Assembly: GCA_035384565.1 (NCBI GenBank)
Contig: DAOOIT010000011.1
Coordinates: 51,282-115,281, forward strand
Direction of reading: 5' to 3'
DNA from: Planctomycetota bacterium
Lineage (GTDB): Bacteria; Planctomycetota; PUPC01; DSUN01
Length of the DNA: 64,000 nt
Every line of letters starts with the position of its first letter. The first letter of the stretch is position 1. The notes under the pieces are model-generated. The model searched no databases, was not told the DNA's origin, and saw only the letters and a program-made list of their open reading frames with translations. Below, one piece after another: positions 1 through 64,000 of the stretch. The position numbers and the translations under genes were made by a program.

Positions 1-774
1 CTCAAGAACCCCAGCCTGCTGCTGCTGGACGAGGCGACCGCCAGCCTCGACGAGGCGTCCCAAGCGCGCGTCCTGGACATGATTCGAACGCGCCTCGGCC
101 GCAAGACCGTGATCTCAATCACCCACCGCCTCAGCGCCGCCCGCGAGAGCGATCGCATCGTGGTGATGGACCGCGGTCAGGTGGTGCAGCAGGGGAGCTA
201 CGACGAGCTGGCCCGTCAGGACGGCATGTTCCGCTGGCTGATGCAGCAGGAGCGAGGCGAGCGGACCGCGGATTCCCACCCGGTCGGCGCGGCAGCGGGC
301 GCCGCGGGCCTGCGCGAAGAGCTGCTCCGCAAGCTGGCCTTCTGCACGCTCTTCCACGGGCTCAAGAGCGCCCAGTTGGCCTCCCTTGCGCGCGAGATGC
401 AGATCGTCCAGTGCCCCAAGGATGCCGTGTTGTTCCGCCGCGGCGACCCGGGCCGCGACCTCTACGTGGTTCTCGACGGCCAGATCGAGTTCTTCGTCGA
501 GCGGGGCGCCGAGAAGGCGGCCGTGGTCGTGAACCGCACGGGCCCGGGCGGCGTGTTCGGCGAATTGGCGACGTTCGGCCAGGGGCGGCGCACCGTGGGC
601 GCCCGGGCGGCGGCCCAAGCCACGCTCGGCGTCCTGCGGCGCGACGCGCTCGTCAGGCTGCTCCACGCCGAGCCGGGCATCGCCCTCGAACTGCTCCGCA
701 TCGTGTCGAGCCACCTCGCGCGCACCGCCGACGCCGCGTACGGGGAGCCGGCATCCGCGCCTGGTGTGGCATAG
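1..774 (+). CDS. ABC transporter ATPase, C-terminal part (5' end outside window), fused to a C-terminal cyclic-nucleotide-binding (CAP_ED-type) domain
   Basis: Frame 1 is open from nt 1. LKNPSLLLLDEATASLD (Walker B/D-loop) and ISITHRLS (H-loop) are followed by FRRGDPGRDLYVVLDGQIEF...GVFGELATFGQGRRTVGARA, a cNMP-binding beta-roll/phosphate-binding-cassette pattern. Stop at 772-774. Confidence 0.85.
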   Translation, partial: LKNPSLLLLDEATASLDEASQARVLDMIRTRLGRKTVISITHRLSAARESDRIVVMDRGQVVQQGSYDELARQDGMFRWLMQQERGERTADSHPVGAAAGAAGLREELLRKLAFCTLFHGLKSAQLASLAREMQIVQCPKDAVLFRRGDPGRDLYVVLDGQIEFFVERGAEKAAVVVNRTGPGGVFGELATFGQGRRTVGARAAAQATLGVLRRDALVRLLHAEPGIALELLRIVSSHLARTADAAYGEPASAPGVA

Positions 775-807
775 GCAGACGCCATTGGCCCCAGGAGGGC
801 GAGACGA

Positions 808-1485
808 ATGGAAGCGCACAGCCGAGTCTTGCAGACGTACCTGGGCATCGCGCCGCGCACGAGCGAGGAGGCAGCGCTGCGGCTGCTGGTGGACCTCGGC
901 CGCCAATACGCCGACGCCGAAGAGGGCTCGCTGCTCGTGTTGGACCCCAGGACCAATGAGCTGGTCTTCGCCATGACGTCGGGCGACCGCCAGTCCGAGA
1001 AAACCCTCCTCGGCCAGCGGGTCCCCATGGGCCGCGGCCTGGTGGGGCTCGCGGTCGCCACGCGCGAGGTGCAAGCCGGGGCACCCACTTTCCGCGACCT
1101 CCGCCAGCGCAAACACCGGGGGGCCGCCGGGAGCCAGCCCACCGCCGTCCTGGCCGCGCCCATGCTCGTGCGCGAGGAGGTCATCGGCGTCCTCACCGCG
1201 GCAACCTTCCGCCCCGGCCGCCATTTCACACAGGCCCACGCGGCGTTCTACGGCAAGATCGCCGCGGTGGCGGGCCTCGTGGTGGACCAGCAGCAGCGCC
1301 TCGCCGCCGTCGAGCATCTCGACAAGGGCGGGCGGCTGCCCGCCGCCCGCACGCGCGAGCAGCGGCTGCAGGCCGAGATCGTCGCCCGCGTCGTTCGCCT
1401 CACCGCCGGGCGGCCCGAGCGCCTGGCCCGCGTGGCGGCGCTCCTGGCCGCCGTCGAGGCCCTCGGCCGGGGGCCGCAGCCATGA
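808..1485 (+). CDS. GAF domain protein (cassette 1)
   Basis: GGAGGG lies upstream of ATG 808. GAF-core pattern: GSLLVLDPRTNELVFAMTSG...GRGLVGLAVATREV...AVLAAPMLVREEVIGVLTAA. The stop overlaps the next start (ATGA at 1482-1485). Confidence 0.7.
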   Translation: MEAHSRVLQTYLGIAPRTSEEAALRLLVDLGRQYADAEEGSLLVLDPRTNELVFAMTSGDRQSEKTLLGQRVPMGRGLVGLAVATREVQAGAPTFRDLRQRKHRGAAGSQPTAVLAAPMLVREEVIGVLTAATFRPGRHFTQAHAAFYGKIAAVAGLVVDQQQRLAAVEHLDKGGRLPAARTREQRLQAEIVARVVRLTAGRPERLARVAALLAAVEALGRGPQP

Positions 1486-2273
1486 GCCGCATCCAGCGCG
1501 CCCTCCAAGACTCCTTCCGGCGACTTCGCCGTGCCCGCCTTCAGCCGGTTCAAGTCGCGGTCGTGGACAGCGGCGTTGACGCCACGCACCCCGCCCTGCG
1601 CGGGCGCGTGGCAGCGGCATGGCAGGTCATCCCGGGCGCGGACTCGCCCCGACTGGCCAGGGTCTCCCGCGCGCGGAACAACGACTCCTTCGGCCACGGC
1701 ACGGCGGTGGCGGGGATCATCGCGGCCATCGCGCCCAATGCCCGCCTGCTCGACATCCGCGTGCTGGACGAGCATTGCCAAGGGGGCGGGCAGGCGCTCC
1801 TGGCGGGCTTCGGGCAGGCCATGGCCGCGGGCGCCCGCCTCATCAACCTCAGCCTCGCCTGCGTCGCCGAATACGCCCCCCAGCTCCACGACCTGTGCGA
1901 GCGGGCCTATCGGCGAAACCAGATCGTCATCGCCGCCCGGCGCAACATGCCGCTCGCCGACAACGGCTTCCCCGCGGAATTCTCCTCATGCATCAGCGTG
2001 GACGTGATGGCCTCCCCGTCACCCTACGCCATCGCGTTCCTCGACCCGCCGCCCATCGAGTTCGCGGCGCGTGGCGAGAACGTCCGCGTTCTCGCCGCCG
2101 GCGGTGGCACCACGCATCAGACGGGCACGAGCTTCGCCACGCCGGCGGTCACAGGGCTGTGCGCCCTCCTCGTGGGCGCCTACCCCGACCTGAAGCTCTT
2201 TGAGCTCAAGACCTTGCTCAAGCATTTCGCTCGCCGCCCGGCCTGCGGCAGGGACAGGCATTCGGGTTCTTGA
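1482..2273 (+). CDS. Subtilisin-like serine peptidase (S8 family), short and intracellular-type (cassette 1)
   Basis: Catalytic motifs VAVVDSGVDATHPAL (Asp), HGTAVAGIIAA (His), AARRN (oxyanion Asn) and GTSFATPAVTG (Ser). Only 263 aa, with no signal peptide or prodomain. Confidence 0.85.
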   Translation: MSRIQRALQDSFRRLRRARLQPVQVAVVDSGVDATHPALRGRVAAAWQVIPGADSPRLARVSRARNNDSFGHGTAVAGIIAAIAPNARLLDIRVLDEHCQGGGQALLAGFGQAMAAGARLINLSLACVAEYAPQLHDLCERAYRRNQIVIAARRNMPLADNGFPAEFSSCISVDVMASPSPYAIAFLDPPPIEFAARGENVRVLAAGGGTTHQTGTSFATPAVTGLCALLVGAYPDLKLFELKTLLKHFARRPACGRDRHSGS

Positions 2274-2298
2274 CAGGGCGGATTGCGGCTGGTATACT
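2270..2298 (+). promoter_or_regulatory. Near-consensus sigma70-type promoter upstream of the precursor peptide gene
   Basis: TTGACA (2270-2275), a 17-nt spacer, then TATACT (2293-2298) preceded by TGg (extended -10). It stands out in GC-rich DNA and overlaps the TGA stop of the S8 gene. The implied 5' leader to ATG 2410 is about 105 nt. Confidence 0.5.
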
Positions 2299-2409
2299 TT
2301 GCGGAGCACGCGAGTGGCCGTCCACCCGGCAGGTCATCTGTGCAGAGGCGCTCCTCTTGGGCGGGGGGTGCCGTCCGGAGTCCTCAACCGAGACAGAGGA
2401 GGACGAACG

Positions 2410-2637
2410 ATGGGGAAGTTCGAGGATCCGCGGACGTTCCTGAAGAAGAAGCTGGGACCGGTCGGATTCAAGAAGTTCCAGGAGGGGATGCGCCTCGCCG
2501 CCGAGGGCAAAGGGGAGAAGAAGCCGAAGGCGGACGTCGAGGGACAGTCTGCTTCCTGCTATTCCTCCTGCGCGAGCTACTGCGACAGCAACAGCTTCCT
2601 GTCCTCCGGCGCCTACAGCAGGTTCAGCTTCGACTGA
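2410..2637 (+). CDS. Putative RiPP precursor peptide (75 aa)
   Basis: ATG 2410 is preceded by AGGAGGA. The N-half is Lys/Glu-rich and leader-like (MGKFEDPRTFLKKKLGPVGFKKFQEGMRLAAEGKGEKKPKADVEG). The tail is Cys/Ser/Tyr/Phe-rich (QSASCYSSCASYCDSNSFLSSGAYSRFSFD). The gene ends 9 nt before the rSAM gene. The longer track ORF (2200-2637) overlaps the S8 3' end and the promoter. Confidence 0.6.
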   Translation: MGKFEDPRTFLKKKLGPVGFKKFQEGMRLAAEGKGEKKPKADVEGQSASCYSSCASYCDSNSFLSSGAYSRFSFD

Positions 2638-2646
2638 TCGACGGCA

Positions 2647-4137
2647 ATGGACTTCGCGCCTGTGGCCGCTTCGCCTGATAACGTGGCGACGGGTGAGTCC
2701 GGCTCGAGCCGGCCGCTGTACAAAGTCTTCTCTACGGACTCCGGCCACTACCTTTACGATACGGCCACGAATCAGATCCTCACCGTGCCTGAGGACTTTG
2801 CGCGCCACCTCGCCGAGGGAGCCTTCTCGCAGGGCGAGCTCGACGAGATGGCCGCGGACCCCTGGGACGGCGTCCTCGTCCCCACCTCCGGCCTCCCTCT
2901 GACGCCGAGGCTGGACCGCGCCACCGTCGAGAGCGCGATCCAGGGCGAGTGCAAGCAGCTCATCCTGGAAGCGACCCGCGACTGCAATCTGCGCTGCAAG
3001 TACTGCCTCTACTCGGGCCGCCAGCCCGGCCGCCGCGGCACCTACGAGCAGCACATGGCCCCCGACACGGCGCGCAAGGCCGTGGACTATCTGGCGGCCC
3101 ACTCATCCCGCTGCCCCGAGGTCATTGTCGGCTTCTACGGCGGCGAGCCGCTCCTCAACCCCTCTCTCATGCGCGCCACCGCCGAATACGCCCGCCGAAC
3201 CATCACAGACAAGAAGCTCACCCTCACCCTCACCACGAACGGCACGCTGCTCAACCGCGAGACGATGGACTTTCTCGCCGCCAACGAGTTCTTCGTCTAC
3301 GTCAGCATGGACGGCCCGCGCGAGGCGAACGACCGGAACCGCGTCTTCGCCGGCTCGGGGGAAGGCACATCCGACCTCGTGGTGGCGCGGCTGCGCGAGT
3401 TCCAGCGGCTCTACCCCGACTACTGCCGCCGCTCCGTCGGCTTCTCGATGGTCATTGCGCCCGGGGCGGATCTCGCGCGCATGGCCGAATGGGCCGGCGA
3501 ATGGGACCTCGCCCTTGCCACCGTGACCCGCGCCTCGGACGACACGGGAGAACTCGAGGAAGCCTTTCGAGCGCAGCCCGTGACCGGCTACGAACAGCTC
3601 AAGGCCCAGTACATCGAGGCGGCTCGCACCGGCACGTTGCCGCAGCGGCGCGGGCGCATCGGCTTCGCCCTCCACACCGCCCTGTTCTCCATCGGGCTCT
3701 CCACCCTGCGCAAGCGGGCCGTGCCCACATCGCCTCACGACCGCGCTATCCGCCGAGGCATCTGCATCCCCAGCAAACAGCGGCTCTTCGTGGACTGCAA
3801 CGGCGACCTCTTCCCGTGCGAGAAGACGGACGGCTTCCGCCACCTCCACCTCGGCCACGTGGACACTGGGGTGGACGCCCGGAGGGCCTATGACATCATT
3901 GTCGGGTTCCACGAGTTCCTCGCCGAGGAGTGCGCCTCGTGCTGGCTCTGGCGGCTGTGTCCCGTCTGCTTCGTGGGGGCGACCGTGGGGAATGCCTACG
4001 CGCGCGACAAGGCGCGGCGGGTCTGCGAGATGCATCGCCGCGAGATGGCCGACACGCTGAAGACCTACTGCACCATCCTCGAGCACGATCCGGGCGCGCT
4101 CGATTGCTTCCTTGACTCGCAGGCGGATTTGGTGTAG
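2647..4137 (+). CDS. Radical SAM / SPASM-domain peptide maturase
   Basis: CX3CX2C motif at C113/C117/C120 (DCNLRCKYCLYSG), FYGGEPLLN, and a C-terminal SPASM-type Cys cluster (CIPSKQRLFVDCNGDLFPCEK ... CASCWLWRLCPVCF). Confidence 0.9.
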   Translation: MDFAPVAASPDNVATGESGSSRPLYKVFSTDSGHYLYDTATNQILTVPEDFARHLAEGAFSQGELDEMAADPWDGVLVPTSGLPLTPRLDRATVESAIQGECKQLILEATRDCNLRCKYCLYSGRQPGRRGTYEQHMAPDTARKAVDYLAAHSSRCPEVIVGFYGGEPLLNPSLMRATAEYARRTITDKKLTLTLTTNGTLLNRETMDFLAANEFFVYVSMDGPREANDRNRVFAGSGEGTSDLVVARLREFQRLYPDYCRRSVGFSMVIAPGADLARMAEWAGEWDLALATVTRASDDTGELEEAFRAQPVTGYEQLKAQYIEAARTGTLPQRRGRIGFALHTALFSIGLSTLRKRAVPTSPHDRAIRRGICIPSKQRLFVDCNGDLFPCEKTDGFRHLHLGHVDTGVDARRAYDIIVGFHEFLAEECASCWLWRLCPVCFVGATVGNAYARDKARRVCEMHRREMADTLKTYCTILEHDPGALDCFLDSQADLV

Positions 4138-4149
4138 AAACCCCGTGTC

Positions 4150-4704
4150 GTGCGTCGGTGGCTTCTCCCTGGACGCTATGGGGGTTTCCGAATGGCCTCG
4201 CCTCCTGAAGCCGGCGCCCGCCTCGGGGCTGCGCAACCGGCGCTTGACCGCGCCGCCTGCCAGCGCGGCCGGCTCGGCCGGCTGTTGCGCCGCCTCCTCG
4301 CGGAGGCCGTCGCGTCGTGCCGGGCCACCGAAGGTACCCTCTGGGTCCCCTCCCCCACTGGCGCGGCACTCGAGGGAGCGCTCAACCACGGCCAAACGCC
4401 CGACATTCTGGAGGCCGCCTCCGTGCCCGTGGCCGACAGCGTAATCGGCCTCGTCTTCTGCACGGGCGCCGCGGCCTGCATCGGCCCGGACGACCCTCAC
4501 AACCCGAGTGTGGACGAGCAAACCGGCCTCCCCACCCGCGCGATGGCCGCAGCCCCCGTTCGCATCGGGTCCGATACGGTGGCCGTGCTCTCGGTGATCA
4601 ACCCGGCGGGCGGCGGCGTCTTCTCGCGCGCCGACCTCGAGGCCCTCGAGTGGAAGGCGTATCTCGCGGCCCTGGTGATCGAGGACGCACACGATGAGCC
4701 CTGA
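4150..4704 (+). CDS. GAF domain protein (cassette 2)
   Basis: GAF-like core: EGTLWVPSPTGAALEGALNHGQ...ADSVIGLVFCTGAAACIG...MAAAPVRIGSDTVAVLSVIN. GTG 4150 is the first start; ATG 4192 (MASPPEAG) is an alternative. The 3' end overlaps the next gene by 11 nt. Confidence 0.6.
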   Translation: MRRWLLPGRYGGFRMASPPEAGARLGAAQPALDRAACQRGRLGRLLRRLLAEAVASCRATEGTLWVPSPTGAALEGALNHGQTPDILEAASVPVADSVIGLVFCTGAAACIGPDDPHNPSVDEQTGLPTRAMAAAPVRIGSDTVAVLSVINPAGGGVFSRADLEALEWKAYLAALVIEDAHDEP

Positions 4705-5464
4705 GCCCGTGGCCATAGACGCGGCCCGCCTCGCAGCCGCCACCGGCAGCGGCGTGCGGGTGCTGCTGGTAGACTCGGGCGTGGAGGTGAGCCACCCGGC
4801 GTTGCAGGGCGTGAGAATCCCCTGCTGGGGCGTGCGGCTGGCGGAGGGCGCGACGCCGTGCGTCGTCGAGGACAGCGGCGGCGACGCGGCCGGCCATGGC
4901 ACCGCCGTGGCCTGGCTGCTGCACCAGCACGCGCCCGAGGCCGAGCTTCACAGCCTGCGGGCCATCGGACCCAGCCTCCACGGCTCGTCGGCCCTCCTCC
5001 TCGCCGGCCTGCGGTGGGGCGTCCGGCAGGGCTACGACATCCTCGTCTGCAGCTTCGGCACAGCCTGCGAGGATTTTCTGCGCGACTACAAGCGGTTGGT
5101 GGACCAGGCCTTCTGCCGCAACGTGTGGCTTGTCGCCGCGTCGGGCAACGTGGACTTCTGCGCGGCGGAGTACCCCGCGCACTTCCCCACCGTGCTTTCG
5201 ACCGATTTCGCAGCGCTGCACGGTCTGGCCCTACAGCGGCGGCGGGGAACCCTCGTGGAGTTCGTGGCGAACGGGGAGGGCCTCCATGTGCCGTGGCGGG
5301 GAGGAGGCTACCGCACGGTATCGGGGTGCAGCTTCGCCGCGCCCCATCTCGCCGCCCTTGCGGCCAGGGTGCGCCAGGCCCATCCCGCCTGGAACGCCTG
5401 CCAGGCCAAAGCCGCCCTCTACGCGCTCGCGGAAGAGGCCCCTCGCGAGGCCCTGCGCACCTGA
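4694..5464 (+). CDS. Subtilisin-like serine peptidase (S8 family), short and intracellular-type (cassette 2)
   Basis: VLLVDSGVEVSHPAL (Asp), GHGTAVAWLL (His), VAASGN (oxyanion Asn) and SGCSFAAPHLAAL (Ser). 256 aa, no signal peptide or prodomain. Clear paralogue of 1482-2273. Confidence 0.8.
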   Translation: MSPEPVAIDAARLAAATGSGVRVLLVDSGVEVSHPALQGVRIPCWGVRLAEGATPCVVEDSGGDAAGHGTAVAWLLHQHAPEAELHSLRAIGPSLHGSSALLLAGLRWGVRQGYDILVCSFGTACEDFLRDYKRLVDQAFCRNVWLVAASGNVDFCAAEYPAHFPTVLSTDFAALHGLALQRRRGTLVEFVANGEGLHVPWRGGGYRTVSGCSFAAPHLAALAARVRQAHPAWNACQAKAALYALAEEAPREALRT

Positions 5465-5548
5465 GAGTGCCCAAGCGTGTCTCTGCGCACCCTGCGCGTG
5501 TCGGCCGCGTCGAGTGGGCGAGCGGATGGGCGGATGGCAATCACCCGC

Positions 5549-7780
5549 TCACCCATCCCTTTCGGTGGCGGCCCCCCGCCGCCTCAGCAAGTCCTTCAGC
5601 CACGCCGGGCAACCCGGGCCGCTGAGGAACTCCCGAGTATAGGCGTATCCGGCCTCCGCGATCTCGTCCATGGCCTCGAACTCGAGGATTCCATACCGTT
5701 CGACGGGCGGGCGCAGGCAGAGGTCGGCGTCGCGTTGGACCTCCTCGGCCTTGTGGTCGCTGCCGATGACCAGCGTGCGGATGAGGACGTCGAAGATGCC
5801 GGGGATGCGCCGGGCTCCCCTCTTCCGCCGCCGCAGGCGGTCCCAGAGCAGGCGCCAGGGCGAGGGGAACTCCTCGCCTTCGACGGCCATCTCCACGGGA
5901 GGGCTGACGCTGACCGCGATGACCCGTTCGCAACCGGCGCGGCGGAGCAGATCGCCGGGGAGGTTGTTCAACACCCCACCATCCACCAGGAGGTGGCCAT
6001 TCTGAATGGCCGGCGGAAAGACGCCGGGCAGGGATGCGCTGGCCCGCACGGCCTTCCAGACGCGGCCGCGCCGGTGGACCTCCAGGTCGGCCGTCGTCAG
6101 GTTGCACGAGACGCAGAGGAAGGGGAGCCAGAGGTCCTCGATGCGGGCCTCGCCGTACACCGTGGGCAGCAGGCGGTCGAGCCTCCGGCCGCGGAGGAGC
6201 GAGAGGATCGGCAGCGTGTACTCCTTGTGCGGCCTGCCCTGGATGAACACGTGGCGGCCCCGGGAGAGCTCGGTCGCGTAGTCCATCTCCATCGCGAGTG
6301 CCGCACCAACGACGGCTCCCATGCTGGCTCCCGCCACGCGGTCAATGGGCGCGCCGGCCTCGAGGAGGGCGCGGATGACGCCCAGGTGCGCCAGCCCGCG
6401 CGCCCCGCCGCCCCCGAGCACCAGGCCCACCGCCCGCCCGGCAAGGCACCGAGCCAGCCGGGCCGCGTCGTCCTCTCGACCCTCGCGGATATGGTAGTGC
6501 TCGGCCGGCGCCAGGGCTTCCAGCCAGGCGCCGATTCCCGAAGGAAGGCTAGCATCGTTCGGGTGCACGAGGACGAGGTTAAGCGGCTTGGCGGTTTCGG
6601 GTCTCGCGTTGGGGGTTCCGAGGCTCAGTCCGCAATCCGCAATCCGCAATCCACAATCCCCGAGAGCGGGGCCTGCGACCAAGATGACCTGATCGGCCTC
6701 CCGGATGCAGCGACGAGTCCAGGCTGAACCCGCCGCGTCGGCTTGGAGGATGAGGAACCTATGCCGGGTCTCCTGCTCGTCGAGCCAGGCGGTGAGCCAG
6801 CCGCCGCGCGGGGTGCCGGGTTCGACTTCGGCGGCGCCGCGCAGGCCGGTGAGGCGGTCCAGCGTGTCGCGCGACAGGTGGAGCGTGGACCCGAGGCGTG
6901 CGAGCGCCGCGGCGAGCCGGGCCGCCACCTCGTCCAGCGGCACGTCCGGGCCGGCAGGAACGAGTGCGAACGACATCGCCCTCTGGCGGGCCGGCTCGGA
7001 GCGCTCGCGGGCGCGGAGGCGTTGGGCCAGCACCCGCGCCAGCCCAGCGACGATCTCGGGGTGCCGGGCGCGGACCGCCTCGAATGCCTCGGGCGGGAGG
7101 CGGGCCAGCACGCTGTCGCGCAAGGCGCGCACCTCGCCCGTGCGCGGCTCGCCCGTGAGGAGCGCCATCTCGCCCACGCTCTCGCCGGGGGTGACCTCGG
7201 AATGAGGAGTGGAGAGCCCCTTCCGCCCCCCACACTGCGCACTACGCACTTGCAGGCGTCCGCTCAACAGAATGTAGAGGCTGCGGTCCGCCTCCCCTTC
7301 CCGCACAAGCACCTCGCCGCCGGCCAGCGACACCCAGTCCACGCGCCCCTCGATCTCCTCGAGTGCGGCGCGCCCGAGCGGCCCGAGCAAACGGGCCAAC
7401 GCCACGGCTAGCTGGCTGCGGCGAAGGCGTTCGCGGACCAGCTCCGCCAGGCGTTCCGCGATCGCGGGCGCGGTCTCGAGGAGGGCTTCGACCTCGGCGG
7501 CGCCCAGGCGCAGGAGCCGGCTGTTCTCCACGGCCGTGACGGATGCCGTGCGGGTGCCGGCGGTGAGCGCGCCCAGCTCTCCGACGATTTCTCCCGCCCG
7601 GAGGTCGCCGAGCGTCAGGCCCTCCTGAGTCACGCGGAGGCGCCCCTCCACGATGAGGAACAGGGCGTCGGCCGGGTCGCCCTGGCGGAAGAGCGGCTCC
7701 CCCGCGGCCAGCCGCGCTTCGGCGAGTCGGTTGCCGAATCGCTCTCGAAGCAGCGGCTCGGGGTCTTCGTGCCCGGTCAT
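5549..7780 (-). CDS. Protein with two cNMP-binding domains and a patatin-like phospholipase domain (NTE-like architecture)
   Basis: ATG 7780 overlaps the upstream stop (ATGA 7777-7780). Two CAP_ED domains: LFRQGDPADALFLIVEGRLRV...GEIVGELGALTAGTRTASV and LVREGEADRSLYILLSGRLQV...GESVGEMALLTGEPRTGEV. Patatin motifs: LVLGGGGARGLAHLGV, GASMGA (GXSXG) and LLVDGGVLNNLP (DGG). Confidence 0.9.
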   Translation of the reverse strand: MTGHEDPEPLLRERFGNRLAEARLAAGEPLFRQGDPADALFLIVEGRLRVTQEGLTLGDLRAGEIVGELGALTAGTRTASVTAVENSRLLRLGAAEVEALLETAPAIAERLAELVRERLRRSQLAVALARLLGPLGRAALEEIEGRVDWVSLAGGEVLVREGEADRSLYILLSGRLQVRSAQCGGRKGLSTPHSEVTPGESVGEMALLTGEPRTGEVRALRDSVLARLPPEAFEAVRARHPEIVAGLARVLAQRLRARERSEPARQRAMSFALVPAGPDVPLDEVAARLAAALARLGSTLHLSRDTLDRLTGLRGAAEVEPGTPRGGWLTAWLDEQETRHRFLILQADAAGSAWTRRCIREADQVILVAGPALGDCGLRIADCGLSLGTPNARPETAKPLNLVLVHPNDASLPSGIGAWLEALAPAEHYHIREGREDDAARLARCLAGRAVGLVLGGGGARGLAHLGVIRALLEAGAPIDRVAGASMGAVVGAALAMEMDYATELSRGRHVFIQGRPHKEYTLPILSLLRGRRLDRLLPTVYGEARIEDLWLPFLCVSCNLTTADLEVHRRGRVWKAVRASASLPGVFPPAIQNGHLLVDGGVLNNLPGDLLRRAGCERVIAVSVSPPVEMAVEGEEFPSPWRLLWDRLRRRKRGARRIPGIFDVLIRTLVIGSDHKAEEVQRDADLCLRPPVERYGILEFEAMDEIAEAGYAYTREFLSGPGCPAWLKDLLRRRGAATERDG
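6629..6659. repeat. Heptanucleotide tandem repeat inside the patatin-gene linker
   Basis: TCCGCAA x3 plus TCCACAA plus TCC on the + strand. In the gene it is translated as GDCGLRIADCGLS, between the cNMP and patatin domains. Confidence 0.8.
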
Positions 7781-10700
7781 CGGTGGAGGGCCTCCTGCCA
7801 ACGGCGGTACTGATCGACGCGCCAGGCCTCGAACCGCTCGCGCCAGGGGACAGCCGCGTCGCCCGGATAGGCCCCCGACCACCACGGCCTCGCGCGCCAG
7901 AGACGCGCCGTGCCGTCCTCGCCTCCGGTGACAATCGTCAGCCCGTCGCCGCTGAAGAGGACGTGAGTGACCGGTTTCGCATGCCCCTCCAGCACGGCCA
8001 GTTCGCGACCCGAGGCCGTGTCCCACAACCGCACCGCCGCGCCGTCCGCGGTCGCCACACGGGAGCCATCCGGGCTCAGGGCAGCTCCCGTCGGCGTGCC
8101 GTTCCTGCCCCGGAACGTGTGGAGCGGCGAGACAGAGGCAACGTCCCACAGCCGTGCCTCGAGGCTGCCCGAGCTGGTGACGGTGGTGATGAGGACACGC
8201 TGGGCGTCGGGGGTGAACTGGGCGTGCCAGGGGGAGTCGCCTTTCTCGCCCCGCAGCACGGCGATGGTCGCGCCCGAGCGGGTGTCCCACACGCGGGCCG
8301 TGCCGTCGGCCGCGGTCGTGGCCAGGCGGGCGCCGTCGGCGCTGAATGTGGCGTCGTGCAGCCCACGCTCGTGGCCCGCCATCGTGGCCTGGAGCTTGCC
8401 CGAACGGGCGTCCCACACCTTTGCCGTGTGATCGCTCGACGCCGAGGCGACCTGTGTGCCGTCGGGGCTGAACACCGCGTCCCAAACGATGTCCGTGTGG
8501 CCCACGAGGTCGGCCAGCATCTTGCCGGTGGCGGCGTCCCACACTTTGGCCGTCCGGTCGCTGGAGGCGGTGACGACCCGCGTCCGATCGGGGCTGAAGC
8601 GGGCACGGCGCACGGTCTGGCCGTGCCGTATCTCCACGCTCTGCGAACACGCCTCGGCAAGTTCGCTGACAAACACAGTGCTCGTGCCACTGAGGATGGC
8701 AACGCTATGGCCATCGGAAACGAGATCAATGCCACCGATAGAACCCTGGCCATGGCGGCACGGCAGGCTGGCAGCGCGAGCCGTATCCCACGCGCTGAAC
8801 CTCCCACCGGCAACCACGACTAGCCTCGCACCATCACGGCTGACCGCCACGTCCTGTAGCGCCTCGCCGCCCGACTGCACGAAGACCTGCCGGTCAAGGT
8901 GGAAGACGAGCGGAGCGGGCCGCTCGCGCGATGACGGCTCCGCGATCTCCCAGAGCTTGGTCGCGCCGTCGGCCGACGACGTGGCGAAACACGGTGCGCC
9001 GGGCGCAAACGCTGCCGCGTGCACCGGGCCGCTGTGGCCCGAAACCGTGAACAAGAGAGCGCCGCTGGCGGCTTCCATGCACGCAACTCCCCCTGCGACG
9101 GCGGCAAGAATCTGCTTGCCTTCGGGGCCGACCGCGAGGGGAAGGCCGAGGAACGTGCGCAAGTGCTGTCCTCTCTCGGCACTCCAGATACTGCCCGTGG
9201 CAACCTCGCCGGCTTGCGCAGTGAGGAACTGCATGCCCTCCCCCAGGAAGGCAACGAGGGTTGGGGTGCCCGGGCAGGACACTTCGCAGACAGGCTTGCC
9301 CGTCGCCACGTCCCACACCCGAGCTGTGCGGTCAGGCGCTGTGGGCACGGCCTCGGCGCCCCGCGGCGAAGGGCGAGAGGCGAGCCAGGCATCCCAGGGC
9401 CGCGCGGTACGCTGGCCGGGGGCGGTGGCGAGGCGGCGACCCTGGCTGTCGAATGCCACACACACGACTGGCGCCGCATGGGCGGCCTGCGACCAGAGGA
9501 GCGTGCCCGCCTGCGTGTCCCAGACCTCCACCGTGCCATCCTCGGCGCCGGTGGCGACGCGGGAGCCGTCGGGACTGAAGACCGCTGTGGTCAGGCCCAC
9601 CTTGTCGAGCCAACGGATGGCGTCCTCGACCGTGGCGAAGCGGCGCGCCGCCGCCTCGCGCCGCGCGCGGCCGCAGAGCGTGCGGAGCGCGGCGCCCGAG
9701 CGGGTGTCCCAGAGCTTCGCCGTGCCATCGAAGCCGGCGGTGAGCACCAGGCCGCCCTTCGCGGCGCAGTGCGCGGAGACCACGTTGCGCGTGAGCTCCA
9801 GAGCGGCCAGGAGCGTGCCCATCGCCTCGCGGGGCGCAGGGGCGAACTCGCTCATCGGACCGCCCTCGGGCCGCAGGGCGAACGGCTTCTCCTTCAGCGA
9901 CTGCATCATGTCCCATGTCGTGCGCTTGGCCCAGGCGTCGGCGAGGGCGGCGGAGAGTTCTGGCGCCCCGGGCGGGCCGATGGCGAGAGCCGGGCAGTGG
10001 CCGCTCAGAACGGCGAGCGGCTTCCCCGTGCCGGCCTCCCACAGGCGCGCCGTGCCATCGTAGGAGGAGGTGAGGATGCGCTGTCCGTCGGGGCTGAACT
10101 CGGCGCCGTTCAGCCAGGCCGCGTGGCCGTCCAGCACGGCCGCGGTGCGGCCGCTGCGGGTGTGCCACACATAAGCCTTCCCGTCGTCGCAAGCGGCCAC
10201 GATGTGAGATCCGTCGGGGCTGAAGGCGACGCTCTGGAGGGGTTGGCCGCTGCCGCGCAGCGTGCCGAGGTCGGTGGAGCAACGGGCGAGGAGGTGGCCC
10301 CATTCCCAGTTTCGCAGGGCCTCGGGCGCGCCCCAGAGGGCGTCGCGGGCCTGATCATAGCGCTGCTGCTCGATCTGCCGCGTGGCGAGGAGGACGTTCG
10401 AGAAGTAGAGTTCGGCCTCTGTGCGGCGGCGGGCGGCGACCGCGTCGTCGCGCTCGCGCTGGGCAACGGCCGCGTGGTGGCGGGCGATGCGGCGCTGGAC
10501 GAACGCGTAGGCGCCCAGGACAGCCAGGACGATGGCCGCGACGGCGGCGACGCTGGAGATGGCCGCGAGGCGCTGGATGCGGCGCCGCTGGGCCTCGCGG
10601 TCCCGCTGAAGCTGGCGCTCGCGGAGCCGCTCGTCGTGACTGCGGAGCGCGCGGGACAGCTCGGCGGCCCGCGGCCAGCGGGCGGCGGGGTCGGTCGCGA

Positions 10701-12273
10701 TGCAGCGGGCAATGTCCTCGCGAAGCACCTCGCTGCCCACTTGGCGCTCCCAGTCGCCCAGCGTGCGCTCGAGGTCGCCGCACACGATCTGGTAGAGCGT
10801 CACACCAAGGCTGTAGAGGTCGCTCTGGGGGGACGGGGACGCGCCGCGGCGGAGTTCAGGGGCCAGGTAGTCCCACGTGCCGGCCACGCCTTCGATGCGG
10901 GTGCTGGTGAGGCTCTTCAGGACATCGTCGTCGGCCGCCGCGCCGAGGCCGAAATCGGTCAGTTTGGCCACGAGCACGCCATCCTCGCGCCGGGCGAGGA
11001 GGAGGTTCGACGGCTTGATGTCGCGGTGGAAGATGCCGGCCGCGTGGACGGTGTCGAGGGCGTCGGCGATTTGAGCGACGATCTCGAGGCGTTCGGCCAG
11101 GGGCGGGTTCCCGGCCAGCCAGCCGGCGAGCGACGGCCCTTCGACGTACTCCATTTCGAGGTAGTAGGGGGGCCGGTCGCCCTCGGTGATGTCGTAGACC
11201 TCGACGAGGTTCGGATGGTGGTAACGGTGGAGGCGCTTGAGCAGGCGGGCCTCGCGCTTGAGGGCCTGGAGGCGTTCGCGCTTGAAGCAGAACTTGAAGA
11301 CCTGGCGCGACTTGTCGGCGGGGTTCCACGCCTTCCACACTTCGCCGAAGGCGCCGCGGTACCGCACTGCGGAGTGGAGAGTGCGGAGTGCGGATTGGGA
11401 AGGAGTTCCTGCCTGGGCTGCCTCTTCATTCCGCACTCCGGACTCCCCACTCCGCACTACCTCCTCGCGCCCGAGGCGTTCCTCGAGCACCCAGCTCGTG
11501 CCAGGGACGGTGACCCCGACAGCGGGCCGCCAGCCCAGCTCCTCGTCGGCCTGCTCGGCTGGCCAGCCTTTGGCCGTGGCCGCAGGGGCCGCGAGGGGCG
11601 CGTGCGTTCGCTCGCCGATTTCGCAGACCTCGTAGCGATCCTCGACGCCCTTGAAGCGATAGGGGCCGTGGTTGCACCAGGCCACGGGGTCGAGGCCCGC
11701 CAGGTCGTCGCGGCAGAGGATGGCCCGAGCGTCGTCGAAGACTGCCCGGGTGCAGAGAATCTGCCCGCCACGGGCCAGGTCCGCGATGCGGGCGGCGGTC
11801 GAGATCTGGAGGCCGTAGATGTCCAACCGCTTCGGGCCGTCGTCGTGGCGCTCCACCACGACCTGTCCCTGGTGAATCCCCACGCGCACCTGCGGCAGGT
11901 CCGGCTCGTCCCCGCGAGCGGCTCGCATGGCCGCCTGCATGTGCAGGGCGAACTTCACCGCCTCCGAGGGGGTCGCGAACACGACCAGGAAGGAGTCGCC
12001 GGCCGTCTCCACCTCCTGGCCATCCACACCGCTGAGCGCCCGGCGGAAGATCTCCCTGTGGATGCGCACCAGGGCCGCGGCACGGACGTTGCCCAGCGTG
12101 CTCTGCTGCCGCGTGGAGCCCTCCAGGTCGCTCAGCAGAATCGTGAGCACCTGCGTGGCGTGGGCGATGCGGAAGCGCTCCATCTGCTCGCGCGAGGCGG
12201 CCGTCAGCCCCACCGAGTCCGGAGCGCCGGCCATCTGTTGTGCATCAGGGGAATCCGCCGAGGCCATGCTCAC
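7777..12273 (-). CDS. Multidomain signalling protein: class III nucleotidyl cyclase, Ser/Thr protein kinase, TM helix, WD40 repeats
   Basis: Cyclase motifs: LLSDLEGST, VETAGDSFLVVF, RVGIHQGQVV, ISTAARI. Hanks kinase motifs: RGAFGEVWKA, HRDIKPSNLLL, DFGL, APE. TM helix: LAAISSVAAVAAIVLAVLGAYAFV. More than 850 aa of WD40-type repeats follow (SPDG..., DGTA.LWD/VWD). The first start is GTG 12273; ATG 12267 is an alternative. Confidence 0.9.
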   Translation of the reverse strand: MSMASADSPDAQQMAGAPDSVGLTAASREQMERFRIAHATQVLTILLSDLEGSTRQQSTLGNVRAAALVRIHREIFRRALSGVDGQEVETAGDSFLVVFATPSEAVKFALHMQAAMRAARGDEPDLPQVRVGIHQGQVVVERHDDGPKRLDIYGLQISTAARIADLARGGQILCTRAVFDDARAILCRDDLAGLDPVAWCNHGPYRFKGVEDRYEVCEIGERTHAPLAAPAATAKGWPAEQADEELGWRPAVGVTVPGTSWVLEERLGREEVVRSGESGVRNEEAAQAGTPSQSALRTLHSAVRYRGAFGEVWKAWNPADKSRQVFKFCFKRERLQALKREARLLKRLHRYHHPNLVEVYDITEGDRPPYYLEMEYVEGPSLAGWLAGNPPLAERLEIVAQIADALDTVHAAGIFHRDIKPSNLLLARREDGVLVAKLTDFGLGAAADDDVLKSLTSTRIEGVAGTWDYLAPELRRGASPSPQSDLYSLGVTLYQIVCGDLERTLGDWERQVGSEVLREDIARCIATDPAARWPRAAELSRALRSHDERLRERQLQRDREAQRRRIQRLAAISSVAAVAAIVLAVLGAYAFVQRRIARHHAAVAQRERDDAVAARRRTEAELYFSNVLLATRQIEQQRYDQARDALWGAPEALRNWEWGHLLARCSTDLGTLRGSGQPLQSVAFSPDGSHIVAACDDGKAYVWHTRSGRTAAVLDGHAAWLNGAEFSPDGQRILTSSYDGTARLWEAGTGKPLAVLSGHCPALAIGPPGAPELSAALADAWAKRTTWDMMQSLKEKPFALRPEGGPMSEFAPAPREAMGTLLAALELTRNVVSAHCAAKGGLVLTAGFDGTAKLWDTRSGAALRTLCGRARREAAARRFATVEDAIRWLDKVGLTTAVFSPDGSRVATGAEDGTVEVWDTQAGTLLWSQAAHAAPVVCVAFDSQGRRLATAPGQRTARPWDAWLASRPSPRGAEAVPTAPDRTARVWDVATGKPVCEVSCPGTPTLVAFLGEGMQFLTAQAGEVATGSIWSAERGQHLRTFLGLPLAVGPEGKQILAAVAGGVACMEAASGALLFTVSGHSGPVHAAAFAPGAPCFATSSADGATKLWEIAEPSSRERPAPLVFHLDRQVFVQSGGEALQDVAVSRDGARLVVVAGGRFSAWDTARAASLPCRHGQGSIGGIDLVSDGHSVAILSGTSTVFVSELAEACSQSVEIRHGQTVRRARFSPDRTRVVTASSDRTAKVWDAATGKMLADLVGHTDIVWDAVFSPDGTQVASASSDHTAKVWDARSGKLQATMAGHERGLHDATFSADGARLATTAADGTARVWDTRSGATIAVLRGEKGDSPWHAQFTPDAQRVLITTVTSSGSLEARLWDVASVSPLHTFRGRNGTPTGAALSPDGSRVATADGAAVRLWDTASGRELAVLEGHAKPVTHVLFSGDGLTIVTGGEDGTARLWRARPWWSGAYPGDAAVPWRERFEAWRVDQYRRWQEALHR
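11356..11466. repeat. 111-nt palindromic (MITE/REP-like) element inserted in frame in the kinase Gly-rich loop
   Basis: Inverted arms are built from GCGGAGTG/GCGGATTG units: GTAGTGCGGAGTGGGGAGTCCGGAGTGCGGAATG ... CAATCCGCACTCCGCACTCTCCACTCCGCAGTGCGGTAC on the coding strand. It encodes EEVVRSGESGVRNEEAAQAGTPSQSALRTLHSAVRYR (aa 270-306). Confidence 0.7.
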
Positions 12274-12671
12274 GATGCGGGCGAGGCCCGCCCTCCGAAG
12301 TGCGCCTGCTCCCCCTCTCGCGCTCCTTCTTACCTCTTTTTCGATGGCGCGTCAACCCCTCCTCCCTTCTTGGAGTGCGCCACCCTCGTGTAGCAGCGGC
12401 GAGGGCATAGGGTCAGGAAAACCCGTCCGGCGAGGCGGAAACACGGGTTGTCCCGGCGGCGGGTGGCCGCCCTGCTCAGCGGGCGGAGAGGAATGGTGAA
12501 CATCGGCTGACGACTTCGAGGGGCCGTTCCGTTCCCGCCCTGGTGTACGGGGACGTAATCAAGCTCGTCGAGCGCGGGAAGGCCGTGGCCGTGGAGCTGG
12601 TGGTGGAAGCGTTCGGCGTGGGGTGTGGGCCGGAGTTGTAGGTGGCTGCGGGAGCTCCGAAGGAGCGAAAT

Positions 12672-12812
12672 GGGATAGCCCAGGGCAACGCCCTGGGAAC
12701 CAGACCGCCCCGTGGCAGCCCTGAAAGGGCGGAATAGAGAGCTTCTATCTCGCCCCTTCAGGGCTGGACCCGTGAATCCCACTGAACCCAGGGCGTTGCC
12801 CTGGGCTATCCC
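12672..12812. repeat. Nested palindromic intergenic element (about 141 nt)
   Basis: Outer arms: GGGATAGCCCAGGGCAACGCCCTGGG / CCCAGGGCGTTGCCCTGGGCTATCCC. Inner arms: CAGCCCTGAAAGGGCGG...CGCCCCTTCAGGGCTG. It lies between the divergent genes 7777-12273 and 12957-14705. Confidence 0.75.
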
Positions 12813-12905
12813 ATGCGAGCCCTTCAGGCTCCAGAGAGAACCACCCTGCCTGCAATTCCGGCCCACACCCTTCGGCGTGGCGCTCCTGGCATTCGCCGCC
12901 GCTTT

Positions 12906-12914
12906 TGGTATACT
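12906..12914 (+). promoter_or_regulatory. Possible extended -10 promoter element (TGgTATACT)
   Basis: TGGTATACT lies 43 nt upstream of ATG 12957. There is no convincing -35. The same TGGTATACT string occurs in the promoter at 2290-2298. Confidence 0.3.
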
Positions 12915-12956
12915 GTCGCCCTGACAGACACCCATCCCACGGCTCGGAGAGCCCCG

Positions 12957-14705
12957 ATGATTCTCGATACGACCACCATTCATGACCTCGCCGCCCTGCT
13001 CAAGCCTCACATGCATCTGCCGGCCTGGCCCGGCCTTTCGGACCCCGCCGCCAAGGCCCGCGCGAGGCAGTGGGCGAAGAAGCTGGGCCTCTGGGAACGC
13101 CTGGGCCGCGGGAGCGACCCTCAGAAGCCAATCCCCGTCGTCCGGCGGTCGCACTATCGCGACTACCGCCGCACCGGCAACCGCACCCTCGGCGAGACCG
13201 CCTTGCGCGGCAGGGCTCAAACCACCGAGCAGGCCGCGCTCGCCCTCTGGCTCGGCCATCCCGCCGGGGACCTCGATTACGTGCAGGACCTGCTCTGGGC
13301 CTGGTGCGAGACGTCGAGCTGGATCTGGCCGGCCCACGAGCACTGCACGATTGACCTCGGCTCGTCGCACATCGCCCGCCTGCTGGCCGAGATCCTCTGG
13401 ATGCTCGACGACCGGCTGGAGGACGAGGTCAAGCAGCGCGTGGGGGCCGAAATCCAGCGCCGCGCGCTCGATGCCTTGCACGACTGGAGGCATCCCGACG
13501 GCTGGTGGACGGTGACGATGAACTGGAACCACGTGTGCAACGCGAACCTGATCGCGGCGGCGCTCTACCGCATCCGCGACGTGGGGCAGCTCGCGGCGTT
13601 CCTCCACCCGCTCGTCCAGCGGCTCGACTACGCGATTCAGGGCTTCCCGCCCGATGGCGGTTGCCTCGAGGGGCCGAGCTACTGGAACTACGGCTTCGGG
13701 CATTTCCTCGACGCGGCCGTCGCGCTGCATTATCGCACCGGGGGCCGCCTGAACCTCGTGCAGGGCGAGCACATCGAGCGCATCTGCCGCTACCCGCTGG
13801 CCGCGCACATCGAGGGGCCGCTGCGCTCGACCTTCGCCGACAGCTCGAACGGCTACATCAGCGCCGAGAGCGCCCTCGAGATCAACCGCTTCCTGCACCT
13901 GCCCGAGTTGTACGAGGTCGCGGCCCGCGACAAGCAGGGCCGTCTCGCCGTGGCGGGCTGGCGCGGCCTGCTGCTGTACCACGGCGAGAGGGTCACGGGC
14001 AAGGCCGACACCCGCGACTACCTGCTGCCCGACCTCGGCATGGCGAAGCTGCGCGCGGGGGGCACCACGCTGCTCACCCTCGCCGGGCGCAACGACGTGC
14101 CTCACAACCACAACGACATCGGCAGCTTCATCCTCCACAGGCACGGCAAGTGCCTCCTCACGGACCCCGGCGCGCCGAAGTACACGGCGAAGACCTTCGG
14201 ACCCAAGCGCTACGAGATCCTCTTCTGCCGTTCACGGGGCCATTCGGTGCCGCTCATCAACGGCAGAGAACAGCCGACTGGCGGCCACTATCGCGGCACT
14301 CTGGCGGTCGAGGGCCTCAATGCGGCCGGCCCCAAGAGCGCCACCATCGACATGACGCACGCCTACGACGACAGGACGCTGTCGCGCCTCCTCCGCCGCT
14401 TCGACCTGGCGCCGGATGGCCATGTGGAGTTGCGCGACCGCTTCGCCTTCACGCGCGCGCCGCGGCGGCTCGAAGAGGCGTTCATCACCTTCGAGCCCGT
14501 GCGCATCGCGCGAGGCGGGCGTGCCGCCGTGGTGGGCAGGGGCCGCCGCAGCGTGACCATCACCACACGGACGCCCGGGCGCTTCGCCGCCGAGCGCCTC
14601 GTCGAGGAGTCCGAGGAGGGGCGGACCGGCGCTGTGGTTACCCGCCTCACGTTCGCGCCCGCGCGACTCGAAAGGGAGATGGCCTTGGTATTCAGGATAG
14701 CGTGA
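12957..14705 (+). CDS. Heparinase II/III-like (polysaccharide lyase-like) protein
   Basis: ATG 12957 has GGAGAG upstream. EGPSYWNYGFGHF and HNHNDIGSFILHRHG resemble heparinase II/III family signatures. The family assignment is by eye only. Confidence 0.6.
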   Translation: MILDTTTIHDLAALLKPHMHLPAWPGLSDPAAKARARQWAKKLGLWERLGRGSDPQKPIPVVRRSHYRDYRRTGNRTLGETALRGRAQTTEQAALALWLGHPAGDLDYVQDLLWAWCETSSWIWPAHEHCTIDLGSSHIARLLAEILWMLDDRLEDEVKQRVGAEIQRRALDALHDWRHPDGWWTVTMNWNHVCNANLIAAALYRIRDVGQLAAFLHPLVQRLDYAIQGFPPDGGCLEGPSYWNYGFGHFLDAAVALHYRTGGRLNLVQGEHIERICRYPLAAHIEGPLRSTFADSSNGYISAESALEINRFLHLPELYEVAARDKQGRLAVAGWRGLLLYHGERVTGKADTRDYLLPDLGMAKLRAGGTTLLTLAGRNDVPHNHNDIGSFILHRHGKCLLTDPGAPKYTAKTFGPKRYEILFCRSRGHSVPLINGREQPTGGHYRGTLAVEGLNAAGPKSATIDMTHAYDDRTLSRLLRRFDLAPDGHVELRDRFAFTRAPRRLEEAFITFEPVRIARGGRAAVVGRGRRSVTITTRTPGRFAAERLVEESEEGRTGAVVTRLTFAPARLEREMALVFRIA

Positions 14706-15493
14706 TGCCCCCGAAAGCACACCGTGTCCGATCCTCTCGCGTTGCCCGGCCGCGGGGTCGGGAGGCGAAGCGTTCACGCGTGCCGTTGATCGCGCTGGCC
14801 GTCGGCGCTGTTGTTCTGGCGGCGGTCGGCGCCCTGTGGCTGGCCAACCGCGGGGGCCGTGCCCCCGCGGCTGCGACGACGCCCGGCGCATCGCCCAGCG
14901 CTTCCCCTGCCGCCACGCCCACCCGCGACGTCACGGTGGTGTCGGTGCCGGCCAGCTACTCGGACCCCGCCGTCGCGCGGCTTGCCGCTCAGCTTCGCGC
15001 GCCGGCCCTGCGCTCGCGGGTCGAGGCCGCGGAGTCGCTCGCCGCGCTCGGGCCGCGAGCGCGCGAGGCCGTCCCCGCGCTCCTCAACGCCATGGCCCGC
15101 AAGAACAGCGAGATCGAGTTCGCCCGGGCCGTGAGCAAGGCGATCAAGGCCATCGGGCCCGCCGCCGTGCCGCCGCTTGCCGCGGCCCTGCGGTCAGGCA
15201 ACCCACAGGCCAGGTTCCACGCCGCCGCGGCGCTCAACCGGCTGGGGCCCGACGGCGCCGGCGCCACCGACGCCTTGATCGAAGTGCTGGAGGGTGACGA
15301 GGACATGACCGTGCGGTCGAACGCGGCGGTGGCCCTGGGCGCGATCGGCCCGGCGGCCTCGGCGGCCCTGCCCGCGCTGAAGCGCGCCGCGGGCAACCCC
15401 AACGAACGCCTCGGCGGCAACGCCGCGAAGGCGGAACTGCGCGTTCGCGCCCAGATGGCCATTGACCAGATCAAGGGCACGATCGGCAAGTAG
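14705..15493 (+). CDS. HEAT-repeat membrane-anchored protein
   Basis: ATG 14705 overlaps the previous stop (TGATG). N-terminal TM segment: LIALAVGAVVLAAVGALWLA. Three or four HEAT-like repeats, e.g. RVEAAESLAALGPRAREAVPALLNAM and RSNAAVALGAIGPAASAALPALKRA. Confidence 0.7.
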   Translation: MPPKAHRVRSSRVARPRGREAKRSRVPLIALAVGAVVLAAVGALWLANRGGRAPAAATTPGASPSASPAATPTRDVTVVSVPASYSDPAVARLAAQLRAPALRSRVEAAESLAALGPRAREAVPALLNAMARKNSEIEFARAVSKAIKAIGPAAVPPLAAALRSGNPQARFHAAAALNRLGPDGAGATDALIEVLEGDEDMTVRSNAAVALGAIGPAASAALPALKRAAGNPNERLGGNAAKAELRVRAQMAIDQIKGTIGK

Positions 15494-15498
15494 CAGGA

Positions 15499-16683
15499 TC
15501 AGCCCCGGAACAGCGCGGCGAGCGCCGCCGCCGCCGCCAGCACCACCACGCATGGCACCAGGAAGATCGCCCGCCAGCGGAACTTGCCTTCCACCTTCAA
15601 GGCGTCCATCACCGCGCCCGTGAGCTGCGTGCCCCCGAAGAAGCCGAAGCCAAACAGGCTCACCGTGAGCAGCGCCTGGGCCGAGGCCGAGAAGTCCGCC
15701 GTCGCCGCCTGATTGACGTAGATGAACCCGATGCCGATGAAGAAGGCGTAGGCCATGCCGTGCAGCGCCTGCGCCGCCAGCACCACGCCCTTCGGCCGCC
15801 CCACGGCATACACGGCGTAGAGCAGCCCCCACATCGCCGCACCCAGGGCCAGAGTCCAGCGGAACCCGAGCGTGCCGAGCACCGCCTTCTCATGGAACGC
15901 CACGTACACCGTGGCCAACACCTGCGCCGACTGGGCGATGGACATCACGGCCGGCATGTTCTTGCTCTGAACCCCCAGCTCGCCCAGAAATGGCGCCGTG
16001 CCAAGGAAGTAGAACTGGAGCTGCGTCGCCACCACGAACGCCACGGCGATGAAGACGAGGAAGTTGGCGTCGCCCAACAGCCCAAACGCCTTGATGAAGG
16101 GCAGGGCCTCGCCGGGCGTCTCGGGCGGCGGCGTGTGGGGCAGGAACAGACAGTAAACGGCCAGCACAAGGGACAGCACGCCGGCGAGCCGCAGGCAGTC
16201 GCTGCCGTCGCCTGCGCCCTTCATCTTGCGCCACGCCGTCAGCCCCCAGCCGGCCAGCACCCAGGCGATGACGCCCCACACCGAGACCGAGAAGAACGTC
16301 GTCCTCGCCTCGGCCAGGTGGCGGAAGACCAAGGAGTTCAGGAGCGGCAGCGTGGGCGCGAAGGCCAACGCATAGCCGCACATCACAAGGAAGAGGCTGC
16401 GGAAGCGTGTCTGCCGCGCCGCCGCCAGCAACAGGATGCCGCCGACCAGATGGGCGGCCGCCAGGAACCACTGGGTGGCGACCCATCGGTCGGTGATCAG
16501 CCCGCCGATGAGTGGCGAGACAATGCAGCCGAGGTACATCGTCCCATACGTCCAGCCCACCTGTTTCCCGGTGAACTTCAGCGGCCCGAAGAGCCGTGCC
16601 GCCAGGACCGGCGACCAGGCCCCCCAGATGGCGAATTGGAGGAACACCACCAGACACAGCCGCAGATACATCTCCCAGTTCAT
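15499..16683 (-). CDS. MFS transporter (possibly nucleoside:H+ symporter-like)
   Basis: Polytopic hydrophobic profile throughout. ATG 16683 has a GGAGAG SD. The 9 extra N-terminal codons of the track ORF run into a REP unit. Confidence 0.7.
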   Translation of the reverse strand: MNWEMYLRLCLVVFLQFAIWGAWSPVLAARLFGPLKFTGKQVGWTYGTMYLGCIVSPLIGGLITDRWVATQWFLAAAHLVGGILLLAAARQTRFRSLFLVMCGYALAFAPTLPLLNSLVFRHLAEARTTFFSVSVWGVIAWVLAGWGLTAWRKMKGAGDGSDCLRLAGVLSLVLAVYCLFLPHTPPPETPGEALPFIKAFGLLGDANFLVFIAVAFVVATQLQFYFLGTAPFLGELGVQSKNMPAVMSIAQSAQVLATVYVAFHEKAVLGTLGFRWTLALGAAMWGLLYAVYAVGRPKGVVLAAQALHGMAYAFFIGIGFIYVNQAATADFSASAQALLTVSLFGFGFFGGTQLTGAVMDALKVEGKFRWRAIFLVPCVVVLAAAAALAALFRG

Positions 16684-16696
16684 CGTGCTCTCCTCT

Positions 16697-16782
16697 GGTA
16701 GGGCGGGCATACCTGCACGCGGAATCCCTCGCCGCCGAGCATAGCCGCTTCATCCCCCGCGTGCAACTATGCAGGCCCTACC
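16697..16782. repeat. REPIN doublet (two inverted REP units), diverged copy
   Basis: GGTAGGGCGGGCATACCTGCACGCG ... CGCGTGCAACTATGCAGGCCCTACC. It contains the TAG stop (16778-16780) of the URO-D-like gene. Confidence 0.8.
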
Positions 16783-17923
16783 AGGAGTACCGGCCGTGGT
16801 CCTTGCACGCGGCGTACATGGCCGCGACGTTGTCGGGCGGGGTGAAGGGGGCCAGGTTATTGCCCTCGCGCAGGATGAACTTGCCGCCCTCCATGACGCC
16901 CGACTGGAGGATGCGCTTGGCCTCGGCGCGCACGGCGCGCGGCGTGCCGGTTCGCAGCAGCTCGACGTGCGGCCCTCCCTGGATCGTGATGCCGGGGCCC
17001 AGCTCGCGGCGGAGCGCCCCGTGGTCTACGGGGAAGCCAGTGTCGAAGCTCGTCACCTTCAGTTCGTCCCGAACCGTCTTGAAGTGCCGCGTGGCGTCGC
17101 CGCACAGGTGAATCGAGTTGGGGCCTTCCGGGCCGAACGCCGCGATGAGCCGCTTGTGATAGGGCAGCACGAGCTCGCGGTAGGTGTCTACCGACAGGAG
17201 CGCGATGCTGTCGTCGGCGAAGCCCCACGCCTTCGATTCGACGGGCTGGCCGAGGCGCTCGCGGTAGGCTCGGATGCGGCGAATCGTCCCCTCCACCAGC
17301 AGCGACATCAGGTCGTGGTAGAAGGCGGGGTCGGCGTACATGTCCAGGCAGATACCGGTCGGACCGCGGAGCGCGCAGGCGATGGTGAACGGCCCGTCGG
17401 TGCCGCAGCCGGTGGGCGAGCCTGCCTTGACGGGCCGGCCGCAGAACTCGTAGCCGCTCTCCGCCCGCCGCTTGAAATGCTCAAAATACTCCCAGTTCCG
17501 CCCCATCCACCCGCCGAAGGGGTCGGGCACGCCGCGGGCGATGAAGGCCGCCTTGCCCTCGTCCGTGATGCAGGGCGGGGAGTCGGGCACGTTGCCCTCG
17601 ATGAACCGCAGGGGCGCGCCCCACCAGAGCACCTCGTAGCTGTTCTGGAAATCCACGCTCACCGTCCAGGCCTCGGGCAGGCCCATCTCGGCGTCCTGGA
17701 CGAGATGGTGGCGGACCCAGTGCTGATGGCGGAGCTGGGTCTCGAACATCACATCGGGGTCGTTGAAGTATTCCTCGTAGGTGACCCCCTTTGTGTTGAT
17801 GGCAGGATTGAGGATGGTGAAGCGCGACGAGATGCCGAGCACCATCGGCACCCGCGAGGGCTTGCCCTCGCGGAAGCGTTGCCACACCTCTTCCACCTCG
17901 GCGTTGTGCTGCGCGAAATCCAT
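16778..17923 (-). CDS. Uroporphyrinogen decarboxylase (URO-D)/MtaA-like family protein, paralogue 1
   Basis: 381-aa URO-D-like sequence (family recalled by eye). ATG 17923 lies 6 nt after AGGAG. The track ORF extension up to 18097 is translated REP sequence (VGRAYLHA..., RVQVCTPY). Confidence 0.65.
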   Translation of the reverse strand: MDFAQHNAEVEEVWQRFREGKPSRVPMVLGISSRFTILNPAINTKGVTYEEYFNDPDVMFETQLRHQHWVRHHLVQDAEMGLPEAWTVSVDFQNSYEVLWWGAPLRFIEGNVPDSPPCITDEGKAAFIARGVPDPFGGWMGRNWEYFEHFKRRAESGYEFCGRPVKAGSPTGCGTDGPFTIACALRGPTGICLDMYADPAFYHDLMSLLVEGTIRRIRAYRERLGQPVESKAWGFADDSIALLSVDTYRELVLPYHKRLIAAFGPEGPNSIHLCGDATRHFKTVRDELKVTSFDTGFPVDHGALRRELGPGITIQGGPHVELLRTGTPRAVRAEAKRILQSGVMEGGKFILREGNNLAPFTPPDNVAAMYAACKDHGRYSW

Positions 17924-17935
17924 CGCCATCTCCTT

Positions 17936-18080
17936 GTAAGGCGTGCATACCTGCACGCGGAATCTTCCCCTCGGCGCGAGCGTCAACCCACTCCGGTAGG
18001 GCGTGCATACATGCACGCGGGATCTTCGGTTGCCGGCGCTCGCCCCCGTCCGTTCCGCGTGCAAGTATGCACGCCCTACC
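17936..18080. repeat. REP cluster: one solo REP plus one REPIN doublet
   Basis: Solo unit GTAAGGCGTGCATACCTGCACGCG (17936-17959). Doublet: GGTAGGGCGTGCATACATGCACGCG (17995-18019) ... CGCGTGCAAGTATGCACGCCCTACC (18056-18080). Confidence 0.85.
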
Positions 18081-18093
18081 ATGCGGCGCGCGC

Positions 18094-18648
18094 TCACTCA
18101 AAGCCGGGCGTTGGGCCAAGCTCATTGGCTTTTGTCGGGTCGGACCACTCCTTGCCGTAAAGCCCTAGCTTCACGTAGCGATGAAAGCTCGACCATGGCC
18201 ACTTGGCTGGCGAATCCACGTGACCGTGCTTCACCGGGTTGTAGTGCATGTACTCTACGTGCCGGGTGAAATCGCGGTCGTCCCGGATCCGATGCTCGTA
18301 GAAGCGCTTCTGCCACACCCCGCGGTTCCGGTGTCGCGTGCGCCCTCCGCTTGTCGCGCCCTCCTTCCCGCCAGCGGTGAGGTAGGCTCGCGTGAATGCA
18401 TACTTGATGCCGCCGAGACGTGTCGAGAAGTCGTCATCATTCTCGGGGAGCTGCCAGAGCATGTGGACGTGGTCCGGCATGAGGACAACCGCCACCATCT
18501 CAAAGGGCCGTAGTTTGCGCACCGCGGCGATGGCCTGCCGCAGCAGTTGCCGGGTCCAGCCTTCCTCAAAGAGCGGCATGCGCTCGTGGGTGACAACCGT
18601 CAGGAAGTACATGCCGCCCTCCACCCGCCACCTGCGGTATTGCGGCAT
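18094..18648 (-). CDS. REP-associated tyrosine transposase (RAYT; IS200/IS605-like Y1 HUH transposase)
   Basis: HUH motif PDHVHMLW, catalytic Tyr motif YMHYNPVKHG, N-terminal YFLTVVTHERMPLF. ATG 18648 is preceded by AGGAGAGGAAG. Confidence 0.85.
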   Translation of the reverse strand: MPQYRRWRVEGGMYFLTVVTHERMPLFEEGWTRQLLRQAIAAVRKLRPFEMVAVVLMPDHVHMLWQLPENDDDFSTRLGGIKYAFTRAYLTAGGKEGATSGGRTRHRNRGVWQKRFYEHRIRDDRDFTRHVEYMHYNPVKHGHVDSPAKWPWSSFHRYVKLGLYGKEWSDPTKANELGPTPGFE

Positions 18649-18661
18649 TCTTCCTCTCCTC

Positions 18662-18747
18662 GGTAGGGCGTGCATACATGCACGCGAAATCTTCGATTCC
18701 CGGCGCTCGCCCCCGTCCGTTCCGCGTGCAAGTATGCACGCCCTACC
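18662..18747. repeat. REPIN doublet
   Basis: GGTAGGGCGTGCATACATGCACGCG ... CGCGTGCAAGTATGCACGCCCTACC. It contains the TAG stop (18743-18745) of the downstream large gene. Confidence 0.85.
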
Positions 18748-21700
18748 ATCTCATCTTCCCGGCGGCGTCCAGTTCTCTCGTGGTCACGGTGCGCGGCTTG
18801 CCGTCAGAAAGGGTGACGGTGACATCCACGTCGGCGGCCAGCTCGAACTGGCCGGGGGCCACTCGGCGGACGCTGGCGAAGGTGCTCTGGCGCACGGTGT
18901 CGCCGACGCCATACTCCCAGAGCCGCAGGACGCCCGCCTTGCCGAAGGCTTCTTTGGTGACAGGCCCGCCTGTGAGCTTGAACGTCTTGTCGCCCGCGAC
19001 GTCGGCGCGCCAGAAGCTGGTCGCCTCGTCGTCCGAGGCGACCCAGCCCTTGTTGATGCCCGGGCGATTGCCCATCGTGGGGCCGAGGGCGCAGCGGACC
19101 GTGCCCTTCTCGGCGTTCACCTCCTCGACGGCGGAGCGGAAGTAGTCGGCGCCGTTCTCGACCGTGATGCGGGTCAGGTCTCCGTCGGGCCTCACGTCGA
19201 GCGCGGTGTAGGTGCTCCAGTGGCCTGGCTGGCCGATCTCGAAGACGCTCGGCCGCGCGCTCGCGGGCCAGGGCTGATCGATCCAGAGCGTCTTCGCCAG
19301 GTAGTCCACCTTCACCACCTTGCCCGTCCGCTCGCGGCCGGCGGGCTGAAGCTTGATGCCTGGAGCCTCCAGCAGCGCGCCGCCAACGAGGGTGGCCAGG
19401 CGCAGCCCGCCCTTGTCGGTCGAGACGCAGGCGAACTCACCCGTGACCTGCATCCTGGCCTCGGAGATGAGGCGTTGCACGAACGGCAAGCCATCGGCGA
19501 AGAGGACGTCGGTGTGGCCGTTCGCCGTCTTCAGCTCCAAGGCCACTGCCTTGTATGCGGGATTGTGGAGGTTCTCTGGCTCTCGGTCTACGGCGCACGC
19601 AGGCGCTTCGAGAAGGCGCTTGGAGGTGATGAACGGCTCGCCGACGAAGGGCTCAATCAGGGCAATGAATGTGGTGTCCTGCGAGTCCTTCTCGGCGACC
19701 TTCTGGACGAAGAGGCAGGCAAAGTCGTACTTGAAGTTCTTGCAGTTCAGGCTGCCGCGCATCGCCTTCGCGCCCTTGGCGTCGAGGAGGTGGAGGCGGG
19801 TGAAGCGGCGGGGGAGGTCGTCGGAGTAGTTGGCCCCGCGGTGCATGCGCTCGTTGCCGAAGAGCTTGGGGTCGCGGGTCTGGCGCCACGTGGCCTCCAG
19901 GACGTCGGGGGCGGTGCCCGCGAAGCGCTTGTCGGGCAGGCTCTTGAATGGGGCGAGGTACTGGCCGACCTCGCTCGCGTCGTCCTCGGCCACGGGCTTG
20001 GCGTCCCCGACGTTCCACTGGAACTCGTCCTCGACGGTGCCGTGGAAGCAGTAGGTGTGGGTCTTGCCGCCGGCGACGCGGAAGACGTCGAAGACGTAGG
20101 AGTTGGCCGGCGTGACTCCGGCGGGCAGCTTGGAGCCGGGCTTCTGGGCCTCGATGGGCAGGGGCTGGGAGCCTTGGCCCTCATCCACGTCAATGAGCGC
20201 GACCTGTCGGCGGAAGAGGGTCGTGCCCTCGGGCGGCTCGGCTTCGGCCATCAGGTAGCGCGCGCCGGGGGCGTCGGCGAGCGTCCGCACCCACGAGTAG
20301 CCCTGGAAGCCCTTGCCGTCCACCTCGACGACGTTGTGGACTCGCGTCGTGCCGTCGCTGGGCGCGGAGTAGCCGCTGCGCTGGCCGCCGTCTATCGTCG
20401 CGGGGCAGCCCTGGGCGACGACCTGGAGGTCCATCGTGTCGGCGTGCTGGTGTCCGATGCCGAAGCCGACGCGGACGTAGGCGGCGCGACGGAAGCGCGG
20501 GTCGTCGTGCTCGAGGCCGCTTTCGAGGACGCCTGCCCACATGGGCATGACGCGCGAGCGGAGGTCGAGCCACGGTGCGCGCTTGAGCTTGGCCGCGGCC
20601 GCCTCGATCTTCGCCCAATCCGCATCGGTCTCATCTTTGCGGCCGATGTAGTGCTTGAGGATGAAGGCGAACTGCGGGTCGGCGGTCCACTCCCAGCCGC
20701 GGGCGGCGAAGCCGAGGTCGCGGAGGGTGTGGCCGGCGGCCTTGTCGGGGCCGCACACGTCGCCGATGCGGACGAAGTCCCAGCCCGCCACGACGTTCTT
20801 GAGGCGCCAGAAGCACTGGGCGACGGGTTTTGGGTAGCGGGCGCGGTCGGACAGGTTGTACTTGGGGTTGCCGCCGGCCTTGAGGTAGCGCTCGAGCGAT
20901 TCGGCCACGCGCATCGCCCCCTCGCCCTGGGCGTAAAAGGTCGAGCCGATGTACTCGCAGCCGTCGCGGCAGCAGCCGGTGATCATCGCGTCGGCGATGC
21001 CAACCGGCGGCAGCGGGTAGATGAAGGTCTTGCTGAAGAGCCACTCCATCCACGGGTCCGTGACCGTGGTGTCGCCGACCACCGCCGCGGCGTTCGCAAT
21101 GTCCATTGGGTCCGTGTAGTAGTTGTACCGCAGTATTCGCTTGGCCGTGGTCTGCACGAGATAGGCGTCTATCAGCTTCACCACGTCCTGCGGCGTCTTG
21201 ACCCAAGGGACGAAGCGGCCGATGGACTCGGCCAGTTCGGCGTTGTCTTTGATGTAGTCGAACAGCCGGTCATAGTCATAGAGAATGGGGTCCACGTAGA
21301 GCATGTAATGGGGGTAGAAGCTGGCGGTGGAGTCGCGGCGTCGGCAGCGGATGTCGCGGCCGTAGGGGCCGGGGTCGCGGACGACGTAGGTGAGGAAGTT
21401 GGCCGCGTCAATGGTTGGGAAGGCGTAGGCCCAACGGGCGAGGGCGACGGCGGCCTCGCGGGCAGCCATCGTGTCGCCGGTCTTGAGGTACTTGGCGACG
21501 TTGTTGCGCACGAGCGTGCCGGGGTAGTTGCGCAGGCGGTTCTGCACCTCGTTGGCGATGGGCGCCCACAGGTGCCCTTTGCCGGGATCGTCGGGGTCGG
21601 GGAAGAAGAGGCCCGCGCCGTCGTCGCGGTACGGGTAGGGTGCGGGCAGAGGCAGGCCCTTCTGAAGGTCCGCCATCGTGTACGTGAGGTCGAGCTTCTT

Positions 21701-22729
21701 GTTGAAGAGGAACACGTCGCCTTTGCCGGGTTGCCAATCGCCGAATTCGGCGGCGATCTCCTGGGGGGTCTTGCCGGGGACGCCGATGGTGACGTTTCGG
21801 CGGAGGACGTGTTCGTCGCCGCCCATCCAGCCGTGGCCGAACGCCTGAGCGTTGACGCGGGGGAAGGCGAGCCAGATTTCGGCGTCGCGGGCGAGGCGTT
21901 GGTCCTTGGGCGGCTCGAGGTTCGCGGGCGCGGGCGCCGCGGCCTCGGGCAGGGTTCTGCGGGCCTTGATGGCGCGACGCTCGACGCCCGCGAGCGCGTC
22001 GTCGAGCGAGATCTCGTGGAGCAGCATCTCCACCCCGCTCCCCTCGTCCACGGCGATCTCAGCGGTGAAGCGCCGCTTCTCGTCGGCGTGGAAGTAGATC
22101 TCGGCGATGCTGTAGAACTCGTCGCAATAGCCCAGGCGGAGGCGGTAGCTGTTGGTTTCCCCCTTCGGGCCGTCGTTGATCTTCGCCCGCACGAAGAGCG
22201 GGGTGCGGAACGGCTTGAGCTGCTCGGTGGGCACCGCGGCGATGAGGCGGAGGGCGTAGACCCCGATCTCCAGCTCCCCCAGGTCGAGCTTGAGGATTGG
22301 CGAGCCGACGGTGCAGCGGACGACGGGCAGGGCCTTCCACTTTAGCCCCGTGTTCACCACGTCGGCGTGGCGCGGCACCCAGTAGAGCGGCGCCGCGTAC
22401 TCCTCGGCCTTGCCCGCGCCGGGAATGTTCGGGGCCACCCAGCCCTTGAGCTTGCTCTGGCGGTCGAAGAAGCTGCGGGAGGGGCAGTACTTGAACCAGT
22501 AGTTGCGATAGAGCTCGGGCGAGCCGGGGTTCAGCTCGAAGCACGGCGCGAGCGGGTCAGCGTCGTACTTGCCAGGCAGGTCGCCTGGATGGCCCGGCCT
22601 CTCGCCGTGCTGGGTCGGGAACAGGGGCAGCCTGTAGCCCGCCAGCGGACCGCCGACATCGTAGTCCTCGGCCCGGGCAAACCACGCGAGACAGACCAGA
22701 GCAGACGCAATGATGGAGACTCGCGGCAT
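18743..22729 (-). CDS. Large secreted protein with a heparinase II/III-like C-terminal region (putative polysaccharide lyase)
   Basis: Signal peptide MPRVSIIASALVCLAWFARA (ATG 22729; GTG 22756 is an alternative). GFGIGHQHADTMDLQVVAQGCPATIDGG resembles the heparinase II/III H-x-H-x-D motif. Coding is confident; function is tentative. Confidence 0.55.
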   Translation of the reverse strand: MPRVSIIASALVCLAWFARAEDYDVGGPLAGYRLPLFPTQHGERPGHPGDLPGKYDADPLAPCFELNPGSPELYRNYWFKYCPSRSFFDRQSKLKGWVAPNIPGAGKAEEYAAPLYWVPRHADVVNTGLKWKALPVVRCTVGSPILKLDLGELEIGVYALRLIAAVPTEQLKPFRTPLFVRAKINDGPKGETNSYRLRLGYCDEFYSIAEIYFHADEKRRFTAEIAVDEGSGVEMLLHEISLDDALAGVERRAIKARRTLPEAAAPAPANLEPPKDQRLARDAEIWLAFPRVNAQAFGHGWMGGDEHVLRRNVTIGVPGKTPQEIAAEFGDWQPGKGDVFLFNKKLDLTYTMADLQKGLPLPAPYPYRDDGAGLFFPDPDDPGKGHLWAPIANEVQNRLRNYPGTLVRNNVAKYLKTGDTMAAREAAVALARWAYAFPTIDAANFLTYVVRDPGPYGRDIRCRRRDSTASFYPHYMLYVDPILYDYDRLFDYIKDNAELAESIGRFVPWVKTPQDVVKLIDAYLVQTTAKRILRYNYYTDPMDIANAAAVVGDTTVTDPWMEWLFSKTFIYPLPPVGIADAMITGCCRDGCEYIGSTFYAQGEGAMRVAESLERYLKAGGNPKYNLSDRARYPKPVAQCFWRLKNVVAGWDFVRIGDVCGPDKAAGHTLRDLGFAARGWEWTADPQFAFILKHYIGRKDETDADWAKIEAAAAKLKRAPWLDLRSRVMPMWAGVLESGLEHDDPRFRRAAYVRVGFGIGHQHADTMDLQVVAQGCPATIDGGQRSGYSAPSDGTTRVHNVVEVDGKGFQGYSWVRTLADAPGARYLMAEAEPPEGTTLFRRQVALIDVDEGQGSQPLPIEAQKPGSKLPAGVTPANSYVFDVFRVAGGKTHTYCFHGTVEDEFQWNVGDAKPVAEDDASEVGQYLAPFKSLPDKRFAGTAPDVLEATWRQTRDPKLFGNERMHRGANYSDDLPRRFTRLHLLDAKGAKAMRGSLNCKNFKYDFACLFVQKVAEKDSQDTTFIALIEPFVGEPFITSKRLLEAPACAVDREPENLHNPAYKAVALELKTANGHTDVLFADGLPFVQRLISEARMQVTGEFACVSTDKGGLRLATLVGGALLEAPGIKLQPAGRERTGKVVKVDYLAKTLWIDQPWPASARPSVFEIGQPGHWSTYTALDVRPDGDLTRITVENGADYFRSAVEEVNAEKGTVRCALGPTMGNRPGINKGWVASDDEATSFWRADVAGDKTFKLTGGPVTKEAFGKAGVLRLWEYGVGDTVRQSTFASVRRVAPGQFELAADVDVTVTLSDGKPRTVTTRELDAAGKMRW

Positions 22730-22759
22730 CTCAGTTCCCCTCTTCTCACGCGTCACGGG

Positions 22760-23779
22760 TCATGCATCCTGGTTCGTGAACGCCTCGATCACGGCCACGG
22801 CGTTCTCGGTGGGCGTTTCGGGCTGGAGGCCCTTGGCGGGGGCAAGGATGTAGCCGCCGCCGCGGCCCATCTCGCGGCACAGGCGCCGCACCTCGGCGCG
22901 AATCGCCGCGGGCGTGCCGAACGGGATGGTGCTTTGGCTGCCCAGGCCGCCCCAGAAGGTGAGCTGGTCGCCCCACCGCTTCTTGAGGCCGTAGGGGTTC
23001 ATCCCTGCGGCCTCGGGCTGCACGCTCTCCAGCACGTCGAGGCCGATCTCGATGATGTCGGGCAGGATGGCCTCGATGGAGCCGCACGAGTGGGTGATGA
23101 CGAGCTTGCCGGCGTCGTGCACGGCCTGGTAGAGCCTGGCCCACCGGGGCTTGAGGAAGCGCCGCCAGCGCTCGGGGCCGAGGATCACGCCGCGCTGGTC
23201 GCCCCAGTCGTCGCCGAACATGATCGCGTCCACGGGCAGGTCGGCCGTGTAGCGCACGAAGGCCAGGTAGAGGTCGGCCAGCCGATCGAGCATCTCGGCG
23301 TAGAAGTCGGGCTCGGTCGCCGCATCCATCAGGGCATTCTCGAAGCCGCGCAGGTTCCAGCTTCGTTCGAAGAGGCCCCAGCCGAGGCTGCCGATGAGGA
23401 AGCTCTCGCGGCGTTCCTCACAGGTGCGCAGAGCCGTCGCCTTCCACTCGGGGCGGAGGAACACCTCGGGCCTGGGGAACTCATAGCCGTCGAAGGAGGG
23501 CCGCGCGAGGGGCGGGCGCTCGAGGTGCCAGGGGCGGCGGTCGGTGCGCCAGACGCCGCCGTAGCCGTCACGGTGGTGGCCGTCGTCGAGGGGCGTGCGA
23601 ATGTCCGTCTCCACGGCCGCGACGCTAACGATGTAGGGCGTGAGCCGCTGGCGCCAGTCGGGGCTGCCGTAATGCCGATCCACGCGCTCGGCCACGTCGC
23701 CCTCGAAGCCGAGGGTGAACGGAACAGGGCGGGTCTCGCGGTGGTCGATCTGCTCGAGGACGAAGTCGCGGGGCTGCAT
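22760..23779 (-). CDS. URO-D/MtaA-like family protein, paralogue 2
   Basis: 339-aa URO-D-like sequence (DAIMFGDDWGDQRG, VITHSCGSI, GGYILAPA). Its stop lies 3 to 30 nt upstream of the large lyase-like gene. Confidence 0.65.
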   Translation of the reverse strand: MQPRDFVLEQIDHRETRPVPFTLGFEGDVAERVDRHYGSPDWRQRLTPYIVSVAAVETDIRTPLDDGHHRDGYGGVWRTDRRPWHLERPPLARPSFDGYEFPRPEVFLRPEWKATALRTCEERRESFLIGSLGWGLFERSWNLRGFENALMDAATEPDFYAEMLDRLADLYLAFVRYTADLPVDAIMFGDDWGDQRGVILGPERWRRFLKPRWARLYQAVHDAGKLVITHSCGSIEAILPDIIEIGLDVLESVQPEAAGMNPYGLKKRWGDQLTFWGGLGSQSTIPFGTPAAIRAEVRRLCREMGRGGGYILAPAKGLQPETPTENAVAVIEAFTNQDA

Positions 23780-23935
23780 CGGGCGGCTCCTGAGAGGCGG
23801 GGCGGTGCGCGCTCACGTGAGGATAGCCCGCCAGGACGCGAGTGTCAAGAAGCCTCGGTTGACCAAGCACAGGCGTCAAGCCTGGCGCCTGCCGTCCCCT
23901 CGCCCGCATTGTCTTGGAAACCAGACACGGCGCCG

Positions 23936-24063
23936 CCATATTTGCTCAGTTCTCCCCCCGCCGAGAGATGAGCAAGTATGGCGCTTTGGCGATCCGGGCG
24001 GCTCTACGGCCTTTCCGCCCATACTTGCTCAATTTCCTCCCCCTCTGGTTTGAGCAAGTATGG
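23936..24063. repeat. Tandem pair of 13-bp-stem hairpins (period 83 nt)
   Basis: CCATATTTGCTCA-20 nt-TGAGCAAGTATGG (23936-23981) and CCATACTTGCTCA-19 nt-TGAGCAAGTATGG (24019-24063). Both loops are C-rich and the 3' flanks are similar. Confidence 0.75.
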
Positions 24064-24288
24064 CGCGTGGGCGGTCCGGGGCGTTCCGCGCCGTTCCTGC
24101 CCGTTTGCATCCCTCTTGCTCCCCCAGAGGAGATGCAGGGGAGGAGCGGGCGGGACCTGGATGCCCTCGTGGCGAGGACGGCCCCCGAGGCGCCCCCCCG
24201 TTTCCCTGGTGGACGCTCTCATCTCGCGTCGCCGGACCCCGAGTCAGGCCAATATCCAGACCGGTGGCGCCTGGGCGAAACTCGGGTC

Positions 24289-24317
24289 TTGATTTGAATA
24301 GCGGCTTCTGGTACTAT
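24289..24317 (+). promoter_or_regulatory. Putative sigma70-type promoter for tRNA-Arg (and possibly argH-argG)
   Basis: TTGATT (24289-24294), a 17-nt spacer, then TACTAT (24312-24317) preceded by TGg. It is an AT-rich patch 22 nt upstream of the tRNA. Confidence 0.45.
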
Positions 24318-24338
24318 CTTGGCTGAGCGGACGAGCAG

Positions 24339-24415
24339 GCGCCTGTAGCTCAGTGGATCAGAGCGCTAGCCTCCGGAGCTAGAAGTCGCAGGTTCGAATC
24401 CTGCCAGGCGTACCA
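24339..24415 (+). tRNA. tRNA-Arg(CCG): tRNA-Arg, anticodon CCG, CCA encoded
   Basis: Cloverleaf folded by hand. Acceptor GCGCCTG/CAGGCGT; D arm GCTC-AGTGGATCA-GAGC; anticodon arm CTAGC-CTCCGGA-GCTAG (CCG at positions 34-36); T arm GCAGG-TTCGAAT-CCTGC; discriminator A plus CCA. Confidence 0.9.
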
Positions 24416-24468
24416 ATGTGGCGGCAGACGACGTGTCTGCCGCCAAACTGCAAATGGGGAAACCCTCG

Positions 24469-25824
24469 ATGGCCAAGCTGTGGGATAAGGGCTACGCGGT
24501 CAATCAGGAGCTCGAAGCCTTCACGACGGGCGACGACTATCTCCTGGACCGCGAACTGGTCGAGGCCGATTGCGCCGCCTCGATCGCCCACGCCCGCATG
24601 CTCGCCAAGATCGGCATCCTCACCGGCGCCGAGGCCGACGCGCTGGCCGCCGAGCTCGCCGCCATCGCCGCCGACAGCCGCTCGGGCGCCTTCACGGTGG
24701 AGCCAGCCGACGAGGATTGCCACACGGCCATCGAGAACCGCCTCGTCGCCCGCCTCGGCGATCTGGGCAAGAAGGTCCACACCTGCCGCTCGCGCAACGA
24801 CCAGGTGATCGCCGCTCTGCGCCTCTACGCCAAGGCCAAGATGCACGAGCTGTTCGACGCCGGCCTGGGCCTGGCCGCCACGCTGCGCGGCTTCGCCGAG
24901 AAGCATCAGCGCGTGCCCATGATCGGCCGCACCCACACGCAAGTGGCAATGCCGTCCAGCGTTGGATTGTGGGCGGCGGCGTGGCTCGAATCGCTGCTCG
25001 ACGACCTGCGCCTCCTCGAGGCTGCCTACGAGGTGGCCGACCAATGCCCCCTGGGCTCCGCCGCAAGCTATGGCGTGCCGATGCCCATAGACCGGCAGTT
25101 GACCAGCGACCTTCTCGGCTTCGCAAGTGTCCAAAATAACGTGCTTTACGCCAATAACAGCCGCGGCAAGATCGAGTCCGTCATCCTCGGCGCCTGCGTC
25201 CAGATCGCCATTGACCTGAGCCGCGTGGCCCAGGATCTCATCAACTTCAGCCTCCCGGAATTCGGCTACTTCGTGATTCCCAAGGAGCTATGCACGGGCA
25301 GCAGCATCATGCCGCAGAAACGCAACCCATGCGGGATGGAGCTGGTGCGAGCCAAGGCGAGCACTATACTGGCCTGCAATGACCAGATACTTAATACGCT
25401 CAAGGGCCTGCCGTCCGGCTATAACCGCGACTTTCAGGAGACCAAACGCCCCTTCTTCCGGGGCGTGGCCCTCACCATCGCCTGCGTGCGAGTGATGGAT
25501 GTAACATTCCAGAAGCTCGAGGTTTGCGAAGAGCGGCTCGTGTCGGCGTTCACGGCCGCGCCCGAGGTGTTCGCGACCGATGAGGCGCTGCGCCTGGTGG
25601 TCGAGGGGGTTCCCTTCCGCGACGCCTACCGCCAGGTGGCGGCCTCGCTAGACCAGTTGGGCGCGGCCGACCCCAGGGCCAGCATCGCTCTGCGTTCGCA
25701 TATCGGAGGCCCGGCGAATCTGCGGCTCGAGGTTGCCGACGCCGGGATCGAGCACGTCAGGGAGTTCGTCGCGCAGCGGCGAGACCGACTGAGGCGAGCG
25801 CTTGACGGCCTGATGGGTTCGTGA
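24469..25824 (+). CDS. argH: Argininosuccinate lyase
   Basis: MAKLWDKGY...; fumarate-lyase signature region GSSIMPQKRNP; TCRSRNDQV. ATG 24469 is chosen over GTG 24418, which abuts the tRNA 3' end. Confidence 0.9.
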   Translation: MAKLWDKGYAVNQELEAFTTGDDYLLDRELVEADCAASIAHARMLAKIGILTGAEADALAAELAAIAADSRSGAFTVEPADEDCHTAIENRLVARLGDLGKKVHTCRSRNDQVIAALRLYAKAKMHELFDAGLGLAATLRGFAEKHQRVPMIGRTHTQVAMPSSVGLWAAAWLESLLDDLRLLEAAYEVADQCPLGSAASYGVPMPIDRQLTSDLLGFASVQNNVLYANNSRGKIESVILGACVQIAIDLSRVAQDLINFSLPEFGYFVIPKELCTGSSIMPQKRNPCGMELVRAKASTILACNDQILNTLKGLPSGYNRDFQETKRPFFRGVALTIACVRVMDVTFQKLEVCEERLVSAFTAAPEVFATDEALRLVVEGVPFRDAYRQVAASLDQLGAADPRASIALRSHIGGPANLRLEVADAGIEHVREFVAQRRDRLRRALDGLMGS

Positions 25825-25854
25825 TTCCTCTGGATTCCTACGGAGAGCGTTGCA

Positions 25855-27099
25855 ATGGACATCAAGGCCATCCTGAAGAAAGTCGAAGACGCGCCGGTGC
25901 CCAAGGTCAAGAAGGTGGCGGTCGCCTACTCGGGCGGGCTGGACTCCACGCTGGGCATCGAGATGCTCCGCCGCAAGTACAAGGCCGAGAGCATCGTGGC
26001 CATCTGCGTGGATGTGGGCCAGGGCGCAGACGAGATCGCCGAGGCCCGCCGCAAGGCCAAGCTGCTGAACTTCGAGAAGGACATGATCCTGGTGGACGCC
26101 AAGGACGAGTTCACCAACGAATGGCTCACCAAGGCCATCCGAGCGAACTCGGACTATAATGGCTACCCGGTCTCGACCTCGATGACACGCCAGCTCGTGG
26201 CCCGCATCGCGGCCGTGGAGGGCGCCAAGCGCGGCTGCGACGCCGTGCTCGAAGGCTCCACCGGCAAGGGCAACGACCAGTACCGCATGCACAACACCTT
26301 CAAGCTCTTCGCCCCGCACATGGAGGTGCTCGCCTTCGTGCGCGACTTCGACCTCACGCGCAAGGAGGAAGAGGCCATCTGCGCCGAGTGGGGCGTGCCC
26401 GTCAAGGAGCAGCTCACCGGCGGCGACGACAAAACCATGTGGTGCCGCTCCATCGCCAGCGGGGCCATTGACCTCAACCAGGAGCTGCCCGACGACATCT
26501 GGCAATGGCTCGTGCCGCCGCGCAAGGCCAGCGACAAGGGCGAGACGGTCACCCTCCGCTACGTCGAGGGCATCCCGGTCGAGCTCAATGGCAAGGAGAC
26601 GCCGCTCGACGAGCTCATCGCGCAGCTCAACGTCATCGCCGGCCGCAACGGCGTGGGCTACATTGACATGTTCGAGGACGGGATCATGGACCTCAAGAGC
26701 CGCGAGATCTACGAGGCCCCCGCGGCCCACGTGATTCTCAAGCTCCACCGCGACCTCGAGCAGCAGTGCCTGCCCAAGGAGGAGATTCAGTTCAAGAAGA
26801 TGATTGACGCGAAGTGGGCGTATATGACTTACCACGGCGAGTGGTATCACCCGCTGAAGGCCGACCTCGATGCCTTCATCGCCCAGTCGCAGAAGCCGGT
26901 GAACGGCTCGTTCAAGGTGGACCTCTACAAGGGCAACATCGTCATCACGGGCCGCGAGTCCAAGACCTCGCTCTTCAGCCCCGAGATCCGCTCGATCAAG
27001 AGCCGCGGTTTCGACCAGCGGTGGGCCGTCAATGCCGCCAAGATCCGCGGCCTGCCGTTCGAAATCCTCTCGAAGCGCAACGAGGCCATGAAGGGCTGA
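25855..27099 (+). CDS. argG: Argininosuccinate synthase
   Basis: N-terminal AYSGGLDST PP-loop and full-length ArgG-like sequence (414 aa). Confidence 0.9.
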   Translation: MDIKAILKKVEDAPVPKVKKVAVAYSGGLDSTLGIEMLRRKYKAESIVAICVDVGQGADEIAEARRKAKLLNFEKDMILVDAKDEFTNEWLTKAIRANSDYNGYPVSTSMTRQLVARIAAVEGAKRGCDAVLEGSTGKGNDQYRMHNTFKLFAPHMEVLAFVRDFDLTRKEEEAICAEWGVPVKEQLTGGDDKTMWCRSIASGAIDLNQELPDDIWQWLVPPRKASDKGETVTLRYVEGIPVELNGKETPLDELIAQLNVIAGRNGVGYIDMFEDGIMDLKSREIYEAPAAHVILKLHRDLEQQCLPKEEIQFKKMIDAKWAYMTYHGEWYHPLKADLDAFIAQSQKPVNGSFKVDLYKGNIVITGRESKTSLFSPEIRSIKSRGFDQRWAVNAAKIRGLPFEILSKRNEAMKG

Positions 27100-27134
27100 G
27101 CGACGGTCCGGCCCTGATACCGCTCAGTGCATCC

Positions 27135-27167
27135 GAAGGCCCGCCTCGCCCAACGAGGCGGGCCTTC
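27135..27167. terminator. Perfect 14-bp GC-rich hairpin between convergent genes (terminator-like, no U-tract)
   Basis: GAAGGCCCGCCTCG-CCCAA-CGAGGCGGGCCTTC, 36 nt after the argG stop. Confidence 0.55.
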
Positions 27168-27220
27168 GCGCGCCCAAGCCGCTCCGCTCCCCAGAATGAA
27201 TGCCACGATTCTGCCCATAG

Positions 27221-27577
27221 TTACCTTCGGCGTCGGACGCGGGTGGGGTCCACTATGATCAGAGACCCACGGATGTGGGCCTCGCCCAGGGTCGCTAGAA
27301 CGCTCTCAACGCGGGCCATCACGGCCTGGATGGTGCACTTGGGCATACGGACGACGACAATGCCCTGCGACTTCGCCGGGGGAAAGAGAAGGACATTGGC
27401 GAAGTGCCTGTGATTGCCGGACAGCACCACGCGAGCATCCCGGTTTGCCAGGGCAAGAACCTCGGCGTCGGAGGCGCCTGTGCGGCCGATTTCGCGCAGG
27501 TCAAGGGCATCGTGGCCCGCCTGACGCAGGCGGTGCACGAAGGACCGCGGGAGGTTCTTGTCCACCAGGAGGCGCAT
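27221..27577 (-). CDS. DUF5615-type (PIN-like/Mut7-C-like) putative toxin
   Basis: MRLLVDKNLPRSFVHRLRQAGHDA... is typical of the partner of DUF433 antitoxins. It starts 2 nt after the upstream stop. Confidence 0.65.
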   Translation of the reverse strand: MRLLVDKNLPRSFVHRLRQAGHDALDLREIGRTGASDAEVLALANRDARVVLSGNHRHFANVLLFPPAKSQGIVVVRMPKCTIQAVMARVESVLATLGEAHIRGSLIIVDPTRVRRRR

Positions 27578-27579
27578 GC

Positions 27580-27804
27580 TCAGTGGGTCCCGACGGGCTC
27601 GAACTCCTCGCGGGCCAGCATCGCCGCGTACTCGATGGCAGCCAGGACGTCCTCACGGGTCAATTGGGGGTATTCCTCGAGGATCTCCTCCACGGTGTTC
27701 CCCGCGGCCAGGAAGTCGAGGATGACGTACACGGGCACGCGGGTTCCGTGGATGCATGCCTGCCCGCCGCAGACCGCTGGGTCCGCCGTGATCCGGTCAA
27801 TCAT
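27580..27804 (-). CDS. DUF433-type putative antitoxin
   Basis: ITADPAVCGGQACIHGTRVPVYVILDFLAAGNTVEEILEEYPQLTREDV. ATG 27804 lies 7 nt after GGAGGA. The track ORF start GTG 27834 lacks an SD. Confidence 0.7.
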   Translation of the reverse strand: MIDRITADPAVCGGQACIHGTRVPVYVILDFLAAGNTVEEILEEYPQLTREDVLAAIEYAAMLAREEFEPVGTH

Positions 27805-27927
27805 CAGGATATCCTCCGGCGCCACTCGTGCCACTAGGAGCCTGCGGCTAGAATCGCGGGCGTCGCAGTCCCACGCGGATTCTTGGACAGGCTGCTAGCA
27901 TCAGTGTAGAGCATCGCAGCGCGGGGG

Positions 27928-29451
27928 TCAAGCCCCGTCTTCACGCCTCACACAGAACGCCACGCTCCCCCCGCCTGACTTCTCGATGAGGTCGCTGCGC
28001 CGCTCGCCGGTGCCCCAGCCGCCGGGCGTCACGTGGGTGCAGTGCGGCCAGCCGTTGCCGGAGAACACCAGGTCGCCCTCGGGGAAGAGCATGCGGCCGC
28101 GGCCGTCGTAGGAGAGGCAGGCTGCACGGGCGGGAGGCGGCACCTCGCCCAGGCTCCAGAAGAGGCTGGCCGAGGGCTCGGGGGCCAGCGGGCGCTCGCA
28201 GCAGCGCGTCACCTTGTCGCCCTCGATGCGCACCTGGGTGTAACGCTCCTGGCTCGAGAAGAAGGGGCTGAGGGTCTTGAGGCAGAACGAGCCGGCCCGC
28301 ACGGGGGCCACGCCCTCCAGGTCGAAGCGCCAGCGCACCGCGTGGCCCTCGGCCCAGGCCTCGAAGAAGACCCTCTTGCCTGCGTGCTCGCGAAGATAGC
28401 TGATCCGCGTGCCGTCGGCTTCGGCCTTCCAGGGCACAAGCCAGTCGGCCTTGGGGCGGCTCGGCCACGAGTTGGCCCCGCCGAACTCGTCCCAATCGCC
28501 TTCGGGGCAGTCGAGCACCCACAGGCTCTCGGGGAACCAGGGCACGTAGATGGCGAAGGTGCTGCACTGGTAGGGCACGAGGCGGATGGGAGCCTTGAGG
28601 TAGAGGTCTTGGCGGATGGCGACGGGCTTGGGCGGTTCGAAGCGTTCGACGCGATAGGCGGGCGCCGCCACAAGGTCGGCGGGCGGCCTGTCGGCCACAC
28701 AGCGGAAGCCGCTGTCGTAGATGCGCATCTGGCTCGACCACGACAGGCGGTTCGAGGGGAGGAACGAGTAGGGCTGGCGGTGGCAGAAGGCGCCACCGGC
28801 GAGGACGGCGGGCGACGGGTCGGCGGCGGTGCCCGCCCTGTTGGTTTGCGGGAAGACGACCTTGACCCACTCACCGACAAGGCCGTAGCTGCCGAGCCCG
28901 AACGGCCCTGTGTCGGGATACGCGCCCACGGGGATCGCCACGGCCAGGCTCACGTTGCCCGAGTTGCGGAAGCACAGGCCGTCGCGCCACTCGCTGCCCC
29001 AGGGCCACAGGCGGCCGTCGTCGCCGCGCCAGGCCCGCTCCCACTCCGCCTCGGTGGGCAGCCGCTTCCCGAGCCAGGCGGCGTAGGCGGCGGCATCCTC
29101 CGAGTTCACGCCCACCATCGGCAGGGCGAGGTTCTCGGGGGCGAAGTGATGCCACCCCGTCAACTCGGCCCAGCCCACGAGCCAGCCGTTGTAGAGGATG
29201 CTGTAGCCCGTCGCCTGCATGAAGCGCAGGAACTGGCCGCGGGTGACTGGGTGCTTATCCATCCAGAAGGCGGGCACCTCCAGCTCGCGGCGGTCGGCGT
29301 GGAAGTGCAGCATGTCGGGGTGGACTCCCGCGGCCCGTGCCTGGGCCGCCTTCTCCTCGGGCGTGAGGCCGAAGAGCACCTTGCCGGCGGGCACGTGCAC
29401 CATCGTCCGATCGAGTTCCTGGGGGTCGTAGTTCGCCGTCACGTGGCTCAT
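27928..29451 (-). CDS. FGE-sulfatase (SUMF1) domain protein with a C-terminal domain of unknown function
   Basis: FWMDKHPVTRGQFLRFM, AYAAWLGKRLPTEAEWERA, GLVGEWV, FRCV. ATG 29451 follows GGAGGA and overlaps the upstream stop (ATGA). Confidence 0.8.
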   Translation of the reverse strand: MSHVTANYDPQELDRTMVHVPAGKVLFGLTPEEKAAQARAAGVHPDMLHFHADRRELEVPAFWMDKHPVTRGQFLRFMQATGYSILYNGWLVGWAELTGWHHFAPENLALPMVGVNSEDAAAYAAWLGKRLPTEAEWERAWRGDDGRLWPWGSEWRDGLCFRNSGNVSLAVAIPVGAYPDTGPFGLGSYGLVGEWVKVVFPQTNRAGTAADPSPAVLAGGAFCHRQPYSFLPSNRLSWSSQMRIYDSGFRCVADRPPADLVAAPAYRVERFEPPKPVAIRQDLYLKAPIRLVPYQCSTFAIYVPWFPESLWVLDCPEGDWDEFGGANSWPSRPKADWLVPWKAEADGTRISYLREHAGKRVFFEAWAEGHAVRWRFDLEGVAPVRAGSFCLKTLSPFFSSQERYTQVRIEGDKVTRCCERPLAPEPSASLFWSLGEVPPPARAACLSYDGRGRMLFPEGDLVFSGNGWPHCTHVTPGGWGTGERRSDLIEKSGGGSVAFCVRREDGA

Positions 29452-30017
29452 TTCCGTCCTCCAAGCAGCGCTGTGGCCTCGCTCTCGCTCAGGAAGCGCC
29501 AGCTTCCCGACGGCACATCGAGGGCCAGGGGGCCCATCTGCGTGCGCTTCAATTCTACCACTTTCAGGGGCGTGCCGAACTTCGGGTCGCGCAGCGCGCC
29601 GAACAGGCGGCGGATGTGGCGGTTCCTGCCCTCGTCGAGGGTCACGCGGAGGCGCGACTTCGGCCCCGCGCCGCCGAGCGTTTCGACGCGGATGGCCGTG
29701 AGCAGTCCTACTGGCGACGGGATGCCTCTGCGGATTGCCTCCAGGTGCTCCGCGGTGACGCGCCCGCGGACCCACACCTCATAGGTCTTCGGGCAGGCGC
29801 CTGGCCGCGTGAGGCGTTCGACCAGTTCGCCCTCCTTCACAAGGAGCAGCAGCCCCGTGCTGTCCTGGTCCAGCCGGCCGACCGGCACCCAGCCGCCGGC
29901 CAGCGCCCAGTCGGGCAACACGTCGTACACGGTCTTCCGCCCGCGCTCGTCGCGCCGCGTCACCACGACGCCCTTGGGCTTGTGAAGCATCAGGATGCGC
30001 CCCTCGGGGAGACTCAT
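29448..30017 (-). CDS. Pseudouridine synthase, RsuA/RluE family (no S4 domain)
   Basis: MLHKPKGVVVT and the catalytic motif VGRLDQDSTGLLLL. ATG 30017 overlaps the upstream stop (ATGA). Confidence 0.85.
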   Translation of the reverse strand: MSLPEGRILMLHKPKGVVVTRRDERGRKTVYDVLPDWALAGGWVPVGRLDQDSTGLLLLVKEGELVERLTRPGACPKTYEVWVRGRVTAEHLEAIRRGIPSPVGLLTAIRVETLGGAGPKSRLRVTLDEGRNRHIRRLFGALRDPKFGTPLKVVELKRTQMGPLALDVPSGSWRFLSESEATALLGGRK

Positions 30018-30817
30018 GGCCTTCTCACCAGGTCGCGGAGTTCCTCGTAGATGCCCGGGGCGGCGGCGAGGGTGTTCCACTCGGCCTCGGAGGTCTCGAT
30101 GGCGTCGAGCACGGCGCCGGCCTCGCGGAGGATCACGGCTGCCGCCGCAATGTCCCAACTGCGGAGGCGTTGCTCGTAGAAGCCCGTGAAGCGGCCGCAG
30201 GCGACGTTGCACAGGTCGTAGGCGGCCGAGCCCATCGCCCGCACCTTGCGGACGCGGGGCGCGAGGCGGCCGATCTGCTCCACGAAGTGAGCCACCGCGC
30301 CCGGCCGCGCGCCAAAGCCCGTGCCGATCATGGACTCTTCGAGCGTCGTGACCGTGCTAGGCCGAATGGCTTTGCCGTTGAGGGTGGCGCCCCGGCCCGC
30401 CTCGGCGACGAACAGCTCGTCGGTCGGCGGCGCGTAGACCACCCCGACCAGCGGCTCGCCGAGCGACTCGAGGCCACGGGGGAATGTCGCCGCCTGGCCC
30501 GTCGGCCGGCGGTAGCAGGCGACGGAGGTGCAGAAGTACGGCATGCCGTAGAAGAAGCTCACCGTGCCGTCGAGGGGATCAATGATCCACTGGCAGTCAC
30601 CGTCGTCGCCGAGAGCGCCCGCCTCCTCGGTGAGGATGGCGTGGTGGGGCCAGTCGCGGCGGATGATCTCCACGATGGCCTGCTCGCACAAGCGGTCGGC
30701 CTCGAGCTTCACGTCGTTGCGCGTCGCCTGGTCCACGTGGAGCAGCGTGCCCCAGAGGCGCTTCTGGATGTCGCCCGCAGCCCGCGCCGCGGCGAGAGCG
30801 GTATCCGCCAGCGTCAT
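30014..30817 (-). CDS. Inositol monophosphatase family protein
   Basis: LTEE and WIIDPLDGT motifs. ATG 30817 (MTLADTAL). The upstream part of the track ORF is translated hairpin repeat. Confidence 0.85.
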   Translation of the reverse strand: MTLADTALAAARAAGDIQKRLWGTLLHVDQATRNDVKLEADRLCEQAIVEIIRRDWPHHAILTEEAGALGDDGDCQWIIDPLDGTVSFFYGMPYFCTSVACYRRPTGQAATFPRGLESLGEPLVGVVYAPPTDELFVAEAGRGATLNGKAIRPSTVTTLEESMIGTGFGARPGAVAHFVEQIGRLAPRVRKVRAMGSAAYDLCNVACGRFTGFYEQRLRSWDIAAAAVILREAGAVLDAIETSEAEWNTLAAAPGIYEELRDLVRRP

Positions 30818-30878
30818 TGGTTGCTCCGTCCCTGAAACAGCCTTGGTTGGATCGAGACGGGTACCCTGATCGCGAGGA

Positions 30879-30950
30879 GGATGAACGGAGGGTTGGAGGA
30901 TTGGAGGGCTGCCAGTCACCCCTCCATTCATCCAATCCTCCATCCATCCC
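30879..30950. repeat. GGATGR-rich intergenic hairpin repeat, copy 1 (diverged)
   Basis: GGATGAACGGAGGGTTGGAGGATTGGAGGG-loop-CCCTCCATTCATCCAATCCTCCATCCATCC. Confidence 0.7.
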
Positions 30951-30963
30951 TTTTCATGCGCAG

Positions 30964-32576
30964 TCACGTCCTCAGCAGCTTTCGGCGCGCGGCCTGGAGC
31001 CAGCGCCCGTCCTTCGGGAAGTCATCGAAATCCTTCAGCGGCGCCAGCAGCGCGCCGTTGCGGGGCACGCCGAGGGTCTGGAGGAGCGCGTAGTCCTGAA
31101 GCGACTCTCCCAGCGGATCGAATCGAGCGGCCCGCCGGGGCCGGGGTAGACCTGGAACGTGTCGCCATAGGCCCAGCCCGGCCACGCCAGGCCGTCGGTG
31201 ACGGTGAACGGGTCAATCAGTTGCTGCGTCTGGCTCTTGTACCAGTAGTTGTAGCCCCAATGGAGGAATCCGCCGACGCCGAAGCGGTAGAAGAGCCAGC
31301 CGGCCATGCGGGCCTTGGCGAGCGGCGTGTCGAGCAGGCGGTTGAGGAACTTGCCCCGCGGGCCGCAGCAGAAATACGTCCAGCACGGGATGCCCTCCTC
31401 GACGAACTGGCGCGTGGTCGAGATGCTGGGCACGGGGGTGTCCACCAGTCCCTCGCGGCCGAAACGGATGTCGGACAGAGCGTCCATCGTCTTCATCCAG
31501 GGGGCGAGTTCGCGCACCATCGCGCGGGCGGCGCGGTAGTTGGCCAGGTGCTCGTCGCCGTGCGGCTCGTCTGAGATGTGGAAGAAGGAGCGATTGAGCA
31601 GCTTCTCCTCGCGCAGGAAACGCTCCAGGGCGGGGAGGAACTGGGCGAGGAAGGTGCGGTAGGTGGGCGACGTGGCACCGGTCTCGGGCGGCCAGAGGAG
31701 CCTGCCGCCGTCGTGGCGCTCGTAGATGCGGATGGCGTGCTTGACGCCCCATTGGGTGAAGAGATGCGTCCACTCGAAGTGCGTGATGCCGCACTTCTTC
31801 GCCAGCCCGATCCAGCGCCGCACGAGGCGCCAGTCGAATCTGTATTCATCGTGGGCGGCACGTCCCCGTCCCGCGTTCTTCTTGCTCTGCCTCACCCCCA
31901 GGAGCTGCGTCGGCCGCTTCACCCCGTCGAGCGGCGGGGTGAAGGCGGGCACGTAGATCGTGTCGAGGCCATGCTCGGCGTAGTTGCGCAGGTAGGCTTC
32001 GCAGACCGGCCAGAAGGCGTGGGAGAATGGCTCCACCTTGTACCAATCGCAGAGCGCATCGGTATAGAACCAGTGCAGCGCGTGGAAGCCTCTGCGTTTC
32101 GCCAGAACCACCTCCGAGACGATGACCGTGGCCTTCAGCGGCCGCTGCGGCTTGCCGGCGGCGAAGACCTCGACCTCGATGCCGTGCGGCCCTGGCCTCG
32201 CTTCCTTGAGCACCGTGACGGTGAGCCAGAAGGCGGCCACCTCGCCGGGCGCGACCCGCGCAGCCGACTCGGGGAAGAGCGGGTCGGGCACATAGCCGGG
32301 GATGCGGCCGACGCCGTCCAGTTCCTCAACCGGCGTCGCCGTATTGTGATGCGGCACAGGCACGCAGCCCACGCGCCGCACCTGCACGGCCAGGCCATCG
32401 GCTGCGGCGGTGCGCACCGCGACCTCGACTGGGTCATGTCCTTCCACCCGCACGCCGACCTGGAACGCCGCCTTCTCGCCACGTGCCGCAGGCAGCACGA
32501 GCGCCCGCCCTCGGCCCGGCGCGCTCAAGGGAAAGAGGCGCTGGAGCGACGAGGCAAGCCAGGCCGTGATCCTCAC
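30964..32576 (-). pseudogene. DUF4091-type glycoside-hydrolase-like gene with an apparent frameshift near its 3' end
   Basis: The main frame (GTG 32576 to 31035) reads ...GPLDSIRWE and then an Arg-rich off-frame-looking tail. The frame ending at 30964 continues SLQDYALLQTLGVPRNGALLAPLKDFDDFPKDGRWLQAARRKLLRT. The switch point is near 31104-31107. Confidence 0.55.
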
Positions 32577-33577
32577 TTCGCGCCCTCCTTGCGCAGCAAC
32601 TGCCCGATGCAGCGGAGCGCCGCCTGCTCCTCAGGATGGATGTCGCCCCAAGGGCGCGGCCCGACGTTGAGCATGAAGGTGGCGCCGCGCCGATTGGCCT
32701 CCTTCAGCTTCGCCACGATGTCGGCGGGGTCCTTGACGGCGTGGGCGCGGGGGTTGTAGGCCCAGCCGCCGTTGAGGTTCCACCACACGGCCTTCGGCTT
32801 GTCGCCGATCTCGGTGGTGTTGAAGCCGATGGTGTTCTCGCCCGGCATGTCCAGCTCCCACACCTGGTAGTCTTCGCCCTTGAGGGGGAGGACGTGGGTG
32901 TTGTTGACCACCACGGCGTCGGGCTGGAGCGAGTGGATGAGGTCGTAGGTGCCCGCAAGGTCCCAGGGCCCGCGGGCGGGGAAGTAGAGCTGCTCGTCAG
33001 GCGTCTCGAACTCGCAGCGGGGCCAGTAGCCGTCGAAAAGAATGCCGCCGATCTTTCCGAAGCGGGTGCAGAGCTCGCGGATGTGTCCCTGATAGTAGGC
33101 CACGTAGGCCGGCCAGTCGTTACGGTAGGCGGGATGCGTCCAGTCGAGGATCGAGTAGTAGAAGTGCAACGCCAGGCCACGGTCGCGCAGGGCCACGGCC
33201 AGCTCGGCTAGCGGGTCGCGGCGGAACGGCGTGCGGGTGATCTTCCAGTCGGTCGAGGGCGTGTCCCACAGGCAGAAGCCGTCGTGGTGCTTCGAGGTGA
33301 TGAGGAGGAACTTCTGCCCCGCCTCGAGCATCAGGTCGGCCCACTCCTCGGCGCAGAAGCGTTCGGGGTTGAACTGGCCCAGCCGCTCGCGGTAGGTGGC
33401 GAGCGGGATGCGCTCGGAGTAGTAGACCCACTCGCCGCGGCCGTTGAGGGCGTAGAGGCCCCAGTGCACGGAGAGGCCGAATTTGGCATCCACAAATGCC
33501 TTGACGCCTTCGGGCGTGGCCTGGAGCCGCGCCGCGCTGGTGTCCTCCACCACGAAGTCCTTCTTGTTCACGTTCAT
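32573..33577 (-). CDS. Alpha-L-fucosidase (GH29)
   Basis: GLSVHWGLY, SKHHDGFCLWDT, FDGYW. The stop overlaps the downstream GTG (GTGA). Confidence 0.85.
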   Translation of the reverse strand: MNVNKKDFVVEDTSAARLQATPEGVKAFVDAKFGLSVHWGLYALNGRGEWVYYSERIPLATYRERLGQFNPERFCAEEWADLMLEAGQKFLLITSKHHDGFCLWDTPSTDWKITRTPFRRDPLAELAVALRDRGLALHFYYSILDWTHPAYRNDWPAYVAYYQGHIRELCTRFGKIGGILFDGYWPRCEFETPDEQLYFPARGPWDLAGTYDLIHSLQPDAVVVNNTHVLPLKGEDYQVWELDMPGENTIGFNTTEIGDKPKAVWWNLNGGWAYNPRAHAVKDPADIVAKLKEANRRGATFMLNVGPRPWGDIHPEEQAALRCIGQLLRKEGAK

Positions 33578-33589
33578 GCACGTCTCCTC

Positions 33590-34495
33590 TCACTTCTGAG
33601 CCGGCGGAGCGGGCCGAACGCAGCGGAAGCCAATGAGGCCGTTGCGGTCGGCGGCGAAGCAGACGTCGGTGAACTCGGGATACTCCTGGTCGCGGTAGGC
33701 GGAGCGGCACTGGGTGGCCTTGGAACTCCACGCCCCGCCGCGAATGACGCGGGTGTCGCCCTTCTCGGGGCCGCGGGGGTCGCGCTCGGGGCTTGCCTTG
33801 TAGTAGTCCTCGGCGTAGTAGTCGTGGCACCACTCCCACACGTTGCCGTAGAGGTCGTAGAGGCCCCAGGGGTTGGGGAGCTTCTGGCCGACGGCTTGCG
33901 GGGTGCGCATGCAGTTGTCGCGGAACCAGGCGTAGTCGCCGAGCTTGCCGGGGCCGCTGCCGAAGAACCAGGCTGTCGTCGTTCCTGCGCGGCAGGCGTA
34001 CTCCCACTCGGCCTCGGTGGGGAGGCGATAGCCGTCCGCCTCGAAATCGCAGCCCCACGTCTTCTCGTCGTAGGCGGGCCGAAGCCCTTCCTCGCGGGAG
34101 CGTGCGTTGCAGTAGGCGGCGGCCTGGCGCCAACGAATCTGTTCGACGGGGTTCCTCGGGTCTTTCCACAGCGACGGGTTCTTGCCCATCAGCCGCTCGT
34201 ATTCGGCCTGGGTCACTTCATGAATGTCCATGTAGAAGGCGTTGAGCGTGACTTGATGTGCCGGCTCATCTCCCTCGTCGTTCCTCTGGCTGCCCATGGT
34301 GAAGGTGCCGGCGGGAAGGAGGGTCAGTCGCACACCGCCCTTGGTCGTCGCGATGCCGGATGATTTCGCGGGTGGGGACGCGCGTTTCTCGCCGCAAGAG
34401 GCGAGGATAAGAGCAACGGCAAGCAAAGCGGCGAGAGCTCCGGAAGTTGTCATCGTGAGCCTATCGAACGACCTTTCAGGGGCCTGCTGTGCCAT
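33590..34495 (-). CDS. FGE-sulfatase (SUMF1) domain lipoprotein
   Basis: Lipobox LILASC, FYMDIHEVTQAEYERLMG, YRLPTEAEWEYACRAG, GNVWEWCHD, RGGAW. Start is ATG 34495 or ATG 34453. Confidence 0.8.
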   Translation of the reverse strand: MAQQAPERSFDRLTMTTSGALAALLAVALILASCGEKRASPPAKSSGIATTKGGVRLTLLPAGTFTMGSQRNDEGDEPAHQVTLNAFYMDIHEVTQAEYERLMGKNPSLWKDPRNPVEQIRWRQAAAYCNARSREEGLRPAYDEKTWGCDFEADGYRLPTEAEWEYACRAGTTTAWFFGSGPGKLGDYAWFRDNCMRTPQAVGQKLPNPWGLYDLYGNVWEWCHDYYAEDYYKASPERDPRGPEKGDTRVIRGGAWSSKATQCRSAYRDQEYPEFTDVCFAADRNGLIGFRCVRPAPPAQK

Positions 34496-34575
34496 GCCAG
34501 CGGTTCCTTCGCGATGCGTCAAGCCCTTGATCGGTTGCTCGACAAGTTCGCAATGACGAGGGGGGGGTGCCACGG

Positions 34576-35562
34576 TCACTTCTCCGCCGGCGGCAGCCAA
34601 TCGTAGTCCCAGTGGTGGCCGACCCAGCCTGGTGGGCTGAGGGTGAGCGTGGCGCCGTCGGCCACGCGGACGATGCAGAGGGGGCTGTGGACGCGCCAAC
34701 TGCCCTTGGGCGGAATCTTCACGTAGGCAATGTAGCGCCCGCAGTGGGACCAGCGGCCGCACGGGTCCTGGCCCATCGCCTCGGGCGGAAGCGTCACGAT
34801 CTTGCCATCGGTCGCTTCCGGCAGCGAGGGGTCGAACTTGCGCACGGCCAACGAGTTGCCTGCGTTCCAGCACATCCACTTGCCATCAGGCGAGAAGGCG
34901 GGGTGACACTCGCCCGCCTTCTCGGGATGGTTGGGCAGCTTGCGGATGGCGCCGCCCTCCGAGGGCATGATGTCAATCGTGTACTTGCAGCCCAGGTAGT
35001 CCCGTATCTCGAAGACGAACCACTTGCCGTCGGGCGAGAGGTCCACCACGCTTACGCGGCGCTCGACCTTGATCGGCTCGGTCGCCTCGCCTGTTGCCAC
35101 GTCTTTGTAAACGACGCCGCGCTTCTCGCAGGCCACGGTGCGCTTGCTGTCTGGCGTCCACACGTAGAAGCCGTCGAGGCGGCGGGTCTTGAGGGTCTTG
35201 GCGTCCACCACGAAGTCGCCATAGTTGTAGGTGAACATCGAGCCATCGGGCGAGGTGCGGGGCGTGCGCTCGTCCTGGTCGGGCGTGTCGGTGAGCTGCT
35301 GGAGGCCGGAACCGTCGGCATTGATGATGTACAGGTCGCGCGGCGGATAGGCCCCCTTGGGGTCGGGCGGCTTCTCCGGGTGCATGGCGATGACCAGGCG
35401 GTAGCCTGTGGCCCGGAGTTCCTCCTTCAGGTCCTTGATGCGCGGCTCGCCAAAGGGCTCACACCGGGCGGGCACTTCCCACGTCGCCCGAAGCGAGGGC
35501 GTCTCCCCGCCGCATGCCATTGCCCCGATGCCCAGCAGGAGAAGCGGCAGAAACCACCTCAT
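34576..35562 (-). CDS. TolB-like beta-propeller lipoprotein (PD40 repeats)
   Basis: Signal/lipobox MRWFLPLLLLGIGAMAC. Repeated SPDG motifs (TSPDGSMF, LSPDGKWFVF, FSPDGKWMCW). Confidence 0.7.
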   Translation of the reverse strand: MRWFLPLLLLGIGAMACGGETPSLRATWEVPARCEPFGEPRIKDLKEELRATGYRLVIAMHPEKPPDPKGAYPPRDLYIINADGSGLQQLTDTPDQDERTPRTSPDGSMFTYNYGDFVVDAKTLKTRRLDGFYVWTPDSKRTVACEKRGVVYKDVATGEATEPIKVERRVSVVDLSPDGKWFVFEIRDYLGCKYTIDIMPSEGGAIRKLPNHPEKAGECHPAFSPDGKWMCWNAGNSLAVRKFDPSLPEATDGKIVTLPPEAMGQDPCGRWSHCGRYIAYVKIPPKGSWRVHSPLCIVRVADGATLTLSPPGWVGHHWDYDWLPPAEK

Positions 35563-35924
35563 CGGTTGTTCCTCTCTGGCCAGCGGAAGTAGATGAACAG
35601 GCGCCCCCAGTTCTTCGAGTCGTGGTCAATGTTGCGGGTGACGGCTTTCACCTGCGGCTCCTTGAGAAAGCGGTCCACGCGGCGCTTGAGCTGCCCTGTC
35701 CCCTTGCCGTGGACGATCTGGAGGCACTTCACGCGAAGGCGCTGCGCCTCGTCGAAGGCATCGTGCAGTTCCCGCTCGATGGCTGCCCCGTCGCGGGCCA
35801 CCTCGTGGAGGTCAATCTTGATCTCGTCGGGCAAGCTGCGGTTCCCTTCAGTGCCGATGCCCTCCGCGTGAGCCCAACCGCATGATGATAGTGAAAACAG
35901 GCCCCCCAAGCAAAGCGAGGGCAT
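35559..35924 (-). CDS. Smr domain protein
   Basis: IDLHEV...LQIVHGKGTGQLKRRVDRFL (Smr LDLHG / HGxG pattern). The stop overlaps the downstream start (ATGA). Confidence 0.7.
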   Translation of the reverse strand: MPSLCLGGLFSLSSCGWAHAEGIGTEGNRSLPDEIKIDLHEVARDGAAIERELHDAFDEAQRLRVKCLQIVHGKGTGQLKRRVDRFLKEPQVKAVTRNIDHDSKNWGRLFIYFRWPERNNR

Positions 35925-35930
35925 GTGTCC

Positions 35931-35959
35931 TTGACTGCCGCGCGCCCAGGGAATATGAT
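35931..35959 (+). promoter_or_regulatory. Near-consensus sigma70-type promoter of the MNT-HEPN pair
   Basis: TTGACT (35931-35936), a 17-nt spacer, then TATGAT (35954-35959), 36 nt upstream of ATG 35995. Confidence 0.5.
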
Positions 35960-35994
35960 GATGTTGGTCTGAGAGTTGGGCCGAGGAGATCCTG

Positions 35995-36318
35995 ATGCAT
36001 CAGCCCGAGCAACTGCTGCGTGAGGTGGTCGCGCGAATCCGGCGGACGATTGACCCGGACCGCGTGATCCTGTTCGGCAGCCGTGCGCGGGGCGATGAAG
36101 GGCCGGACAGCGATCTGGACATCCTGGTCGTCGCGCCGTCGCCGCTTCCGCGCTGGAAGCGCACCGTGCCCCTGTACCGCGTCCTCGCCGGCCTCGGCGT
36201 GCCGAAGGACGTCGTGTGGTGGACGCCCGACGAGATTGACGAATGGCGGGCCGTCCGCTCCCACTTCATCACCACGGCCCTGCGGGAAGGGAGGGTGCTC
36301 TATGAAAGGCCCGCGTGA
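35995..36318 (+). CDS. Nucleotidyltransferase (MNT-type) antitoxin
   Basis: VILFGSRARGDEGPDSDLDILVV (GS-x10-DxD nucleotidyltransferase motif). 107 aa. Confidence 0.8.
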   Translation: MHQPEQLLREVVARIRRTIDPDRVILFGSRARGDEGPDSDLDILVVAPSPLPRWKRTVPLYRVLAGLGVPKDVVWWTPDEIDEWRAVRSHFITTALREGRVLYERPA

Positions 36319-36724
36319 GCACGCCCTCGGCCTTCTCGCCAAGGCCGATCACGATCTGGTCGCCGCGAAGGCCACCCTGCCCACGGGAGACGCCTACGAT
36401 ACCATCTGCTTCCACGCGCAGCAGGCCGTGGAGAAATGTCTGAAGGCATTGCTGGCGGTCAAGGACATCGAGTATCCCCGAAGGCACGACCTCGGCGAGC
36501 TGCTCGCGCTGGCGAAGCCGCACTACCCCAACCTACGCCCACTTGAGGATGCCATCCTGGAACTGGCGCCCTACGCTGTGGATGTGCGGTACGACGACGA
36601 AGTTACCCCCGGTGCCGATGACGCTCGGCCCGCGCTTGACACCGCGCTCGCCGTCCGCGCCCTTGCGCGGTTGACTCTGGCGTCGGGCGAAGAGCAGCCA
36701 GACGCAGCTGCTCCTGGCGAATGA
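36302..36724 (+). CDS. HEPN domain toxin
   Basis: HEPN pattern, including the RRHDLGEL motif (R-x4-H type). ATG 36302 overlaps the MNT gene by 17 nt. Confidence 0.75.
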   Translation: MKGPREHALGLLAKADHDLVAAKATLPTGDAYDTICFHAQQAVEKCLKALLAVKDIEYPRRHDLGELLALAKPHYPNLRPLEDAILELAPYAVDVRYDDEVTPGADDARPALDTALAVRALARLTLASGEEQPDAAAPGE

Positions 36725-36804
36725 TCGGGGACTGCCGCCGTCGCAGATGGCTTCCCAGTCACAAGCTGGTCTCGCCAGCCCGCCGCCCATCCGTGGTACC
36801 CACC

Positions 36805-37260
36805 CTAGACCCGCCGTGCGGCAGAGGCGTTGAGCCGCTCTGTGATGTCCTGCTTGTCGGCGGACCTCCGCACTTCGTTTGCGTTGATGTACTTCGAGTC
36901 TGTGCTCAGCCTGCGCAATCGTTCAGCTGCCGTTCGCGTCAGCAACCAGCCTTCTGTCACCCAACCGGTCTCAGGATCCACAAGGACCACGGCGAGGTGC
37001 GTCATCGCTCCTTCCTCGAAGTTGTTCGCATTGCACTTGACGACTGTCGCTTTGCCTCCTGGAGTGCGCGCCAACTTGGACTTGACCTCGACCCGTGCCG
37101 GCTGCCCACTGACCTGTGTATCGATATCGAACCCTTTGTTCCCATGTGGCCTCTTCTTGCCGCCGAACGCCAGCGCGACAAGAATCGCGCCGTACTCTCC
37201 CACACTCAGGGAGTACTTCAGGAAGTAGTCACGATGGGTCACGATTGGCGACGCCGCCAT
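36805..37260 (-). CDS. Hypothetical protein with a PD-(D/E)xK-like motif (possibly DUF6998-like)
   Basis: 151-aa ORF in a locally less GC-rich patch. GEYGAILVALAFGG...GFDIDT...ARVEVKSK resembles a D...E-x-K nuclease core. The assignment is weak. Confidence 0.4.
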   Translation of the reverse strand: MAASPIVTHRDYFLKYSLSVGEYGAILVALAFGGKKRPHGNKGFDIDTQVSGQPARVEVKSKLARTPGGKATVVKCNANNFEEGAMTHLAVVLVDPETGWVTEGWLLTRTAAERLRRLSTDSKYINANEVRRSADKQDITERLNASAARRV

Positions 37261-37326
37261 AGCCGCTCTCCTCGTCCCCTCCTGGGTTCCCGCATTCCTT
37301 ATGGTCCATTCCTCTCTGGCCGGCCG

Positions 37327-38406
37327 CTACCGCCTCCGTTCCCCTGCCCGCCTGTCAATCACCCGCGAGATAGCGAGCATGTTGGCCTGCCAGCGGCCTT
37401 CGGGGATGTCTTCGGTGATGCCGATGAGCAATCGGTTGCCAGGGGCCGCCTCGCGGATGATCTGCCTCGTGGCCGACTCGATCTTCTCGATGCTGGCGAG
37501 GTGGAGCGAGGAGGGGAAGTTGATCCAGAGCACTTTCCCAGGCCACGCAGCTAGCGCATCGGCCACGCTCATGTCGGTGTCGGGCGATGGAGTGAATGCC
37601 TCGACGTAGTCGAGCCCCGACCCCGCCACGGCCTCGGCCCAGAGGCGGTTGTTGCCGTCGAGGTGCGCGCCGATGAGCTTGCCGTGCCTGTGGAAGACCT
37701 CGGCGGCCTCGTTGTAGAGGGGGACGACGTATTTCTCGAAGCGCTCCTTGCCCATGACCTCGGGCACTTCGTTGCCGCCGTAGTTGGCGTGGAGGGCGGG
37801 CGAGGCGGCGACGAGAGGCCAGATGCGGCGGTGCTGGGCGACCATCGCGTCGTAGAGCCGCAGCACCTCGTCGCGCCGCTCGGCCCACTCGACGGCGAAC
37901 GCCTCGTGGCCCATCCAGTGGATCATGATTTCGTGGAGGGGCGTGAGGCCGATGCCGGCGCGGAGGATGAAGTCCTCGCCGAGCGTGCGGTCGGCCTTGG
38001 CGAAGTCCGCGTAGTTCGGCTCGTGGCGCTGGTCGTTGACCATGAAGAGGAGCGGCTTATAGTCCTCGGGCCGCTTGAAGAGGCGTTCGAGGGTCCAGGA
38101 GGTGAAGCCCGCGGGCTGGGCGAGCGAGGTCAGCTCGCCGACGGGAGTGCGGATGAGCGTCCGCACCCGCTCCTTGCCATCTTCCGTGTAGCGGCGGGTT
38201 TCGATCGTCACGTTGGGCCGCGTCGTCGTGACCACGCCGCAGCCGCGGACGATGCAGAGTCCGTTGTTGCGCAGTTGTCGCTCGACGACGCACTGGGGCA
38301 CCATGTTCTGGTACATCGTCAGCGGCGTCTTGTCGGGTACCTCCTGGCGGAGCACCCTCTCGACGCGGCGGCGGGGGGTGATGACGCTCTTCCGCAGTGC
38401 TCTCAC
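37327..38406 (-). CDS. URO-D/MtaA-like family protein, paralogue 3
   Basis: 359-aa URO-D-like sequence, located upstream of nothing related to haem and downstream of GH4. Confidence 0.6.
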   Translation of the reverse strand: MRALRKSVITPRRRVERVLRQEVPDKTPLTMYQNMVPQCVVERQLRNNGLCIVRGCGVVTTTRPNVTIETRRYTEDGKERVRTLIRTPVGELTSLAQPAGFTSWTLERLFKRPEDYKPLLFMVNDQRHEPNYADFAKADRTLGEDFILRAGIGLTPLHEIMIHWMGHEAFAVEWAERRDEVLRLYDAMVAQHRRIWPLVAASPALHANYGGNEVPEVMGKERFEKYVVPLYNEAAEVFHRHGKLIGAHLDGNNRLWAEAVAGSGLDYVEAFTPSPDTDMSVADALAAWPGKVLWINFPSSLHLASIEKIESATRQIIREAAPGNRLLIGITEDIPEGRWQANMLAISRVIDRRAGERRR

Positions 38407-38478
38407 AGCTCATCCCCTCTTCTCACGCGGCACCCGTGACCGGTGATCAGACGGATCAGACGGATCGGACCGACTTGG

Positions 38479-39789
38479 TCACAAGCGCCTGAAGCGAGCC
38501 AGGCGCTCGCCCTGGGCTTCGATGAGGGCGTCGAGGATGGCCTCGGGCTCGCGGAAGTTGAGGACCATGGGGTCGCAGGCCAATGCCTGAAGCGCCTTCT
38601 CGCGGCTGCCCTCCAGGGCCGCGTCCACGAGCAATTCGTGGGCATACACTTGTGCGAGGCTCCAGCGGGCGGCCTGCGGGGGCAGTTCGCCGACGAAGAC
38701 CGGGCTGGCGCCGCCCGCTCCGATGACGGCCTTCAACTCGAACACGGCCCAGTCGGGCACGTTGGTCACGGCGCCGCGGTTGGGGGTGTTGACGTAGTCG
38801 AGCCGCTCGACGCCAAGGGCGAGGGCGCGAATCTGCTCGCCCATGCTCTCGGGCGAGGCGGCGGACGGGATTGCGGGCGGGAGCTTGCCTCGAGCGCGAA
38901 GCTGGAGCTGGGACGGCTCCTTGCTCAGCTCGCGGGCGAGGGCGCCCTCGCGAATCATGTCCGACCGCCATTGCATGCCGTAGGGCAGTTCCTCGGGCTT
39001 GGTGGGGATGCGGGCGTGGGGGAAGAACTCAACGATGTGGCGGTCGCCGGCAATGGGGTAGAGGCCGAAGAGGGCCAGCACCTCGCGGGCGAAGGTGCGG
39101 GTCGGCTCCGGCGCCGCGGCCAGGATGCGGCGCTTCAGCTCGGGATAGACGTCCCGCCCCTTGTGCCGGATGCCCAGGAGCCACAGGATGTGGTTGGGGC
39201 CGGCGGCGGTGACGTGCAGTTCCTCGGCGGGGAGGCCGAGCACCTTGGCGAACCAGCGGGTCTCATAGGCCACGTTGTGGCAGTACCCGATGGTGCGGAT
39301 GCCGGTGGCCTTGATCACCGCGCGGCAAATGGGGGCCATCGGGTTCGAGTGGTTGAGCAGGAAGGCGTGAGGGCAGTAGCGGGCCATCTGGCGCGCGATT
39401 TCCACGTAGATCGGGATGATGCGGAGCCCCTGGGAGATGCCCGAGGGGCCGACGCTGTCGCCGGTGGTCTGGATGATGCCGAGGCGAGCGACGGCGTCAA
39501 CGTCGGCCTTGTGCCAGCGCTGGCCGGGCCCGTGGACGCCGATGGAGCCGATGGCGAAGTCGGCGCCGTCGAGCGCGCGCGGCAGGTCGGCCGTGGCCGT
39601 GAGCTTGAGCTTCGCCCCGGCCGCGGCGATGATGCGCTGCCCCGCGCGGCGCACGACGCCCATTCGCCTGGGGTCCACGTCGTAAAGCACCACGGAACAG
39701 CCTGCGAGGTCGGGTGTCGTGGCCAGCTCGCCGATCACCTGCTCGTGGTAGAAGCTGCCGCCGCCCAGAAGGACGATCTTGCTCTTCAT
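38479..39789 (-). CDS. Glycoside hydrolase family 4 (NAD-dependent glycosidase)
   Basis: N-terminal Rossmann segment MKSKIVLLGGGS, GH4-type LLNHSNPMAPICRAV, GYCHN. Confidence 0.8.
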   Translation of the reverse strand: MKSKIVLLGGGSFYHEQVIGELATTPDLAGCSVVLYDVDPRRMGVVRRAGQRIIAAAGAKLKLTATADLPRALDGADFAIGSIGVHGPGQRWHKADVDAVARLGIIQTTGDSVGPSGISQGLRIIPIYVEIARQMARYCPHAFLLNHSNPMAPICRAVIKATGIRTIGYCHNVAYETRWFAKVLGLPAEELHVTAAGPNHILWLLGIRHKGRDVYPELKRRILAAAPEPTRTFAREVLALFGLYPIAGDRHIVEFFPHARIPTKPEELPYGMQWRSDMIREGALARELSKEPSQLQLRARGKLPPAIPSAASPESMGEQIRALALGVERLDYVNTPNRGAVTNVPDWAVFELKAVIGAGGASPVFVGELPPQAARWSLAQVYAHELLVDAALEGSREKALQALACDPMVLNFREPEAILDALIEAQGERLARFRRL

Positions 39790-39790
39790 C

Positions 39791-40744
39791 TCACTTCCCC
39801 ACTTTGCTCACGTCCCAGAGGTGGATCGTGCGGTCTTCACTGCCGCTGGCGAGGGTCTTGCCGTCGGGGCTGAAGGCGAGGGCGGAGACGGCGCCCTCGT
39901 GGGCCCTGAGGGTGGCGGCCAGATGCCCCGTCTGGGGGTTCCAGAGCTTGACGGCCCCCTCGGGGCCGCCGGTGGCGAGGAGCGCGCCGTCGGGCGAGAA
40001 GGCCAGCGGCGAGTTCGGAGCGCATTGGGGCAGCGTGCGGAGCAGCCGCCCGCCCTTGGTGGCGAAGAGCTGCACCGTGGGCGCGTCGCTGCCGGAGGCG
40101 AGCATCCCACCTGCGGGCGAGAACGCCACCGTGATCTTGCCCTTGCCGTTGAGAAGGCTGATGGCTTGGCTGCCCGTCGTGACGTTCCACAGCAGGAGTC
40201 GGCCGAAGCGGCCGCCTCCGGCGAGCAAGGCGCCATCGGGCGAGAAGGCCGCCGAGTGCGCGCCCCAGCGAATGGTCATCGTGTGAAGGGCATTGCCGCT
40301 GGCCACGTTCCACAGCTTCACCGCCTCGTCGCCATCGCAGGCCGTGGCCAGCAGCTTGCCGTCGCGCGAGAAGGCCACGGCGTTCACGCCGCCCTTATGT
40401 CCGGCGATGTCGCGAATGACCTTGCCGGAAGCCGCGTCGAGCAGCCGCAGCGAGGTGTCGCCGCCGCCGACGGCCAGCGTCTTGCCGTCGGGCGAGAGGG
40501 CGAGGCACGCCACGCTGCCCTTCTCGCCTCGGTGGCACTGCTTGAGCTCGCCCGACTGTGCGTCCCAGAAGTAGATCGCGGCATCCACGTAGCTTCCCGC
40601 GCTGATGAGCGTTCTGCCGTCGGGCGTGAAGGCCAGGCCGCCGATGAGCGACAGGTGGCCTTCGAGCGTGAGGGCCGGCTCGGGCGCCTCCTCGCCGGCG
40701 AACGCCATAGCCAAGAGGAAGAGACAGAGATGTAGGGCGTGCAT
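39791..40744 (-). CDS. Secreted WD40-repeat protein
   Basis: Signal peptide MHALHLCLFLLAMAFA. Seven WD40-like repeats (FSPDG...LWN/LWD). ATG 40744 lies inside a solo REP unit. Confidence 0.75.
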   Translation of the reverse strand: MHALHLCLFLLAMAFAGEEAPEPALTLEGHLSLIGGLAFTPDGRTLISAGSYVDAAIYFWDAQSGELKQCHRGEKGSVACLALSPDGKTLAVGGGDTSLRLLDAASGKVIRDIAGHKGGVNAVAFSRDGKLLATACDGDEAVKLWNVASGNALHTMTIRWGAHSAAFSPDGALLAGGGRFGRLLLWNVTTGSQAISLLNGKGKITVAFSPAGGMLASGSDAPTVQLFATKGGRLLRTLPQCAPNSPLAFSPDGALLATGGPEGAVKLWNPQTGHLAATLRAHEGAVSALAFSPDGKTLASGSEDRTIHLWDVSKVGK

Positions 40745-40755
40745 ACTTGCACGCG
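40732..40755. repeat. Solo REP unit of the RAYT-associated family
   Basis: GTAGGGCGTGCATACTTGCACGCG, identical to the units flanking the RAYT gene 22 kb away. Confidence 0.8.
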
Positions 40756-40787
40756 GAACCCAGGACGACGACGAGGACGATCGGGGC

Positions 40788-41720
40788 CTATACATTGCCC
40801 ACCCCGCTCTTCGCAATCAGGGCCTTCATCTTCTCCATGCACAGGCGCGCGACCTCGAAGGGGTCCTTCTTCCAGAGTTCCTGGTTGAACAGCTCGACCG
40901 AGAGCGGCCCGCGGAAGCCGCTGGCCCACAGGTCACGGAGCAACTGCGGCAGCGGCAGAATGCCGTCGCCAGGCAAAATGCGGTCGCCGTCGCGGAGCTG
41001 GAACTGTTCGGGCTCCTTCGGCACGTCGTTGATGTGCCACACGGCGTAGATCGCGCCGGCCAGGTAGCGCACGCCTGCAAAGGACGAGCCGCCGCGGTAG
41101 AGGTGGAACGAGTCAGGCACGATTCGCGCGTCGGGGCTATCGGCCTCGATGGCGATGGCCGCCGCCTGGCCCAGGGTGTGGACGCCCTTGATCGGGCCGA
41201 GGAACTCGATGGCCACCGTGATGCCAAACTCCTTGCCCAGGGCGAGCAACTCGCGGTAGCGTTTCGCCGCCCAGCGCACGTCAAGGTCCGGCCGGTCGGG
41301 CCCGGGCACGGCGGCGATGTGCTTCGCCCCGACCTTCGCCGCCTGGGCAAGCTGCGGCTTGAGCTGCTCGTAGCGCTTCGTCTTCTCCTCTTCGTCCACC
41401 GGCATCGAGTTCCAGATGCCGATGACATTGGGCACTTCGAGCCCGAGGTCTGCCAGCAGCTTCCTCAGGTCCTCGAGCGGCCGCCCATCCTTCTCGTGCC
41501 TCGACAGATCGCCGCTCCACAGCTCGATCGAGTCGAAGCCCGCCTTGGCCGTCGCCCGGATCTTGTCTTCCAGGCTGGCGCCGCGCAGGGTGCTGGTGTT
41601 GATGCCCAGCCTCCACTTGCCCGCGGCGGGCGCAGGCTCGGCGGCGCGCGCCGGGAGCACGACTGCCGCGGCTCCCAGGCCGCCCGCTCCAATCCACTCG
41701 CGTCGCGTCAGGCTGCTCAT
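40788..41720 (-). CDS. Sugar phosphate isomerase/epimerase (xylose isomerase-like TIM barrel) with TAT signal
   Basis: MSSLTRREWIGAGGLGAAAVVLPARA twin-arginine signal. AGFDSIELW and AIEFLG are typical of the AP_endonuc_2 TIM barrel. Confidence 0.75.
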   Translation of the reverse strand: MSSLTRREWIGAGGLGAAAVVLPARAAEPAPAAGKWRLGINTSTLRGASLEDKIRATAKAGFDSIELWSGDLSRHEKDGRPLEDLRKLLADLGLEVPNVIGIWNSMPVDEEEKTKRYEQLKPQLAQAAKVGAKHIAAVPGPDRPDLDVRWAAKRYRELLALGKEFGITVAIEFLGPIKGVHTLGQAAAIAIEADSPDARIVPDSFHLYRGGSSFAGVRYLAGAIYAVWHINDVPKEPEQFQLRDGDRILPGDGILPLPQLLRDLWASGFRGPLSVELFNQELWKKDPFEVARLCMEKMKALIAKSGVGNV

Positions 41721-41832
41721 GCGTCTCGGGTTCTCCTGTGCCGCCCCTCCGTCGCCGCCCAATCATAGGGAATGCCGGCCGACAGGTCAACCGACGCATG
41801 GCCCTCGTTGCGATTCAGGGGCCGCGCCACAC

Positions 41833-41862
41833 TTGACAAAGGCCCGCCTGATCATCTATGCT
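41833..41862 (+). promoter_or_regulatory. Putative sigma70-type promoter of the small lipoprotein gene
   Basis: TTGACA (41833-41838), an 18-nt spacer, then TATGCT (41857-41862). Confidence 0.45.
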
Positions 41863-41916
41863 ATTGACGCAAGGTGGCATTGTGGCCACTGCAGGCAACT
41901 CTTAGGGGACGTTGAT

Positions 41917-42132
41917 ATGTGGAGAGCGTTGCTGGCTGCGGTGTTCGCCGGTTCGATGGCCCTGGGCACCATGGGGTGCGGTGAGGAGTCCGCCCCGCCT
42001 CCCCCAGAGAAGAAGCAGTCCAAGATCGAGGGCATCATCAAGAAGGCCGGCGAGGAAGTGAAGAAGGGCGTCGAGGAAGTCAAGAAGGACGCCGAGGATG
42101 TGAAGAAGGCGGTCGAGGACGCGACGAAGTGA
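41917..42132 (+). CDS. Small Lys/Glu-rich lipoprotein (71 aa)
   Basis: MWRALLAAVFAGSMALGTMGC lipobox, then the repetitive KKAGEEVKKGVEEVKKDAEDVKKAVEDATK. AGGGGA lies upstream. Confidence 0.6.
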   Translation: MWRALLAAVFAGSMALGTMGCGEESAPPPPEKKQSKIEGIIKKAGEEVKKGVEEVKKDAEDVKKAVEDATK

Positions 42133-42193
42133 GTTCGTTGGCGGCCTCTCGCCAATGCACGCCTTGAGCCGTCCGACTCAGGCTGCACGCCAA

Positions 42194-42227
42194 CGGGGCG
42201 GGCCTTTCGCACGAAGGGCCCGCCCCG
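42194..42227. terminator. GC-rich hairpin between convergent genes (terminator-like)
   Basis: CGGGGCGGGCCTT-TCGCACG-AAGGGCCCGCCCCG (one bulge). Confidence 0.5.
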
Positions 42228-42249
42228 AGCGTTCTGGGGGCGGCGCCGT

Positions 42250-42615
42250 TCACGGTTCGGTGCGGAAGCCGCGGTCGCCGGACGAGTAGGCCACGACCAT
42301 CTCGGCGTCCTCCTCGCCGATGCTCGTGGCGTTGTGGGGCACGCCGGCATCGAGCACGAGGGTGTCGCCCGGCTCCAGGACCACCTGGGCGTCGCCCATC
42401 GTGTGGCGAAGTCGTCCTCTGAGCAGGTAGAGCGCTTCCTCGCAGTTCGGGTGGCTGTGGCGGGGGTTTGACATCCCCCTCCGGATCACCACACGGCCCA
42501 ACGTCAGCCCCTGGGCGTTGCCGATTCCCCGCCCTGCGAGCCACGTGAGGCTGCCCCAGCGCTCCTCGACGCGATGCGCGGCGGCCTCGGCTGCGGTTCG
42601 GATGTTGCTGCTCAT
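42250..42615 (-). CDS. Cupin domain protein
   Basis: RHSHPNCEEALYLLRGRL...GDTLVLDAGVPHN (cupin motifs 1 and 2). ATG 42615 overlaps the upstream stop (ATGA). Confidence 0.75.
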   Translation of the reverse strand: MSSNIRTAAEAAAHRVEERWGSLTWLAGRGIGNAQGLTLGRVVIRRGMSNPRHSHPNCEEALYLLRGRLRHTMGDAQVVLEPGDTLVLDAGVPHNATSIGEEDAEMVVAYSSGDRGFRTEP

Positions 42616-43739
42616 GACTCGCGCTCCTGGAGGGGGATTGGCTTGCCTGGCCCCGCGGCGAAGCCCTCGAAGATGCGCGTCACTTGCCAGGCCTGCCGGA
42701 GCGTGCCCTTGGCGGGGGGACGTCCTTCGAGGATCGCTCGGGCGAACTCGTTGACCTCGCCGTAGTAGCCGAGCAGGAACAGCCCCTTGTTGTAGAGCTG
42801 GCCGAGGGAGAATTCCGGCTCCCACGAGGCGGTGGCCTGGCCAGGCGCGCCCGTGTAGTAGTTCGGCGCGCTGCCGTAGCCGGTGCCCGTCTCGTACGGC
42901 GGCGACCGGTGGAGGCGGATGCGCAGGTTGTTCTCCACGACGACGTGACTGCCTGAATCGGAGACGAGGGTAGTGCGCTCCATTCCCCCGTCGCGCGACG
43001 AGCCATGGGTGAAGGCGAGCAAGGCCACCGCGCCCGAGGCGAAATGGAACGTGGCGGCGCCGGCGCCATTGTCGCTCCGCTCATAGTAGAGGCTGGCCGG
43101 CATGCCCAGCAGGAAGACCATCAGCGAAGCAGGATGGCACAGGTGGTCGAGAAAGCCGACGGCGCCGCTCACTTTCTCGCCGGCGAAGTACCGCATCAGT
43201 TCTTCCTGCGTCGGCACATACTGCGGGTATTGGAGCAGGGCGAGCTGGACGCGGCCGAAGCCGGGGGCCGAAATCAGTTCCTTCGCCTTCTCGTTGGCAG
43301 GGAAGAACATCTTCTTGAGGCCCACCATCGCCACTTTGCCGCTCGCCTCGGCGGCCTGCTCGATGGCCTCGATCTCGGCGCAGGTTGCCGCTGGCGGCTT
43401 CTCCATCCACACGTGGCGCCCGGCGCTCAGGCAGTCCGCCGCGATCTTCGGATAGAGCGGCCTGCCGCGCTCGTCGTAGCCCACAACGATGAACACGGCA
43501 TCCAGTTCCTCGCGTGCGAGCATGGCCCGGTAGTCGGCGTAGGCGGCTTGGGCGCCGAACTTGGCCGCGAAGGCCTTGGCCCGCGCGAGGTCGAGATCGC
43601 ACGTCGCCACCAGGCTCACGGGGGCGAACTGAAACGTCGGGTAGATGTTGCGGAACGCGTGGGAGCCGCAGCCGATGAAGCCGGCGCGAATCTCCGGCTC
43701 GTCCACCAGACGCCCATGAAAGCCGATGTGCACGGACAT
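42612..43739 (-). CDS. Gfo/Idh/MocA family oxidoreductase
   Basis: AGFIGCGSHAFRNIYP Rossmann segment and the WMEKP motif. ATG 43739 lies 4 nt after the upstream stop. Confidence 0.8.
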   Translation of the reverse strand: MSVHIGFHGRLVDEPEIRAGFIGCGSHAFRNIYPTFQFAPVSLVATCDLDLARAKAFAAKFGAQAAYADYRAMLAREELDAVFIVVGYDERGRPLYPKIAADCLSAGRHVWMEKPPAATCAEIEAIEQAAEASGKVAMVGLKKMFFPANEKAKELISAPGFGRVQLALLQYPQYVPTQEELMRYFAGEKVSGAVGFLDHLCHPASLMVFLLGMPASLYYERSDNGAGAATFHFASGAVALLAFTHGSSRDGGMERTTLVSDSGSHVVVENNLRIRLHRSPPYETGTGYGSAPNYYTGAPGQATASWEPEFSLGQLYNKGLFLLGYYGEVNEFARAILEGRPPAKGTLRQAWQVTRIFEGFAAGPGKPIPLQERES

Positions 43740-43743
43740 CCTC

Positions 43744-44739
43744 TCACTTGAATGTGTAGGTGCGGGTCCAGCGGAAGGTCTCACCCGGCCTGATGCTGAG
43801 GGCGCAGTAGGCTTCCGGGCTGGCGGCCAACGGGTCGGCGTAGTAGGCGAAGGTGGAGACCGGAAAGTCGCCCGACACCACCACCTCCAAGCCGTTCGCC
43901 TGGTTGCGGATGCGGAAGTGCTCGCCCCGCGAGTCGGCCACGCCGCGAAAACGAGCGTAGGTTCCTGCCTTGACCATCTCGGTGAAAGCGAGGGTGCGGC
44001 CCGACACGGCCATGGGCGGCTTGGGCGCGATGTCCACCGTGAGCGGGAAGCTCGTCGTCACCACGTAGTCGGGGCCGGGCGGCGCGCCGTCGAAGGCGAA
44101 GAAGTCGTGGCAGTACTGGTCGCTGGCGATCGGCTTCTCGCCCGTGTTGGTCAGGTAGTGTTCGATCCGGAGGACGGGCTCCTTCGGGTCAAGGACGATG
44201 TGTTTCTCGTAGCGGTAGGCCGTGCCCTTGAAAGGCTTGCCCTCCTGCACGAACGTGGCCAAATCGGGCCGCACCGTGACCCGCCAGGGAAAGCGCTCGG
44301 CCACCTCGAAGGGGTCGAAAAAGAAGTAGTCGGGCCGCTCGGGCCGCTTGAGGAGGCCGACGCCGAGCTTGAGGAAGGGTTCGCCCACCTTGGCGTCCTC
44401 GTAGCTCACGGCCGCGCCGATGCCTATCTCCTCGATGAGGCCCACGCCGCCCAGGCGTTCGCCGCGCGGCTCCTTGCCCAGGAACGTGTGCTTGCCGTCG
44501 AGCGTCACCTGGAGCACCACGCCCCCGCACTCGAATCGCTGGCCGGCGTAGGCGGACGACGGCTGGTCGGGCACCATCAGCGTGGCCTTGAGCCGCCCGC
44601 TCTGGATCGTGAACTCTCCCGCCTTGATCTCGGCTTCGGTCAATGGCCTGCCCTTTCCATCTGGCCGGGCCTTCTGCCACGGCGCGCACGCCGCGGCCAG
44701 CAGCGCCGCGCACAGCATGCCCATGCTTCGTGCAACCAT
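43744..44739 (-). CDS. Hypothetical lipoprotein
   Basis: MVARSMGMLCAALLAAAC lipobox. GGGGAGAAG SD. No family recognised. Confidence 0.6.
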   Translation of the reverse strand: MVARSMGMLCAALLAAACAPWQKARPDGKGRPLTEAEIKAGEFTIQSGRLKATLMVPDQPSSAYAGQRFECGGVVLQVTLDGKHTFLGKEPRGERLGGVGLIEEIGIGAAVSYEDAKVGEPFLKLGVGLLKRPERPDYFFFDPFEVAERFPWRVTVRPDLATFVQEGKPFKGTAYRYEKHIVLDPKEPVLRIEHYLTNTGEKPIASDQYCHDFFAFDGAPPGPDYVVTTSFPLTVDIAPKPPMAVSGRTLAFTEMVKAGTYARFRGVADSRGEHFRIRNQANGLEVVVSGDFPVSTFAYYADPLAASPEAYCALSIRPGETFRWTRTYTFK

Positions 44740-44751
44740 TGTGCTTCTCCC

Positions 44752-46857
44752 CTACCGAGTGATCTTCACCGCGATGTCCCGAGAGAATGCGGGAATCCTG
44801 AGGTCCAGACCGTTCGCCGCCTTGGCCTTGTCGGGCGCGGCGGGCTTGCCGTCCCAGGTGTTCCACCACTCGACCTTGTAGTCGCCGGGGGCGAGGCCCT
44901 GGAGGGTGAGCGTGGCGCCGGTGATCTCGGCGGGCTTCGCGCCCTCGTGGGCGATCTTCCACCACGTGGCTTGGGGGTCGGAGACCCAGAGGTAGGCGCA
45001 GCCGTCGCCCTGAAGGCCTACGAGCCGCAGCCCTTTGTCCACCGTGGCCGTTGCGGAGCGCAGCTTCGCGGTGGTGTAGGGGATATCCTTCACGAAGGCC
45101 GAGACCGGCTTGTAGTGGTGGTACTGGTTCCTCTTGTGCACGTCGTCCCACCACCAGCTCATGACGGTGCTGGACATGCCGGAGAGGGCCGAGGCCCAGA
45201 GGGCGTTGTGGAGGTGGGTGTAGTCCGTGTCGGCGTCGTATTCGGGCGAGCGGCCCCACTTGTCGTCGGCGAGGCCGAACTCGCTGAAGAGCACGGGCTT
45301 GTTCGGCGCGGCCTCGCGGGCGAGCTTGACGCGCGAGAGCACGCTGGCCACCTCGTCCTTGAACAGGTCCTTCTCGGCGGGGCGCATGTAGTAGTGGAAG
45401 TCGGCGGTGTCGAGCTTCGGATGCTTGTAGTCGCGCGAAGGCGAGTGCCAGGTGCTGGTGCAGCGGATGCGGCCGTAAGGGTCGAGGCTCGTGACCTGGT
45501 CGCCCAGTTCGCCGTAGAAGCGTTCGAGGGGCAGGCCGGGGTCCTGCTCGTTGAAGTACTCCCAGGCGGCGACGTGGGGCGAGTAGCCCCAGCGGGCGAC
45601 GAAGTAGCGCACCAGGTTCCTCGCGTGGCCGAGCATGCGTTCGTAGGCGGGGCTGCCCGCGTTCCGCAGGTTCTTCATGTAGTGGTCGCGGGTGAGCATG
45701 GTGAGCTGGAGGTAGACGCCCGCGGCCTCCGCCGTCTCGACCAGCGCGTCCACGATGCGGCAGTCGAGGGGGTTGTACCAGCCGAGGAGCGGGCGATTGG
45801 GGTCGGCTTCCCAGAGCAGTTCGGGGCCGCCGGCGGCCTCGCGGAGCGAGAGATCGCGGAGATACGTGGTGCCCTTGGCCGTCGAGCGGAAGGCCAGGCG
45901 CTCGAGCCACCACTGGTTGTCGCGGGTCCCGAACTCGTGCTGGAACGGCGTCCAGCCCTTGCCGCCCTTGAGCTCGATGGTGCCGCCTGCGCCGAGGTCA
46001 AGGGCGATGCCCGCGCCCGAGGCGTTTCGCACCTTGCCCGTCAGGCGGTACTTCGTGCTGGCCTTGACGGCCAGGGGCCTCGTGGGTTGGAAGGTGATCG
46101 CCGCGTTGGCGTCGCCGATGATGGCCAGGCAGCGGTCGTCGGAGTGGAAGCCGTCGCGATCGGGCATGGCCACGATAGGCGGGTCCCAGCTCCACGAGCG
46201 GCCCCAGCCGCTCTTGCGGGCCTCGACGGCCATCGCCCAGTCCTCGCAGCAGCACCAGATGCGCGCGTAGTTTGCGCCGTTGTCACCTAGCTTCTGGAGC
46301 ATCTCGCCCTGCTTGTAGGAGTCGGTGATGAAGGCCACGTTCTGCCCGATGGGGAAGAAGGGGGAACCGTCGGTGAACTCCAGGAAGCGGGGGTCCTTGG
46401 CCGACACGCGCACGAAGCCCCTCCCCTGCCCTGGCGTGCACTGGAAGTCGGCCGGGGCCGAGCGGACGGTGCCATCGCGGGTCGTCACCACAGCGGCGGC
46501 CGACCAGTTGCCCGTCTCGTTCGGGGCGAAGCGCGCCCGCCAGCCGGGCGCGCCGCTGGGGTAGAGCCATTCGGTGGGGCGGCCGCTGTGCGGCCGCTGC
46601 TCGCGCTCGACGGGCTGGAACCAGAAGGCAGGGTAGACGAGCTTCTTGCCGCTGGGCGCCGTGAGCTCGAGCGACACGTCCGCCTCGGCCGCATCGTACG
46701 GGTTGACCGCGGCGATGTTGGTCGTGATGGCGAACTCGATCCTGCCCAGGCGCGCGACCTGCTTCGCGGCGGCCTCGATGGCCACCTGCCGCTCCGCGGC
46801 GCTGGCCGCCAGACAGAGTCCCTGGATGATGAAGGCGATGCGGCTGGCTCGGCTCAT
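44752..46857 (-). CDS. Putative glycoside hydrolase (DUF5060-like N-terminal domain plus GH5/cellulase-like TIM barrel)
   Basis: The N-terminal segment IEFAITTNIAAVNPYDAAEADVSLELTAPSGKKLVYPAFWF resembles DUF5060. FFPIGQNVAFI, WEYFNEQD and FSEFG are TIM-barrel GH-like motifs with candidate catalytic Glu residues. ATG 46857 overlaps the upstream stop (ATGA). Confidence 0.55.
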   Translation of the reverse strand: MSRASRIAFIIQGLCLAASAAERQVAIEAAAKQVARLGRIEFAITTNIAAVNPYDAAEADVSLELTAPSGKKLVYPAFWFQPVEREQRPHSGRPTEWLYPSGAPGWRARFAPNETGNWSAAAVVTTRDGTVRSAPADFQCTPGQGRGFVRVSAKDPRFLEFTDGSPFFPIGQNVAFITDSYKQGEMLQKLGDNGANYARIWCCCEDWAMAVEARKSGWGRSWSWDPPIVAMPDRDGFHSDDRCLAIIGDANAAITFQPTRPLAVKASTKYRLTGKVRNASGAGIALDLGAGGTIELKGGKGWTPFQHEFGTRDNQWWLERLAFRSTAKGTTYLRDLSLREAAGGPELLWEADPNRPLLGWYNPLDCRIVDALVETAEAAGVYLQLTMLTRDHYMKNLRNAGSPAYERMLGHARNLVRYFVARWGYSPHVAAWEYFNEQDPGLPLERFYGELGDQVTSLDPYGRIRCTSTWHSPSRDYKHPKLDTADFHYYMRPAEKDLFKDEVASVLSRVKLAREAAPNKPVLFSEFGLADDKWGRSPEYDADTDYTHLHNALWASALSGMSSTVMSWWWDDVHKRNQYHHYKPVSAFVKDIPYTTAKLRSATATVDKGLRLVGLQGDGCAYLWVSDPQATWWKIAHEGAKPAEITGATLTLQGLAPGDYKVEWWNTWDGKPAAPDKAKAANGLDLRIPAFSRDIAVKITR

Positions 46858-49800
46858 GGCGGCGTTCTCCCTTCGAGTTGCGCGGGCTGGGCGCCCGCCC
46901 AGCCGGCCACTTCGGGCATGTGCACCATGGCGAACGACATCTGGATCGGGTAGTTGCACACGCAGCCGACGGCGTAGTCGGGCACGCTGAGGATGCCGTC
47001 GGCGGCGATGAGGCTGTTCGAGCAGCCCGAGCGCGCGTTGCGCACGTGGTGGCGCTCCCCCGTCGCCGCCTCCACGTAGCAGACCGTGCGGTCGCGCAGG
47101 AAGTAGAGGTGTTCGCCGCCAACGGCGTAGTTGCAGCCGCCGCGGGGCAGGAGCGGCACGCTGCCCTTGGGCCCGCCGGTGCGCGCGTCGTAGACATTGC
47201 CGTTCTGGTCCACGAAGGCGTCGCCCCGCAGGATGAGGGGCTGGGCGCCGACGCGGCCCTCCCAGGCAGGCTTGCCGCTGGCGGCGTCGAAGGCGCGGGC
47301 TTGGCTGAGCTTGCCAGTGAGCAAAAGGCCCAGGCCGTCACACAGAGCCAGCCAGTCGTCGTTACCGCGGATAGCGGTCCAACCGCCGGGCCCGTAGACG
47401 CGGAAGGGGGTCTCAATGGTGCGGCTCCAGCGCACGGCGCCCGAGCGGGCGTCGAGGGCGAGGATTTCCGAGGAGGCGGTCTTCGGCGCCTCCTTCGGGT
47501 CGGTGAGCGCGGCCGTGAGGGTCGGGGAGGGCGAGTCGATGGCGAACACGGTCCCTCCCCCCAGGGCGAGGGCATGGTTGTTGAAGCGGTGCGTCGCCTG
47601 CCGCGTCCAGAGGGCCGCGCCCGTCCTGCGGTCGAGGGTGACGAGGGCCGTGCTGTCCCAGAGCCCCTTCTCGATGATGCGCACCTTCTCGAAGGCATAG
47701 GCGATGAGGACGACGTCGTCGCCCACGCGGATGTCGGAGACGAGGGGCTTGCGGCCCTTCTCGTCCTGGGCCTGGAAGGTGAACTTCGTCTTCTCGATGC
47801 CCGTGGCGGGGTCGAGGACGATGCAGGCGTCGCCCGCGGCCACGTAGACGCCGTCGGGCTGCGCGGCGAAGCGGGTGAACGCCTCGGTCTTGACCTTCCA
47901 CAGATGGCGGCCCGTGTAGGCGTCGTAGGCGAAGAGCGCGCGCATCGGCAGCGAGTAGGCGAACACGCGGCCGCCCACGACTTGCGGCTTCACGCCGATG
48001 CCGTAGTCGTTGTTCGTCCAGAACTCGTCCTCGCCGCCCTGGCCGTACCAGAGGATGCCGAGCGGGGGCTTGACGAGCTGGTCCTTCGAGAAGTAGGACC
48101 GGCGGGCGTCGGCGCACTCGTGGGTCCACCAGGCCGAGCCGGGCAGCGGGCCGTCGCGCTTCACCACCCCGGCCTCGTTTCCCTCTTCGACGATGAGAGT
48201 GCCGCCATAGGGGTGCAGAACCTCGCGGAGTCTCTCGGCCGCGTCCCTGTTGGGGAAACCCGTTTCCGAGACGATCAGGCTGGCGAGATAGGGCGGCAAG
48301 GGGAAGGCGAAGGGGTCGCCGACGAAGAGCTCGGCTCGCGTGCCATAGATGCCTGCCGCCACCAGCTTCTCGTGGAAGGCCCGCACCTTCGCGGCATCGG
48401 CGTCCACGCCGATCACCCGCACGTTCGGCTGCGCCGCCAGGCGGTAGAGCCACCGGCCGTCGTGGAGGCCGAGGACAAGGGCATAGCCCTGCGACGCCGG
48501 GAAGGAGCGTTCGGGAACCTGGGGCAGCGGTGCGGCCTCGAGGGGCCAGGTCGTTGTCTCCCTCTTGTCGCCGCCGAAGCAGAACAGGCCGCCCTCCTTC
48601 GTGGCGACGAAGAGCTTGCCGTCAGCGGCGGCGAGCGAGGAAGGTGTGCCGTCGAGGGCGTGTTGCCAGGCGACCTTCGGCTGGCCGCCCTCGGCGGGAA
48701 GCTCGACGGCGAGGAGGGTCTTGCCCGCGTGGCCGTAGAGGCGGTTGCCCGCCTTGATCAGCGTGTCGCTCACGGGCTTGCCCTTCGCGTGCTCGGTCTC
48801 CAGCTTCCACAGCTCGGGCAGGTCCCAGCGCCACGGCCTGGCGTCGTGAGTGCCGTAGAGCTTCGTCTCATATTCCGAGACGGCGGGACGTGTGAGGTCG
48901 TAGGCGTAGAAAGCACCCTGGTACGCGCCGTAGAGGATGCCGGGCGTGAGGGCGGCCCAGGCGGAGATGCCCGGCTGCTTGATGTAGTCGAAGATCGGCC
49001 CCTCGAACAGCTCGAACTTCTTGGGGTCGAAGCGGGCCGGCGCGTCCTTGCCTGCCTGGCCGAAGCGGCTGCCGACCTCGCGGCCCGTCGTGAGGTCCAC
49101 GGCCCCCGCCCGGCCGACGAACGCCAGGTTGCCCACCACCGCCAGGCGGCAGTCGCCGCGGCGGTAGCCCTGCACGTAGCGCAGCACCTTGCCGGTCTTG
49201 CGGTCGAGCACGGCCGGCATCGAGCGGCCGTTCGGCACGACGAGCAGGTCGCCGGCCACGGCGAGGTGTCCCTGCGGCGCGAGGCCGGTGTCGAACAGCT
49301 CGTTGTGGTCAATGCGCACCTTCTCGATGAGCTGCGCCTCGGCATTGCGCCAGAGGACGCGGCCCGTCTCGGCCTCGACGGCGGCGACGAAGACGCCCAG
49401 CATCGGCCACAGGCCGGCGCCGAAGTAGATGACGCCGTCGGCGAGGACCGGGCCGCCGCGGACGGGCCAGTAGGAGATGAGGCGGCCGTTGCCGAGGTGG
49501 CGGCGTTCGGGCCGCTGGTCGGGCGCGCCCCTCACCTTCCAGCGGAGCGCGCCCGTCGCGGCATCGAGGCAGTAGAGCCAGCCGTCGTCGGAGCCGAAGC
49601 ACACACGGCCGCCCCACGCCACGGGCGCGAGCCTCACGGGGCCGTTGGCGAGGAACGACCAGCGCTGCTCGCCTGTTTCGGTGTCGTAGGCCGCGAGCGT
49701 GCCGTGGTTCGCCGAGGCGAGGAAGAGCGTCGTGCCCAGCACGACGGGCTCGCACGAGGCGTCGAAGTGCAGCCGAGCCTCCCTCGGCCACGCGGGCACG

Positions 49801-49964
49801 GGCGGGGCGAGCCTGCGAACCCAGCGCAGGTGGAGTTCGGCGGGCAGGGCTTCGGCGGTCGTCCCGCTGCGCTGCGCGTCGCCCCGCCACGCGGGCCAGT
49901 CGGCGCCCGGGGCAGAGAGCGCTGGCAGGAACCCCAGCACGGCGATCAGCCGGGCACGTCGCAT
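46854..49964 (-). CDS. PQQ-like beta-propeller repeat protein with an embedded degenerate methyltransferase-like segment
   Basis: Signal peptide MRRARLIAVLGFLPALSAPGA and ADWPAWRGD. Repeated G.L.A.D..TG...W motifs. ATG 49964 follows AAGGAGG. Confidence 0.75.
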   Translation of the reverse strand: MRRARLIAVLGFLPALSAPGADWPAWRGDAQRSGTTAEALPAELHLRWVRRLAPPVPAWPREARLHFDASCEPVVLGTTLFLASANHGTLAAYDTETGEQRWSFLANGPVRLAPVAWGGRVCFGSDDGWLYCLDAATGALRWKVRGAPDQRPERRHLGNGRLISYWPVRGGPVLADGVIYFGAGLWPMLGVFVAAVEAETGRVLWRNAEAQLIEKVRIDHNELFDTGLAPQGHLAVAGDLLVVPNGRSMPAVLDRKTGKVLRYVQGYRRGDCRLAVVGNLAFVGRAGAVDLTTGREVGSRFGQAGKDAPARFDPKKFELFEGPIFDYIKQPGISAWAALTPGILYGAYQGAFYAYDLTRPAVSEYETKLYGTHDARPWRWDLPELWKLETEHAKGKPVSDTLIKAGNRLYGHAGKTLLAVELPAEGGQPKVAWQHALDGTPSSLAAADGKLFVATKEGGLFCFGGDKRETTTWPLEAAPLPQVPERSFPASQGYALVLGLHDGRWLYRLAAQPNVRVIGVDADAAKVRAFHEKLVAAGIYGTRAELFVGDPFAFPLPPYLASLIVSETGFPNRDAAERLREVLHPYGGTLIVEEGNEAGVVKRDGPLPGSAWWTHECADARRSYFSKDQLVKPPLGILWYGQGGEDEFWTNNDYGIGVKPQVVGGRVFAYSLPMRALFAYDAYTGRHLWKVKTEAFTRFAAQPDGVYVAAGDACIVLDPATGIEKTKFTFQAQDEKGRKPLVSDIRVGDDVVLIAYAFEKVRIIEKGLWDSTALVTLDRRTGAALWTRQATHRFNNHALALGGGTVFAIDSPSPTLTAALTDPKEAPKTASSEILALDARSGAVRWSRTIETPFRVYGPGGWTAIRGNDDWLALCDGLGLLLTGKLSQARAFDAASGKPAWEGRVGAQPLILRGDAFVDQNGNVYDARTGGPKGSVPLLPRGGCNYAVGGEHLYFLRDRTVCYVEAATGERHHVRNARSGCSNSLIAADGILSVPDYAVGCVCNYPIQMSFAMVHMPEVAGWAGAQPAQLEGRTPP

Positions 49965-52789
49965 GTCGCCTCCTTGCCATTCAGCAGGAACAGCCCTTGG
50001 CGAGGCAGGATGGCGCGGACGGCGAGACCCTCGGGCGCGCGAACGCGCAGGGCAAAGGGCTTGCCGGCCTCGTTCTCCCATTGCACCTCCACGTCGCCCC
50101 GCGGCGTGGGCATCGCGCCGCGGCACCAGGTGAGGTCGCACGGGTGCGGCTCGACGATGGCGGGCTCGAAGCCCGGCCCGCCCGGGCGCACGCCGAGGAC
50201 GTGGGTGCTGAGGAAGTACGTGGGCGCCGCCGACCATGCGTGGCAATGGCTCCGCGTGAGCCGGTCGCTCGTGCTCGACCAGGTTTCCCAGAACGTCGTC
50301 GCGCCCAGGTCCATCATCCGCCCCCAGTCGCGGCGGATCGTGTCGAGGAAGTCCTGGTGTCGTCCCTCGCGCAGGTAGCCCTCGAGAAGAAAGAACTCGA
50401 AGAAGGGGCTGCCCGCCTTCACGAAGCCCTCGGGGGGATTCTGCACGATGTCCCAGCAGCGGCGCGCGCGCGGGCCCCTGGCCACTCCGGCGATGTAGGC
50501 CGCCGTCTGCGTCTGCTGGCTGAAGACAGGGCTGTGGGCGCCGTCGCGCAGGCAGTCGGTGTAGGCGCGCCTCTCCTCATTCCAGAGGCGCGCGTTGATG
50601 GCGTCGGAGAGCCCGTCCGCCATCGCCCGCCACGATGCGGCGAGGGCGCCCTCGCCAAGCCAGTCGGCCAGTTCGGCCGCGTCGCGCAGGGCGTGGACCA
50701 TCTGGCAGTTCTGGTGCGTCACCACGCCGCGGGGCGGGGTGTCCATCGGCGCCCAGTCGAACATGTTCCACGCCCGGATGTCGAGGAGGCCGTCGGCGTT
50801 GATGTGCTTCGCGAGGCCCTCGATGTTGCGGCGGATGAAGCCGAGCAGTGCCCGCCCCCGCTGGCGGTCGCCCGTGAAGAGGACGAACTCGCGGCACGAG
50901 CGCATCCACAGCAGGCTCCAGGCGGTGAGGACGTTCTGCCAGGCGCTCGGCACGTGGCTCTCGGTGACGGGCGAGCGGTCGAGGCTGTGCCCCGTCTGCT
51001 CGAGACAGTGGAACCACAGGCGGGGGTCGCCGTTCACCGCCCAGTCAATGAGGGCCTCGTTGCGCGCGTCGCCCACCCAGTGGGTCTGCTCGTAGGTGGG
51101 GCAGTCGGTGTAGGTGTCCTCGGCGCAGCAGCGCAGGGTGAGCGCGCCGGCGGCCCAGATGCGGTCGAGCTGCGCGTCGGAGCAGGCGAATCGCCCGCGT
51201 CGGTTCTGGGGATAGGTGCTGAAGACGACGTGAACGCCCCGAAGCTTCGCGGGGCCGGTGAGGTTGCGCAGGATGAGGTAGCTGTACTGGAAGCCGCGGC
51301 GCACGAGGCTGCGGAACGCCTGGGAGCCCTCGCGGCAGATGTACCGGAGGCTGTTGTTCATCCCCTCGGCCAGGTTGTAGCGGCCGTCGGGCTGGATGAA
51401 CTCGAAGTTGTGGAAGTCGAGGATGGTGCCCTCGGGCGCGGCGACCTCGAAGGCGTGGCTGCCGATCAACTCGTGGCCGAAGTCGAGCAGCAGGCGCACG
51501 TCGCTGCCGCGGGCCGGCGGGTGTACGATGGTCCAATCGCTGCCCGAGAGCAGGCCATCGGCGTTTTCGAGCCGCATGTCGCCTGGCACCACGCGATCGG
51601 TGTAGGCCTGCACAAAGGCGTCGGCTTCAGGCAGGTGCTCGGGCCGCACGGGCTGGAAGCAGGCCTCGCGCGCCCAGGCGGACACGTCGCAGGCGTCCCA
51701 GAACGCCTCGCCGCGCGCGGAGGTGGCGCCGGAAACGAGCGGCTGGGCGAGCACGGCCGAGGCGTCCATGTGGCCTTCGGCCTGGCGGCGTTGGTCGTTG
51801 CGGAGTTCGAACGGCCCAAGGACGGCCCACGGGCTTCCGCCGCCCTCGCCGAGCGCGCGAAAGCGCAGCTCAGGCGGCCCGTCGAGCGCGACGACGAACT
51901 GCGGCAGGTGGTGCGCGGGCGGCCGGGCGACCAGGGAGTTCCAGCCCGCGTTCAGCGTCGCGCGCCCGTCCTCCACCAGCTTGCCATTCACCTTCATCGG
52001 GCCGGGGTGCTGGTGGGGGATGCGGAACGCCACGTCGGTCGCACACGGCGACCAGACCTGGGTGGCGAGGTAGTAGTGGGCGAAGACGAAGTTCGACGAG
52101 GAATCCTGCGGCGCGATGTAGGGCTTGGCGTAGATCGTGAAGCGGTGCGGGATCGAGCGGACTGCCTCGACGCTGACCAGCCGCTTCGGCAGGACCGGCT
52201 CCTGGGTGAGAAACGGGATGTCGCGCGGCAGCAGCTCGCAGTGGAAGCCGTCGTGGGCCGGGCGGAGGGCTTGCGCGCGCGGCCACGAGCCATCCTCGTA
52301 GCCGGGCTGCGTCCACGGCTCGGCCCGCCGCGCGTCGAACTGTTCTTCGAACGCCTCCTGCACGCTGATGCGGGGCGTCGCCGAGACGAAGCCTGGCGCG
52401 GCCTCCGCGAGCCAGGCTTCGTCGGTGAACACGGCGGTGCCCGCCAGGTCAATCTGCGCCAGGAGGCCCGGGGGGCCCGGAAGGTACTGGAACGTGCCCT
52501 CGCCGAAGTAGTTCACGAGCACGGCCAGCACGTTGTCGCCCCGCCGAAGGTGCGGCGCGAGGTCATAGGTGTCATATCGCCAGTGGGCCGGCCAGCAGCG
52601 GACCGGCCCGTGGCCGAGGTAGATGCCGTTGACGTAGGCGGTGTAGCGGGAGTCGGCGGTGAGGCGCAGCGTGGCCGGCCCGCTCTCGTAGGCGAAGCGG
52701 CGCCGGAATGCGACGAATGCGTTTCGCTGCGGCATCTTCTCCGCCGCCCATATCCACGACCCTTGCCAGGATGTCCGTGCCTCGGTCAT
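49946..52789 (-). CDS. Alpha-L-rhamnosidase (GH78)
   Basis: N-terminal WQGSWIWA...ATLRLTADSRYTAYVNG. Catalytic-domain strings DCPTYEQTHWVGDA and TFWETW...SHCHAWSAAPTYFL. Confidence 0.8.
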   Translation of the reverse strand: MTEARTSWQGSWIWAAEKMPQRNAFVAFRRRFAYESGPATLRLTADSRYTAYVNGIYLGHGPVRCWPAHWRYDTYDLAPHLRRGDNVLAVLVNYFGEGTFQYLPGPPGLLAQIDLAGTAVFTDEAWLAEAAPGFVSATPRISVQEAFEEQFDARRAEPWTQPGYEDGSWPRAQALRPAHDGFHCELLPRDIPFLTQEPVLPKRLVSVEAVRSIPHRFTIYAKPYIAPQDSSSNFVFAHYYLATQVWSPCATDVAFRIPHQHPGPMKVNGKLVEDGRATLNAGWNSLVARPPAHHLPQFVVALDGPPELRFRALGEGGGSPWAVLGPFELRNDQRRQAEGHMDASAVLAQPLVSGATSARGEAFWDACDVSAWAREACFQPVRPEHLPEADAFVQAYTDRVVPGDMRLENADGLLSGSDWTIVHPPARGSDVRLLLDFGHELIGSHAFEVAAPEGTILDFHNFEFIQPDGRYNLAEGMNNSLRYICREGSQAFRSLVRRGFQYSYLILRNLTGPAKLRGVHVVFSTYPQNRRGRFACSDAQLDRIWAAGALTLRCCAEDTYTDCPTYEQTHWVGDARNEALIDWAVNGDPRLWFHCLEQTGHSLDRSPVTESHVPSAWQNVLTAWSLLWMRSCREFVLFTGDRQRGRALLGFIRRNIEGLAKHINADGLLDIRAWNMFDWAPMDTPPRGVVTHQNCQMVHALRDAAELADWLGEGALAASWRAMADGLSDAINARLWNEERRAYTDCLRDGAHSPVFSQQTQTAAYIAGVARGPRARRCWDIVQNPPEGFVKAGSPFFEFFLLEGYLREGRHQDFLDTIRRDWGRMMDLGATTFWETWSSTSDRLTRSHCHAWSAAPTYFLSTHVLGVRPGGPGFEPAIVEPHPCDLTWCRGAMPTPRGDVEVQWENEAGKPFALRVRAPEGLAVRAILPRQGLFLLNGKEATCDVPG

Positions 52790-53764
52790 GTTCCTGCTCT
52801 CTCTGGAATCGGTGATCGGCAGCCACTATTGACTCTTGCGCAGGCAATGCCAGGCTCTGTCATGCCGAGCGAACAGGAGCCACAAGAGGAGCCGTGCATG
52901 ACAGAGTATATCGCATTGGACTGCCATAAGCACCACGCGCTGATGAAACGCGAGGAGGCGACGGGGAACTGTGCCCTGCGAGGCCGAGGAAGAATGGATG
53001 CGACACGCCCTCCGAACACGCTCATGCCTCCCCCAGAGGGCGAAGAGATGATGGCTCTTTGGGGTTTGGCGATCTCGCCTCGCCTGGCCGGTGGAGGGTG
53101 TGGGCACGCCCTCTCCTGGCGGACCTGGGGGTTCCTGGGGAGGGCTGTGCCGAGTGGCTGGCGGGCGTCGCCTGTCCATGCTGTATCAACCCTGTGAGGA
53201 GGAGAGTGATACAGCATGGGTAGATGGGCGAGAATGGGCGATTCTCGCGGCTCCGGCCATATTCGCTCATCTGTGGGATGAGCAAGCATGTGAGCGGGAA
53301 TGGCCGGAGGGCGCAAGGCGTTGCGGCATAGAGGGTTATGGCAAGGCCTCGCCGCCGCAGCCCTCGTCCCGCGGTCCCCATCGGCTGCCGCGTCGGGATC
53401 GCCAGACCCTGATGAGCCAGATGATTGGGTTCGTGTCCCCACGAATCGTGCGTTCGCCCTCACCGCGAGTCCCCGCCGGGCGGGCCATCGGAGCAGGAGA
53501 GCCCGTGCCGCATCTGCGCGCACCGCCATCGAGCGCTTTCCCCCTTGACAGCCGCACTTTCAGAGATACTGCTCCGGCCGCGAACCGGGTTCTCAGCGGC
53601 CGGAACCACGGGGCGTCGGCCAGGGCCTCCAGCGTAGCCGCAAGCGTCCCGCTTGCGATGGTTCTCGACAACCGAGACGCTTGTCGCTACACGGAGGGAT
53701 GCAGACTGATTCGCGGCCGGAGCAGCAACAAGCTTGTGCGCGCGCAGTCCGGCGAGCCGGTGAG

Positions 53765-54889
53765 CTAGGCCTCGACCTTCACGGCGCAGACCTGGAAGCG
53801 GCCGTCCACAGTGTCGTTGTAGAGCAGCCAGCGCGAGTCGGCCGAGAAGCCGGCCTCGACGTGCTGCCCGCGGAACGGCGCGTGGGGCGTGTGCACCGTG
53901 GCCACCGGCGCGAACTCCACCTTGGGACTCCCCCAGGCAAACGGCGCCAGGTGTACGAAGCGGTGTCCCTCGGTGCCTTCGCCGCAGACCCAGCGGCCGT
54001 CGGGCGACGCGGCGATGTGGGTGTGATAGCAGTTCAGCGGCTCGGAGAGGAACACCTCGTTGCCGGCGAGGTCGGCGATGCCCAGGCGCGCCGGCACAGG
54101 GGCGCGCTCGCACCAGGGCAGCTCGAAGAGTGTCGGGTCGCCGCGGCGGTCCTGGTACGTGTAGCCCACGTGCTCGCCGCCCGGCCACCAGAACTCGTGG
54201 GTCACGACCTCGAAGGTCTCCTGGTGGCGGATGCGCCGCAGCTCCGAGCCGTCCACCCGCACCGTCCACATCCGCTGGCCCAGGCCCTCGAGCATGTCCT
54301 TGGCGAACCTCAGCAGGCCGGGGTCGGTGGGCGACGTATCGAGGTGGAAGAAGCAGAATTCGATCGACTCAGCGAGTCGGGTGACGGCGCCCGAGGCGAA
54401 GTCGTAGGCCCAGATGCGGCCGTGGCGCGGGCGGGCGAGGAAGCGCCAGAGGGCCGTGGCGTCGCGGGTGGTGGGCACGGGGGGCGAGGCGTCCTCCTGG
54501 ATGTTCTGGCGCAGGATGACGGTGCGCCCGTCGCAGGTGACGTCGGAGAGGTGGCCGGGCGCCTCCTGGGGCACCTCGCCCACGGGCTGGGGCGAGCCGT
54601 CGGGCAGATCCACCGCCCACACCTTGCGGCCCAGCTCGGGCAGGAACCACAGGCGCCCGGTCTCTTCGTTGAGCTTGAGGAACTGCGCCACGAAGAGCTT
54701 CTTGGGCCTCACGTCGCCGCTGTCGGGGTCCAGGAGCACCACGTTGCCGTCGCTGTGGCGGCCCCAGGCGAGCACGAAGCCGCCCGGCACGCGGCGAGGA
54801 AGGCGGAAGTAGCCCAGCGTGGCGCCCTGCGGCAGATCGGTGAGCTGCCGCACGGCGCGTCCCGTGTGCGGATCAACCCATTCCTGCAT
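53765..54889 (-). CDS. PL22-like oligogalacturonate lyase / TolB-like propeller protein
   Basis: MQEWVDPHTGRAVRQLTDLP...YF... resembles the N-terminal pattern of oligogalacturonide lyases. ATG 54889; the track ORF starts at an upstream TTG. Confidence 0.5.
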   Translation of the reverse strand: MQEWVDPHTGRAVRQLTDLPQGATLGYFRLPRRVPGGFVLAWGRHSDGNVVLLDPDSGDVRPKKLFVAQFLKLNEETGRLWFLPELGRKVWAVDLPDGSPQPVGEVPQEAPGHLSDVTCDGRTVILRQNIQEDASPPVPTTRDATALWRFLARPRHGRIWAYDFASGAVTRLAESIEFCFFHLDTSPTDPGLLRFAKDMLEGLGQRMWTVRVDGSELRRIRHQETFEVVTHEFWWPGGEHVGYTYQDRRGDPTLFELPWCERAPVPARLGIADLAGNEVFLSEPLNCYHTHIAASPDGRWVCGEGTEGHRFVHLAPFAWGSPKVEFAPVATVHTPHAPFRGQHVEAGFSADSRWLLYNDTVDGRFQVCAVKVEA

Positions 54890-54985
54890 GCGGAGGCCCT
54901 CGTCCTGAGTCGCTGGGGCGCGCCCTCGCGCCCCGACCTGGAGTATACCGTGCGCGTCGCGCCGGCGCAACCTCCGGCCACGGGC

Positions 54986-55732
54986 TCATGGGCTGGGGGG
55001 AGCCGAGCTGCGCAGCGCGGCCCGCACCTTGGCCCACAGGGCCTCGATGGCCGCCTCATTCTCGGCGTAGAACCTGGTTTTCGAGCACTCGCGGCGCAGC
55101 CGGTTCAGGTGGCTCTCTGCCGTCAGCCACACGCGGTCGGACGCCGTGCGCTGGGCGTCGTTGAACAACTGCCTGGCCCAGACCTCCAGTGGGTCAATCG
55201 GCGCCTCGGGGGCGATGGCGGTCGTGGGGTCCACCTTGGGCACGGGCTTGGACCGCGGCCGCCGGCTGAACATGCCCGATGAGATGGCCACAATGCCCAC
55301 GATCATGCCCACGCCCAGCAGCCCGCCGATGATCGTGTAGAGGACGATCCGATGCGCTTCTCGCTTGTGGGCGGCCACGAGTTCTTCCCGCGATCGGTGC
55401 GCGTGCTCGCCGTGAGGGCCGCTGGCCGGCCCGTGCACGATGCGGCCGGGCGCGCGGGTGGGCTGTGTCTGCGCGGGCGGCGCGATGTCTGGCGCGGCGG
55501 GTTCCGCCGGCGGTGCGATGTCGGGGATCGCCGCCGCCTGCTCCGATGGGGGGGCGATGTCGGGGATGGCGGACGACGGCTCGGCGGCCTCGGCGGGGGG
55601 GGCCGGGGCCTCGGCTTCCCTGGGCACGGCGAGCGTGGTACGGCACTTCGGGCACTCGACCTGGTCGGCGAGCGCCGGGTCATACTCGAGCAACTGGCCG
55701 CACTGGGGACACTCCCCGTAGTGTCGGGTCAT
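54986..55732 (-). CDS. Zinc-ribbon membrane protein with Pro-rich IPDIAPP repeats
   Basis: CPQCGQLLEYDPALADQVECPKCRT. AIPDIAPP repeated three times (about nt 55472-55570). One TM helix (IVLYTIIGGLLGVGMIVGIVAI). Confidence 0.65.
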   Translation of the reverse strand: MTRHYGECPQCGQLLEYDPALADQVECPKCRTTLAVPREAEAPAPPAEAAEPSSAIPDIAPPSEQAAAIPDIAPPAEPAAPDIAPPAQTQPTRAPGRIVHGPASGPHGEHAHRSREELVAAHKREAHRIVLYTIIGGLLGVGMIVGIVAISSGMFSRRPRSKPVPKVDPTTAIAPEAPIDPLEVWARQLFNDAQRTASDRVWLTAESHLNRLRRECSKTRFYAENEAAIEALWAKVRAALRSSAPPSP

Positions 55733-55816
55733 GGCCACGCCCCTCCGTTGGCTCCCGCGCGAGGGGGTTTCTCGCGTCACGTGGATGCTACCGGTGCGCG
55801 GCCCGGATGTCAAGCC

Positions 55817-56359
55817 TCAGCGCGAACGGTGGCGGGGGCGCCTGGCCCCGAGCGGCATCCGCCGGTCGGGGCCCGCCTCGCCGAATGCCTGGAGGAACTC
55901 GTCCATCTCCTCGGCCGATGGCCGGCCGGTCTTGGCGTCGCGCTCGGCCTCGTCGGGCGCCGCGCGCTGGGCCTCGAGCCGGCTCTCGCGCAGGAAGACC
56001 TGCGACGGCACCACGGTCGCGCCGCGCGCCGCGCAGGCGCGCATCAGCTCGCCGTCCGAGGTCACCACGCGCAGCTTCCTGGGCGCGGGGCTCGCCTCGA
56101 CGAGGCGGCGGATCTCGTCGTCGGCCGTGTGAGGCGGGTGGGTGTGGAGGATGCGGAGGCCGCTCTCTTTGCGGTCGGAGTGCGCTCCGCCGCGGAACCG
56201 GCTGCTGTCGAAGACAACTGTTGCGGGCTCGCCTGTGGTGCTGTGGTGGCGGATCAGGCTGCCCACCAGTTGCTCCTGAGCGGCTTCCAGGACCTCGGGG
56301 TTTGGGGCTTTGCCGCCGAGCATGGCGAAGAGCACGTTGTAGCCGTCGAGGATCAGCAT
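55817..56359 (-). CDS. NYN/YacP-like ribonuclease domain protein
   Basis: MLILDGYNVLF...VVFD...VVTSD pattern of the YacP (Rae1-like) NYN domain. Confidence 0.7.
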   Translation of the reverse strand: MLILDGYNVLFAMLGGKAPNPEVLEAAQEQLVGSLIRHHSTTGEPATVVFDSSRFRGGAHSDRKESGLRILHTHPPHTADDEIRRLVEASPAPRKLRVVTSDGELMRACAARGATVVPSQVFLRESRLEAQRAAPDEAERDAKTGRPSAEEMDEFLQAFGEAGPDRRMPLGARRPRHRSR

Positions 56360-56375
56360 GAGACACCAGGGCGTT

Positions 56376-57647
56376 TCAGGCTCGGAACTTCACGGCTCCG
56401 CCCACGAGGGTGGCGGCGGCGCGGCCGCGCACCTTCCAGCCGTGGAAGGGGCAGTTGCGGCTCCGGCTGCGGAAGGCCGCGGCGTCAATCGTCCACTCGG
56501 CCTCGGGGTCAATCAGCGTGATGTCCGCGGGCCGGCCGGCCGCGAGCGTGCCTGTCTCAAGGCCGAGGATGCGCGCGGGGTTGCACGTGAGGGCGGCGAG
56601 GGCCTGCGGCCAAGTGAGGATGCCGGGCTCGATGAGCCGGGTGACGAGGACGGGCAGCAGGGTTTCGAGGCCGATGACGCCGAAGGGCGCGGCCTTGAAC
56701 TCCACAGCTTTCTTCTCGGCGGCGTGGGGCGCGTGGTCGGAGACCAGGCAGTCGAGCGTGCCATCGGCGAGGGCGGCGCGCAGGGCGGCCACGTCGGCGT
56801 CGCTGCGCAACGGCGGGTTCATCTTGAGGTGGGTGTCGAAGCTCTGCACCGCCTCGTCGGTGAGCACGAGATGGTGGATGGCCACGTCGGCGGTGACGGG
56901 CACGCCGCGCGCCTTGGCGTCGCGGATGAGGCGCACGGTGCCCGCCGTGCTGGCATGGGTGACGTGGAGGCGCGCTCCGGCCGTAGCCTCGGCGAGGATC
57001 AGGTCGCGGGCGACCATGACCTCTTCGGCGGCGGCGGGGATGCCGCCGAGGCCGAGCTTGACCGACCAGAGGCCCGCGTGCATCACGCCGCCGGCGAGGG
57101 CCTTGTCCTCGCAGTGCGCGATGAGGGGCTTGCCGAGCATGGCGGCGTATTGGAGCGCGGTGCGCATCAGGCGCGGGTTCTGCACGCCGTCGCCGTCGTC
57201 GGAGAAGGCGACGGCGCCGGCGCGGGCCATCTGGCCCATTTCGGCGAGGCGTTCGCCCTTGCGGCCGGCGCTGATGGCGCCCACGACGAGCACGCGCGCC
57301 AGGCCCGCCGCCTCGGCCTGCCGGAGCTGGAAGGCCACGGAGGGCTCGTCGTCCACGGGCGGGTCGGTGTTGGGCATGACGGCCACGGTGGTGAAGCCGC
57401 CGGCGACGGCGGCCGCGGCGCCGCTGGCAATGGTCTCTTCGCGCTCGTTGCCCGGTTCGCGGAAGTGCACGTGCAGGTCGATCAGGCCGGGGGCGACAAT
57501 CAGGCCGCGGGCGTCCAGCGTCCTCGCCCTCTTCGTCACGCGGCCGACCGCGGCGATGCGGCCTTTCTCGATCAGCACGTCGGCCCTCTGGTCGAGGCCC
57601 TGCGCCGGGTCAATCACCCGTCCGCCCCTGATCACCAACTCAGCCAC
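56376..57647 (-). CDS. pyrC: Dihydroorotase
   Basis: GLIDLHVHFREPG, full-length amidohydrolase, GTG start 57647. Confidence 0.9.
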   Translation of the reverse strand: MAELVIRGGRVIDPAQGLDQRADVLIEKGRIAAVGRVTKRARTLDARGLIVAPGLIDLHVHFREPGNEREETIASGAAAAVAGGFTTVAVMPNTDPPVDDEPSVAFQLRQAEAAGLARVLVVGAISAGRKGERLAEMGQMARAGAVAFSDDGDGVQNPRLMRTALQYAAMLGKPLIAHCEDKALAGGVMHAGLWSVKLGLGGIPAAAEEVMVARDLILAEATAGARLHVTHASTAGTVRLIRDAKARGVPVTADVAIHHLVLTDEAVQSFDTHLKMNPPLRSDADVAALRAALADGTLDCLVSDHAPHAAEKKAVEFKAAPFGVIGLETLLPVLVTRLIEPGILTWPQALAALTCNPARILGLETGTLAAGRPADITLIDPEAEWTIDAAAFRSRSRNCPFHGWKVRGRAAATLVGGAVKFRA

Positions 57648-57703
57648 GGCGAATCCCCTTCACTGCAAGCACCCTGGCGTCGGGACTCGTGCGCGCACGT
57701 CTG

Positions 57704-57778
57704 GGGGATGAATGGAGGGATGGATGGGTGGATGGGTGTCAGACAGTCATCCATTCATCCAACCATCCAATCATCCCC
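57704..57778. repeat. GGATGR-rich intergenic hairpin repeat, copy 2
   Basis: GGGGGATGAATGGAGGGATGGATGGGTGGATGGGTGTCAGACAGTCATCCATTCATCCAACCATCCAATCATCCCC, between pyrB and pyrC. Confidence 0.8.
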
Positions 57779-57823
57779 TTGGGTTGCAGCGCAAGGCCCG
57801 ATGCCACCTACGCCGCACCGGAT

Positions 57824-58747
57824 TCACCTCCCCCCTGCGACCAGCGCCAGCACGGCCATGCGCACGGCCACGCCGTTGGTCACTTGTTCGAGAATCACCG
57901 AGCGGCAGCCGTCGGCCACATCGGGCGTGATTTCGACGCCGCGGTTGATCGGGCCGGGGTGCAGCACCAGGACGTCGGGCTTCGCACGCTTGAGCCGATC
58001 GGCATCGAGGCCGAAGAGGCGCGAGTACTCGCGAATGGAGGGGAAGGGCTGCTCCTCGAGCCGCTCGGTCTGGATGCGGAGCATGTTGATCACGTCCACG
58101 TGCGGTAGCACGTCGTCGAGGCTGTGCGCCACCTGGGCGCCGAGTTTCCGGAAGGCGCCGGGCACGAGGGTAGGGGGCCCGACGACGGTGACCTCGGCCC
58201 CGAGTTTGCGCAGGCCGTAGAGGTTCGAGCGAGCGACGCGGCTGTGGGCGATGTCGCCCACGATGGCCACGTGGAGGCCGGCGATGCGGCCGCGGCGCTG
58301 GCGGATGGTGAGGATGTCGAGGAGGCCCTGGGTGGGGTGCTCGCGCTGGCCGTCGCCGGCGTTGATGATCGAGGCGCGGATGCTGCGGGCGAGGAGTTGC
58401 GGCGCGCCCGAGGCGCCGTGGCGCATCACGGCGATGTCAATGCCGCCCATCGCCTCGATGTTGCGGGCCGTGTCCACCAGCGTCTCGCCCTTCGAGGTGC
58501 TGGAGACGGCGACGTCGAAGTTGAGGACGGTGGCCCCGAGGCGGCGTTCGGCCAGCTCGAACGAGGTGCGGGTGCGGGTGCTGGGCTCGAAGAAGAGGTT
58601 GATGACGGCCTTGCCGCGCAGGTCGTCGCGCGGGGCGTCGTTGCGAGCGACGAGGGGGCGGAAGTCGTCGGCCAGGTCGAGCACGCGGGTGATTTCGGCG
58701 GCCGAGTAGTCCTCCAGCCCCAGCAGGTGCTTGTGCGTCCAATCCAC
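57824..58747 (-). CDS. pyrB: Aspartate carbamoyltransferase catalytic subunit
   Basis: FFEPSTRTR, HPTQ and LHPGP motifs. There is no ATG in range. GTG 58747 lies 7 nt after GGAGG and gives a 307-aa protein. The long track ORF (to 59827) overlaps the upstream gene out of frame. Confidence 0.9.
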   Translation of the reverse strand: MDWTHKHLLGLEDYSAAEITRVLDLADDFRPLVARNDAPRDDLRGKAVINLFFEPSTRTRTSFELAERRLGATVLNFDVAVSSTSKGETLVDTARNIEAMGGIDIAVMRHGASGAPQLLARSIRASIINAGDGQREHPTQGLLDILTIRQRRGRIAGLHVAIVGDIAHSRVARSNLYGLRKLGAEVTVVGPPTLVPGAFRKLGAQVAHSLDDVLPHVDVINMLRIQTERLEEQPFPSIREYSRLFGLDADRLKRAKPDVLVLHPGPINRGVEITPDVADGCRSVILEQVTNGVAVRMAVLALVAGGR

Positions 58748-58791
58748 GGGGTTGCCTCCGGGCGCTTCGGCCGCGCGTCGCGCATCGGGGC

Positions 58792-60123
58792 TCAGACTTC
58801 CCAGCCTTTGCGGTACTCGCGCTTGACGAAGCGGTTGATCTCGGGCATGTTGGTGCACTCCATCTTCTCGACATCCCAGTCGAGCTTCTTGCCGACTCCG
58901 GCGAACATAGCCAGGTGGCCGGTGAGCACCCAGGCGGTGAGGGGGCCGGCGGCGTCGGGGAAGTTGGAGGCGGGTGTGCCGCCGTTGCGGATGCACCAGA
59001 AGAGGTCCTCGATGGGGCCGCCGTGGGCGCGGGGCAGGGTCTTCTCGGGCGGCTTGAAGTCGTTGCGCCGCTCTTCGGTGATGATGTAGGGCTCGTGGCC
59101 CATGAGGCCCTTGTCGCCGATGAGCAGGCTGGCCTCGCCGAACTTGCGGTCGTACTTCTTCTCGACCTCTTTCATCACCTCGGGCTTCAGGTCGCCGTGG
59201 TCGTAGGCGTAGACCTTGCACGGCGGCTGGCCCTCGCGCTCGGGCAGCTCCCACAGGAGCACGTTGTCCTGGGGATACATCTCCTCGCTGCCGCCCTTGG
59301 TGTGGAGGCAGGTGACGGAGAACTTCTTGAGGGTGTAGATCTTGAGCGGCCAGAAGATGCGGGCGAGGTGGTGGCAGGCCATGTCGCCGATGGTGCCGGT
59401 GCCGAATTGGCGCCACGAGCGCCACGAGAAGGGGTGGAGGCCGTCGTGGTAGTCGCGGTGCGGGGCGGGGCCAAGCCACTCGTCCCAGTGCAGGCCCTCG
59501 GGCACGGGCTTCGAGGCGGGCCGGCCGCCGCTGCCGCCAAAGTTGCGGCCGAGGATGGTGTGGGTCTCGGTGATGTTGCCGATGGCGCCGGCCCAGGTGA
59601 ACTCGACGAGGCGGCGCATGCCCTCGTCGCAGTAGCCCTGGTTGCCCATCTGGGTGCAGACCTTCTTCTCGCGGGCCGCCTTGGCGAGGGCGTAGCACTC
59701 GTAGATGTTGTGGGCGAGCGGCTTCTGGGCGAAGGCGTGCTTGCCGAGCTGGATGGCGCGAATCGAGGCCGGGGCGTGATGGTGGTCGGGCGTGCCGGTG
59801 AGCACCACGTCGAGGTCCTTGTGGCACTCGTCGAGCATCTTGCGGTAGTCGGTGTAGACTTTGGGCGGGGGAGCGTCCTTGGCGCGTTCCTGGACGATCT
59901 TCATCGCTTCGGCGGCGCGCTTGTCCTCGATCTCCACGATGGCCACGAGGCGCTCGCGGAGGCCCTGGTCGAGGCTGTAGCCGCCCATGCCGCGCGCGCC
60001 CACCACGGCCACGCCGAGCTTCTGCGCGGGAGCGTCGGCCGCCAGAACGGTGAGGCGGCCGCCCAGGGCCGCCGCGCCGGCCGCCGCGGCCGCGCCGAAC
60101 CGCAGGAACTCGCGCCGCGCCAT
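58792..60123 (-). CDS. Gfo/Idh/MocA family oxidoreductase with TAT signal
   Basis: MARREFLRFGAAAAAGAAAL twin-arginine signal, LGVAVVGARGMGG, FAQKP. Confidence 0.8.
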   Translation of the reverse strand: MARREFLRFGAAAAAGAAALGGRLTVLAADAPAQKLGVAVVGARGMGGYSLDQGLRERLVAIVEIEDKRAAEAMKIVQERAKDAPPPKVYTDYRKMLDECHKDLDVVLTGTPDHHHAPASIRAIQLGKHAFAQKPLAHNIYECYALAKAAREKKVCTQMGNQGYCDEGMRRLVEFTWAGAIGNITETHTILGRNFGGSGGRPASKPVPEGLHWDEWLGPAPHRDYHDGLHPFSWRSWRQFGTGTIGDMACHHLARIFWPLKIYTLKKFSVTCLHTKGGSEEMYPQDNVLLWELPEREGQPPCKVYAYDHGDLKPEVMKEVEKKYDRKFGEASLLIGDKGLMGHEPYIITEERRNDFKPPEKTLPRAHGGPIEDLFWCIRNGGTPASNFPDAAGPLTAWVLTGHLAMFAGVGKKLDWDVEKMECTNMPEINRFVKREYRKGWEV

Positions 60124-60279
60124 CCCCTCCGCCCGTTTCGCCCGCCTGCCTTCGCCTGCCACGTCTCTTCTCCTGTCGGCAAGGGTATCCTTACTCCCGA
60201 ACCGCGCACGATTCTAGCCATTTGCCGGCGACTGCGCAAGGCATTCCATCGCCGCCCCGTCCGCGGTATAATGTGGGCC

Positions 60280-61212
60280 ATGTGTGAGCGAGGCGTTCTG
60301 GCTCTCGGCCTGGTGTGTCTGGCGGGCGCGCTGGCGGCGGCCGAGCCCGACGAGGCGCTGCGCGCACAACTCGCCTGGCAGATCGCGCTGGACCGCGTGG
60401 GCTTCTCGGGCGGCATTCTGGACGGCAAGGTGGGGCCGAAGGGCAAGCTGGCCACGCGCGAGTTCCAGCACGCCCGCGGCCTGCCGGCCACGGGCGCCCT
60501 CGACCCGAGGACGGCCGAGGCGCTGGGCGTGGCGCCCGACCGGGCGCTGGCGCCCTACACCGTGACCGCGGCCGACCTGGCCCTGGTGGGGCCTCTGCCC
60601 ACCACGTGGCCCGAGAAGAGCAAGCAGGACCGCCTGCCGTATCCCTCGCTGGACGAGGCGCTGGCCGAGCGCTTCCACTGCACGCGCGCGCTGCTGGCCG
60701 CGCTGAACCCGGGCAAAGAGATCGCCCGCCTGGCCGCGGGCGATTCGCTCCTCGCGCCGGCCATCGCCCCATCCCCGCCCATCCCCCGGGCCGAAGCCCT
60801 CGAGGTCAACCTCACGGAGAAGGTCATCCGCGCTTTCGGAGAGGGCGGCAAGCTGGTGGGCCTCTTCCACTGCTCGATCGCGGCCGACAAGGCGCGGCTG
60901 CCCTCGGGCCAGGCGAGCGTGATCGTGATCTCGGAGAACCCCGCCTACACCTTCGACCCGAAGATGTGGCCCGAGGTGAAGGACGTGACCCAGAAGCTCA
61001 CCATTCCGCCCGGCCCGCGCAACCCGGTGGGCCTGTGCTGGATCGGCCTGAGCCTGCCCGGCTACGGCATGCACGGCACGCCGATGCCCGAGATGATCGG
61101 CAAGACCGGCTCGCACGGCTGCTTCCGGCTGACGAACTGGGATGCGCTGCGCCTGGCGAAGATGGTGCGGGTGGGCACGCCGGTGCGCTTCACGGCCCGG
61201 CCGGGCGACTAG
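60280..61212 (+). CDS. L,D-transpeptidase (YkuD) with a peptidoglycan-binding domain
   Basis: HGTPMPEMIGKTGSHGCFRLTNWD catalytic motif and a PG_binding_1-like segment (LATREFQHARGLPATGALD). ATG 60280, or ATG 60271, which overlaps a TATAAT box. Confidence 0.85.
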   Translation: MCERGVLALGLVCLAGALAAAEPDEALRAQLAWQIALDRVGFSGGILDGKVGPKGKLATREFQHARGLPATGALDPRTAEALGVAPDRALAPYTVTAADLALVGPLPTTWPEKSKQDRLPYPSLDEALAERFHCTRALLAALNPGKEIARLAAGDSLLAPAIAPSPPIPRAEALEVNLTEKVIRAFGEGGKLVGLFHCSIAADKARLPSGQASVIVISENPAYTFDPKMWPEVKDVTQKLTIPPGPRNPVGLCWIGLSLPGYGMHGTPMPEMIGKTGSHGCFRLTNWDALRLAKMVRVGTPVRFTARPGD

Positions 61213-62338
61213 GCGGTTGTTTCCCCTCGACGAGCTCGACGACTCGCTCGGCGATGCGGCGGGCGGGCCGGCGCGGCGCGTAGGCCCGGGCCGCGGCGGC
61301 CAGGCGCTGGCGCGCCGCCTCGTCGCCGAGCAGGCGCTCGACGGCCGCGGCCAGCGGCTCGCCGGGCCGCGGGCACTCGACGACGCCCTGGGCCGCGAGG
61401 TGGCGGGCGTTGGCCACCTCCTGGCCCGCTAGCGGCGCGATGGCCAGCGTGGGCACGCCCACCGTCACGGCCTCGGTCATCGAGAGGCCGCCCGGCTTCG
61501 ACACGAACAGGTCGCTCGCCGCCATCAGCTCGGCCACGTAGTCCACGAACCCGAACACGTGCAACCGGGTCTGGCCCACGGGCACTAGGCGCTCGAGGCG
61601 GGCGCGGAGCGCCGCGTTGCGCCCCGAGACCACCAGCACGTCGCGGGGCTTGCCGGCCGCCAGGAGGTCGCGCACGGCGCCCTCCATCGGCCCGAGGCCC
61701 AGGCTGCCGCCCATCAGCAGCACGACGGGCACGTCGGGGCGAATCTCGTGCTTCTCCTTGAGCGCGGCCACGTCGAACGGCCCCTCGAACGCGGGGTCAA
61801 TCGGCACGCCCGTGGCCTCGAGGCGCTCGAGGGGGATGCCCGTGGCGGCGAGGCGGATGCGAAGGTCCTCGTCGGGGACGAAGAAGGCGTCAATCTGCCC
61901 ATTGCGCCAGGAGGGATGGGCGTCGAAGTCGGTGACCACGGTGGCCGCGATGCCGCGATGGATGCCGCGGGCGCGCAGCGCGGCCGCGGCTTCGGACCCG
62001 GTGATTTGTGTGGCCAGGATGGCGTCGGGCTGGAACTCGCGGACGAGTTGCTCGAAGGGACGCAGGGCGCGCTGGAGCAGCCAGGGCGGCAGGGTGCCGC
62101 CGCGCCTGGGCGGGTGGCGATAGAGCCACCCCCACAGCCAGGGCGCGTGGCGCACGATGAACAGGTAGCCGGTGACGTAGAGGGTGCGGAACCAGGCGGC
62201 CGCGTGGTCGCGCAGGTCAATCGCGCGCACCTGCCAGCCGGGCGCCCGTTCGGCCATGGCGCGCGCGATGGCCTCGCCGGCCTTGCCGTGGCCGCCGCCG
62301 ACCGACATCGCGACGATTAGCACACGCTGGCTCATCAT
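61190..62338 (-). CDS. GT28-type glycolipid synthase (MGDG synthase/UgtP-like)
   Basis: RVLIVAMSVGGGHGKAGEAIARAM (MGDG_synth N-domain pattern) and a C-terminal GT-B segment VSKPGGLSMTEA. Confidence 0.75.
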   Translation of the reverse strand: MMSQRVLIVAMSVGGGHGKAGEAIARAMAERAPGWQVRAIDLRDHAAAWFRTLYVTGYLFIVRHAPWLWGWLYRHPPRRGGTLPPWLLQRALRPFEQLVREFQPDAILATQITGSEAAAALRARGIHRGIAATVVTDFDAHPSWRNGQIDAFFVPDEDLRIRLAATGIPLERLEATGVPIDPAFEGPFDVAALKEKHEIRPDVPVVLLMGGSLGLGPMEGAVRDLLAAGKPRDVLVVSGRNAALRARLERLVPVGQTRLHVFGFVDYVAELMAASDLFVSKPGGLSMTEAVTVGVPTLAIAPLAGQEVANARHLAAQGVVECPRPGEPLAAAVERLLGDEAARQRLAAAARAYAPRRPARRIAERVVELVEGKQPPSRPAGP

Positions 62339-62381
62339 CGGCAGCTCTTGCGGCGCCCCACGGGACGCGCGGGGCAACCGC

Positions 62382-62454
62382 GGATGAATGGATGAATGGA
62401 TGGGTGGATGGGTGTCAGACAATCATCCATTCATCCGCCCATCCATTCATCCCC
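62382..62454. repeat. GGATGR-rich intergenic hairpin repeat, copy 3
   Basis: GGATGAATGGATGAATGGATGGGTGGATGGGTGTCAGACAATCATCCATTCATCCGCCCATCCATTCATCCCC. The core is nearly identical to copy 2. It overlaps the PAP2 stop codon. Confidence 0.8.
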
Positions 62455-63322
62455 TTTGGTCGCGGTCCAGGGCCTTGTGAGGTCCCTCGGCCCAGCGGCG
62501 GGAGAAGACCAGGGCCAGGCCATAGGCCACCAGGCCCACGGCCAGGCCCGCCGCCACGTCGGTGACCCAGTGGATGCCCAGGTAGAGGGTCGAAAGCACG
62601 TTCGCCACGGCGAAGAACGTGATAAGCGCGGCGAAGCGCACGTTGCCCAGGTGCCAAGTGATCAGAGCCATCGTCACCGCCAGCGACGTGTGGAAGCTGG
62701 GGAAGCAGTTGTCGAGCCCGCTCATCGCGCGGTAGGCCTGCATCACGGCGGGGTGGATGTCGTCGAGCAGCAGCCGCACGGCCTCGGTCCCCACGTCGTG
62801 CCGATAGTAGTGGAACACCTCGCGCACAGGCAGCCACAGGTAGCAGGGCAGCACGAGCAGGTAGTTGGCCAGATAACCGATGAGCAGCATGGCCAGGCCG
62901 CGGCGATAGCGCAGGTGGTCGAACACGAAGAGCACGACGAACACGATGCAGGGGAACACGACGACGTAGACGAAGCCCAGGAACCACGTGCAGGGCGGGC
63001 ACGCGAGGCTCTGCTGGAGACTGGCTACGACGGCGCCCTCGAGGGCGTGGACGTCGGCCGTGTAGTCGTGCCCGCGGGCGGCGACCACCGAGGCCGTGAG
63101 CCGCTGGTCCACGCCCAAGTGCAGATAGGCGTAGTTGGCGAGCAGGATGGAGAGGCAGGCGGCGAGGTAGAGCGCCCTGCGGCCGTTGCGAAGGGTGCGC
63201 CACGCGGAACTGGCGGCGATGCGCCACGGCGCCACGCCGGGCACCGCCACCCACACGAAGAGCAGGATCGTGCCGACCATCAGCGCGGTCTCCACGACCC
63301 TGGCCACCAGCGTCGCGCTCAT
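62447..63322 (-). CDS. PAP2-superfamily membrane phosphatase/phosphotransferase
   Basis: CFPSFHTS and GIHWVTDV (PAP2 motifs C2/C3). Polytopic. ATG 63322 follows GAAGGAG. Confidence 0.75.
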   Translation of the reverse strand: MSATLVARVVETALMVGTILLFVWVAVPGVAPWRIAASSAWRTLRNGRRALYLAACLSILLANYAYLHLGVDQRLTASVVAARGHDYTADVHALEGAVVASLQQSLACPPCTWFLGFVYVVVFPCIVFVVLFVFDHLRYRRGLAMLLIGYLANYLLVLPCYLWLPVREVFHYYRHDVGTEAVRLLLDDIHPAVMQAYRAMSGLDNCFPSFHTSLAVTMALITWHLGNVRFAALITFFAVANVLSTLYLGIHWVTDVAAGLAVGLVAYGLALVFSRRWAEGPHKALDRDQRG

Positions 63323-63412
63323 GCGTCTCCTTCGGCTGTTGTCGAGCAAGCCACACTTCGGACCGCAATCTTATAGTCGAAATCGCCGCGCGATGCAAAC
63401 GAGGGAGGCGGG

Positions 63413-64000
63413 CTAGCGGGTCTTCTTCGGGGCATCCTCGTGGAGGTAGAAGCCTGGCGCCGTGGCGCGCAACGCGCCGCTGGTGAGGAGCGCCTGGGGC
63501 AGCGGCTCGGGGGCCGACGCCGCGCCCGGGGTGAAGGCCGCCTCGAAGCTCACCGCGGCCTCGCCGCCCGGGGGCACGAGGATGGCCTGCCGCATGGGCT
63601 CGATCTTCCAGCAGGGGTTGGCGATCTCCCACGCCAGCTCGCCTCGAAGCTCGCGCTCGTGGGGGTTCTTCAGCGCGAAGGCCAGGCGCTGGCGCTGCTC
63701 GCGGCCCGGGAGGAAGGTGAAACGCAGCTTCTCGAAGCGGCGGATGTAGCCCAGCAATTCCACGTCGGCGGCGGGGAGGAACTGGCCGAAGTCCCGTCCG
63801 CCGTCTCTCTTGGCGAAAATGGCGCGGTCGAGCACATCGGCGTTGTCGGCGATGGCGGTGAGCCGGAGTTGCCCCGGCGTAGCCTCGAACAGGCAGAAGT
63901 GATGGCGGCTCGCGGCGCGGGCGGTCCAGGCCTGGGGCGTCGCCGCGCCGAGCGGCTGGCCGCCGCCGCCCGAGACGATCTGCGCCAGGGCGCGCCCCGG
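63413..64000 (-). CDS. Hypothetical protein, 3' part (5' end outside window)
   Basis: The frame stays open from the window edge (64000) through the track ORF 63413-63835 with no stop. No family recognised. Confidence 0.5.
   Translation of the reverse strand, partial: PGRALAQIVSGGGGQPLGAATPQAWTARAASRHHFCLFEATPGQLRLTAIADNADVLDRAIFAKRDGGRDFGQFLPAADVELLGYIRRFEKLRFTFLPGREQRQRLAFALKNPHERELRGELAWEIANPCWKIEPMRQAILVPPGGEAAVSFEAAFTPGAASAPEPLPQALLTSGALRATAPGFYLHEDAPKKTR

What the first reader, a model, noticed from the sequence alone, without database searches (positions are those of the whole stretch)
1..5464. RiPP-like cluster with an unusual accessory set: cNMP-domain ABC exporter, two GAF-subtilase cassettes, radical SAM/SPASM maturase
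Seven co-directional, tightly packed genes. (1) A partial ABC ATPase with a C-terminal cNMP-binding domain. (2) A GAF protein (808-1485) whose stop overlaps (ATGA) a 263-aa prodomain-less S8 peptidase (1482-2273). (3) A near-consensus promoter (TTGACA-17-TATACT). (4) A 75-aa ORF with a strong SD, a Lys-rich leader-like half and a Cys/Ser/Tyr/Phe-rich tail (2410-2637). (5) Nine nt later, a radical SAM enzyme with CNLRCKYC and a SPASM Cys cluster (2647-4137). (6) A second GAF protein (4150-4704) overlapping a second S8 peptidase (4694-5464). Short precursor plus rSAM/SPASM plus protease plus ABC exporter is the established pattern of sactipeptide/ranthipeptide/cyclophane-type RiPP loci. Three things I do not recognise from described loci: each protease is paired with a GAF sensor-type protein, there is no separate PqqD/RRE gene, and the exporter carries a cNMP-binding domain.
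Basis: partly seen in the sequence, partly recalled or inferred. Interest (0 to 1): 0.85.

Follow-up and report, generated by a model that had tools for sequence, protein, structure and literature searches.

The report
Peptide-antibiotic-like cluster with GAF–protease export module
This is a real gene cluster from a Planctomycetota bacterium that makes, cross-links, trims and exports a small cysteine-rich peptide, and its odd GAF-plus-protease pair belongs to a widespread module, absent from the curated libraries and literature I searched, that always accompanies peptides carrying a Val-Glu-Gly-Gln motif just before their active part.

Summary
All seven genes are present as described. One correction: the second GAF gene most likely starts at 4192, not 4150. 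The 75-aa ORF is a real, conserved precursor. It has a leader, an invariant V-E-G-Q junction and a C-x3-C-x3-C core, and it sits directly upstream of the radical SAM gene in every homologous locus.

The maturase has three parts: an N-terminal RRE-like domain, a radical SAM core and a seven-Cys SPASM domain. It is closest to CcpM and CteB but scores below every curated cut-off. The "missing RRE" is therefore ordinary, because it is fused.

The new result is the first GAF–S8 pair, which is a conserved two-gene cassette found across many phyla:
- S8 follows GAF in 70 of 74 non-redundant loci.
- An ABC exporter is usually adjacent, often with a fused or separate cNMP-binding domain that keeps the canonical phosphate-binding residues.
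- Adenylate/guanylate cyclase genes are often nearby.
- At least seven unrelated small-peptide families in these loci share the V-x-G-Q junction. Some come with different radical SAM enzymes and some with none.

I infer a class-independent leader peptidase and exporter that cuts after V-E-G-Q, probably gated by a second messenger. The chemistry, the cleavage and the gating are all untested.

The parts
1..774 (+). 3' end of an 888-aa ABC exporter gene: the C-terminal half of the ATPase domain, then a cyclic-nucleotide-binding domain (about nt 406-666)
   Evidence: Pfam cNMP_binding scores 60 bits. The full gene on L001-L006 has ABC_membrane, ABC_tran and cNMP_binding, with no C39 peptidase domain. 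The phosphate-binding residues G-E...R-T are conserved. The protein is below every NCBIfam cut-off.
808..1485 (+). GAF1: a 225-aa stand-alone GAF protein with a C-terminal three-helix extension; the first half of the conserved GAF-S8 cassette
   Evidence: Pfam GAF_2 scores 47 bits. The family is highly conserved at about 220 aa across phyla. The model has pLDDT 83.8. S8 follows this gene in 70 of 74 loci.
1482..2273 (+). S8_1: a 263-aa subtilase with no prodomain and no signal peptide; the inferred V-E-G-Q leader peptidase
   Evidence: Pfam Peptidase_S8 scores 84 bits. The QhpE model scores 103.6 bits against a cut-off of 165. The D29/H72/Ser triad is conserved. The start overlaps the GAF1 stop (ATGA).
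2270..2298 (+). Sigma-70-like promoter TTGACA-17-TATACT ahead of the precursor gene
   Evidence: It is the only hit in 1-6000, with 0.2 expected. The hexamers are conserved in L008, L007 and L010.
2410..2637 (+). Precursor peptide gene (75 aa): leader 2410-2547, ending in V-E-G-Q (2536-2547); 29-aa core SASCYSSCASYCDSNSFLSSGAYSRFSFD at 2548-2634
   Evidence: It is conserved upstream of the maturase in all clade loci. Invariant residues are L11, K14, L15, G16, F23, V43, G45, Q46, C50, C54, C58 and G67. The substitution pattern is that of a coding gene. It has no Pfam or NCBIfam hit.
2647..4137 (+). Radical SAM/SPASM peptide maturase (496 aa): RRE-like domain about 2710-2946, CX3CX2C at 2983-3006, SPASM cysteines at 3763-4026
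   Evidence: CcpM model 296 bits against a cut-off of 500; RumMC, PapB and QhpD follow. CteB 5WGG is the nearest structure by sequence and by fold. The Cys residues are invariant. The model has pLDDT 85.5.
4192..4704 (+). GAF2: a 170-aa diverged GAF protein without the C-terminal helices
   Evidence: Pfam GAF scores 36 bits. It is 25% identical to the GAF1 profile. Its family is narrow: 11 clusters, all at least 61% identical.
4694..5464 (+). S8_2: a 256-aa second subtilase without a prodomain, paralogous to S8_1 (32% identity)
   Evidence: Pfam Peptidase_S8 scores 69 bits. It is 32% identical to S8_1. The catalytic triad is present. This gene is found only in the window lineage and in L007/L049.
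5549..7780 (-). Convergent neighbour: a patatin-like phospholipase with two cNMP-binding domains and an NTE P-loop domain (a possible member of the same cNMP circuit)
   Evidence: Pfam hits to cNMP_binding (twice), NTE_Ploop and Patatin.
7777..12234 (-). Adenylate/guanylate cyclase - Ser/Thr kinase - WD40 protein (1485 aa); the candidate source of the cNMP signal
   Evidence: Guanylate_cyc, Pkinase and WD40 hits. A homologue is adjacent in L015. Cyclase genes occur in 10 of 25 cassette loci.

Best explanation
This is a seven-gene RiPP cluster from a Planctomycetota genome.

1. Precursor: the 75-aa precursor is transcribed from its own promoter.
2. Modification (inferred): its leader is bound by the N-terminal RRE-like domain of the radical SAM/SPASM enzyme. 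That enzyme most likely links the three invariant cysteines (C50, C54, C58, spaced C-x3-C-x3-C) by thioether bonds to residues in the C-terminal half of the 29-aa core. The product would be a sactipeptide- or ranthipeptide-like hairpin.
3. Leader removal (inferred): a cytoplasmic subtilase without a prodomain (S8_1), working with its translationally coupled GAF partner (GAF1), removes the leader by cutting after the invariant V-E-G-Q.
4. Export (inferred): the ABC exporter then pumps out the peptide. Its C-terminal cyclic-nucleotide-binding domain gates export in response to cAMP or cGMP made by the neighbouring cyclase-kinase-WD40 sensor.

GAF1, S8_1 and the ABC exporter (with or without cNMP) are not specific to this peptide. 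They form a class-independent processing and export module that serves many unrelated precursor families, all sharing the V-x-G-Q junction. GAF2 and S8_2 are a lineage-specific diverged copy of the cassette with an unknown second role.

Shown here: the gene content, the conservation, the motif, the co-occurrence and the domain integrity. Inferred: the thioether chemistry, the cleavage site, which protein recognises the motif, and the cNMP gating.
For: Precursor and maturase:
- The small ORF is conserved next to the maturase in all clade loci. The only invariant core side chains are three Cys and one Gly.
- The maturase resembles CcpM, RumMC, PapB and QhpD by profile and CteB by sequence and fold, including the N-terminal domain. 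All ten cluster-ligand Cys are invariant.

Cassette:
- GAF1-type genes are followed by an S8 gene on the same strand within 400 nt in 70 of 74 non-redundant loci. The loci come from Planctomycetota, Myxococcota, Methylomirabilota, Verrucomicrobiota, Alphaproteobacteria and others.
- Among 25 loci with at least 5 kb on both sides, 21 have an ABC gene, 11 a cNMP domain, 10 a cyclase and 8 a radical SAM gene.

Motif:
- In about 1 million aa of six-frame translation of these loci, 26 of 32 V[EQ]GQ occurrences lie in short ORFs with leader-like N-termini, 12-43 aa before the stop.
- More families turned up in metagenome loci and in a locus with a CHASE2-GAF fusion (...PEVVGQWGDHGWER).
- Reciprocal test: a DNA pattern for VEGQ-x8-CPWCG found 14 stretches in 596 Gb. 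In the five with enough sequence downstream, ABC, GAF and S8 follow; two more show only the ABC gene before the stretch ends.

Protease and exporter:
- No C39 domain is found on the ABC protein, and no other protease in the window cluster. The S8 triad is intact.
- QhpE is a precedent: a cytoplasmic subtilase that removes a leader before ABC export (PMC7876137).

cNMP:
- The G-E and R-T phosphate-binding residues are conserved in both fused and stand-alone cNMP domains.
- Cyclase genes are adjacent in the window, L044 and L045, and a homologue of the window's cyclase-kinase gene (its N-terminal cyclase part cut off by the contig end) is adjacent in L015.
Against: - There is no biochemical evidence for any step.
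- The maturase is below every curated family cut-off. CcpM products are themselves uncharacterised as far as I could find. The cross-link type is therefore a guess by analogy.
- About 10 of the 25 long cassette loci showed no V-x-G-Q peptide within about 10 kb.
- One maturase-clade locus (L012) has the precursor and maturase but no cassette within 10 kb.
- Fold search gives only generic GAF neighbours, so the GAF ligand is unknown.
- cNMP domains were detected in only 11 of 25 loci and cyclases in 10 of 25, so gating is not universal.
- HetC's cNMP-type domain binds ppGpp rather than a cyclic nucleotide (PMC10986499).
- The role of the second GAF-S8 pair is unexplained.
Confidence: 0.6

Rival explanations
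1. The cluster and module are as described, but the radical SAM enzyme installs something other than thioethers. Candidates are an aromatic C-C or C-O cyclophane cross-link or an epimerisation on the Tyr/Phe/Ser-rich core. The three cysteines would then form disulfides or bind metal after export.
For: The core is rich in Tyr, Phe and Ser. Cyclophane-forming SPASM enzymes (YhhB, FxsB, DynA) appear among the weaker hits. Other cassette loci use YydG-like epimerases or B12-dependent radical SAM enzymes.
Against: The aromatic positions vary among family members, whereas the three Cys are invariant. The top five profile hits are annotated peptide maturases, among them sactipeptide (RumMC), ranthipeptide (PapB) and QhpD enzymes, and the nearest structure, CteB, was reported for thioether-bond formation. 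These score 2-4 times higher than the cyclophane families.
Confidence: 0.2
2. GAF-S8 is not the leader peptidase. It is a regulatory or quality-control protease, for example one that degrades a regulator or unprocessed precursor, or that confers immunity. V-x-G-Q would then be a recognition signal for the ABC exporter or for an unlinked protease.
For: GAF domains are typically sensory. In some members the GAF module is the output of a CHASE2 membrane sensor. One V-V-G-Q peptide is fused to an anti-sigma-like zf-HC2 domain. Ser/Thr kinases and cyclases are nearby. An M16 peptidase gene lies near one locus.
Against: The S8 is the only protease common to the loci. The ABC proteins lack a peptidase domain. 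The motif sits exactly at the leader-core boundary in unrelated families. The subtilase QhpE does exactly this job in the related QhpD system (PMC7876137). A sensory GAF is compatible with a regulated leader peptidase.
Confidence: 0.15
3. The gene neighbourhood is coincidental and the small ORF is not a substrate. The radical SAM enzyme would act on a non-peptide substrate or on a protein encoded elsewhere.
For: The small ORF matches no curated precursor family, and the maturase matches no curated equivalog.
Against: The ORF and maturase are adjacent in every clade member down to 52% identity. The ORF shows coding-type substitution and invariant Cys. Anaerobic sulfatase maturase models score far lower, at 85 bits against 296.
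Confidence: 0.03

Closest known systems
CcpM / CLI_3235 'Cys-rich peptide' system of Firmicutes (TIGR04068 with TIGR04065, TIGR04066, TIGR04069)
   Same: It is the best-scoring maturase family over the full length, N-terminal domain included. It has a Cys-rich precursor, and its clusters also carry an ABC transporter and a subtilase (PMC10731318).
   Different: The score is 296 against a cut-off of 500. Identity to named CcpM proteins is only 27-30%. The precursor does not match the CLI_3235 family. None of the seven products matched TIGR04066 or TIGR04069. Pfam finds no GAF or cNMP domain in the named CcpM proteins themselves; I did not examine the other genes of CcpM clusters.
SCIFF/CteB and PapB ranthipeptide maturases, and RumMC-type sactipeptide maturases
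   Same: The RRE, radical SAM and seven-Cys SPASM architecture is shared. CteB is the nearest solved structure. The chemistry by analogy is a thioether from Cys. From memory, the C-x3-C-x3-C core of about 29 aa resembles the hairpin sactipeptides thuricin CD alpha and beta.
   Different: The scores are below all cut-offs. The precursor family, host phylum (Planctomycetota) and processing module differ.
QhpC/QhpD/QhpE/QhpF maturation pathway of quinohemoprotein amine dehydrogenase
   Same: It combines a radical SAM thioether former, a small cytoplasmic subtilase without a prodomain that removes a leader, and an ABC exporter (PMC7876137). Both S8 proteins hit the QhpE model, and the maturase hits QhpD over its full length.
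   Different: The scores are below the cut-offs (103.6 and 79 against 165; 158 against 453). There are no qhpA, qhpB or qhpG genes. The product is a free peptide, not an enzyme subunit. QhpE has no GAF partner.
Peptidase-containing ABC transporters (PCATs) acting on double-glycine leaders
   Same: The logic is the same: one protease-exporter module serves many unrelated precursor families through a short conserved motif at the end of the leader.
   Different: Here the protease is a separate S8 enzyme with a GAF partner, not a fused C39 domain. The motif is V-x-G-Q, not G-G.
cNMP-domain proteins of peptide export systems: HetC of Nostoc, and TIGR03896 'bacteriocin-type transport-associated protein' of NHLP/Nif11 systems
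   Same: A cyclic-nucleotide-binding-type domain is attached to, or encoded beside, a peptide exporter (PMC10986499).
   Different: In HetC the domain is N-terminal, sits next to a C39 domain, and binds ppGpp in vitro. Here it is C-terminal or a separate small gene, keeps the canonical G-E/R-T cassette, and co-occurs with class III cyclase genes.

Membership tests
Radical SAM / SPASM peptide maturases | A CX3CX2C radical SAM cluster motif plus a C-terminal seven-Cys SPASM motif | tested here: met
   C113/C117/C120 and C373, C391, C429, C432, C438, C441, C460 are invariant in 25 homologues. Pfam Radical_SAM scores 63 bits. The fold matches CteB.
Radical SAM / SPASM peptide maturases | A leader-binding RRE (PqqD-like winged helix), fused or separate | tested here: inconclusive
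   The model shows three strands (25-47) followed by helices (49-100) at pLDDT 66-94, and it aligns full-length to CteB. No Pfam hit was obtained for residues 1-104. Binding was not tested.
CcpM (TIGR04068) Cys-rich peptide system | A maturase score at or above the curated cut-off of 500 bits | tested here: not met
   The score is 296 bits.
CcpM (TIGR04068) Cys-rich peptide system | A CLI_3235-family precursor and TIGR04066/TIGR04069 partner proteins | tested here: not met
   The precursor has no NCBIfam hit, and none of the seven products hit those families.
Sactipeptides / ranthipeptides | Cys sulfur to C-alpha (sacti) or C-beta/C-gamma (ranthi) thioether cross-links in the mature peptide | not testable with these tools
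   This needs MS/MS or NMR of the product. Only the invariant Cys residues and the enzyme similarity support it.
QhpE subtilisin-like leader protease (NF049966) | A score at or above the cut-off of 165 bits, in a qhp operon context | tested here: not met
   The scores are 103.6 and 79 bits, and there are no qhp structural genes.
Peptidase S8 (subtilases) | A Pfam domain above the gathering score and an Asp-His-Ser triad | tested here: met
   The scores are 84 and 69 bits. D29, H72 and the Ser of G-T/C-S-F-A are present in both copies and in the family.
GAF domain proteins | A Pfam GAF domain above the gathering score, and the GAF fold | tested here: met
   GAF_2 scores 47 bits for GAF1 and GAF scores 36 bits for GAF2. 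The top Foldseek hits are all GAF domains. The ligand is not identifiable.
Free methionine-R-sulfoxide reductase (a GAF-fold enzyme; the name given to some homologues by JGI) | Conserved catalytic cysteines | tested here: not met
   There is no Cys among the invariant or nearly invariant columns of the GAF1 family alignment.
Cyclic-nucleotide-binding domain (CRP/PKA type) | A Pfam domain above the gathering score and the phosphate-binding cassette Gly-Glu ... Arg-Thr/Ser | tested here: met
   The score is 60 bits. Actual ligand binding was not tested.
PCAT (peptidase-containing ABC transporter) | An N-terminal C39 peptidase domain on the exporter | tested here: not met
   The full-length ABC protein begins with ABC_membrane at residue 36 and has no C39 hit.
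NHLP/Nif11 bacteriocin exporters (TIGR03796/TIGR03797) | A score at or above the curated cut-offs (853 and 709 bits) | tested here: not met
   The full-length protein scores 195 and 209 bits.
Known anti-phage defence systems (PADLOC) | Hits to defence-specific models for the cassette proteins | tested here: not met
   The GAF proteins give no hits. The S8 proteins match a generic 'subtilase' model and, far more weakly, the IetS models (27 bits or less).

The most novel reading that the evidence does not exclude
The GAF-S8 cassette with its ABC exporter (cNMP domain fused or separate) is a previously undescribed, class-independent peptide maturation and export system. It is the functional counterpart of the double-glycine/PCAT system. 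It recognises a V-x-G-Q leader junction and serves at least seven unrelated precursor families in at least six phyla. Those families range from radical SAM-modified peptides to unmodified zinc-ribbon-like mini-proteins. In this reading the GAF subunit and the cNMP domain put both leader removal and export under second-messenger or sensor control (cyclases, CHASE2 fusions), which would point to signalling peptides rather than constitutive antibiotics.
Probability: 0.45. Interest if true: 0.8.

Novelty: new variant of a known kind. Interest (0 to 1): 0.7.

Why it matters
If the inference holds, V-x-G-Q together with the GAF-S8 pair gives RiPP genome mining a new class-independent handle, comparable to the RRE or to the double-glycine/PCAT signature. 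It works in phyla where natural products are poorly explored: Planctomycetota, Verrucomicrobiota, Methylomirabilota, Myxococcota and acidophilic Alphaproteobacteria.

It would also be a rare case in which peptide processing and export appear wired to cyclic-nucleotide signalling. That bears on the open question of what such peptides are for: signals or weapons. A sequence-specific cytoplasmic subtilase that cuts after V-E-G-Q could also be a useful tool for removing leader peptides.

Tried and rejected
- **GAF ligand.** The fold search of the GAF1 model returned only generic GAF domains (cAMP-, haem- and bilin-binding ones, PtsP and fRMsr), so no ligand can be inferred. The profile search against PDB likewise gave weak hits to cNMP-binding GAFs only.
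- **fRMsr reading of GAF.** Rejected: no conserved cysteine.
- **Defence-system reading.** Rejected.
- **CcpM, QhpE and NHLP-exporter membership.** Rejected on curated cut-offs.
- **Literature.** Nothing relevant for 'VEGQ' with 'leader peptide', or for GAF with subtilisin, RiPP and ABC. One search failed on a term that was too short.
- **Locus searches that failed.** The search for related loci with the zinc-ribbon peptide alignment failed for lack of a conserved stretch, so I replaced it with a DNA pattern scan. Genome scans with the two CHASE2-GAF fusion proteins found nothing; their context came from the look-up of encoding contigs instead.
- **Relaxed motif scan.** In cassette loci lacking V[EQ]GQ, a relaxed scan found only one clear extra case (VSGQ in L025). 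About ten long loci remain without an identified peptide.
- **Complex prediction.** A GAF-S8 complex could not be predicted with the single-chain tool.

Full report
**1. Observation**

Pfam assigns them as follows:
- 1-774 is an ABC ATPase tail plus a cNMP_binding domain.
- 808-1485 and 4150/4192-4704 are GAF.
- 1482-2273 and 4694-5464 are Peptidase_S8.
- 2647-4137 is Radical_SAM.
- The 75-aa ORF at 2410-2637 matches nothing in Pfam or NCBIfam.

The same gene string lies on at least 13 metagenome contigs carrying an identical maturase. Those contigs show that the ABC protein is 888 aa (transmembrane domain, ATPase, C-terminal cNMP domain) and is the first gene of the cluster, with a divergent DHDPS gene upstream. 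Gene callers and the length of homologues place the start of the second GAF gene at 4192 rather than 4150.

TTGACA-17-TATACT at 2270-2298 is the only sigma-70-like site in 1-6000, against 0.2 expected. Its hexamers are conserved in three related loci while the spacer drifts. The host is a Planctomycetota MAG lineage.

**2. The precursor and the maturase**

Maturase homologues fall into two groups. A tight clade of about 16 clusters is 52-100% identical; the ones that carry names, and the two found in genome collections, are Planctomycetota. Below that, identity drops sharply to 36% or less, and those more distant proteins are mostly CcpM-named enzymes.

In every clade locus I could read (L007, L008, L010, L012, L014, L015), a 72-85-aa ORF lies directly upstream of the maturase. 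L007 has two in tandem.

The eight peptides align with these features:
- a conserved leader (L11, K14-L15-G16, F23);
- an invariant V43-x-G45-Q46;
- a core whose only invariant side chains are C50, C54 and C58 (C-x3-C-x3-C) and G67.

The ORF has the GC3 of its neighbours (0.88) and substitutions biased to third positions. It is a real gene under purifying selection.

The maturase has the CX3CX2C motif and seven further invariant Cys in the SPASM arrangement.
- Its best profile is CcpM, at 296 bits over the full length against a cut-off of 500. RumMC, Nif11-type, PapB and QhpD follow. Sulfatase maturase scores only 85 bits.
- CteB (5WGG) is the nearest solved structure by sequence and by fold.
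- The AlphaFold model (pLDDT 85.5) has three strands and then helices in residues about 25-100. That is the RRE arrangement seen in CteB.

The absence of a separate PqqD gene is therefore normal.

I infer that the enzyme binds the leader and makes up to three thioether bridges from the three cysteines to the C-terminal half of the 29-aa core. This is analogy only, not shown. From memory, the Cys spacing and core length recall thuricin CD.

**3. The GAF-protease pair is a general module**

GAF1 belongs to a strikingly conserved family of about 220-aa stand-alone proteins. Forty columns are invariant across 20 sequences that are 48-79% identical to GAF1. The family is far broader than the maturase clade. 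An exhaustive profile search gave 200 representatives with E at or below 1e-30; most of the best 150 listed are single-stretch proteins of about 200-250 aa, and the rest are fragments or large multi-GAF proteins.

I fetched loci from genome and metagenome collections and mapped the window's proteins onto them. The results were:
- 91 non-redundant loci in total.
- In 70 of the 74 with at least 500 nt downstream, an S8_1-type subtilase follows on the same strand within 400 nt, often overlapping or a few bases away.
- The hosts include Planctomycetota, Polyangiaceae and other Myxococcota, Methylomirabilota (NC10), Verrucomicrobiota, Alphaproteobacteria and Desulfovibrio.
- Among 25 loci with at least 5 kb on both sides: 21 have an ABC exporter, 11 a cNMP domain (fused or as a separate gene of about 150 aa), 10 an adenylate/guanylate cyclase domain, and only 8 a radical SAM gene.
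- Those radical SAM genes belong to different families: PapB-like, TIGR04463-like and YydG-like, and B12-dependent.

**4. The shared motif**

The small ORFs in these loci are unrelated to one another except for one feature: a V-E-G-Q (rarely V-Q/S/V/T-G-Q) motif directly before a short C-terminal segment that is usually Cys-rich.

| Family | Sequence after the junction | Context |
|---|---|---|
| A | SxSCx3Cx3C... | This window |
| B | GCGFAAIGGVRG and relatives | NC10 and Verrucomicrobia, with two radical SAM genes |
| C | a ~39-aa unit with CPWCG...CGxCG, zinc-ribbon-like | Myxococcota, Alphaproteobacteria and Acidobacteriota; often two copies; no radical SAM gene |
| D | FNENHCCVDV... | YydG-like plus SPASM enzymes |
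| E | AVYGGCEPCIAWTDI | A radical SAM gene in the same locus (L119) |
| F | RSYGWENK | Junction is VSGQ |
| G | WGDHGWER | Junction is VVGQ; B12-dependent radical SAM enzyme |

- **Enrichment.** In about 1 million aa of six-frame translation, 26 of the 32 V[EQ]GQ occurrences were in such ORFs. In the window itself there is exactly one.
- **Reciprocal test.** A degenerate DNA pattern for VEGQ-x8-CPWCG hit 14 places in 596 Gb, and all of them are true family C genes. In the five with enough sequence downstream, ABC, GAF and S8 follow; in two more the ABC gene appears just before the stretch ends. One hit is in a cultured strain, Acidisphaera rubrifaciens HS-AP3.
- **Curated families.** The five representatives I tested (families B, C and D) reach no NCBIfam cut-off. 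The window's own precursor, family A, has no hit. Families E, F and G were not scanned.

**5. Mechanistic inference**

The S8 proteins have no signal peptide and no prodomain, and they keep the Asp-His-Ser triad. The ABC proteins have no C39 domain. The S8 is the only protease common to the loci. The motif sits at the leader-core boundary in unrelated families. The most economical reading is that GAF-S8 is a leader peptidase cutting after Gln, followed by ABC export.

QhpE is a direct precedent. It is a small cytoplasmic subtilase that removes the leader of thioether-cross-linked QhpC before export by the ABC protein QhpF (PMC7876137). Both S8 proteins here hit the QhpE model, below its cut-off. 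Firmicute CcpM clusters also carry a subtilase (PMC10731318).

The role of GAF is open.
- The model is a GAF domain plus three C-terminal helices, and its structural neighbours are generic.
- Two family members are fused behind a CHASE2 membrane sensor, and an S8 gene still follows them immediately.
- That points to a regulatory or adaptor subunit that transmits a signal to the protease, rather than a simple chaperone.

The cNMP domains keep the Gly-Glu and Arg-Thr phosphate-binding residues. Cyclase genes are adjacent in the window (cyclase-kinase-WD40, 7777-12234), L044 and L045, and a homologue of the window's cyclase-kinase gene, its cyclase end cut off by the contig, is adjacent in L015. 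Gating of export by cAMP or cGMP is therefore plausible but untested. HetC's analogous domain binds ppGpp (PMC10986499).

**6. The second pair**

GAF2 is only 25% identical to the GAF1 profile and lacks the helical tail. S8_2 is 32% identical to S8_1. The GAF2 family comprises 11 close clusters. Among the loci read, the pair occurs only in the window's lineage and in L007/L049. It looks like a lineage-specific diverged duplicate, and I cannot assign it a distinct step.

**7. Comparison with known systems, and verdict**

The cluster works like a sactipeptide or ranthipeptide locus with QhpE-like processing, but it is not a member of the CcpM, SCIFF, PapB, QhpD/E, PCAT or NHLP-exporter families. 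All were tested and are below their cut-offs, or a defining domain is absent. It is not a known defence system.

I found no paper describing the motif or the GAF-subtilase pairing. The library does not cover subscription journals, so this is absence of evidence only.

I rate the finding as a new variant of a known kind. The cluster itself is a recognisable RiPP locus. The class-independent V-x-G-Q/GAF-S8/(cNMP-)ABC module is the part that matches nothing I could find, and the part worth following up.

Noticed in passing
window 5549-12234 (- strand): A patatin-like phospholipase with two cNMP-binding domains and an NTE P-loop domain (5549-7780) overlaps by 4 nt the end of a 1485-aa adenylate/guanylate cyclase - Ser/Thr kinase - WD40 gene (7777-12234). 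Together they look like a cyclase plus cNMP-activated lipase pair, convergent on the peptide cluster. With the exporter's cNMP domain, that makes three cNMP-related genes within 12 kb.
   Followed up: partly
window 12653-12697 (- strand): A match to the Rfam Acido-Lenti-1 RNA motif (44 bits, gathering score 37) lies about 400 nt upstream of the cyclase-kinase-WD40 gene start.
   Followed up: no
L001 5462-8128 (the full ABC gene; the window holds its last 774 nt): The ATPase domain is split by an insertion of about 120 aa between the Walker A half (residues 371-477) and the signature half (about 600-690). The insertion is even longer in the L045 homologue.
   Followed up: no
L008 and L018 (the same 5.97-Mb scaffold of Planctomycetota MAG PPR_0503): The cluster is split. 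ABC and GAF1 (residues 1-219) lie at about 1.6 Mb, and the GAF1 tail, S8_1, precursor and maturase lie at about 5.03 Mb. The break falls inside the 3' end of GAF1. This is either a scaffolding artefact or a real rearrangement.
   Followed up: no
L007 7307-7513 and 7642-7866 (also L049): Two tandem precursor genes with different cores (TPICDATCSSRCQGNNFLSAGSY... and SASCYAPCASYCDSNSFLSAGAY...) lie ahead of one maturase.
   Followed up: partly
L043 6569-7045: A 158-aa protein joins an anti-sigma-factor-like zf-HC2 N-terminus to a family C peptide unit preceded by V-V-G-Q. It sits just upstream of two ordinary family C precursor genes. This hints at a link between these peptides and sigma-factor signalling.
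   Followed up: no
L014 10521-10910: A 129-aa Cys-rich ORF directly after the S8 gene contains D-V-T-G-Q followed by CxxC-rich sequence. It may be a second, larger substrate of the cassette in that locus.
   Followed up: no
L140 1473-8420; also the contig of P0295: In the CHASE2-GAF fusion proteins an extracytoplasmic sensor domain precedes the GAF1-type module, and an S8 gene follows directly. In L140 the next genes are a 76-aa peptide (...PEVVGQWGDHGWER), a B12-binding radical SAM enzyme and an ABC exporter.
   Followed up: partly
protein P0018: A 477-aa database protein matches the C-terminal 47% of the maturase at 62% identity and also carries a Peptidase_S8 Pfam hit. It is either a natural fusion or a merged gene call.
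   Followed up: no
window 24339-24415 (+): tRNA-Arg (CCG), the only tRNA gene in the window.
   Followed up: no

Follow-up and report, generated by a model that had tools for sequence, protein, structure and literature searches.

Paired GAF and small-subtilase genes of a planctomycete radical SAM peptide cluster belong to a widespread two-gene protease module

The peptide cluster and its two cassettes

The window, i.e. the whole stretch of 64,000 nucleotides that was analysed, opens with a peptide cluster in which two cassettes, each a GAF gene followed by a gene for a subtilisin-type (S8) peptidase, lie on either side of a precursor gene and its maturase gene. The features are the following.

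1..774, + strand: 3' end of an ABC exporter gene (ATPase domain) with a C-terminal cyclic-nucleotide-binding domain (Pfam cNMP_binding, 60 bits, residues 136-222)
808..1485, + strand: GAF1, a stand-alone GAF protein of 225 aa whose GAF core is followed by three C-terminal helices; pairs with S8-1 (clade A)
1482..2273, + strand: S8-1, a minimal cytoplasmic subtilisin-type peptidase of 263 aa; proposed leader peptidase
2270..2298, + strand: candidate sigma-70-like promoter, TTGACA-17-TATACT with TG before the -10 element, overlapping the S8-1 stop and lying 5' of the precursor gene
2410..2637, + strand: precursor peptide of 75 aa, with a leader ending in ...KADVEGQ and the core SASCYSSCASYCDSNSFLSSGAYSRFSFD; GAGGAGG upstream
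2647..4137, + strand: radical SAM/SPASM peptide maturase of 496 aa (Pfam Radical_SAM, 63 bits)
4150..4704, + strand: GAF2, a stand-alone GAF protein lacking the C-terminal helices of GAF1; pairs with S8-2 (clade B)
4694..5464, + strand: S8-2, a second minimal cytoplasmic subtilisin-type peptidase, of 256 aa, with an intact triad; clade B

The window contains only the 3' end of the exporter gene, and the domain make-up was read from the orthologue in L001, the closest relative of the cluster. This full-length protein of 882 aa consists of ABC_membrane, ABC_tran and cNMP_binding domains, and a Peptidase_C39 domain is absent from it. The exporter fragment itself gave sub-threshold NCBIfam matches, to NHLP-type bacteriocin and HlyB-type exporters. 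The best NCBIfam match of the maturase is CcpM (TIGR04068), of which it is not a member, its score of 296 bits being below the cut-off of 500, and against QhpD (TIGR03906) it scores 158 bits. The candidate promoter matches at 11 of 12 positions and is the sole promoter-like site in 6 kb, with 0.2 expected by chance; in L001 and L090, which also have orthologues of the precursor (two of them in L001), TTGACA-17-TATAxT lies 5' of the precursor genes as well.

That the two partner proteins are GAF proteins, as originally predicted, is borne out by Pfam, where both exceed the gathering threshold: GAF1 scores 47.2 bits against GAF_2 (cut-off 28.6) and 37.5 bits against GAF (cut-off 22.4), and GAF2 scores 36.3 bits against the latter. 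In addition, AlphaFold2 predicts a GAF fold for GAF1 with confidence (pLDDT 91, pTM 0.80), with C-terminal helices at residues 142-172, 183-199 and 203-221, and in Foldseek the top matches of this model are all GAF domains, with a probability of 1.00. The two proteins are 26% identical (E 3e-5), and they score 253 bits (GAF1) and 128 bits (GAF2) against an HMM of the partner family. For GAF2, the start is more likely ATG 4192, which would give a protein of 170 aa and has GGGGG 8-12 nt 5' of it, since the GTG at 4150 is not preceded by a ribosome-binding site; the orthologues in L001 and L090 have 156 and 143 aa.

As for the peptidases, S8-1 scores 84 bits and S8-2 69 bits against Peptidase_S8 (cut-off 21.8), the profile of their family matches subtilisin BPN' at 1e-38, the Asp/His/Ser triad (D29/H72/S217 in S8-1) is invariant across the family alignment, and the oxyanion Asn (Asn155) is found in both. 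Neither protein has an N-terminal hydrophobic segment or space for a prodomain, and the catalytic Asp lies at residue 29 in S8-1 and at about residue 27 in S8-2. In other words, Pfam and the alignment agree with the initial description of both cassettes as a GAF gene followed by one for an S8 peptidase that measures about 260 aa, has its triad intact and lacks both signal peptide and prodomain. The two are not members of the mycosin family (TIGR03921, cut-off 278.75), which is among the best NCBIfam matches of S8-1 and against which they score 112.6 and 83 bits, and no signal peptide or membrane anchor is present in their sequences. Related S8 proteins in L012 and L026 carry an HD tail, which we considered as a possible cNMP phosphodiesterase and rejected: the matches were generic HD and one sub-threshold PDEase_I hit, and a search found no solved relative of the tail.

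The gene overlaps of 4 nt and 11 nt are as first reported, namely an ATGA at 1482-1485 in cassette 1 and, in cassette 2, an S8-2 ATG at 4694 that lies 11 nt inside GAF2, the stop of which is at 4702-4704. The stoichiometric co-production that had been read into them goes too far: such overlaps speak for coupled expression and are not proof of 1:1 stoichiometry.

The GAF-S8 pair is a conserved unit across many phyla

Our comparison set consisted of 84 loci from at least 8 phyla, retrieved by S8 similarity. The same GAF family stands immediately 5' of the S8 gene and on the same strand in 77 of the 84, and these loci, like both cassettes of the window, fall under the module as we define it, that is, a partner-family GAF gene immediately 5' of, on the same strand as, and abutting or overlapping the gene for an S8 of 245-290 aa. 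Pfam GAF_2 is matched by 73 of the 83 ORFs upstream of S8, and a single partner-family HMM matches all 86 partners, at 82-256 bits. The GAF stop and the S8 start overlap in 52 of 80 loci, with an NTGA overlap in 34 of these, and the distance matrices of the two proteins are strongly correlated (r = 0.91, Mantel p = 0.001). The count of co-occurrence that had been proposed as a check on the original prediction thus comes out in its favour, and the pair has been conserved as a unit in many phyla. One could still argue that the two genes are unrelated neighbours whose adjacency is meaningless, but we give this next to no credence, as it is already contradicted by the conserved order and strand in loci of so many phyla, by the mostly overlapping ends and by the co-divergence.

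Among the best 150 of 2215 GAF1 relatives there is no natural GAF-S8 fusion that could be used to model the complex as a single chain, the long relatives in this set being CHASE2-GAF fusions or multi-GAF proteins. A read-through pseudo-fusion was built from L018, where GAF and S8 are in frame and 9 nt apart, with the stop read as Gly. AlphaFold2 folded both of its domains (pLDDT 89), with low confidence in the GAF tail, and a pTM of 0.61, which does not amount to a confident GAF-S8 interface.

Within this module, cassettes 1 and 2 are best described as two anciently diverged members. Their peptidases are 32% identical (E 5e-23), and in this sense they are indeed the paralogues that they had been taken for; the view of the cassettes as duplicated, on the other hand, holds only in the sense of an old divergence. 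Namely, S8-1 and S8-2 fall into separate, fully supported clades of the tree, and the nearest relatives of each GAF come from the same loci as those of its S8, for which reasons we reject a recent local duplication. S8-1 belongs to clade A, the home of all loci with VEGQ-leader peptides. S8-2 belongs to clade B (100/99 support), where it groups with L001b and L090b, and this group is sister to L085, L088 and L089, which are stand-alone or ECF sigma factor-linked pairs; elsewhere, clade B relatives are found alone, beside ECF sigma factors or beside cyclases. Both pairs are present together in the window, in L001/L002 and in L090, with differing gene orders. In particular, L090 has the two pairs in tandem, so that the flanking of precursor and maturase by the cassettes, to which significance had been attached, is not a conserved arrangement.

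The module is apparently undescribed, as had been surmised. The literature searched, which was accessible in part, yielded no account of a GAF-subtilase pair or of a VEGQ leader, and NCBIfam has no family for the GAF partners or for the VEGQ peptides. PADLOC-DB 2.0 gave no match for the four GAF partners tested and, for the S8 proteins, a generic 'subtilase' model only, plus weak IetS fragments.

The VEGQ leader and the proposed role of cassette 1

Clade A accompanies ABC exporters and small Cys-rich peptides, and its pair sits in precursor/exporter operons whose gene order is alike across phyla. The sole element that these peptides have in common is the end of the leader, (D/E)-V-(E/S)-G-Q, which in the window precursor gives the junction …KADVEGQ|SASC…. 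A scan of 2.4 M six-frame residues gave 100 occurrences of the pattern V[ES][GA]Q, of which about 27 mark the boundary between leader and core in short Cys-rich ORFs; these come from 18 loci, every one of them in clade A. Moreover, junctions of the VEGQ type precede at least four unrelated types of core.

Judging from these comparisons and from analogy, S8-1 is probably a leader peptidase of the QhpE kind that cuts before export. In the Qhp system (QhpC, QhpD, QhpE and QhpF), which matures the gamma subunit of quinohemoprotein amine dehydrogenase, a radical SAM enzyme first introduces Cys thioether links into a three-Cys peptide; a small, cytoplasmic protease of the subtilisin type, itself lacking a prodomain, then takes off the leader, and ABC export follows, with everything encoded in one operon (PMC7876137). 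If the QhpD/QhpE/QhpF logic is applied to cassette 1, the radical SAM enzyme would first cross-link the three-Cys core, S8-1 would then cut at or beside the (D/E)-V-E-G-Q junction, and the product would finally leave through the ABC exporter, which carries the cNMP-binding domain. QhpE and QhpD are indeed among the best NCBIfam matches of the window S8 proteins and of the maturase. That said, S8-1 and S8-2 score below the QhpE cut-off (NF049966; 103.6 and 79.1 bits, respectively, against 165) and are not members, no dehydrogenase subunit genes were noted beside the window cluster, and the Qhp system has no reported GAF, second protease or cNMP-binding domain on its exporter. What we infer is that the two peptidases work like QhpE without being members of its family. 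The same comparison bears on the claim that the subtilases would be otherwise unrestrained, which is not established: no GAF partner is reported for QhpE, the small subtilase that comes nearest among those known. An argument against S8-1 as the leader peptidase is that the exporter or the radical SAM enzyme, instead of S8-1, could be what recognises the VEGQ element.

Other S8 enzymes, LanP/ElxP and PatA/PatG, likewise remove RiPP leaders at a short conserved junction motif, and ElxP is cytoplasmic (PMC10885120). The window peptidases share with them the S8 family, a similarity that is at family level only (30 bits for the PatA model), but most of those enzymes have prodomains or extra domains. 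A separate sensor-type subunit for RiPP S8 leader peptidases is not described, and GAF is not mentioned, in that review. A further parallel is offered by the C39 ABC exporters (PCATs) that serve NHLP/Nif11-type leaders, where, as here, one leader and one cleavage-export machine go with many unrelated cores and tailoring enzymes; the exporter fragment of the window has NHLP exporter models as its best matches, far below their cut-offs. Unlike the PCATs, however, the exporter has no C39 domain, as judged from the L001 orthologue, so that cleavage would fall to S8 and GAF, and the junction is VEGQ instead of GG.

Could the GAF protein be the part of this machine that recognises the substrate, binding the leader (e.g. 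VEGQ) and presenting it to S8 in the manner of an RRE or PqqD? Clade-A GAFs do have an APTF(K/R)D motif and a 60-aa helical tail, two features that clades B and C lack and that occur together with VEGQ-leader peptides and ABC exporters. On the other hand, the GAF is retained in clades B and C, where no VEGQ-type peptides were found, and the fold is that of an ordinary GAF with no winged-helix RRE. Overall, we consider such a recognition role improbable.

With S8-1 as the probable leader peptidase, the likely missing maturation step of the window's radical SAM peptide would be named, and enzymes of its type would be candidates for leader removal with a short recognition tag. In practical terms, the (D/E)VEGQ junction together with the S8/GAF/ABC machine offers a genome-mining handle for unannotated peptide families.

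Cyclic nucleotides and the possible role of the GAF partner

The solved relatives of the GAF partners point to cyclic nucleotides. A profile of the partner family matches CyaB2 best (1e-29), followed by Lcd1 with cAMP (1.5e-22) and then by PDE10A, PDE6C, PDE2A and PDE5, and with GAF2 alone all significant solved relatives are cNMP-binding GAFs. With GAF1 alone, DosT/DevS come first (E 4e-4), and heme- or redox-type GAFs are as weak as the cNMP ones. We scored the cNMP-GAF signature as D-x3-G-x2-T-x-[ST/A]-[ML] ahead of a conserved Pro, and its residues are those which we take to contact the nucleotide in the PDE2A and CyaB2 structures. GAF2 retains D-x3-G-x2-T in VDEQTGLPTRAM, and its stretch VDEQTGLPTRAMAAAPV aligns with MDKQTGYVTRNLLATPI of PDE5/6; like the GAF-regulated PDE2/5/6/10, CyaB1/2 and Lcd1, to which, among solved structures, the partner family is most similar, it has a D-x3-G-x2-T-R-x-M-x-A-x-P stretch. 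In those proteins, however, the GAF and a nucleotide-metabolising enzyme form one chain, whereas here the GAF is separate and paired with a protease. The form D-x3-G/S-x2-T-x-[AS]-M is kept in GAF2 and in 28-29 of 30 clade-C partners. Neither GAF1 nor any of the 31 clade-A partners has the cNMP-type signature, and in GAF1 a clade-specific APTF(K/R)D...P-x-AV(L/I)AAP stands in place of D-x3-G-x2-T.

The neighbourhood of the pair gives a second line of evidence. With the same loci serving as their own background (up to 3 kb from the pair against 3-8 kb), class III cyclase genes amount to 0.46 per 10 kb near the pair and 0.10 further out (p = 4e-4), and cNMP-binding genes to 0.31 and 0.05 (p = 1.5e-3), i.e. 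densities 4-6 times higher close by. L086, for example, has the order CHASE2-cyclase, GAF, S8, and L087 the order Crp-like gene, GAF, S8; in L001, no cyclase is found within 8 kb. The notion that the GAF partner is a ligand-gated regulator, which goes back to the original prediction, is strengthened by the profile matches, by the GAF2 motif and by this local enrichment, which together give it indirect support, and second-messenger control of the protease module is probable on these grounds.

A ligand-free alternative would give the GAF a structural task, as a foldase or inhibitor that acts in trans, replaces the propeptide and keeps the protease folded or silent until substrate arrives. The S8 proteins lack any prodomain, GAF and S8 are obligate partners that diverge together, the tight gene coupling would suit co-folding, and clade-A GAFs, including GAF1, have lost the nucleotide-pocket motif while remaining strictly paired. 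Yet a pure scaffold would have no use for the cNMP motif that GAF2 and clade C keep nearly invariantly, genes for cyclases and for cNMP-binding proteins are enriched locally, and QhpE has neither a foldase partner nor a GAF reported (PMC7876137). We regard this alternative as unlikely, if worth keeping in mind.

The same cyclases could also be taken to mean that the module serves mainly in conflict or defence, with a signal from a sensor cyclase activating a GAF-gated protease, and that the peptide cluster adjoins it or has borrowed it. Namely, TPR-S- and CHASE2-cyclases abut the pair, the cyclase-GAF-S8 set of L086 adjoins two caspase-like Peptidase_C14 genes and its cyclase matches the Pycsar PycC model at 74 bits, and the window itself has a convergent cyclase-kinase-WD40 gene and a cNMP-patatin gene. 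Set against this are the PADLOC results, with no match for the GAF partner and only the generic subtilase model for S8, the location of the pair among housekeeping genes (LpxC/LpxA) in many Verrucomicrobiota, and the embedding of the clade-A pair in precursor/exporter operons of conserved order across phyla. We find a primarily defensive module hard to believe in.

Our preferred reading is that of a two-part GAF-S8 protease, in which cassette 1 removes the leader, cassette 2 was recruited and the GAF gates the protease, and as a whole we hold it to be somewhat better than an even bet. Each cassette would provide a two-part cytoplasmic protease, made of a minimal subtilisin domain and a dedicated GAF subunit encoded by the preceding, overlapping gene, with the latter acting as the regulatory partner that gates the former. 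The likely ligand of GAF2 would be a cyclic nucleotide. GAF1, as it has no canonical nucleotide motif, may sense something else or act only structurally, and in clade A the CAP-type domain of the exporter could take over nucleotide sensing. The weakest step concerns cassette 2, whose role is a guess: as a separate, old lineage recruited to this planctomycete type of cluster, it might make a second or regulatory cut.

A bolder version, which we offer tentatively and consider doubtful, would see in the module a widespread, as yet undescribed class of second-messenger-gated cytoplasmic subtilases. Here, TPR-S or CHASE2 cyclases encoded next to the pair would produce a cyclic nucleotide, and the stand-alone GAF, on sensing it, would license S8 to cleave a short (D/E)-V-x-G-(Q/H/K/R) tag. 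Cleavage in clade A would free diverse leader-bearing peptides for ABC export, and in clades B and C it would be anti-sigma-like small proteins that are cut, freeing an ECF sigma factor; a candidate in the ECF-linked clades is an 80-aa protein with EV-x-G-(K/R). Both arms would be joined in the window, where GAF2/S8-2 might be the nucleotide-responsive trigger and GAF1/S8-1 the leader peptidase. Lon-SAVED CalpL and TPR-CHAT, second-messenger-activated proteases of defence systems, follow a comparable logic: a nucleotide signal turns on proteolysis in the cytoplasm, and a small regulatory protein, e.g. an anti-sigma factor, is cleaved. Unlike in these systems, the protease fold, the sensor domain and the ligand would all be different here, and the GAF partner matches no defence-system model.

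If the GAF does gate the subtilase, this would be a new form of control of a cytoplasmic protease, by a separate small-molecule sensor subunit, and it would tie cyclic-nucleotide signalling to the release of peptide natural products and possibly to sigma-factor activation. The phyla concerned are poorly studied, namely Planctomycetota, Verrucomicrobiota, Alphaproteobacteria, Acidobacteriota and Myxococcota.

The GAF-S8 pair and its conservation

The most likely reading of the sequences is that cassette 1 (GAF1 and S8-1) provides a leader peptidase resembling QhpE, the small cytoplasmic subtilase of qhp (quinohemoprotein amine dehydrogenase) maturation, and cassette 2 (GAF2 and S8-2) a separately descended protease, each with a dedicated GAF regulatory subunit, in a cluster for peptide maturation and export wired to cyclic-nucleotide signalling. 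The system extends two known kinds, the S8 leader peptidases of RiPPs and the enzymes regulated by GAF domains, and belongs to no curated family; the GAF-S8 complex, its ligand and the cut position are predicted. The genes fill the first 5.5 kb of the window, all on the + strand.

Genes of the cluster
1-774, +, ABC exporter gene, 3' end, with C-terminal cNMP-binding domain (CAP-type)
808-1485, +, GAF1, Pfam GAF thresholds passed
1482-2273, +, S8-1, Peptidase_S8 threshold passed
2410-2637, +, precursor, 75 aa
2647-4137, +, radical SAM/SPASM maturase
4150 or 4192 to 4704, +, GAF2, Pfam GAF thresholds passed
4694-5464, +, S8-2, Peptidase_S8 threshold passed

The original prediction, that both cassettes join a GAF protein to a complete subtilase devoid of signal peptide and prodomain, with overlapping genes, is borne out. 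Besides passing the domain thresholds, both peptidases are catalytically complete in sequence (invariant Asp, His and Ser, plus the oxyanion Asn), none of the four proteins carries a signal peptide or membrane segment, and the catalytic Asp lies so close to the N-terminus (within 30 residues) that neither S8 has a prodomain. The first gene pair overlaps by the ATGA at 1482-1485, the second by 11 nt (4694-4704); GAF2 more likely starts at the ATG at 4192, which a GGGGG stretch precedes, than at the GTG at 4150.

What is more, the observation is far more general than is visible from one window. A database search gives S8-1 over 2,500 relatives, some 250-265 aa long, and in all three of the first contexts, including a planctomycete and a verrucomicrobial MAG, a GAF gene lies directly upstream. 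Scanning one genome per species with the S8 alignment gave, as best matches, 80 loci from Planctomycetota, Verrucomicrobiota, Alphaproteobacteria, Myxococcota, Acidobacteriota, Lentisphaerota, Kiritimatiellia, Vulcanimicrobiota and Gastranaerophilales. Pfam GAF_2 is matched by 73 of the 83 upstream ORFs abutting S8, and counting co-occurrence across genomes by sequence clustering, as had been proposed, places the partner family in 77 of 84 loci; those that lack it lie at contig ends or hold the S8s most distant from the rest. A single partner-family HMM matches 86/86 partners at 82-256 bits, far over generic GAF scores. The S8 start overlaps the GAF stop in 52 of 80 loci, as NTGA in 34 of them, and the two lie at most 25 nt apart in 25 more, gaps being measured from the nearest possible start, which biases them toward small values. 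Pairwise distances of GAF and S8 are strongly correlated (r = 0.91, Mantel p = 0.001). Judged by sequence, the pairing is a conserved module. Among the best 150 of 2215 GAF1 relatives there is no natural GAF-S8 fusion; a read-through pseudo-fusion model folds both domains but yields no confident interface (pTM 0.61). Neither the pair nor the VEGQ leader is described in those parts of the curated families (NCBIfam), defence-system models (PADLOC) and literature that were consulted.

Several variants were seen among the related loci. S8 ends in an HD domain in one MAG each of Gastranaerophilales (L012:8001-9533) and Kiritimatiellia (L026:7962-9443), and is fused to a TPR-S repeat domain in Aliidongia (L024:7785-10127). 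In two proteins (P0231, P0244) a CHASE2 membrane sensor is joined to the N-terminal side of a partner-family GAF. In a Phycisphaerales MAG (L005:7252-8017) the partner gene is broken, by a frameshift or an assembly error, into two ORFs that overlap, beside an intact S8.

Descent and transcription of the two cassettes

The two peptidases had been called paralogues, and are indeed 32% identical (the GAFs 26%), but a recent local duplication is rejected, since they fall into separate clades when 83 paired S8s are placed in a maximum-likelihood tree; both lineages are old. S8-1 belongs to clade A (about 30 rows, support 100/96, many phyla) and S8-2 to clade B (7 rows, 100/99), together with orthologues from L001 and L090, two planctomycete clusters like that of the window; this S8-2 group is sister to a solitary pair (L085) and to pairs preceding an ECF sigma factor (L088, L089). 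Both pairs are found together in the window and also in L001/L002 and L090. The order in L090 is tandem (GAF2-S8-2-GAF1-S8-1-precursor-rSAM), so that their joint presence is conserved, whereas the flanking layout is not.

A sigma-70-like promoter match, TTGACA-17-TATACT (11/12 positions), lies at 2270-2298, just 5' of the precursor gene, and is the sole such match within 6 kb. It is kept at near-consensus in all three planctomycete clusters (L001 8780-8808, L090 3219-3247; -10 variants TATACT/TATATT/TATAGT), and overlaps the S8-1 stop codon in the window and L001. Given this conserved promoter ahead of the precursor, exporter-GAF1-S8-1 and precursor-rSAM-GAF2-S8-2 are probably separate transcription units; the site suggests that the precursor operon would be transcribed apart from exporter-GAF1-S8-1, and strongly.

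Clade C comprises 45 Verrucomicrobiota rows. Linked to these pairs are genes for ECF sigma factors (19 loci in total), for a small protein of 80 aa (14 loci) or for YkuD. The unannotated 80-aa protein shows FL(D/E)RxGPEV-x-G-(K/R/H) close to the N-terminus, as well as a C...ER.E.C...HP.W region (L035:8780-9022 on the - strand, L040, L042, L043, L047, L054, L055, L058, L063, L064 and others). As its EV-x-G-(K/R) resembles the VEGQ junction, it may be an anti-sigma-like substrate of the GAF-S8 protease. In L073:9086-10330 and L078:7454-8701 a radical SAM gene follows a clade-C pair, and L078 also has an ABC-cNMP exporter, so that association with peptide maturation is not confined to clade A.

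VEGQ leaders and probable leader removal

The clade-A pair adjoins an ABC exporter, which by domain search of the full-length L001 orthologue has no C39 peptidase domain, and short Cys-rich ORFs with unrelated cores.

Cores of the short ORFs at clade-A loci
CxxxCxxxC, with radical SAM enzyme: Planctomycetota
CPWCG…CGxCG: Alphaproteobacteria, Acidobacteriota
CWNCW…CWNCG: Hyphomicrobiales
Short core …IGGVRG, with two radical SAM enzymes: L003 (verrucomicrobial MAG), L004

Their leaders all close with (D/E)-V-(E/S)-(G/A)-Q, as does that of the window precursor (…KADVEGQ, then SASC…). The motif occurs 100 times in 2.4 million six-frame residues, and about 27 of the 100 occurrences are at leader/core junctions, in 18 loci, all of clade A. 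With VEGQ, ABC, GAF and S8 constant while cores and tailoring enzymes vary, the set has the appearance of one common machine for leader removal and export. The best family matches, all sub-threshold, point in the same direction, toward leader removal: QhpE for S8, by which S8-1 is likened to a small cytoplasmic leader peptidase, and CcpM and QhpD for the maturase. In qhp, the subtilase takes off the leader at a step between rSAM thioether formation and ABC export, and is a single-turnover enzyme (PMC7876137), which makes co-expression with the substrate meaningful. We infer both cut site and responsible enzyme: S8-1 would cut the leader at or next to the VEGQ junction.

The peptides with a zinc-ribbon-like core (CPWCG...CGxCGxxFxA) are about 81 aa long, are unannotated and have a KIxxxE...LD...(D/E)VEGQ leader; they adjoin ABC-GAF-S8 in Alphaproteobacteria, Acidobacteriota and one planctomycete (L007, L008, L014, L016, L020, L021, L023, L024; e.g. 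L021:4967-5212, L008:4877-5122). Neither NCBIfam nor Pfam has a family that matches them, and the flanks as fetched yielded no radical SAM gene. CWNCW...CWNCG cores are found in L029 and L032, and three further variants in L030.

The GAF partner and cyclic nucleotides

Against solved structures, the partner-family profile ranks CyaB2 (1e-29) and Lcd1 with cAMP (1.5e-22) on top, followed by a GAF-HD-GYP protein, PDE10A, PDE6C, PDE2A and PDE5; heme, bilin and methionine-sulfoxide-reductase GAFs rank below the cNMP-binding ones. GAF1 is modelled with confidence as a GAF fold to which three C-terminal helices are added. In PDE2A and CyaB2 structures, D-x3-G-x2-T-x-[AS]-M contacts the nucleotide. 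This motif is intact in GAF2 (VDEQTGLPTRAM) and nearly all clade-C partners; in GAF1 and 31/31 clade-A partners, another conserved motif stands in place of D-x3-G-x2-T. It is plausible that GAF2 binds a nucleotide; for GAF1 this is doubtful.

Class III cyclase genes number 0.46 per 10 kb within 3 kb of the pair versus 0.10 at 3-8 kb (binomial p = 4e-4), and CAP-type cNMP-binding genes 0.31 versus 0.05 (p = 1.5e-3), both p-values being optimistic because the loci are phylogenetically related. Pfam confirms 23 of 30 cyclase candidates, many of them TPR-S-cyclases and four CHASE2-cyclases. L086 reads CHASE2-cyclase, GAF, S8. In L087 a Crp-like gene precedes GAF and S8, and both a cyclase gene and an MFS-cNMP gene lie close by. 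Together with the profile ranking, the motif, the CHASE2 fusions and the window's neighbours, including its cNMP-binding exporter, this makes a cyclic-nucleotide theme well supported at the system level.

At least 13 clade-A loci have an ABC-cNMP fusion, or a separate cNMP-binding protein of 150-260 aa beside the exporter. TPR-S genes with a class III cyclase (630-770 aa) stand directly after the pair or 2 kb after it (L027, L028, L044, at +730 to +770 after the S8 start; L060, L063, L064, L066), with an ABC-cNMP exporter following in L027. The window's cluster has two convergent neighbours, a cyclase-kinase-WD40 gene and one for a cNMP-patatin protein. In L086:5597-13413 (Gemmatimonadaceae), two convergent caspase-like Peptidase_C14 genes come after S8, giving the locus the look of a conflict system.

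Follow-up and report, generated by a model that had tools for sequence, protein, structure and literature searches.

The locus described here raises the question of what a nucleotide cyclase does in one operon with a patatin phospholipase that carries two cyclic-nucleotide (cNMP)-binding domains. The pair might be an anti-phage system with the logic of CBASS and Pycsar, or a pathway by which a receptor controls membrane lipids. Two genes, A and B, are concerned, both located in a window of 64,000 nucleotides, the whole stretch of DNA that was analysed. The open reading frame map places both on the minus strand, at the coordinates previously assigned to them. The locus comprises the following features:

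7777..12273, minus strand: gene A, 1498 aa (ORF and translation, Pfam, orthologues in lineages L001, L004, L006 and L094)
5549..7780, minus strand: gene B, encoding a 743-aa NTE/PNPLA6-family protein (translation, Pfam, homologues, hydropathy, AlphaFold)
7777..7780, minus strand: ATGA stop/start overlap of A and B (sequence; a 4-bp overlap is also present in L001, L004, L006 and L094)
12274..12812, no strand assigned: divergent intergenic region 5′ of A, presumed promoter and leader (gene map)
12653-12697, minus strand: match to the Acido-Lenti-1 RNA (Rfam, 44.1 bits against a gathering score of 37)

The A/B junction reads ...CACCGATGACCGGG..., where the stop codon TGA of A (7779-7777) overlaps the start codon ATG of B (7780-7778). 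The GC3 of gene A is 0.87, a coding-type value. A promoter and terminator scan of the convergent gap between B and the S8 gene found none. The Acido-Lenti-1 motif was considered as a conserved leader of A and dropped; it was not found upstream of A at the orthologous loci, which makes its belonging to the A-B system doubtful. A radical-SAM/S8/GAF/cNMP cluster at 79-5464 was rejected as part of the system, since it is kept only in the closest lineage, L001, and is absent in L004, L006 and L094; it is treated as a separate RiPP-like cluster.

The sequence-only reading had proposed conservation of the gene pair as a check, and A and B are indeed syntenic, in the same order and with the same 4-bp overlap, in four further lineages: L001 (B 79% identical to that of the window), L004 (65%), L094 (64%) and L006 (63%). 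With B identities of 63-79%, these loci are not assembly duplicates of one genome. The genes flanking the pair are unrelated between lineages (ABC transporter/ArgRS; aldo-keto reductase/Lon; catalase/DeoC), which could reflect mobility instead of genome rearrangement. In a partial contig (L096, B 55%), the WD40 C-terminus of an A-like protein lies 10 bp upstream of B. The A-B pair is a real module and more than a chance arrangement. Cyclase-kinase N-termini similar to that of A also occur without B in two long-contig matches, L092 and L093, which are truncated or built differently. A homologue search with the N-terminus of A returned only proteins of up to 472 aa, many of them fragments, and full-length orthologues of A are not countable from it.

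Protein A consists of four parts:

11533..12183, minus strand: class III cyclase homology domain (CHD), A residues 31-247, with the Pfam core at 40-178 (Pfam, alignment with Ma1120, residue census, AlphaFold)
10753..11358, minus strand: Hanks-type Ser/Thr kinase, A residues 306-507 (Pfam Pkinase, 116.4 bits; motifs)
10492..10566, minus strand: single predicted TM helix, A residues ~570-594 (Kyte-Doolittle, peak 2.52)
7894..10356, minus strand: WD40 beta-propeller region, A residues ~640-1460 (Pfam WD40, 252 bits, eight stretches)

The core of the cyclase domain (residues 40-178) matches Pfam Guanylate_cyc (PF00211) with 60.8 bits, the cutoff being 21.9. Its AlphaFold model (pLDDT 93.4) finds its best PDB matches in the Rv1900c CHD, Ma1120 and Cya2 (target-normalised TM-score 0.73-0.90), with which it shares the fold, the Asp pair that binds metal and the catalytic Arg; Rv1900c and Ma1120, on which it superposes, are active cyclases. 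The metal-binding residues D49 (in SDLEGST) and D93 (in AGDSF) are invariant in the orthologues, and of about 105-117 homologues aligned, 102 and 107, respectively, have Asp at these two positions. The catalytic Arg, kept in the motif ‘TAAR’, is near-invariant over the same alignment.

The remaining active-site residues distinguish the domain from Rv1900c, Ma1120 and Cya2. The adenine-specifying Lys is replaced by Glu89, while the second specificity residue is still Asp (Asp151), which results in a guanylyl-/adenylyl-like hybrid; Ser takes the place of the transition-state Asn, with Gln two residues ahead and the Arg present. In the PDB alignment with A, Ma1120 itself shows Ala in place of this Asn and carries an Asn two residues ahead. 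The canonical substrate pairs, Lys-Asp/Thr for ATP and Glu-Cys/Gly for GTP, both differ from the Glu89/Asp151 pair of A, and the substrate cannot be deduced from such a hybrid. The Glu in place of the canonical Lys and the Ser in place of the canonical Asn make the activity and product of the cyclase uncertain. In the wider subfamily, which has the signature YGLQ[VI][DS]TxAR, the specificity Lys is present in 4 of about 108 sequences and the Asn in 6. Judged by its residues, the cyclase of A is strongly conserved yet non-canonical; among the orthologues it is the most strongly constrained part of the protein, with 83-93% identity against 49-72% for the WD40 region.

The cyclase also differs from the three structural relatives in its setting, as the N-terminal part of a protein that continues with a kinase of the Hanks type, a TM helix and a WD40 array. 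The kinase keeps the motifs VFKF (with the catalytic Lys), HRDIKPSN, DFG and APE, all invariant in four orthologues. Residues 570-594 are the sole strong hydrophobic segment found in A by the Kyte-Doolittle scan. The charges on both flanks of this helix are positive, so the presumed topology is derived solely from the NTPs that cyclase and kinase require, which are found in the cytoplasm. Conservation within A is lowest in the WD40 region, at 49-72% identity, while cyclase and kinase reach 80-93%; this region is presumed to be an extracytoplasmic sensor, provided that the TM helix crosses the membrane and leaves cyclase and kinase on the cytoplasmic side. The best NCBIfam matches of the kinase and cyclase are TIGR03903 (TOMM_kin_cyc) and TIGR04510 (mod_pep_cyc), with 95.5 and 87.7 bits. 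Proteins of these families also carry a class III cyclase on the same polypeptide as a Ser/Thr kinase, but the scores are far under the cutoffs of 705 and 400, and A has in addition the TM helix and the WD40 region; it is outside both families.

Protein B is also composed of four domains:

7472..7714, minus strand: cNMP-binding domain 1, B residues 23-103 (Pfam; cassette G67-E68...R77-T78-A79)
7013..7360, minus strand: cNMP-binding domain 2, B residues ~141-256 (Pfam, PADLOC stretch 140-268; cassette G203-E204-M-A206...R213-T214)
6476..6967, minus strand: NTE P-loop-like domain, B residues 272-435 (Pfam PF24179 NTE_Ploop, 62.4 bits, cutoff 27)
5957..6424, minus strand: patatin domain, B residues 453-608 (Pfam Patatin, 102.9 bits)

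The two cNMP-binding stretches score 136.6 bits in Pfam, and both phosphate-binding cassettes retain Gly-Glu and Arg-Thr. In an alignment with 20 diverse homologues, G67 and E68 of domain 1 and G203, E204, A206 and R213 of domain 2 are invariant. An Arg followed by Ser/Thr is found in the cassettes of cAMP as well as cGMP binders, and the attempt to read ligand specificity from the Arg-Thr of B was therefore uninformative. According to structure matches, the tandem fold of these domains resembles those of PKA-R and PKG. The patatin motifs are intact: the GGGARG oxyanion loop at 456-461, GASMG with the nucleophile S486, and D600-G-G; the residues G457, G458, S486, G488, D600 and G601 are invariant in the same 20 homologues. 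The closest structure to the patatin domain is PlpD, and its best NCBIfam match is RssA. The AlphaFold model of B has a pLDDT of 81.4, and the hydropathy scan found no TM segment. The order of domains in A, the ATGA overlap at 7777-7780 and the two cNMP-binding domains and intact patatin motifs of B (GGGxRG, GxSxG and DGG) had all been described in the sequence-only reading, and Pfam, hydropathy, translation and the homologue alignment agree with it.

The domain content of B places it in a large bacterial NTE/PNPLA6-like family, and lysophospholipase/phospholipase B activity is predicted for it. Its architecture is shared by 671 homologues, and an NTE_Ploop domain is present in all of the 120 listed. 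The family is uniform at about 745 aa and is distributed over many phyla; forms of about 600 aa are also common among the loci examined. M. tuberculosis Rv2565 is a shorter NTE-like form with one cNMP-binding domain. The relatives of B are named ‘NTE family protein/lysophospholipid hydrolase’ by their sources, and Aas-like acyltransferase/acyl-ACP-synthetase genes are located directly upstream of three of them (L016, L017 and L034). These neighbours, the NTE_Ploop domain and the naming of the family support NTE membership and a lipid context for B. In B, as in NTE/PNPLA6, the cNMP-binding domains are followed by an NTE P-loop-like domain and a Ser-Asp esterase of the patatin type. Unlike NTE/PNPLA6, B has two cNMP-binding domains instead of three, lacks an N-terminal TM anchor and is encoded by a gene translationally coupled to that of a dedicated cyclase-bearing receptor. 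The domain architecture had been put forward as unrecognised; that of B is common and already annotated, while no description of a bacterial cyclase/cNMP-patatin system such as the A-B operon was found in the literature searched.

Cyclases also accompany genes of the B family elsewhere. At 80 distant B-family loci from many phyla, where cyclases were sought within 8 kb, 11 class III cyclase ORFs were found upstream (442 kb of flank) and none downstream (422 kb; binomial p = 0.001), and nine of the 11 share the strand of the B-family gene. At least six sensor architectures are represented. A CHASE2 cyclase gene adjoins the B-family gene with a 4-bp overlap (L010); cyclases with PAS (L039), dCache_3-HAMP (L054), FHA (L086) or HisKA-REC (L026) modules, and proteins with two CHDs, AAA_16 and TPR (L032 and L047), are encoded directly upstream of the B-family gene or in an operon with it. 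At one further locus (L011) a DUF2652 cyclase-like gene adjoins the B-family gene; DUF2652 was tried as a recurrent partner of the family and discarded, as a jackhmmer search found it at this locus only. The link between cyclase and B is independent of the architecture of A and supports a scheme where a cyclase feeds a cNMP-gated lipase. At 69 of the 80 loci there is no cyclase within 8 kb, so the B family needs no dedicated cyclase in general.

The reading favoured here, with a probability of roughly 0.6, is that A and B form a translationally coupled two-gene second-messenger module of a Planctomycetota-like lineage, in which the signal from the cyclase gates B for lipid remodelling. Protein A would be a single-pass membrane receptor, with about 850 residues of WD40 repeats beyond the TM helix sensing the signal; its cyclase and kinase must face the cytoplasm because both need NTPs. 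Class III cyclases are obligate dimers, and signal-dependent dimerisation of A would turn the cyclase on. The cyclic nucleotide produced would bind both cNMP-binding domains of B and lift the inhibition of the patatin Ser-Asp esterase, acting as an activator and not as an inhibitor. Activated B might then deacylate (lyso)phospholipids, like enzymes of the NTE/PNPLA6 family, and the output would be remodelling or turnover of membrane lipids under envelope or environmental control. On this account the pair looks like a variant of ordinary cNMP signalling, devoted to lipid housekeeping rather than phage defence. One published result counts against gating: in mammalian PNPLA7, cNMP analogues altered localisation and left activity unchanged (PMC5704489).

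The unusual residues of the cyclase also lend themselves to an unlikely alternative, namely that the CHD makes no nucleotide and serves to dimerise or regulate the kinase. A would then control B by phosphorylation, binding or co-expression, and B would receive its cNMP from elsewhere or have no ligand. The exchange of the specificity Lys for Glu and of the transition-state-stabilising Asn for Ser, together with the rarity of both canonical residues in the wider subfamily, favours such a pseudo-cyclase. The kinase retains every catalytic motif, a cyclase neighbour is missing for most genes of the B family, and the FHA cyclase beside B in L086 hints at a phospho-signalling input. However, near-invariance of the metal Asp pair and the Arg over the aligned homologues is the pattern expected of catalysis and not of a scaffold, and the cyclase is the best conserved part of A. 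In Ma1120, activity does not require the canonical Asn; this protein is named an adenylyl cyclase by its depositors and is represented by ATP and GTP complexes. Moreover, eight other sensor-cyclase architectures without a kinase hold the same position relative to B, so that the cyclase is what all of them have in common.

A defence function is improbable. It would make the pair an abortive infection system of the Pycsar or CBASS kind, where A detects the infection, its cyclase answers with a signal molecule, perhaps a pyrimidine cNMP, and B breaks down the membrane. The shared logic of a cyclase and a nucleotide-gated effector speaks for it, and a patatin is a known suicide effector. The best PADLOC match of B is PycTIR (114.5 bits), obtained via the cNMP-binding domains; PycC models match the cyclase weakly (28.6 and 13.6 bits), and its non-canonical specificity residues do not tie it to a particular product. 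The lineage-by-lineage change of flanking genes was also noted in favour of this reading.

Against this, the similarity to Pycsar is one of outline: in both, the gene for a class III-type cyclase adjoins that for an effector under the control of a cNMP-binding domain. In the A-B pair, the cyclase sits within a 1498-aa surface-receptor kinase and reaches no more than the above 28.6 bits with PycC; the effector is of the NTE type, with cNMP-binding domains fused to NTE_Ploop and patatin and with neither a TIR domain nor a TM segment. Canonical adenylyl and guanylyl cyclases make up the top 50 fold matches of the cyclase, with no PycC structure among them. With CBASS and its effector CapV, the pair has in common a patatin phospholipase under a nucleotide second messenger, as proposed for B; CapV is not known to have a separate cNMP-binding domain. 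Pfam and PADLOC found no CD-NTase in A, B or their neighbours, where the sole nucleotide cyclase is of class III. The NCBIfam CBASS_lipase model scores 27.8 bits on B against a cutoff of 200, and the PADLOC phospholipase effector gives a domain-level match of 34.7 bits. The patatin domain is nearer to PlpD (RssA in NCBIfam) than to CapV, no structure of which is found in the top 50 fold matches.

The genomic context points in the same direction. PADLOC, run on A, B, the isolated cyclase domain and 19 neighbours, returned domain-level matches only (kinase, cNMP-binding, radical SAM and subtilase), and the defence assignment was rejected. A check for association with defence islands had been suggested earlier; in the flanks of the pair in the window, L001, L004, L006 and L094, no defence-specific match was found, with generic subtilase and radical-SAM matches only. 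The identifiable neighbours in the sampled lineages are housekeeping genes. Homologues of B occur in none of 50,697 phage records and in 18 plasmid records, mostly of megaplasmids; the uniform length of the family, its spread over many phyla and its occasional location next to Aas-like lipid-recycling genes also argue against defence. An extracytoplasmic WD40 sensor would, in addition, be an odd detector for an intracellular phage. Of the CBASS- and Pycsar-like logic originally suggested, the part concerning a cyclase that feeds a gated lipase is supported by the 11 upstream cyclases against none downstream, and the part linking it to CBASS and Pycsar falls with the missing CD-NTase and the weak PycC and CapV scores. 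The alternative offered at the same time, an NTE-like lipid pathway under a receptor kinase/cyclase, fits better with the NTE_Ploop domain and the naming of the relatives of B.

A related and very improbable variant is that the non-canonical cyclase subfamily, with Glu/Ser at the Lys position and Gln...Asp/Ser in place of Asn, produces neither cAMP nor cGMP but a different nucleotide, which specifically gates the NTE-like lipase. The pair would then be a membrane-lysis switch triggered by a surface receptor, a new class similar to Pycsar with a patatin as effector, serving defence or programmed cell death. That A and B are unrelated neighbours is scarcely credible: planctomycete-like genomes are rich in kinase-WD40 proteins and cyclases, and some chance adjacency is expected, but it is contradicted by the gene order and 4-bp overlap, both retained in five lineages whose flanks are unrelated and whose B proteins are as little as 63% identical, and by the one-sided distribution of cyclases across phyla.

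An in silico study linked genes of DUF2652 class III-like cyclases with cNMP-domain proteins, including the NTE-like Rv2565, in the vicinity of Rv2564/Rv2565 (PMC4886424). There, as in the A-B pair and at L011, a cyclase-like gene accompanies one for a cNMP-domain protein; the DUF2652 system differs in having another cyclase family and no receptor kinase, and the association is one of gene neighbourhood only.

The analysis removes a tempting but unsupported anti-phage assignment of the A-B pair. It also draws attention to a class III cyclase subfamily that bacteria of the Planctomycetota and Verrucomicrobiota type commonly encode, often as a fusion with kinases, with substrate-determining residues that fit neither adenylyl nor guanylyl cyclases. 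The cNMP-binding domains of NTE/PNPLA6 account for about one tenth of human disease mutations, and a published account regards what they do as unknown so far (PMC12710771). In the window, and at loci from several other phyla, bacterial relatives of NTE appear to be hard-wired to cyclases of their own, which is the genomic signature expected if the NTE-family domains truly sense cyclic nucleotides. Since these bacterial proteins are soluble and the system consists of two genes, the role of these domains is directly testable here.

The A–B operon stands alone in the window, which has a G+C content of about 70%. Its two genes encode the following parts:

7777–12273, minus strand: gene A, a long ORF of 1498 aa
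A, residues 40–178: Guanylate_cyc domain (60.8 bits, cutoff 21.9)
A, residues 306–507: Pkinase domain (116 bits) with VFKF, HRDIKPSN, DFG and APE motifs
A, residues about 570–594: the single strong hydrophobic segment
A, through to the C-terminus: WD40 repeats (252 bits)
5549–7780, minus strand: gene B, a long ORF of 743 aa counted from the ATG at 7780
B: two cNMP_binding domains
B, residues 272–435: NTE_Ploop domain
B, residues 453–608: Patatin domain

Gene A has a GC3 of 0.87 and passes the codon-position G+C filter; B is absent from the listing of that filter, and its mechanical ORF runs upstream to 8650. The ATG start of B and the TGA stop of A share 4 bp (CACCG ATGA CCGGG around 7780). 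The patatin motifs of B are present (GGGARG, GASMG with S486, and D600-GG), and 20 diverse homologues share most of these residues without exception, S486 and D600 among them. Gly-Glu and Arg-Thr are kept in both phosphate-binding cassettes (G67-E68...R77-T78 and G203-E204...R213-T214), R213 being invariant in the 20 homologues; B contains no hydrophobic segment. In the AlphaFold model of B (pLDDT 81.4), the tandem CNB region is PKA-R/PKG-like and the patatin domain is PlpD-like (target-normalised TM-score 0.84); the PDB contains no full-length NTE-type structure. The sequence-only reading had described the ORFs, the ATGA overlap, the domains and the motifs accurately throughout.

The pair is also syntenic in relatives, as that reading required. 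In four contigs carrying B relatives (L001, L004, L006 and L094, with B identities of 79, 65, 63 and 64%, respectively), an A orthologue of 1470–1543 aa overlaps the start of B by 4 bp, and a metagenome scan found the same lineages once more. The nearest homologues of B are metagenomic, those with names being Planctomycetota MAGs. The flanks of the pair differ wholly between lineages, with an ABC transporter, a VTT protein and ArgRS in L004, an aldo-keto reductase, a methyltransferase, Lon and HSP20 in L006, and catalase, DeoC and a radical SAM gene in L094; this is compatible with either mobility or ordinary synteny loss at 63–79% identity. In a more distant locus, L096 (B 55%), the upstream gene lies 10 bp from B and its product matches A residues 1025–1492 at 41% identity; in the next B relative, L009 (51%), no cyclase occurs within the visible stretch. 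Identity across A orthologues is 83–93% in the cyclase domain, 80–92% in the kinase and 49–72% in the WD40 region, a gradient typical of proteins whose output modules are conserved while the sensor evolves faster.

The surroundings of the operon in the window are as follows:

79–774, plus strand: ABC-exporter C-terminal remnant fused to a cNMP-binding domain
808–1485, plus strand: GAF protein
1482–2273, plus strand: S8 peptidase
2200–2637, plus strand: ORF with a Cys-rich C-terminus; candidate Cys-rich precursor inside, ...SCYSSCASYCDSNS...
2647–4137, plus strand: CcpM-like radical SAM/SPASM maturase (296 bits, short of the 500-bit cutoff)
4150–4704, plus strand: putative second GAF-type ORF, GAF-like by eye
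4694–5464, plus strand: second S8 peptidase
12653–12697, minus strand: Acido-Lenti-1 RNA motif, RF01687 (Rfam 44.1 bits, gathering score 37)
12813–14705, plus strand: heparinase II/III-like gene, divergent from A–B

The genes at 79–5464 (plus strand) form a RiPP-like cluster convergent with A–B. Since it accompanies the pair only in L001, the closest lineage, it is regarded as a neighbour and not a component; B and the cNMP-binding and GAF proteins of the cluster might share one nucleotide signal. The Acido-Lenti-1 motif lies in the divergent intergenic region, on the strand of A and about 380 nt upstream of its start; a search of the regions preceding A in L001, L004, L006 and L094 did not find it. 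Farther away, a 1337-aa ORF with a coding-type GC3 of 0.91 (18743–22756, minus strand) has no Pfam or PADLOC matches and is flanked by two URO-D-like genes (16778–18097 and 22760–23779).

From the parts, their conservation and the cyclase-to-B gene order, all of which are observed, we infer each dynamic step of the following mechanism. A has one TM helix and its NTP-using domains need to be in the cytoplasm, so the WD40 region is probably extracytoplasmic; this region would detect a signal, and the A dimer would rearrange. The cyclase would then produce a cNMP, with the kinase providing a second output or feedback; the nucleotide would fill both cNMP-binding domains of B and release the patatin esterase, resulting in (lyso)phospholipid deacylation. 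A cyclase and a cNMP-binding-domain effector are the usual grammar of cNMP signalling.

The main rival, in which the cyclase-like domain of A is non-catalytic and B is under kinase-based control, is rather unlikely. The specificity positions of A are atypical, with Glu89 where the adenine-specifying Lys is expected and Asp as the second residue; Ser stands at the canonical Asn position, and the residue two places before it is Gln. The domain is modelled with confidence (pLDDT 93.4) and has the metal-binding D49 and D93 as well as the catalytic Arg, all three near-invariant among 120 homologues. Among solved structures, the mycobacterial cyclases Ma1120 and Rv1900c come closest; Ma1120 likewise lacks Asn at the canonical position, its Asn sitting two residues earlier, and was crystallised with ATP and GTP, so the absent Asn need not be disqualifying. 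Across the subfamily, which has the signature YGLQ[VI][DS]TxAR, the Lys position is occupied by Glu (51), Ser (25), Gly (10) or Lys (4); those with names come mainly from Verrucomicrobiota MAGs, with one from Omnitrophica, and many members of the subfamily are fused to kinases. On this evidence, the domain is probably a catalytic but non-canonical cyclase; the sequence permits no inference about its product. A 284-aa cyclase-only gene in another locus (L092 9001–9855, 5.97-Mb contig) is 72% identical to this domain and is followed downstream by PAAR and DUF4123 genes and then ParE/antitoxin pairs; an inserted effector/toxin island seems to have cut short an A-type gene here.

The B family is large and uniform, with 671 database matches below E 1e-20; all matches listed have the Pfam architecture of B and are typically about 745 aa long. 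When one genome per species was scanned, at least 576 relatives turned up, spread over Proteobacteria, Acidobacteriota, Gemmatimonadota, Chloroflexota, Nitrospirota, Actinomycetota and other phyla. An HMM for class III cyclases, built from the loci studied, was run against six-frame translations, and a cyclase ORF was found in the flanks of 11 of 80 distant loci, always upstream and never downstream (binomial p = 0.001; 442 kb searched upstream and 422 kb downstream). Nine of the 11 share the strand of B, four are immediately adjacent (6–46 bp gaps) and two belong to three-gene same-strand arrangements. The upstream proteins include:

L039: cyclase with PAS
L054: cyclase with dCache_3-HAMP
L086: cyclase with FHA
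L032 and L047: two cyclase domains with AAA_16 and TPR
L026, 3902–5578: cyclase with HisKA-REC

L107 gives one further upstream example. In L010 (B 45% identical), a CHASE2-cyclase shares 4 bp with the start of B. Around this operon lie a second cyclase, which has the canonical Lys/Thr, and a Pyr_redox_2 oxidoreductase with a cNMP-binding domain (4760–6034 and 10257–11888); together these genes make up a small cNMP-signalling island. The L026 cyclase has Glu and Gly at its specificity positions, a combination reported for the guanylyl cyclase Cya2; some partner cyclases of the B family may therefore make cGMP. In L047, an 810-aa S8-peptidase-domain protein (4185–6617) lies between the STAND-type double cyclase and the B-family gene, overlapping the latter by 4 bp; an S8 peptidase also adjoins B in the window, perhaps by coincidence. 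At least eight unrelated sensor-cyclase designs are thus set ahead of B-family genes, and they have the cyclase in common; nothing speaks more strongly for an action of its product on B. No cyclase lies near the B-family gene in 69 of the 80 loci; members of the family may have a dedicated one but need not.

Genes for further cNMP-binding proteins (11 loci) and for Aas-like acyltransferase/acyl-ACP synthetases also recur beside the B family. In three Burkholderiales-type loci (L016:5452–7605, L017:3068–5221 and L034:5519–7750), an Acyltransferase and AMP-binding fusion lies directly upstream of the B-family gene; these fusions are Aas-like (lysophospholipid re-acylation, acyl-ACP synthetase) and hint at a deacylation/re-acylation cycle. 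Membership of the NTE family and the Aas-type genes beside B relatives favour a physiological lipid role.

The proposed likeness to CBASS and Pycsar as a defence system was not borne out. No CD-NTase accompanies A–B, the CBASS_lipase model scores 27.8 bits on B (cutoff 200), no PycC model exceeds 28.6 bits and neither PycC nor CapV structures occur in the top 50 fold matches. Nor did an association with defence genes appear, PADLOC giving no defence-specific match among 19 neighbours in five lineages and only generic subtilase, radical-SAM and cNMP-binding-domain matches in genes adjoining the pair. With identifiable neighbours being housekeeping genes, no B homologue in 50,697 phage records and homologues in 18 of 72,556 plasmid records, mostly non-mobilizable megaplasmids, a defence role is improbable.

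The annotated family of B and every domain of A were already known. A literature search on the cyclase/lipase link found only a 2016 note in which DUF2652, a predicted class III-like cyclase, is neighbourhood-linked to Rv2564 and Rv2565, both listed as cNMP-binding-domain proteins (PMC4886424); a DUF2652 gene adjoins B in the L011 locus. The cyclase-kinase-TM-WD40 receptor build, its translational coupling to an NTE-type lipase and the cross-phylum statistical link of cyclases with this lipase family are new relative to the literature searched. The A–B pair points to an uncharacterised cyclase subfamily and is a tractable model for the role of cNMP-binding domains in NTE/PNPLA6-type enzymes.
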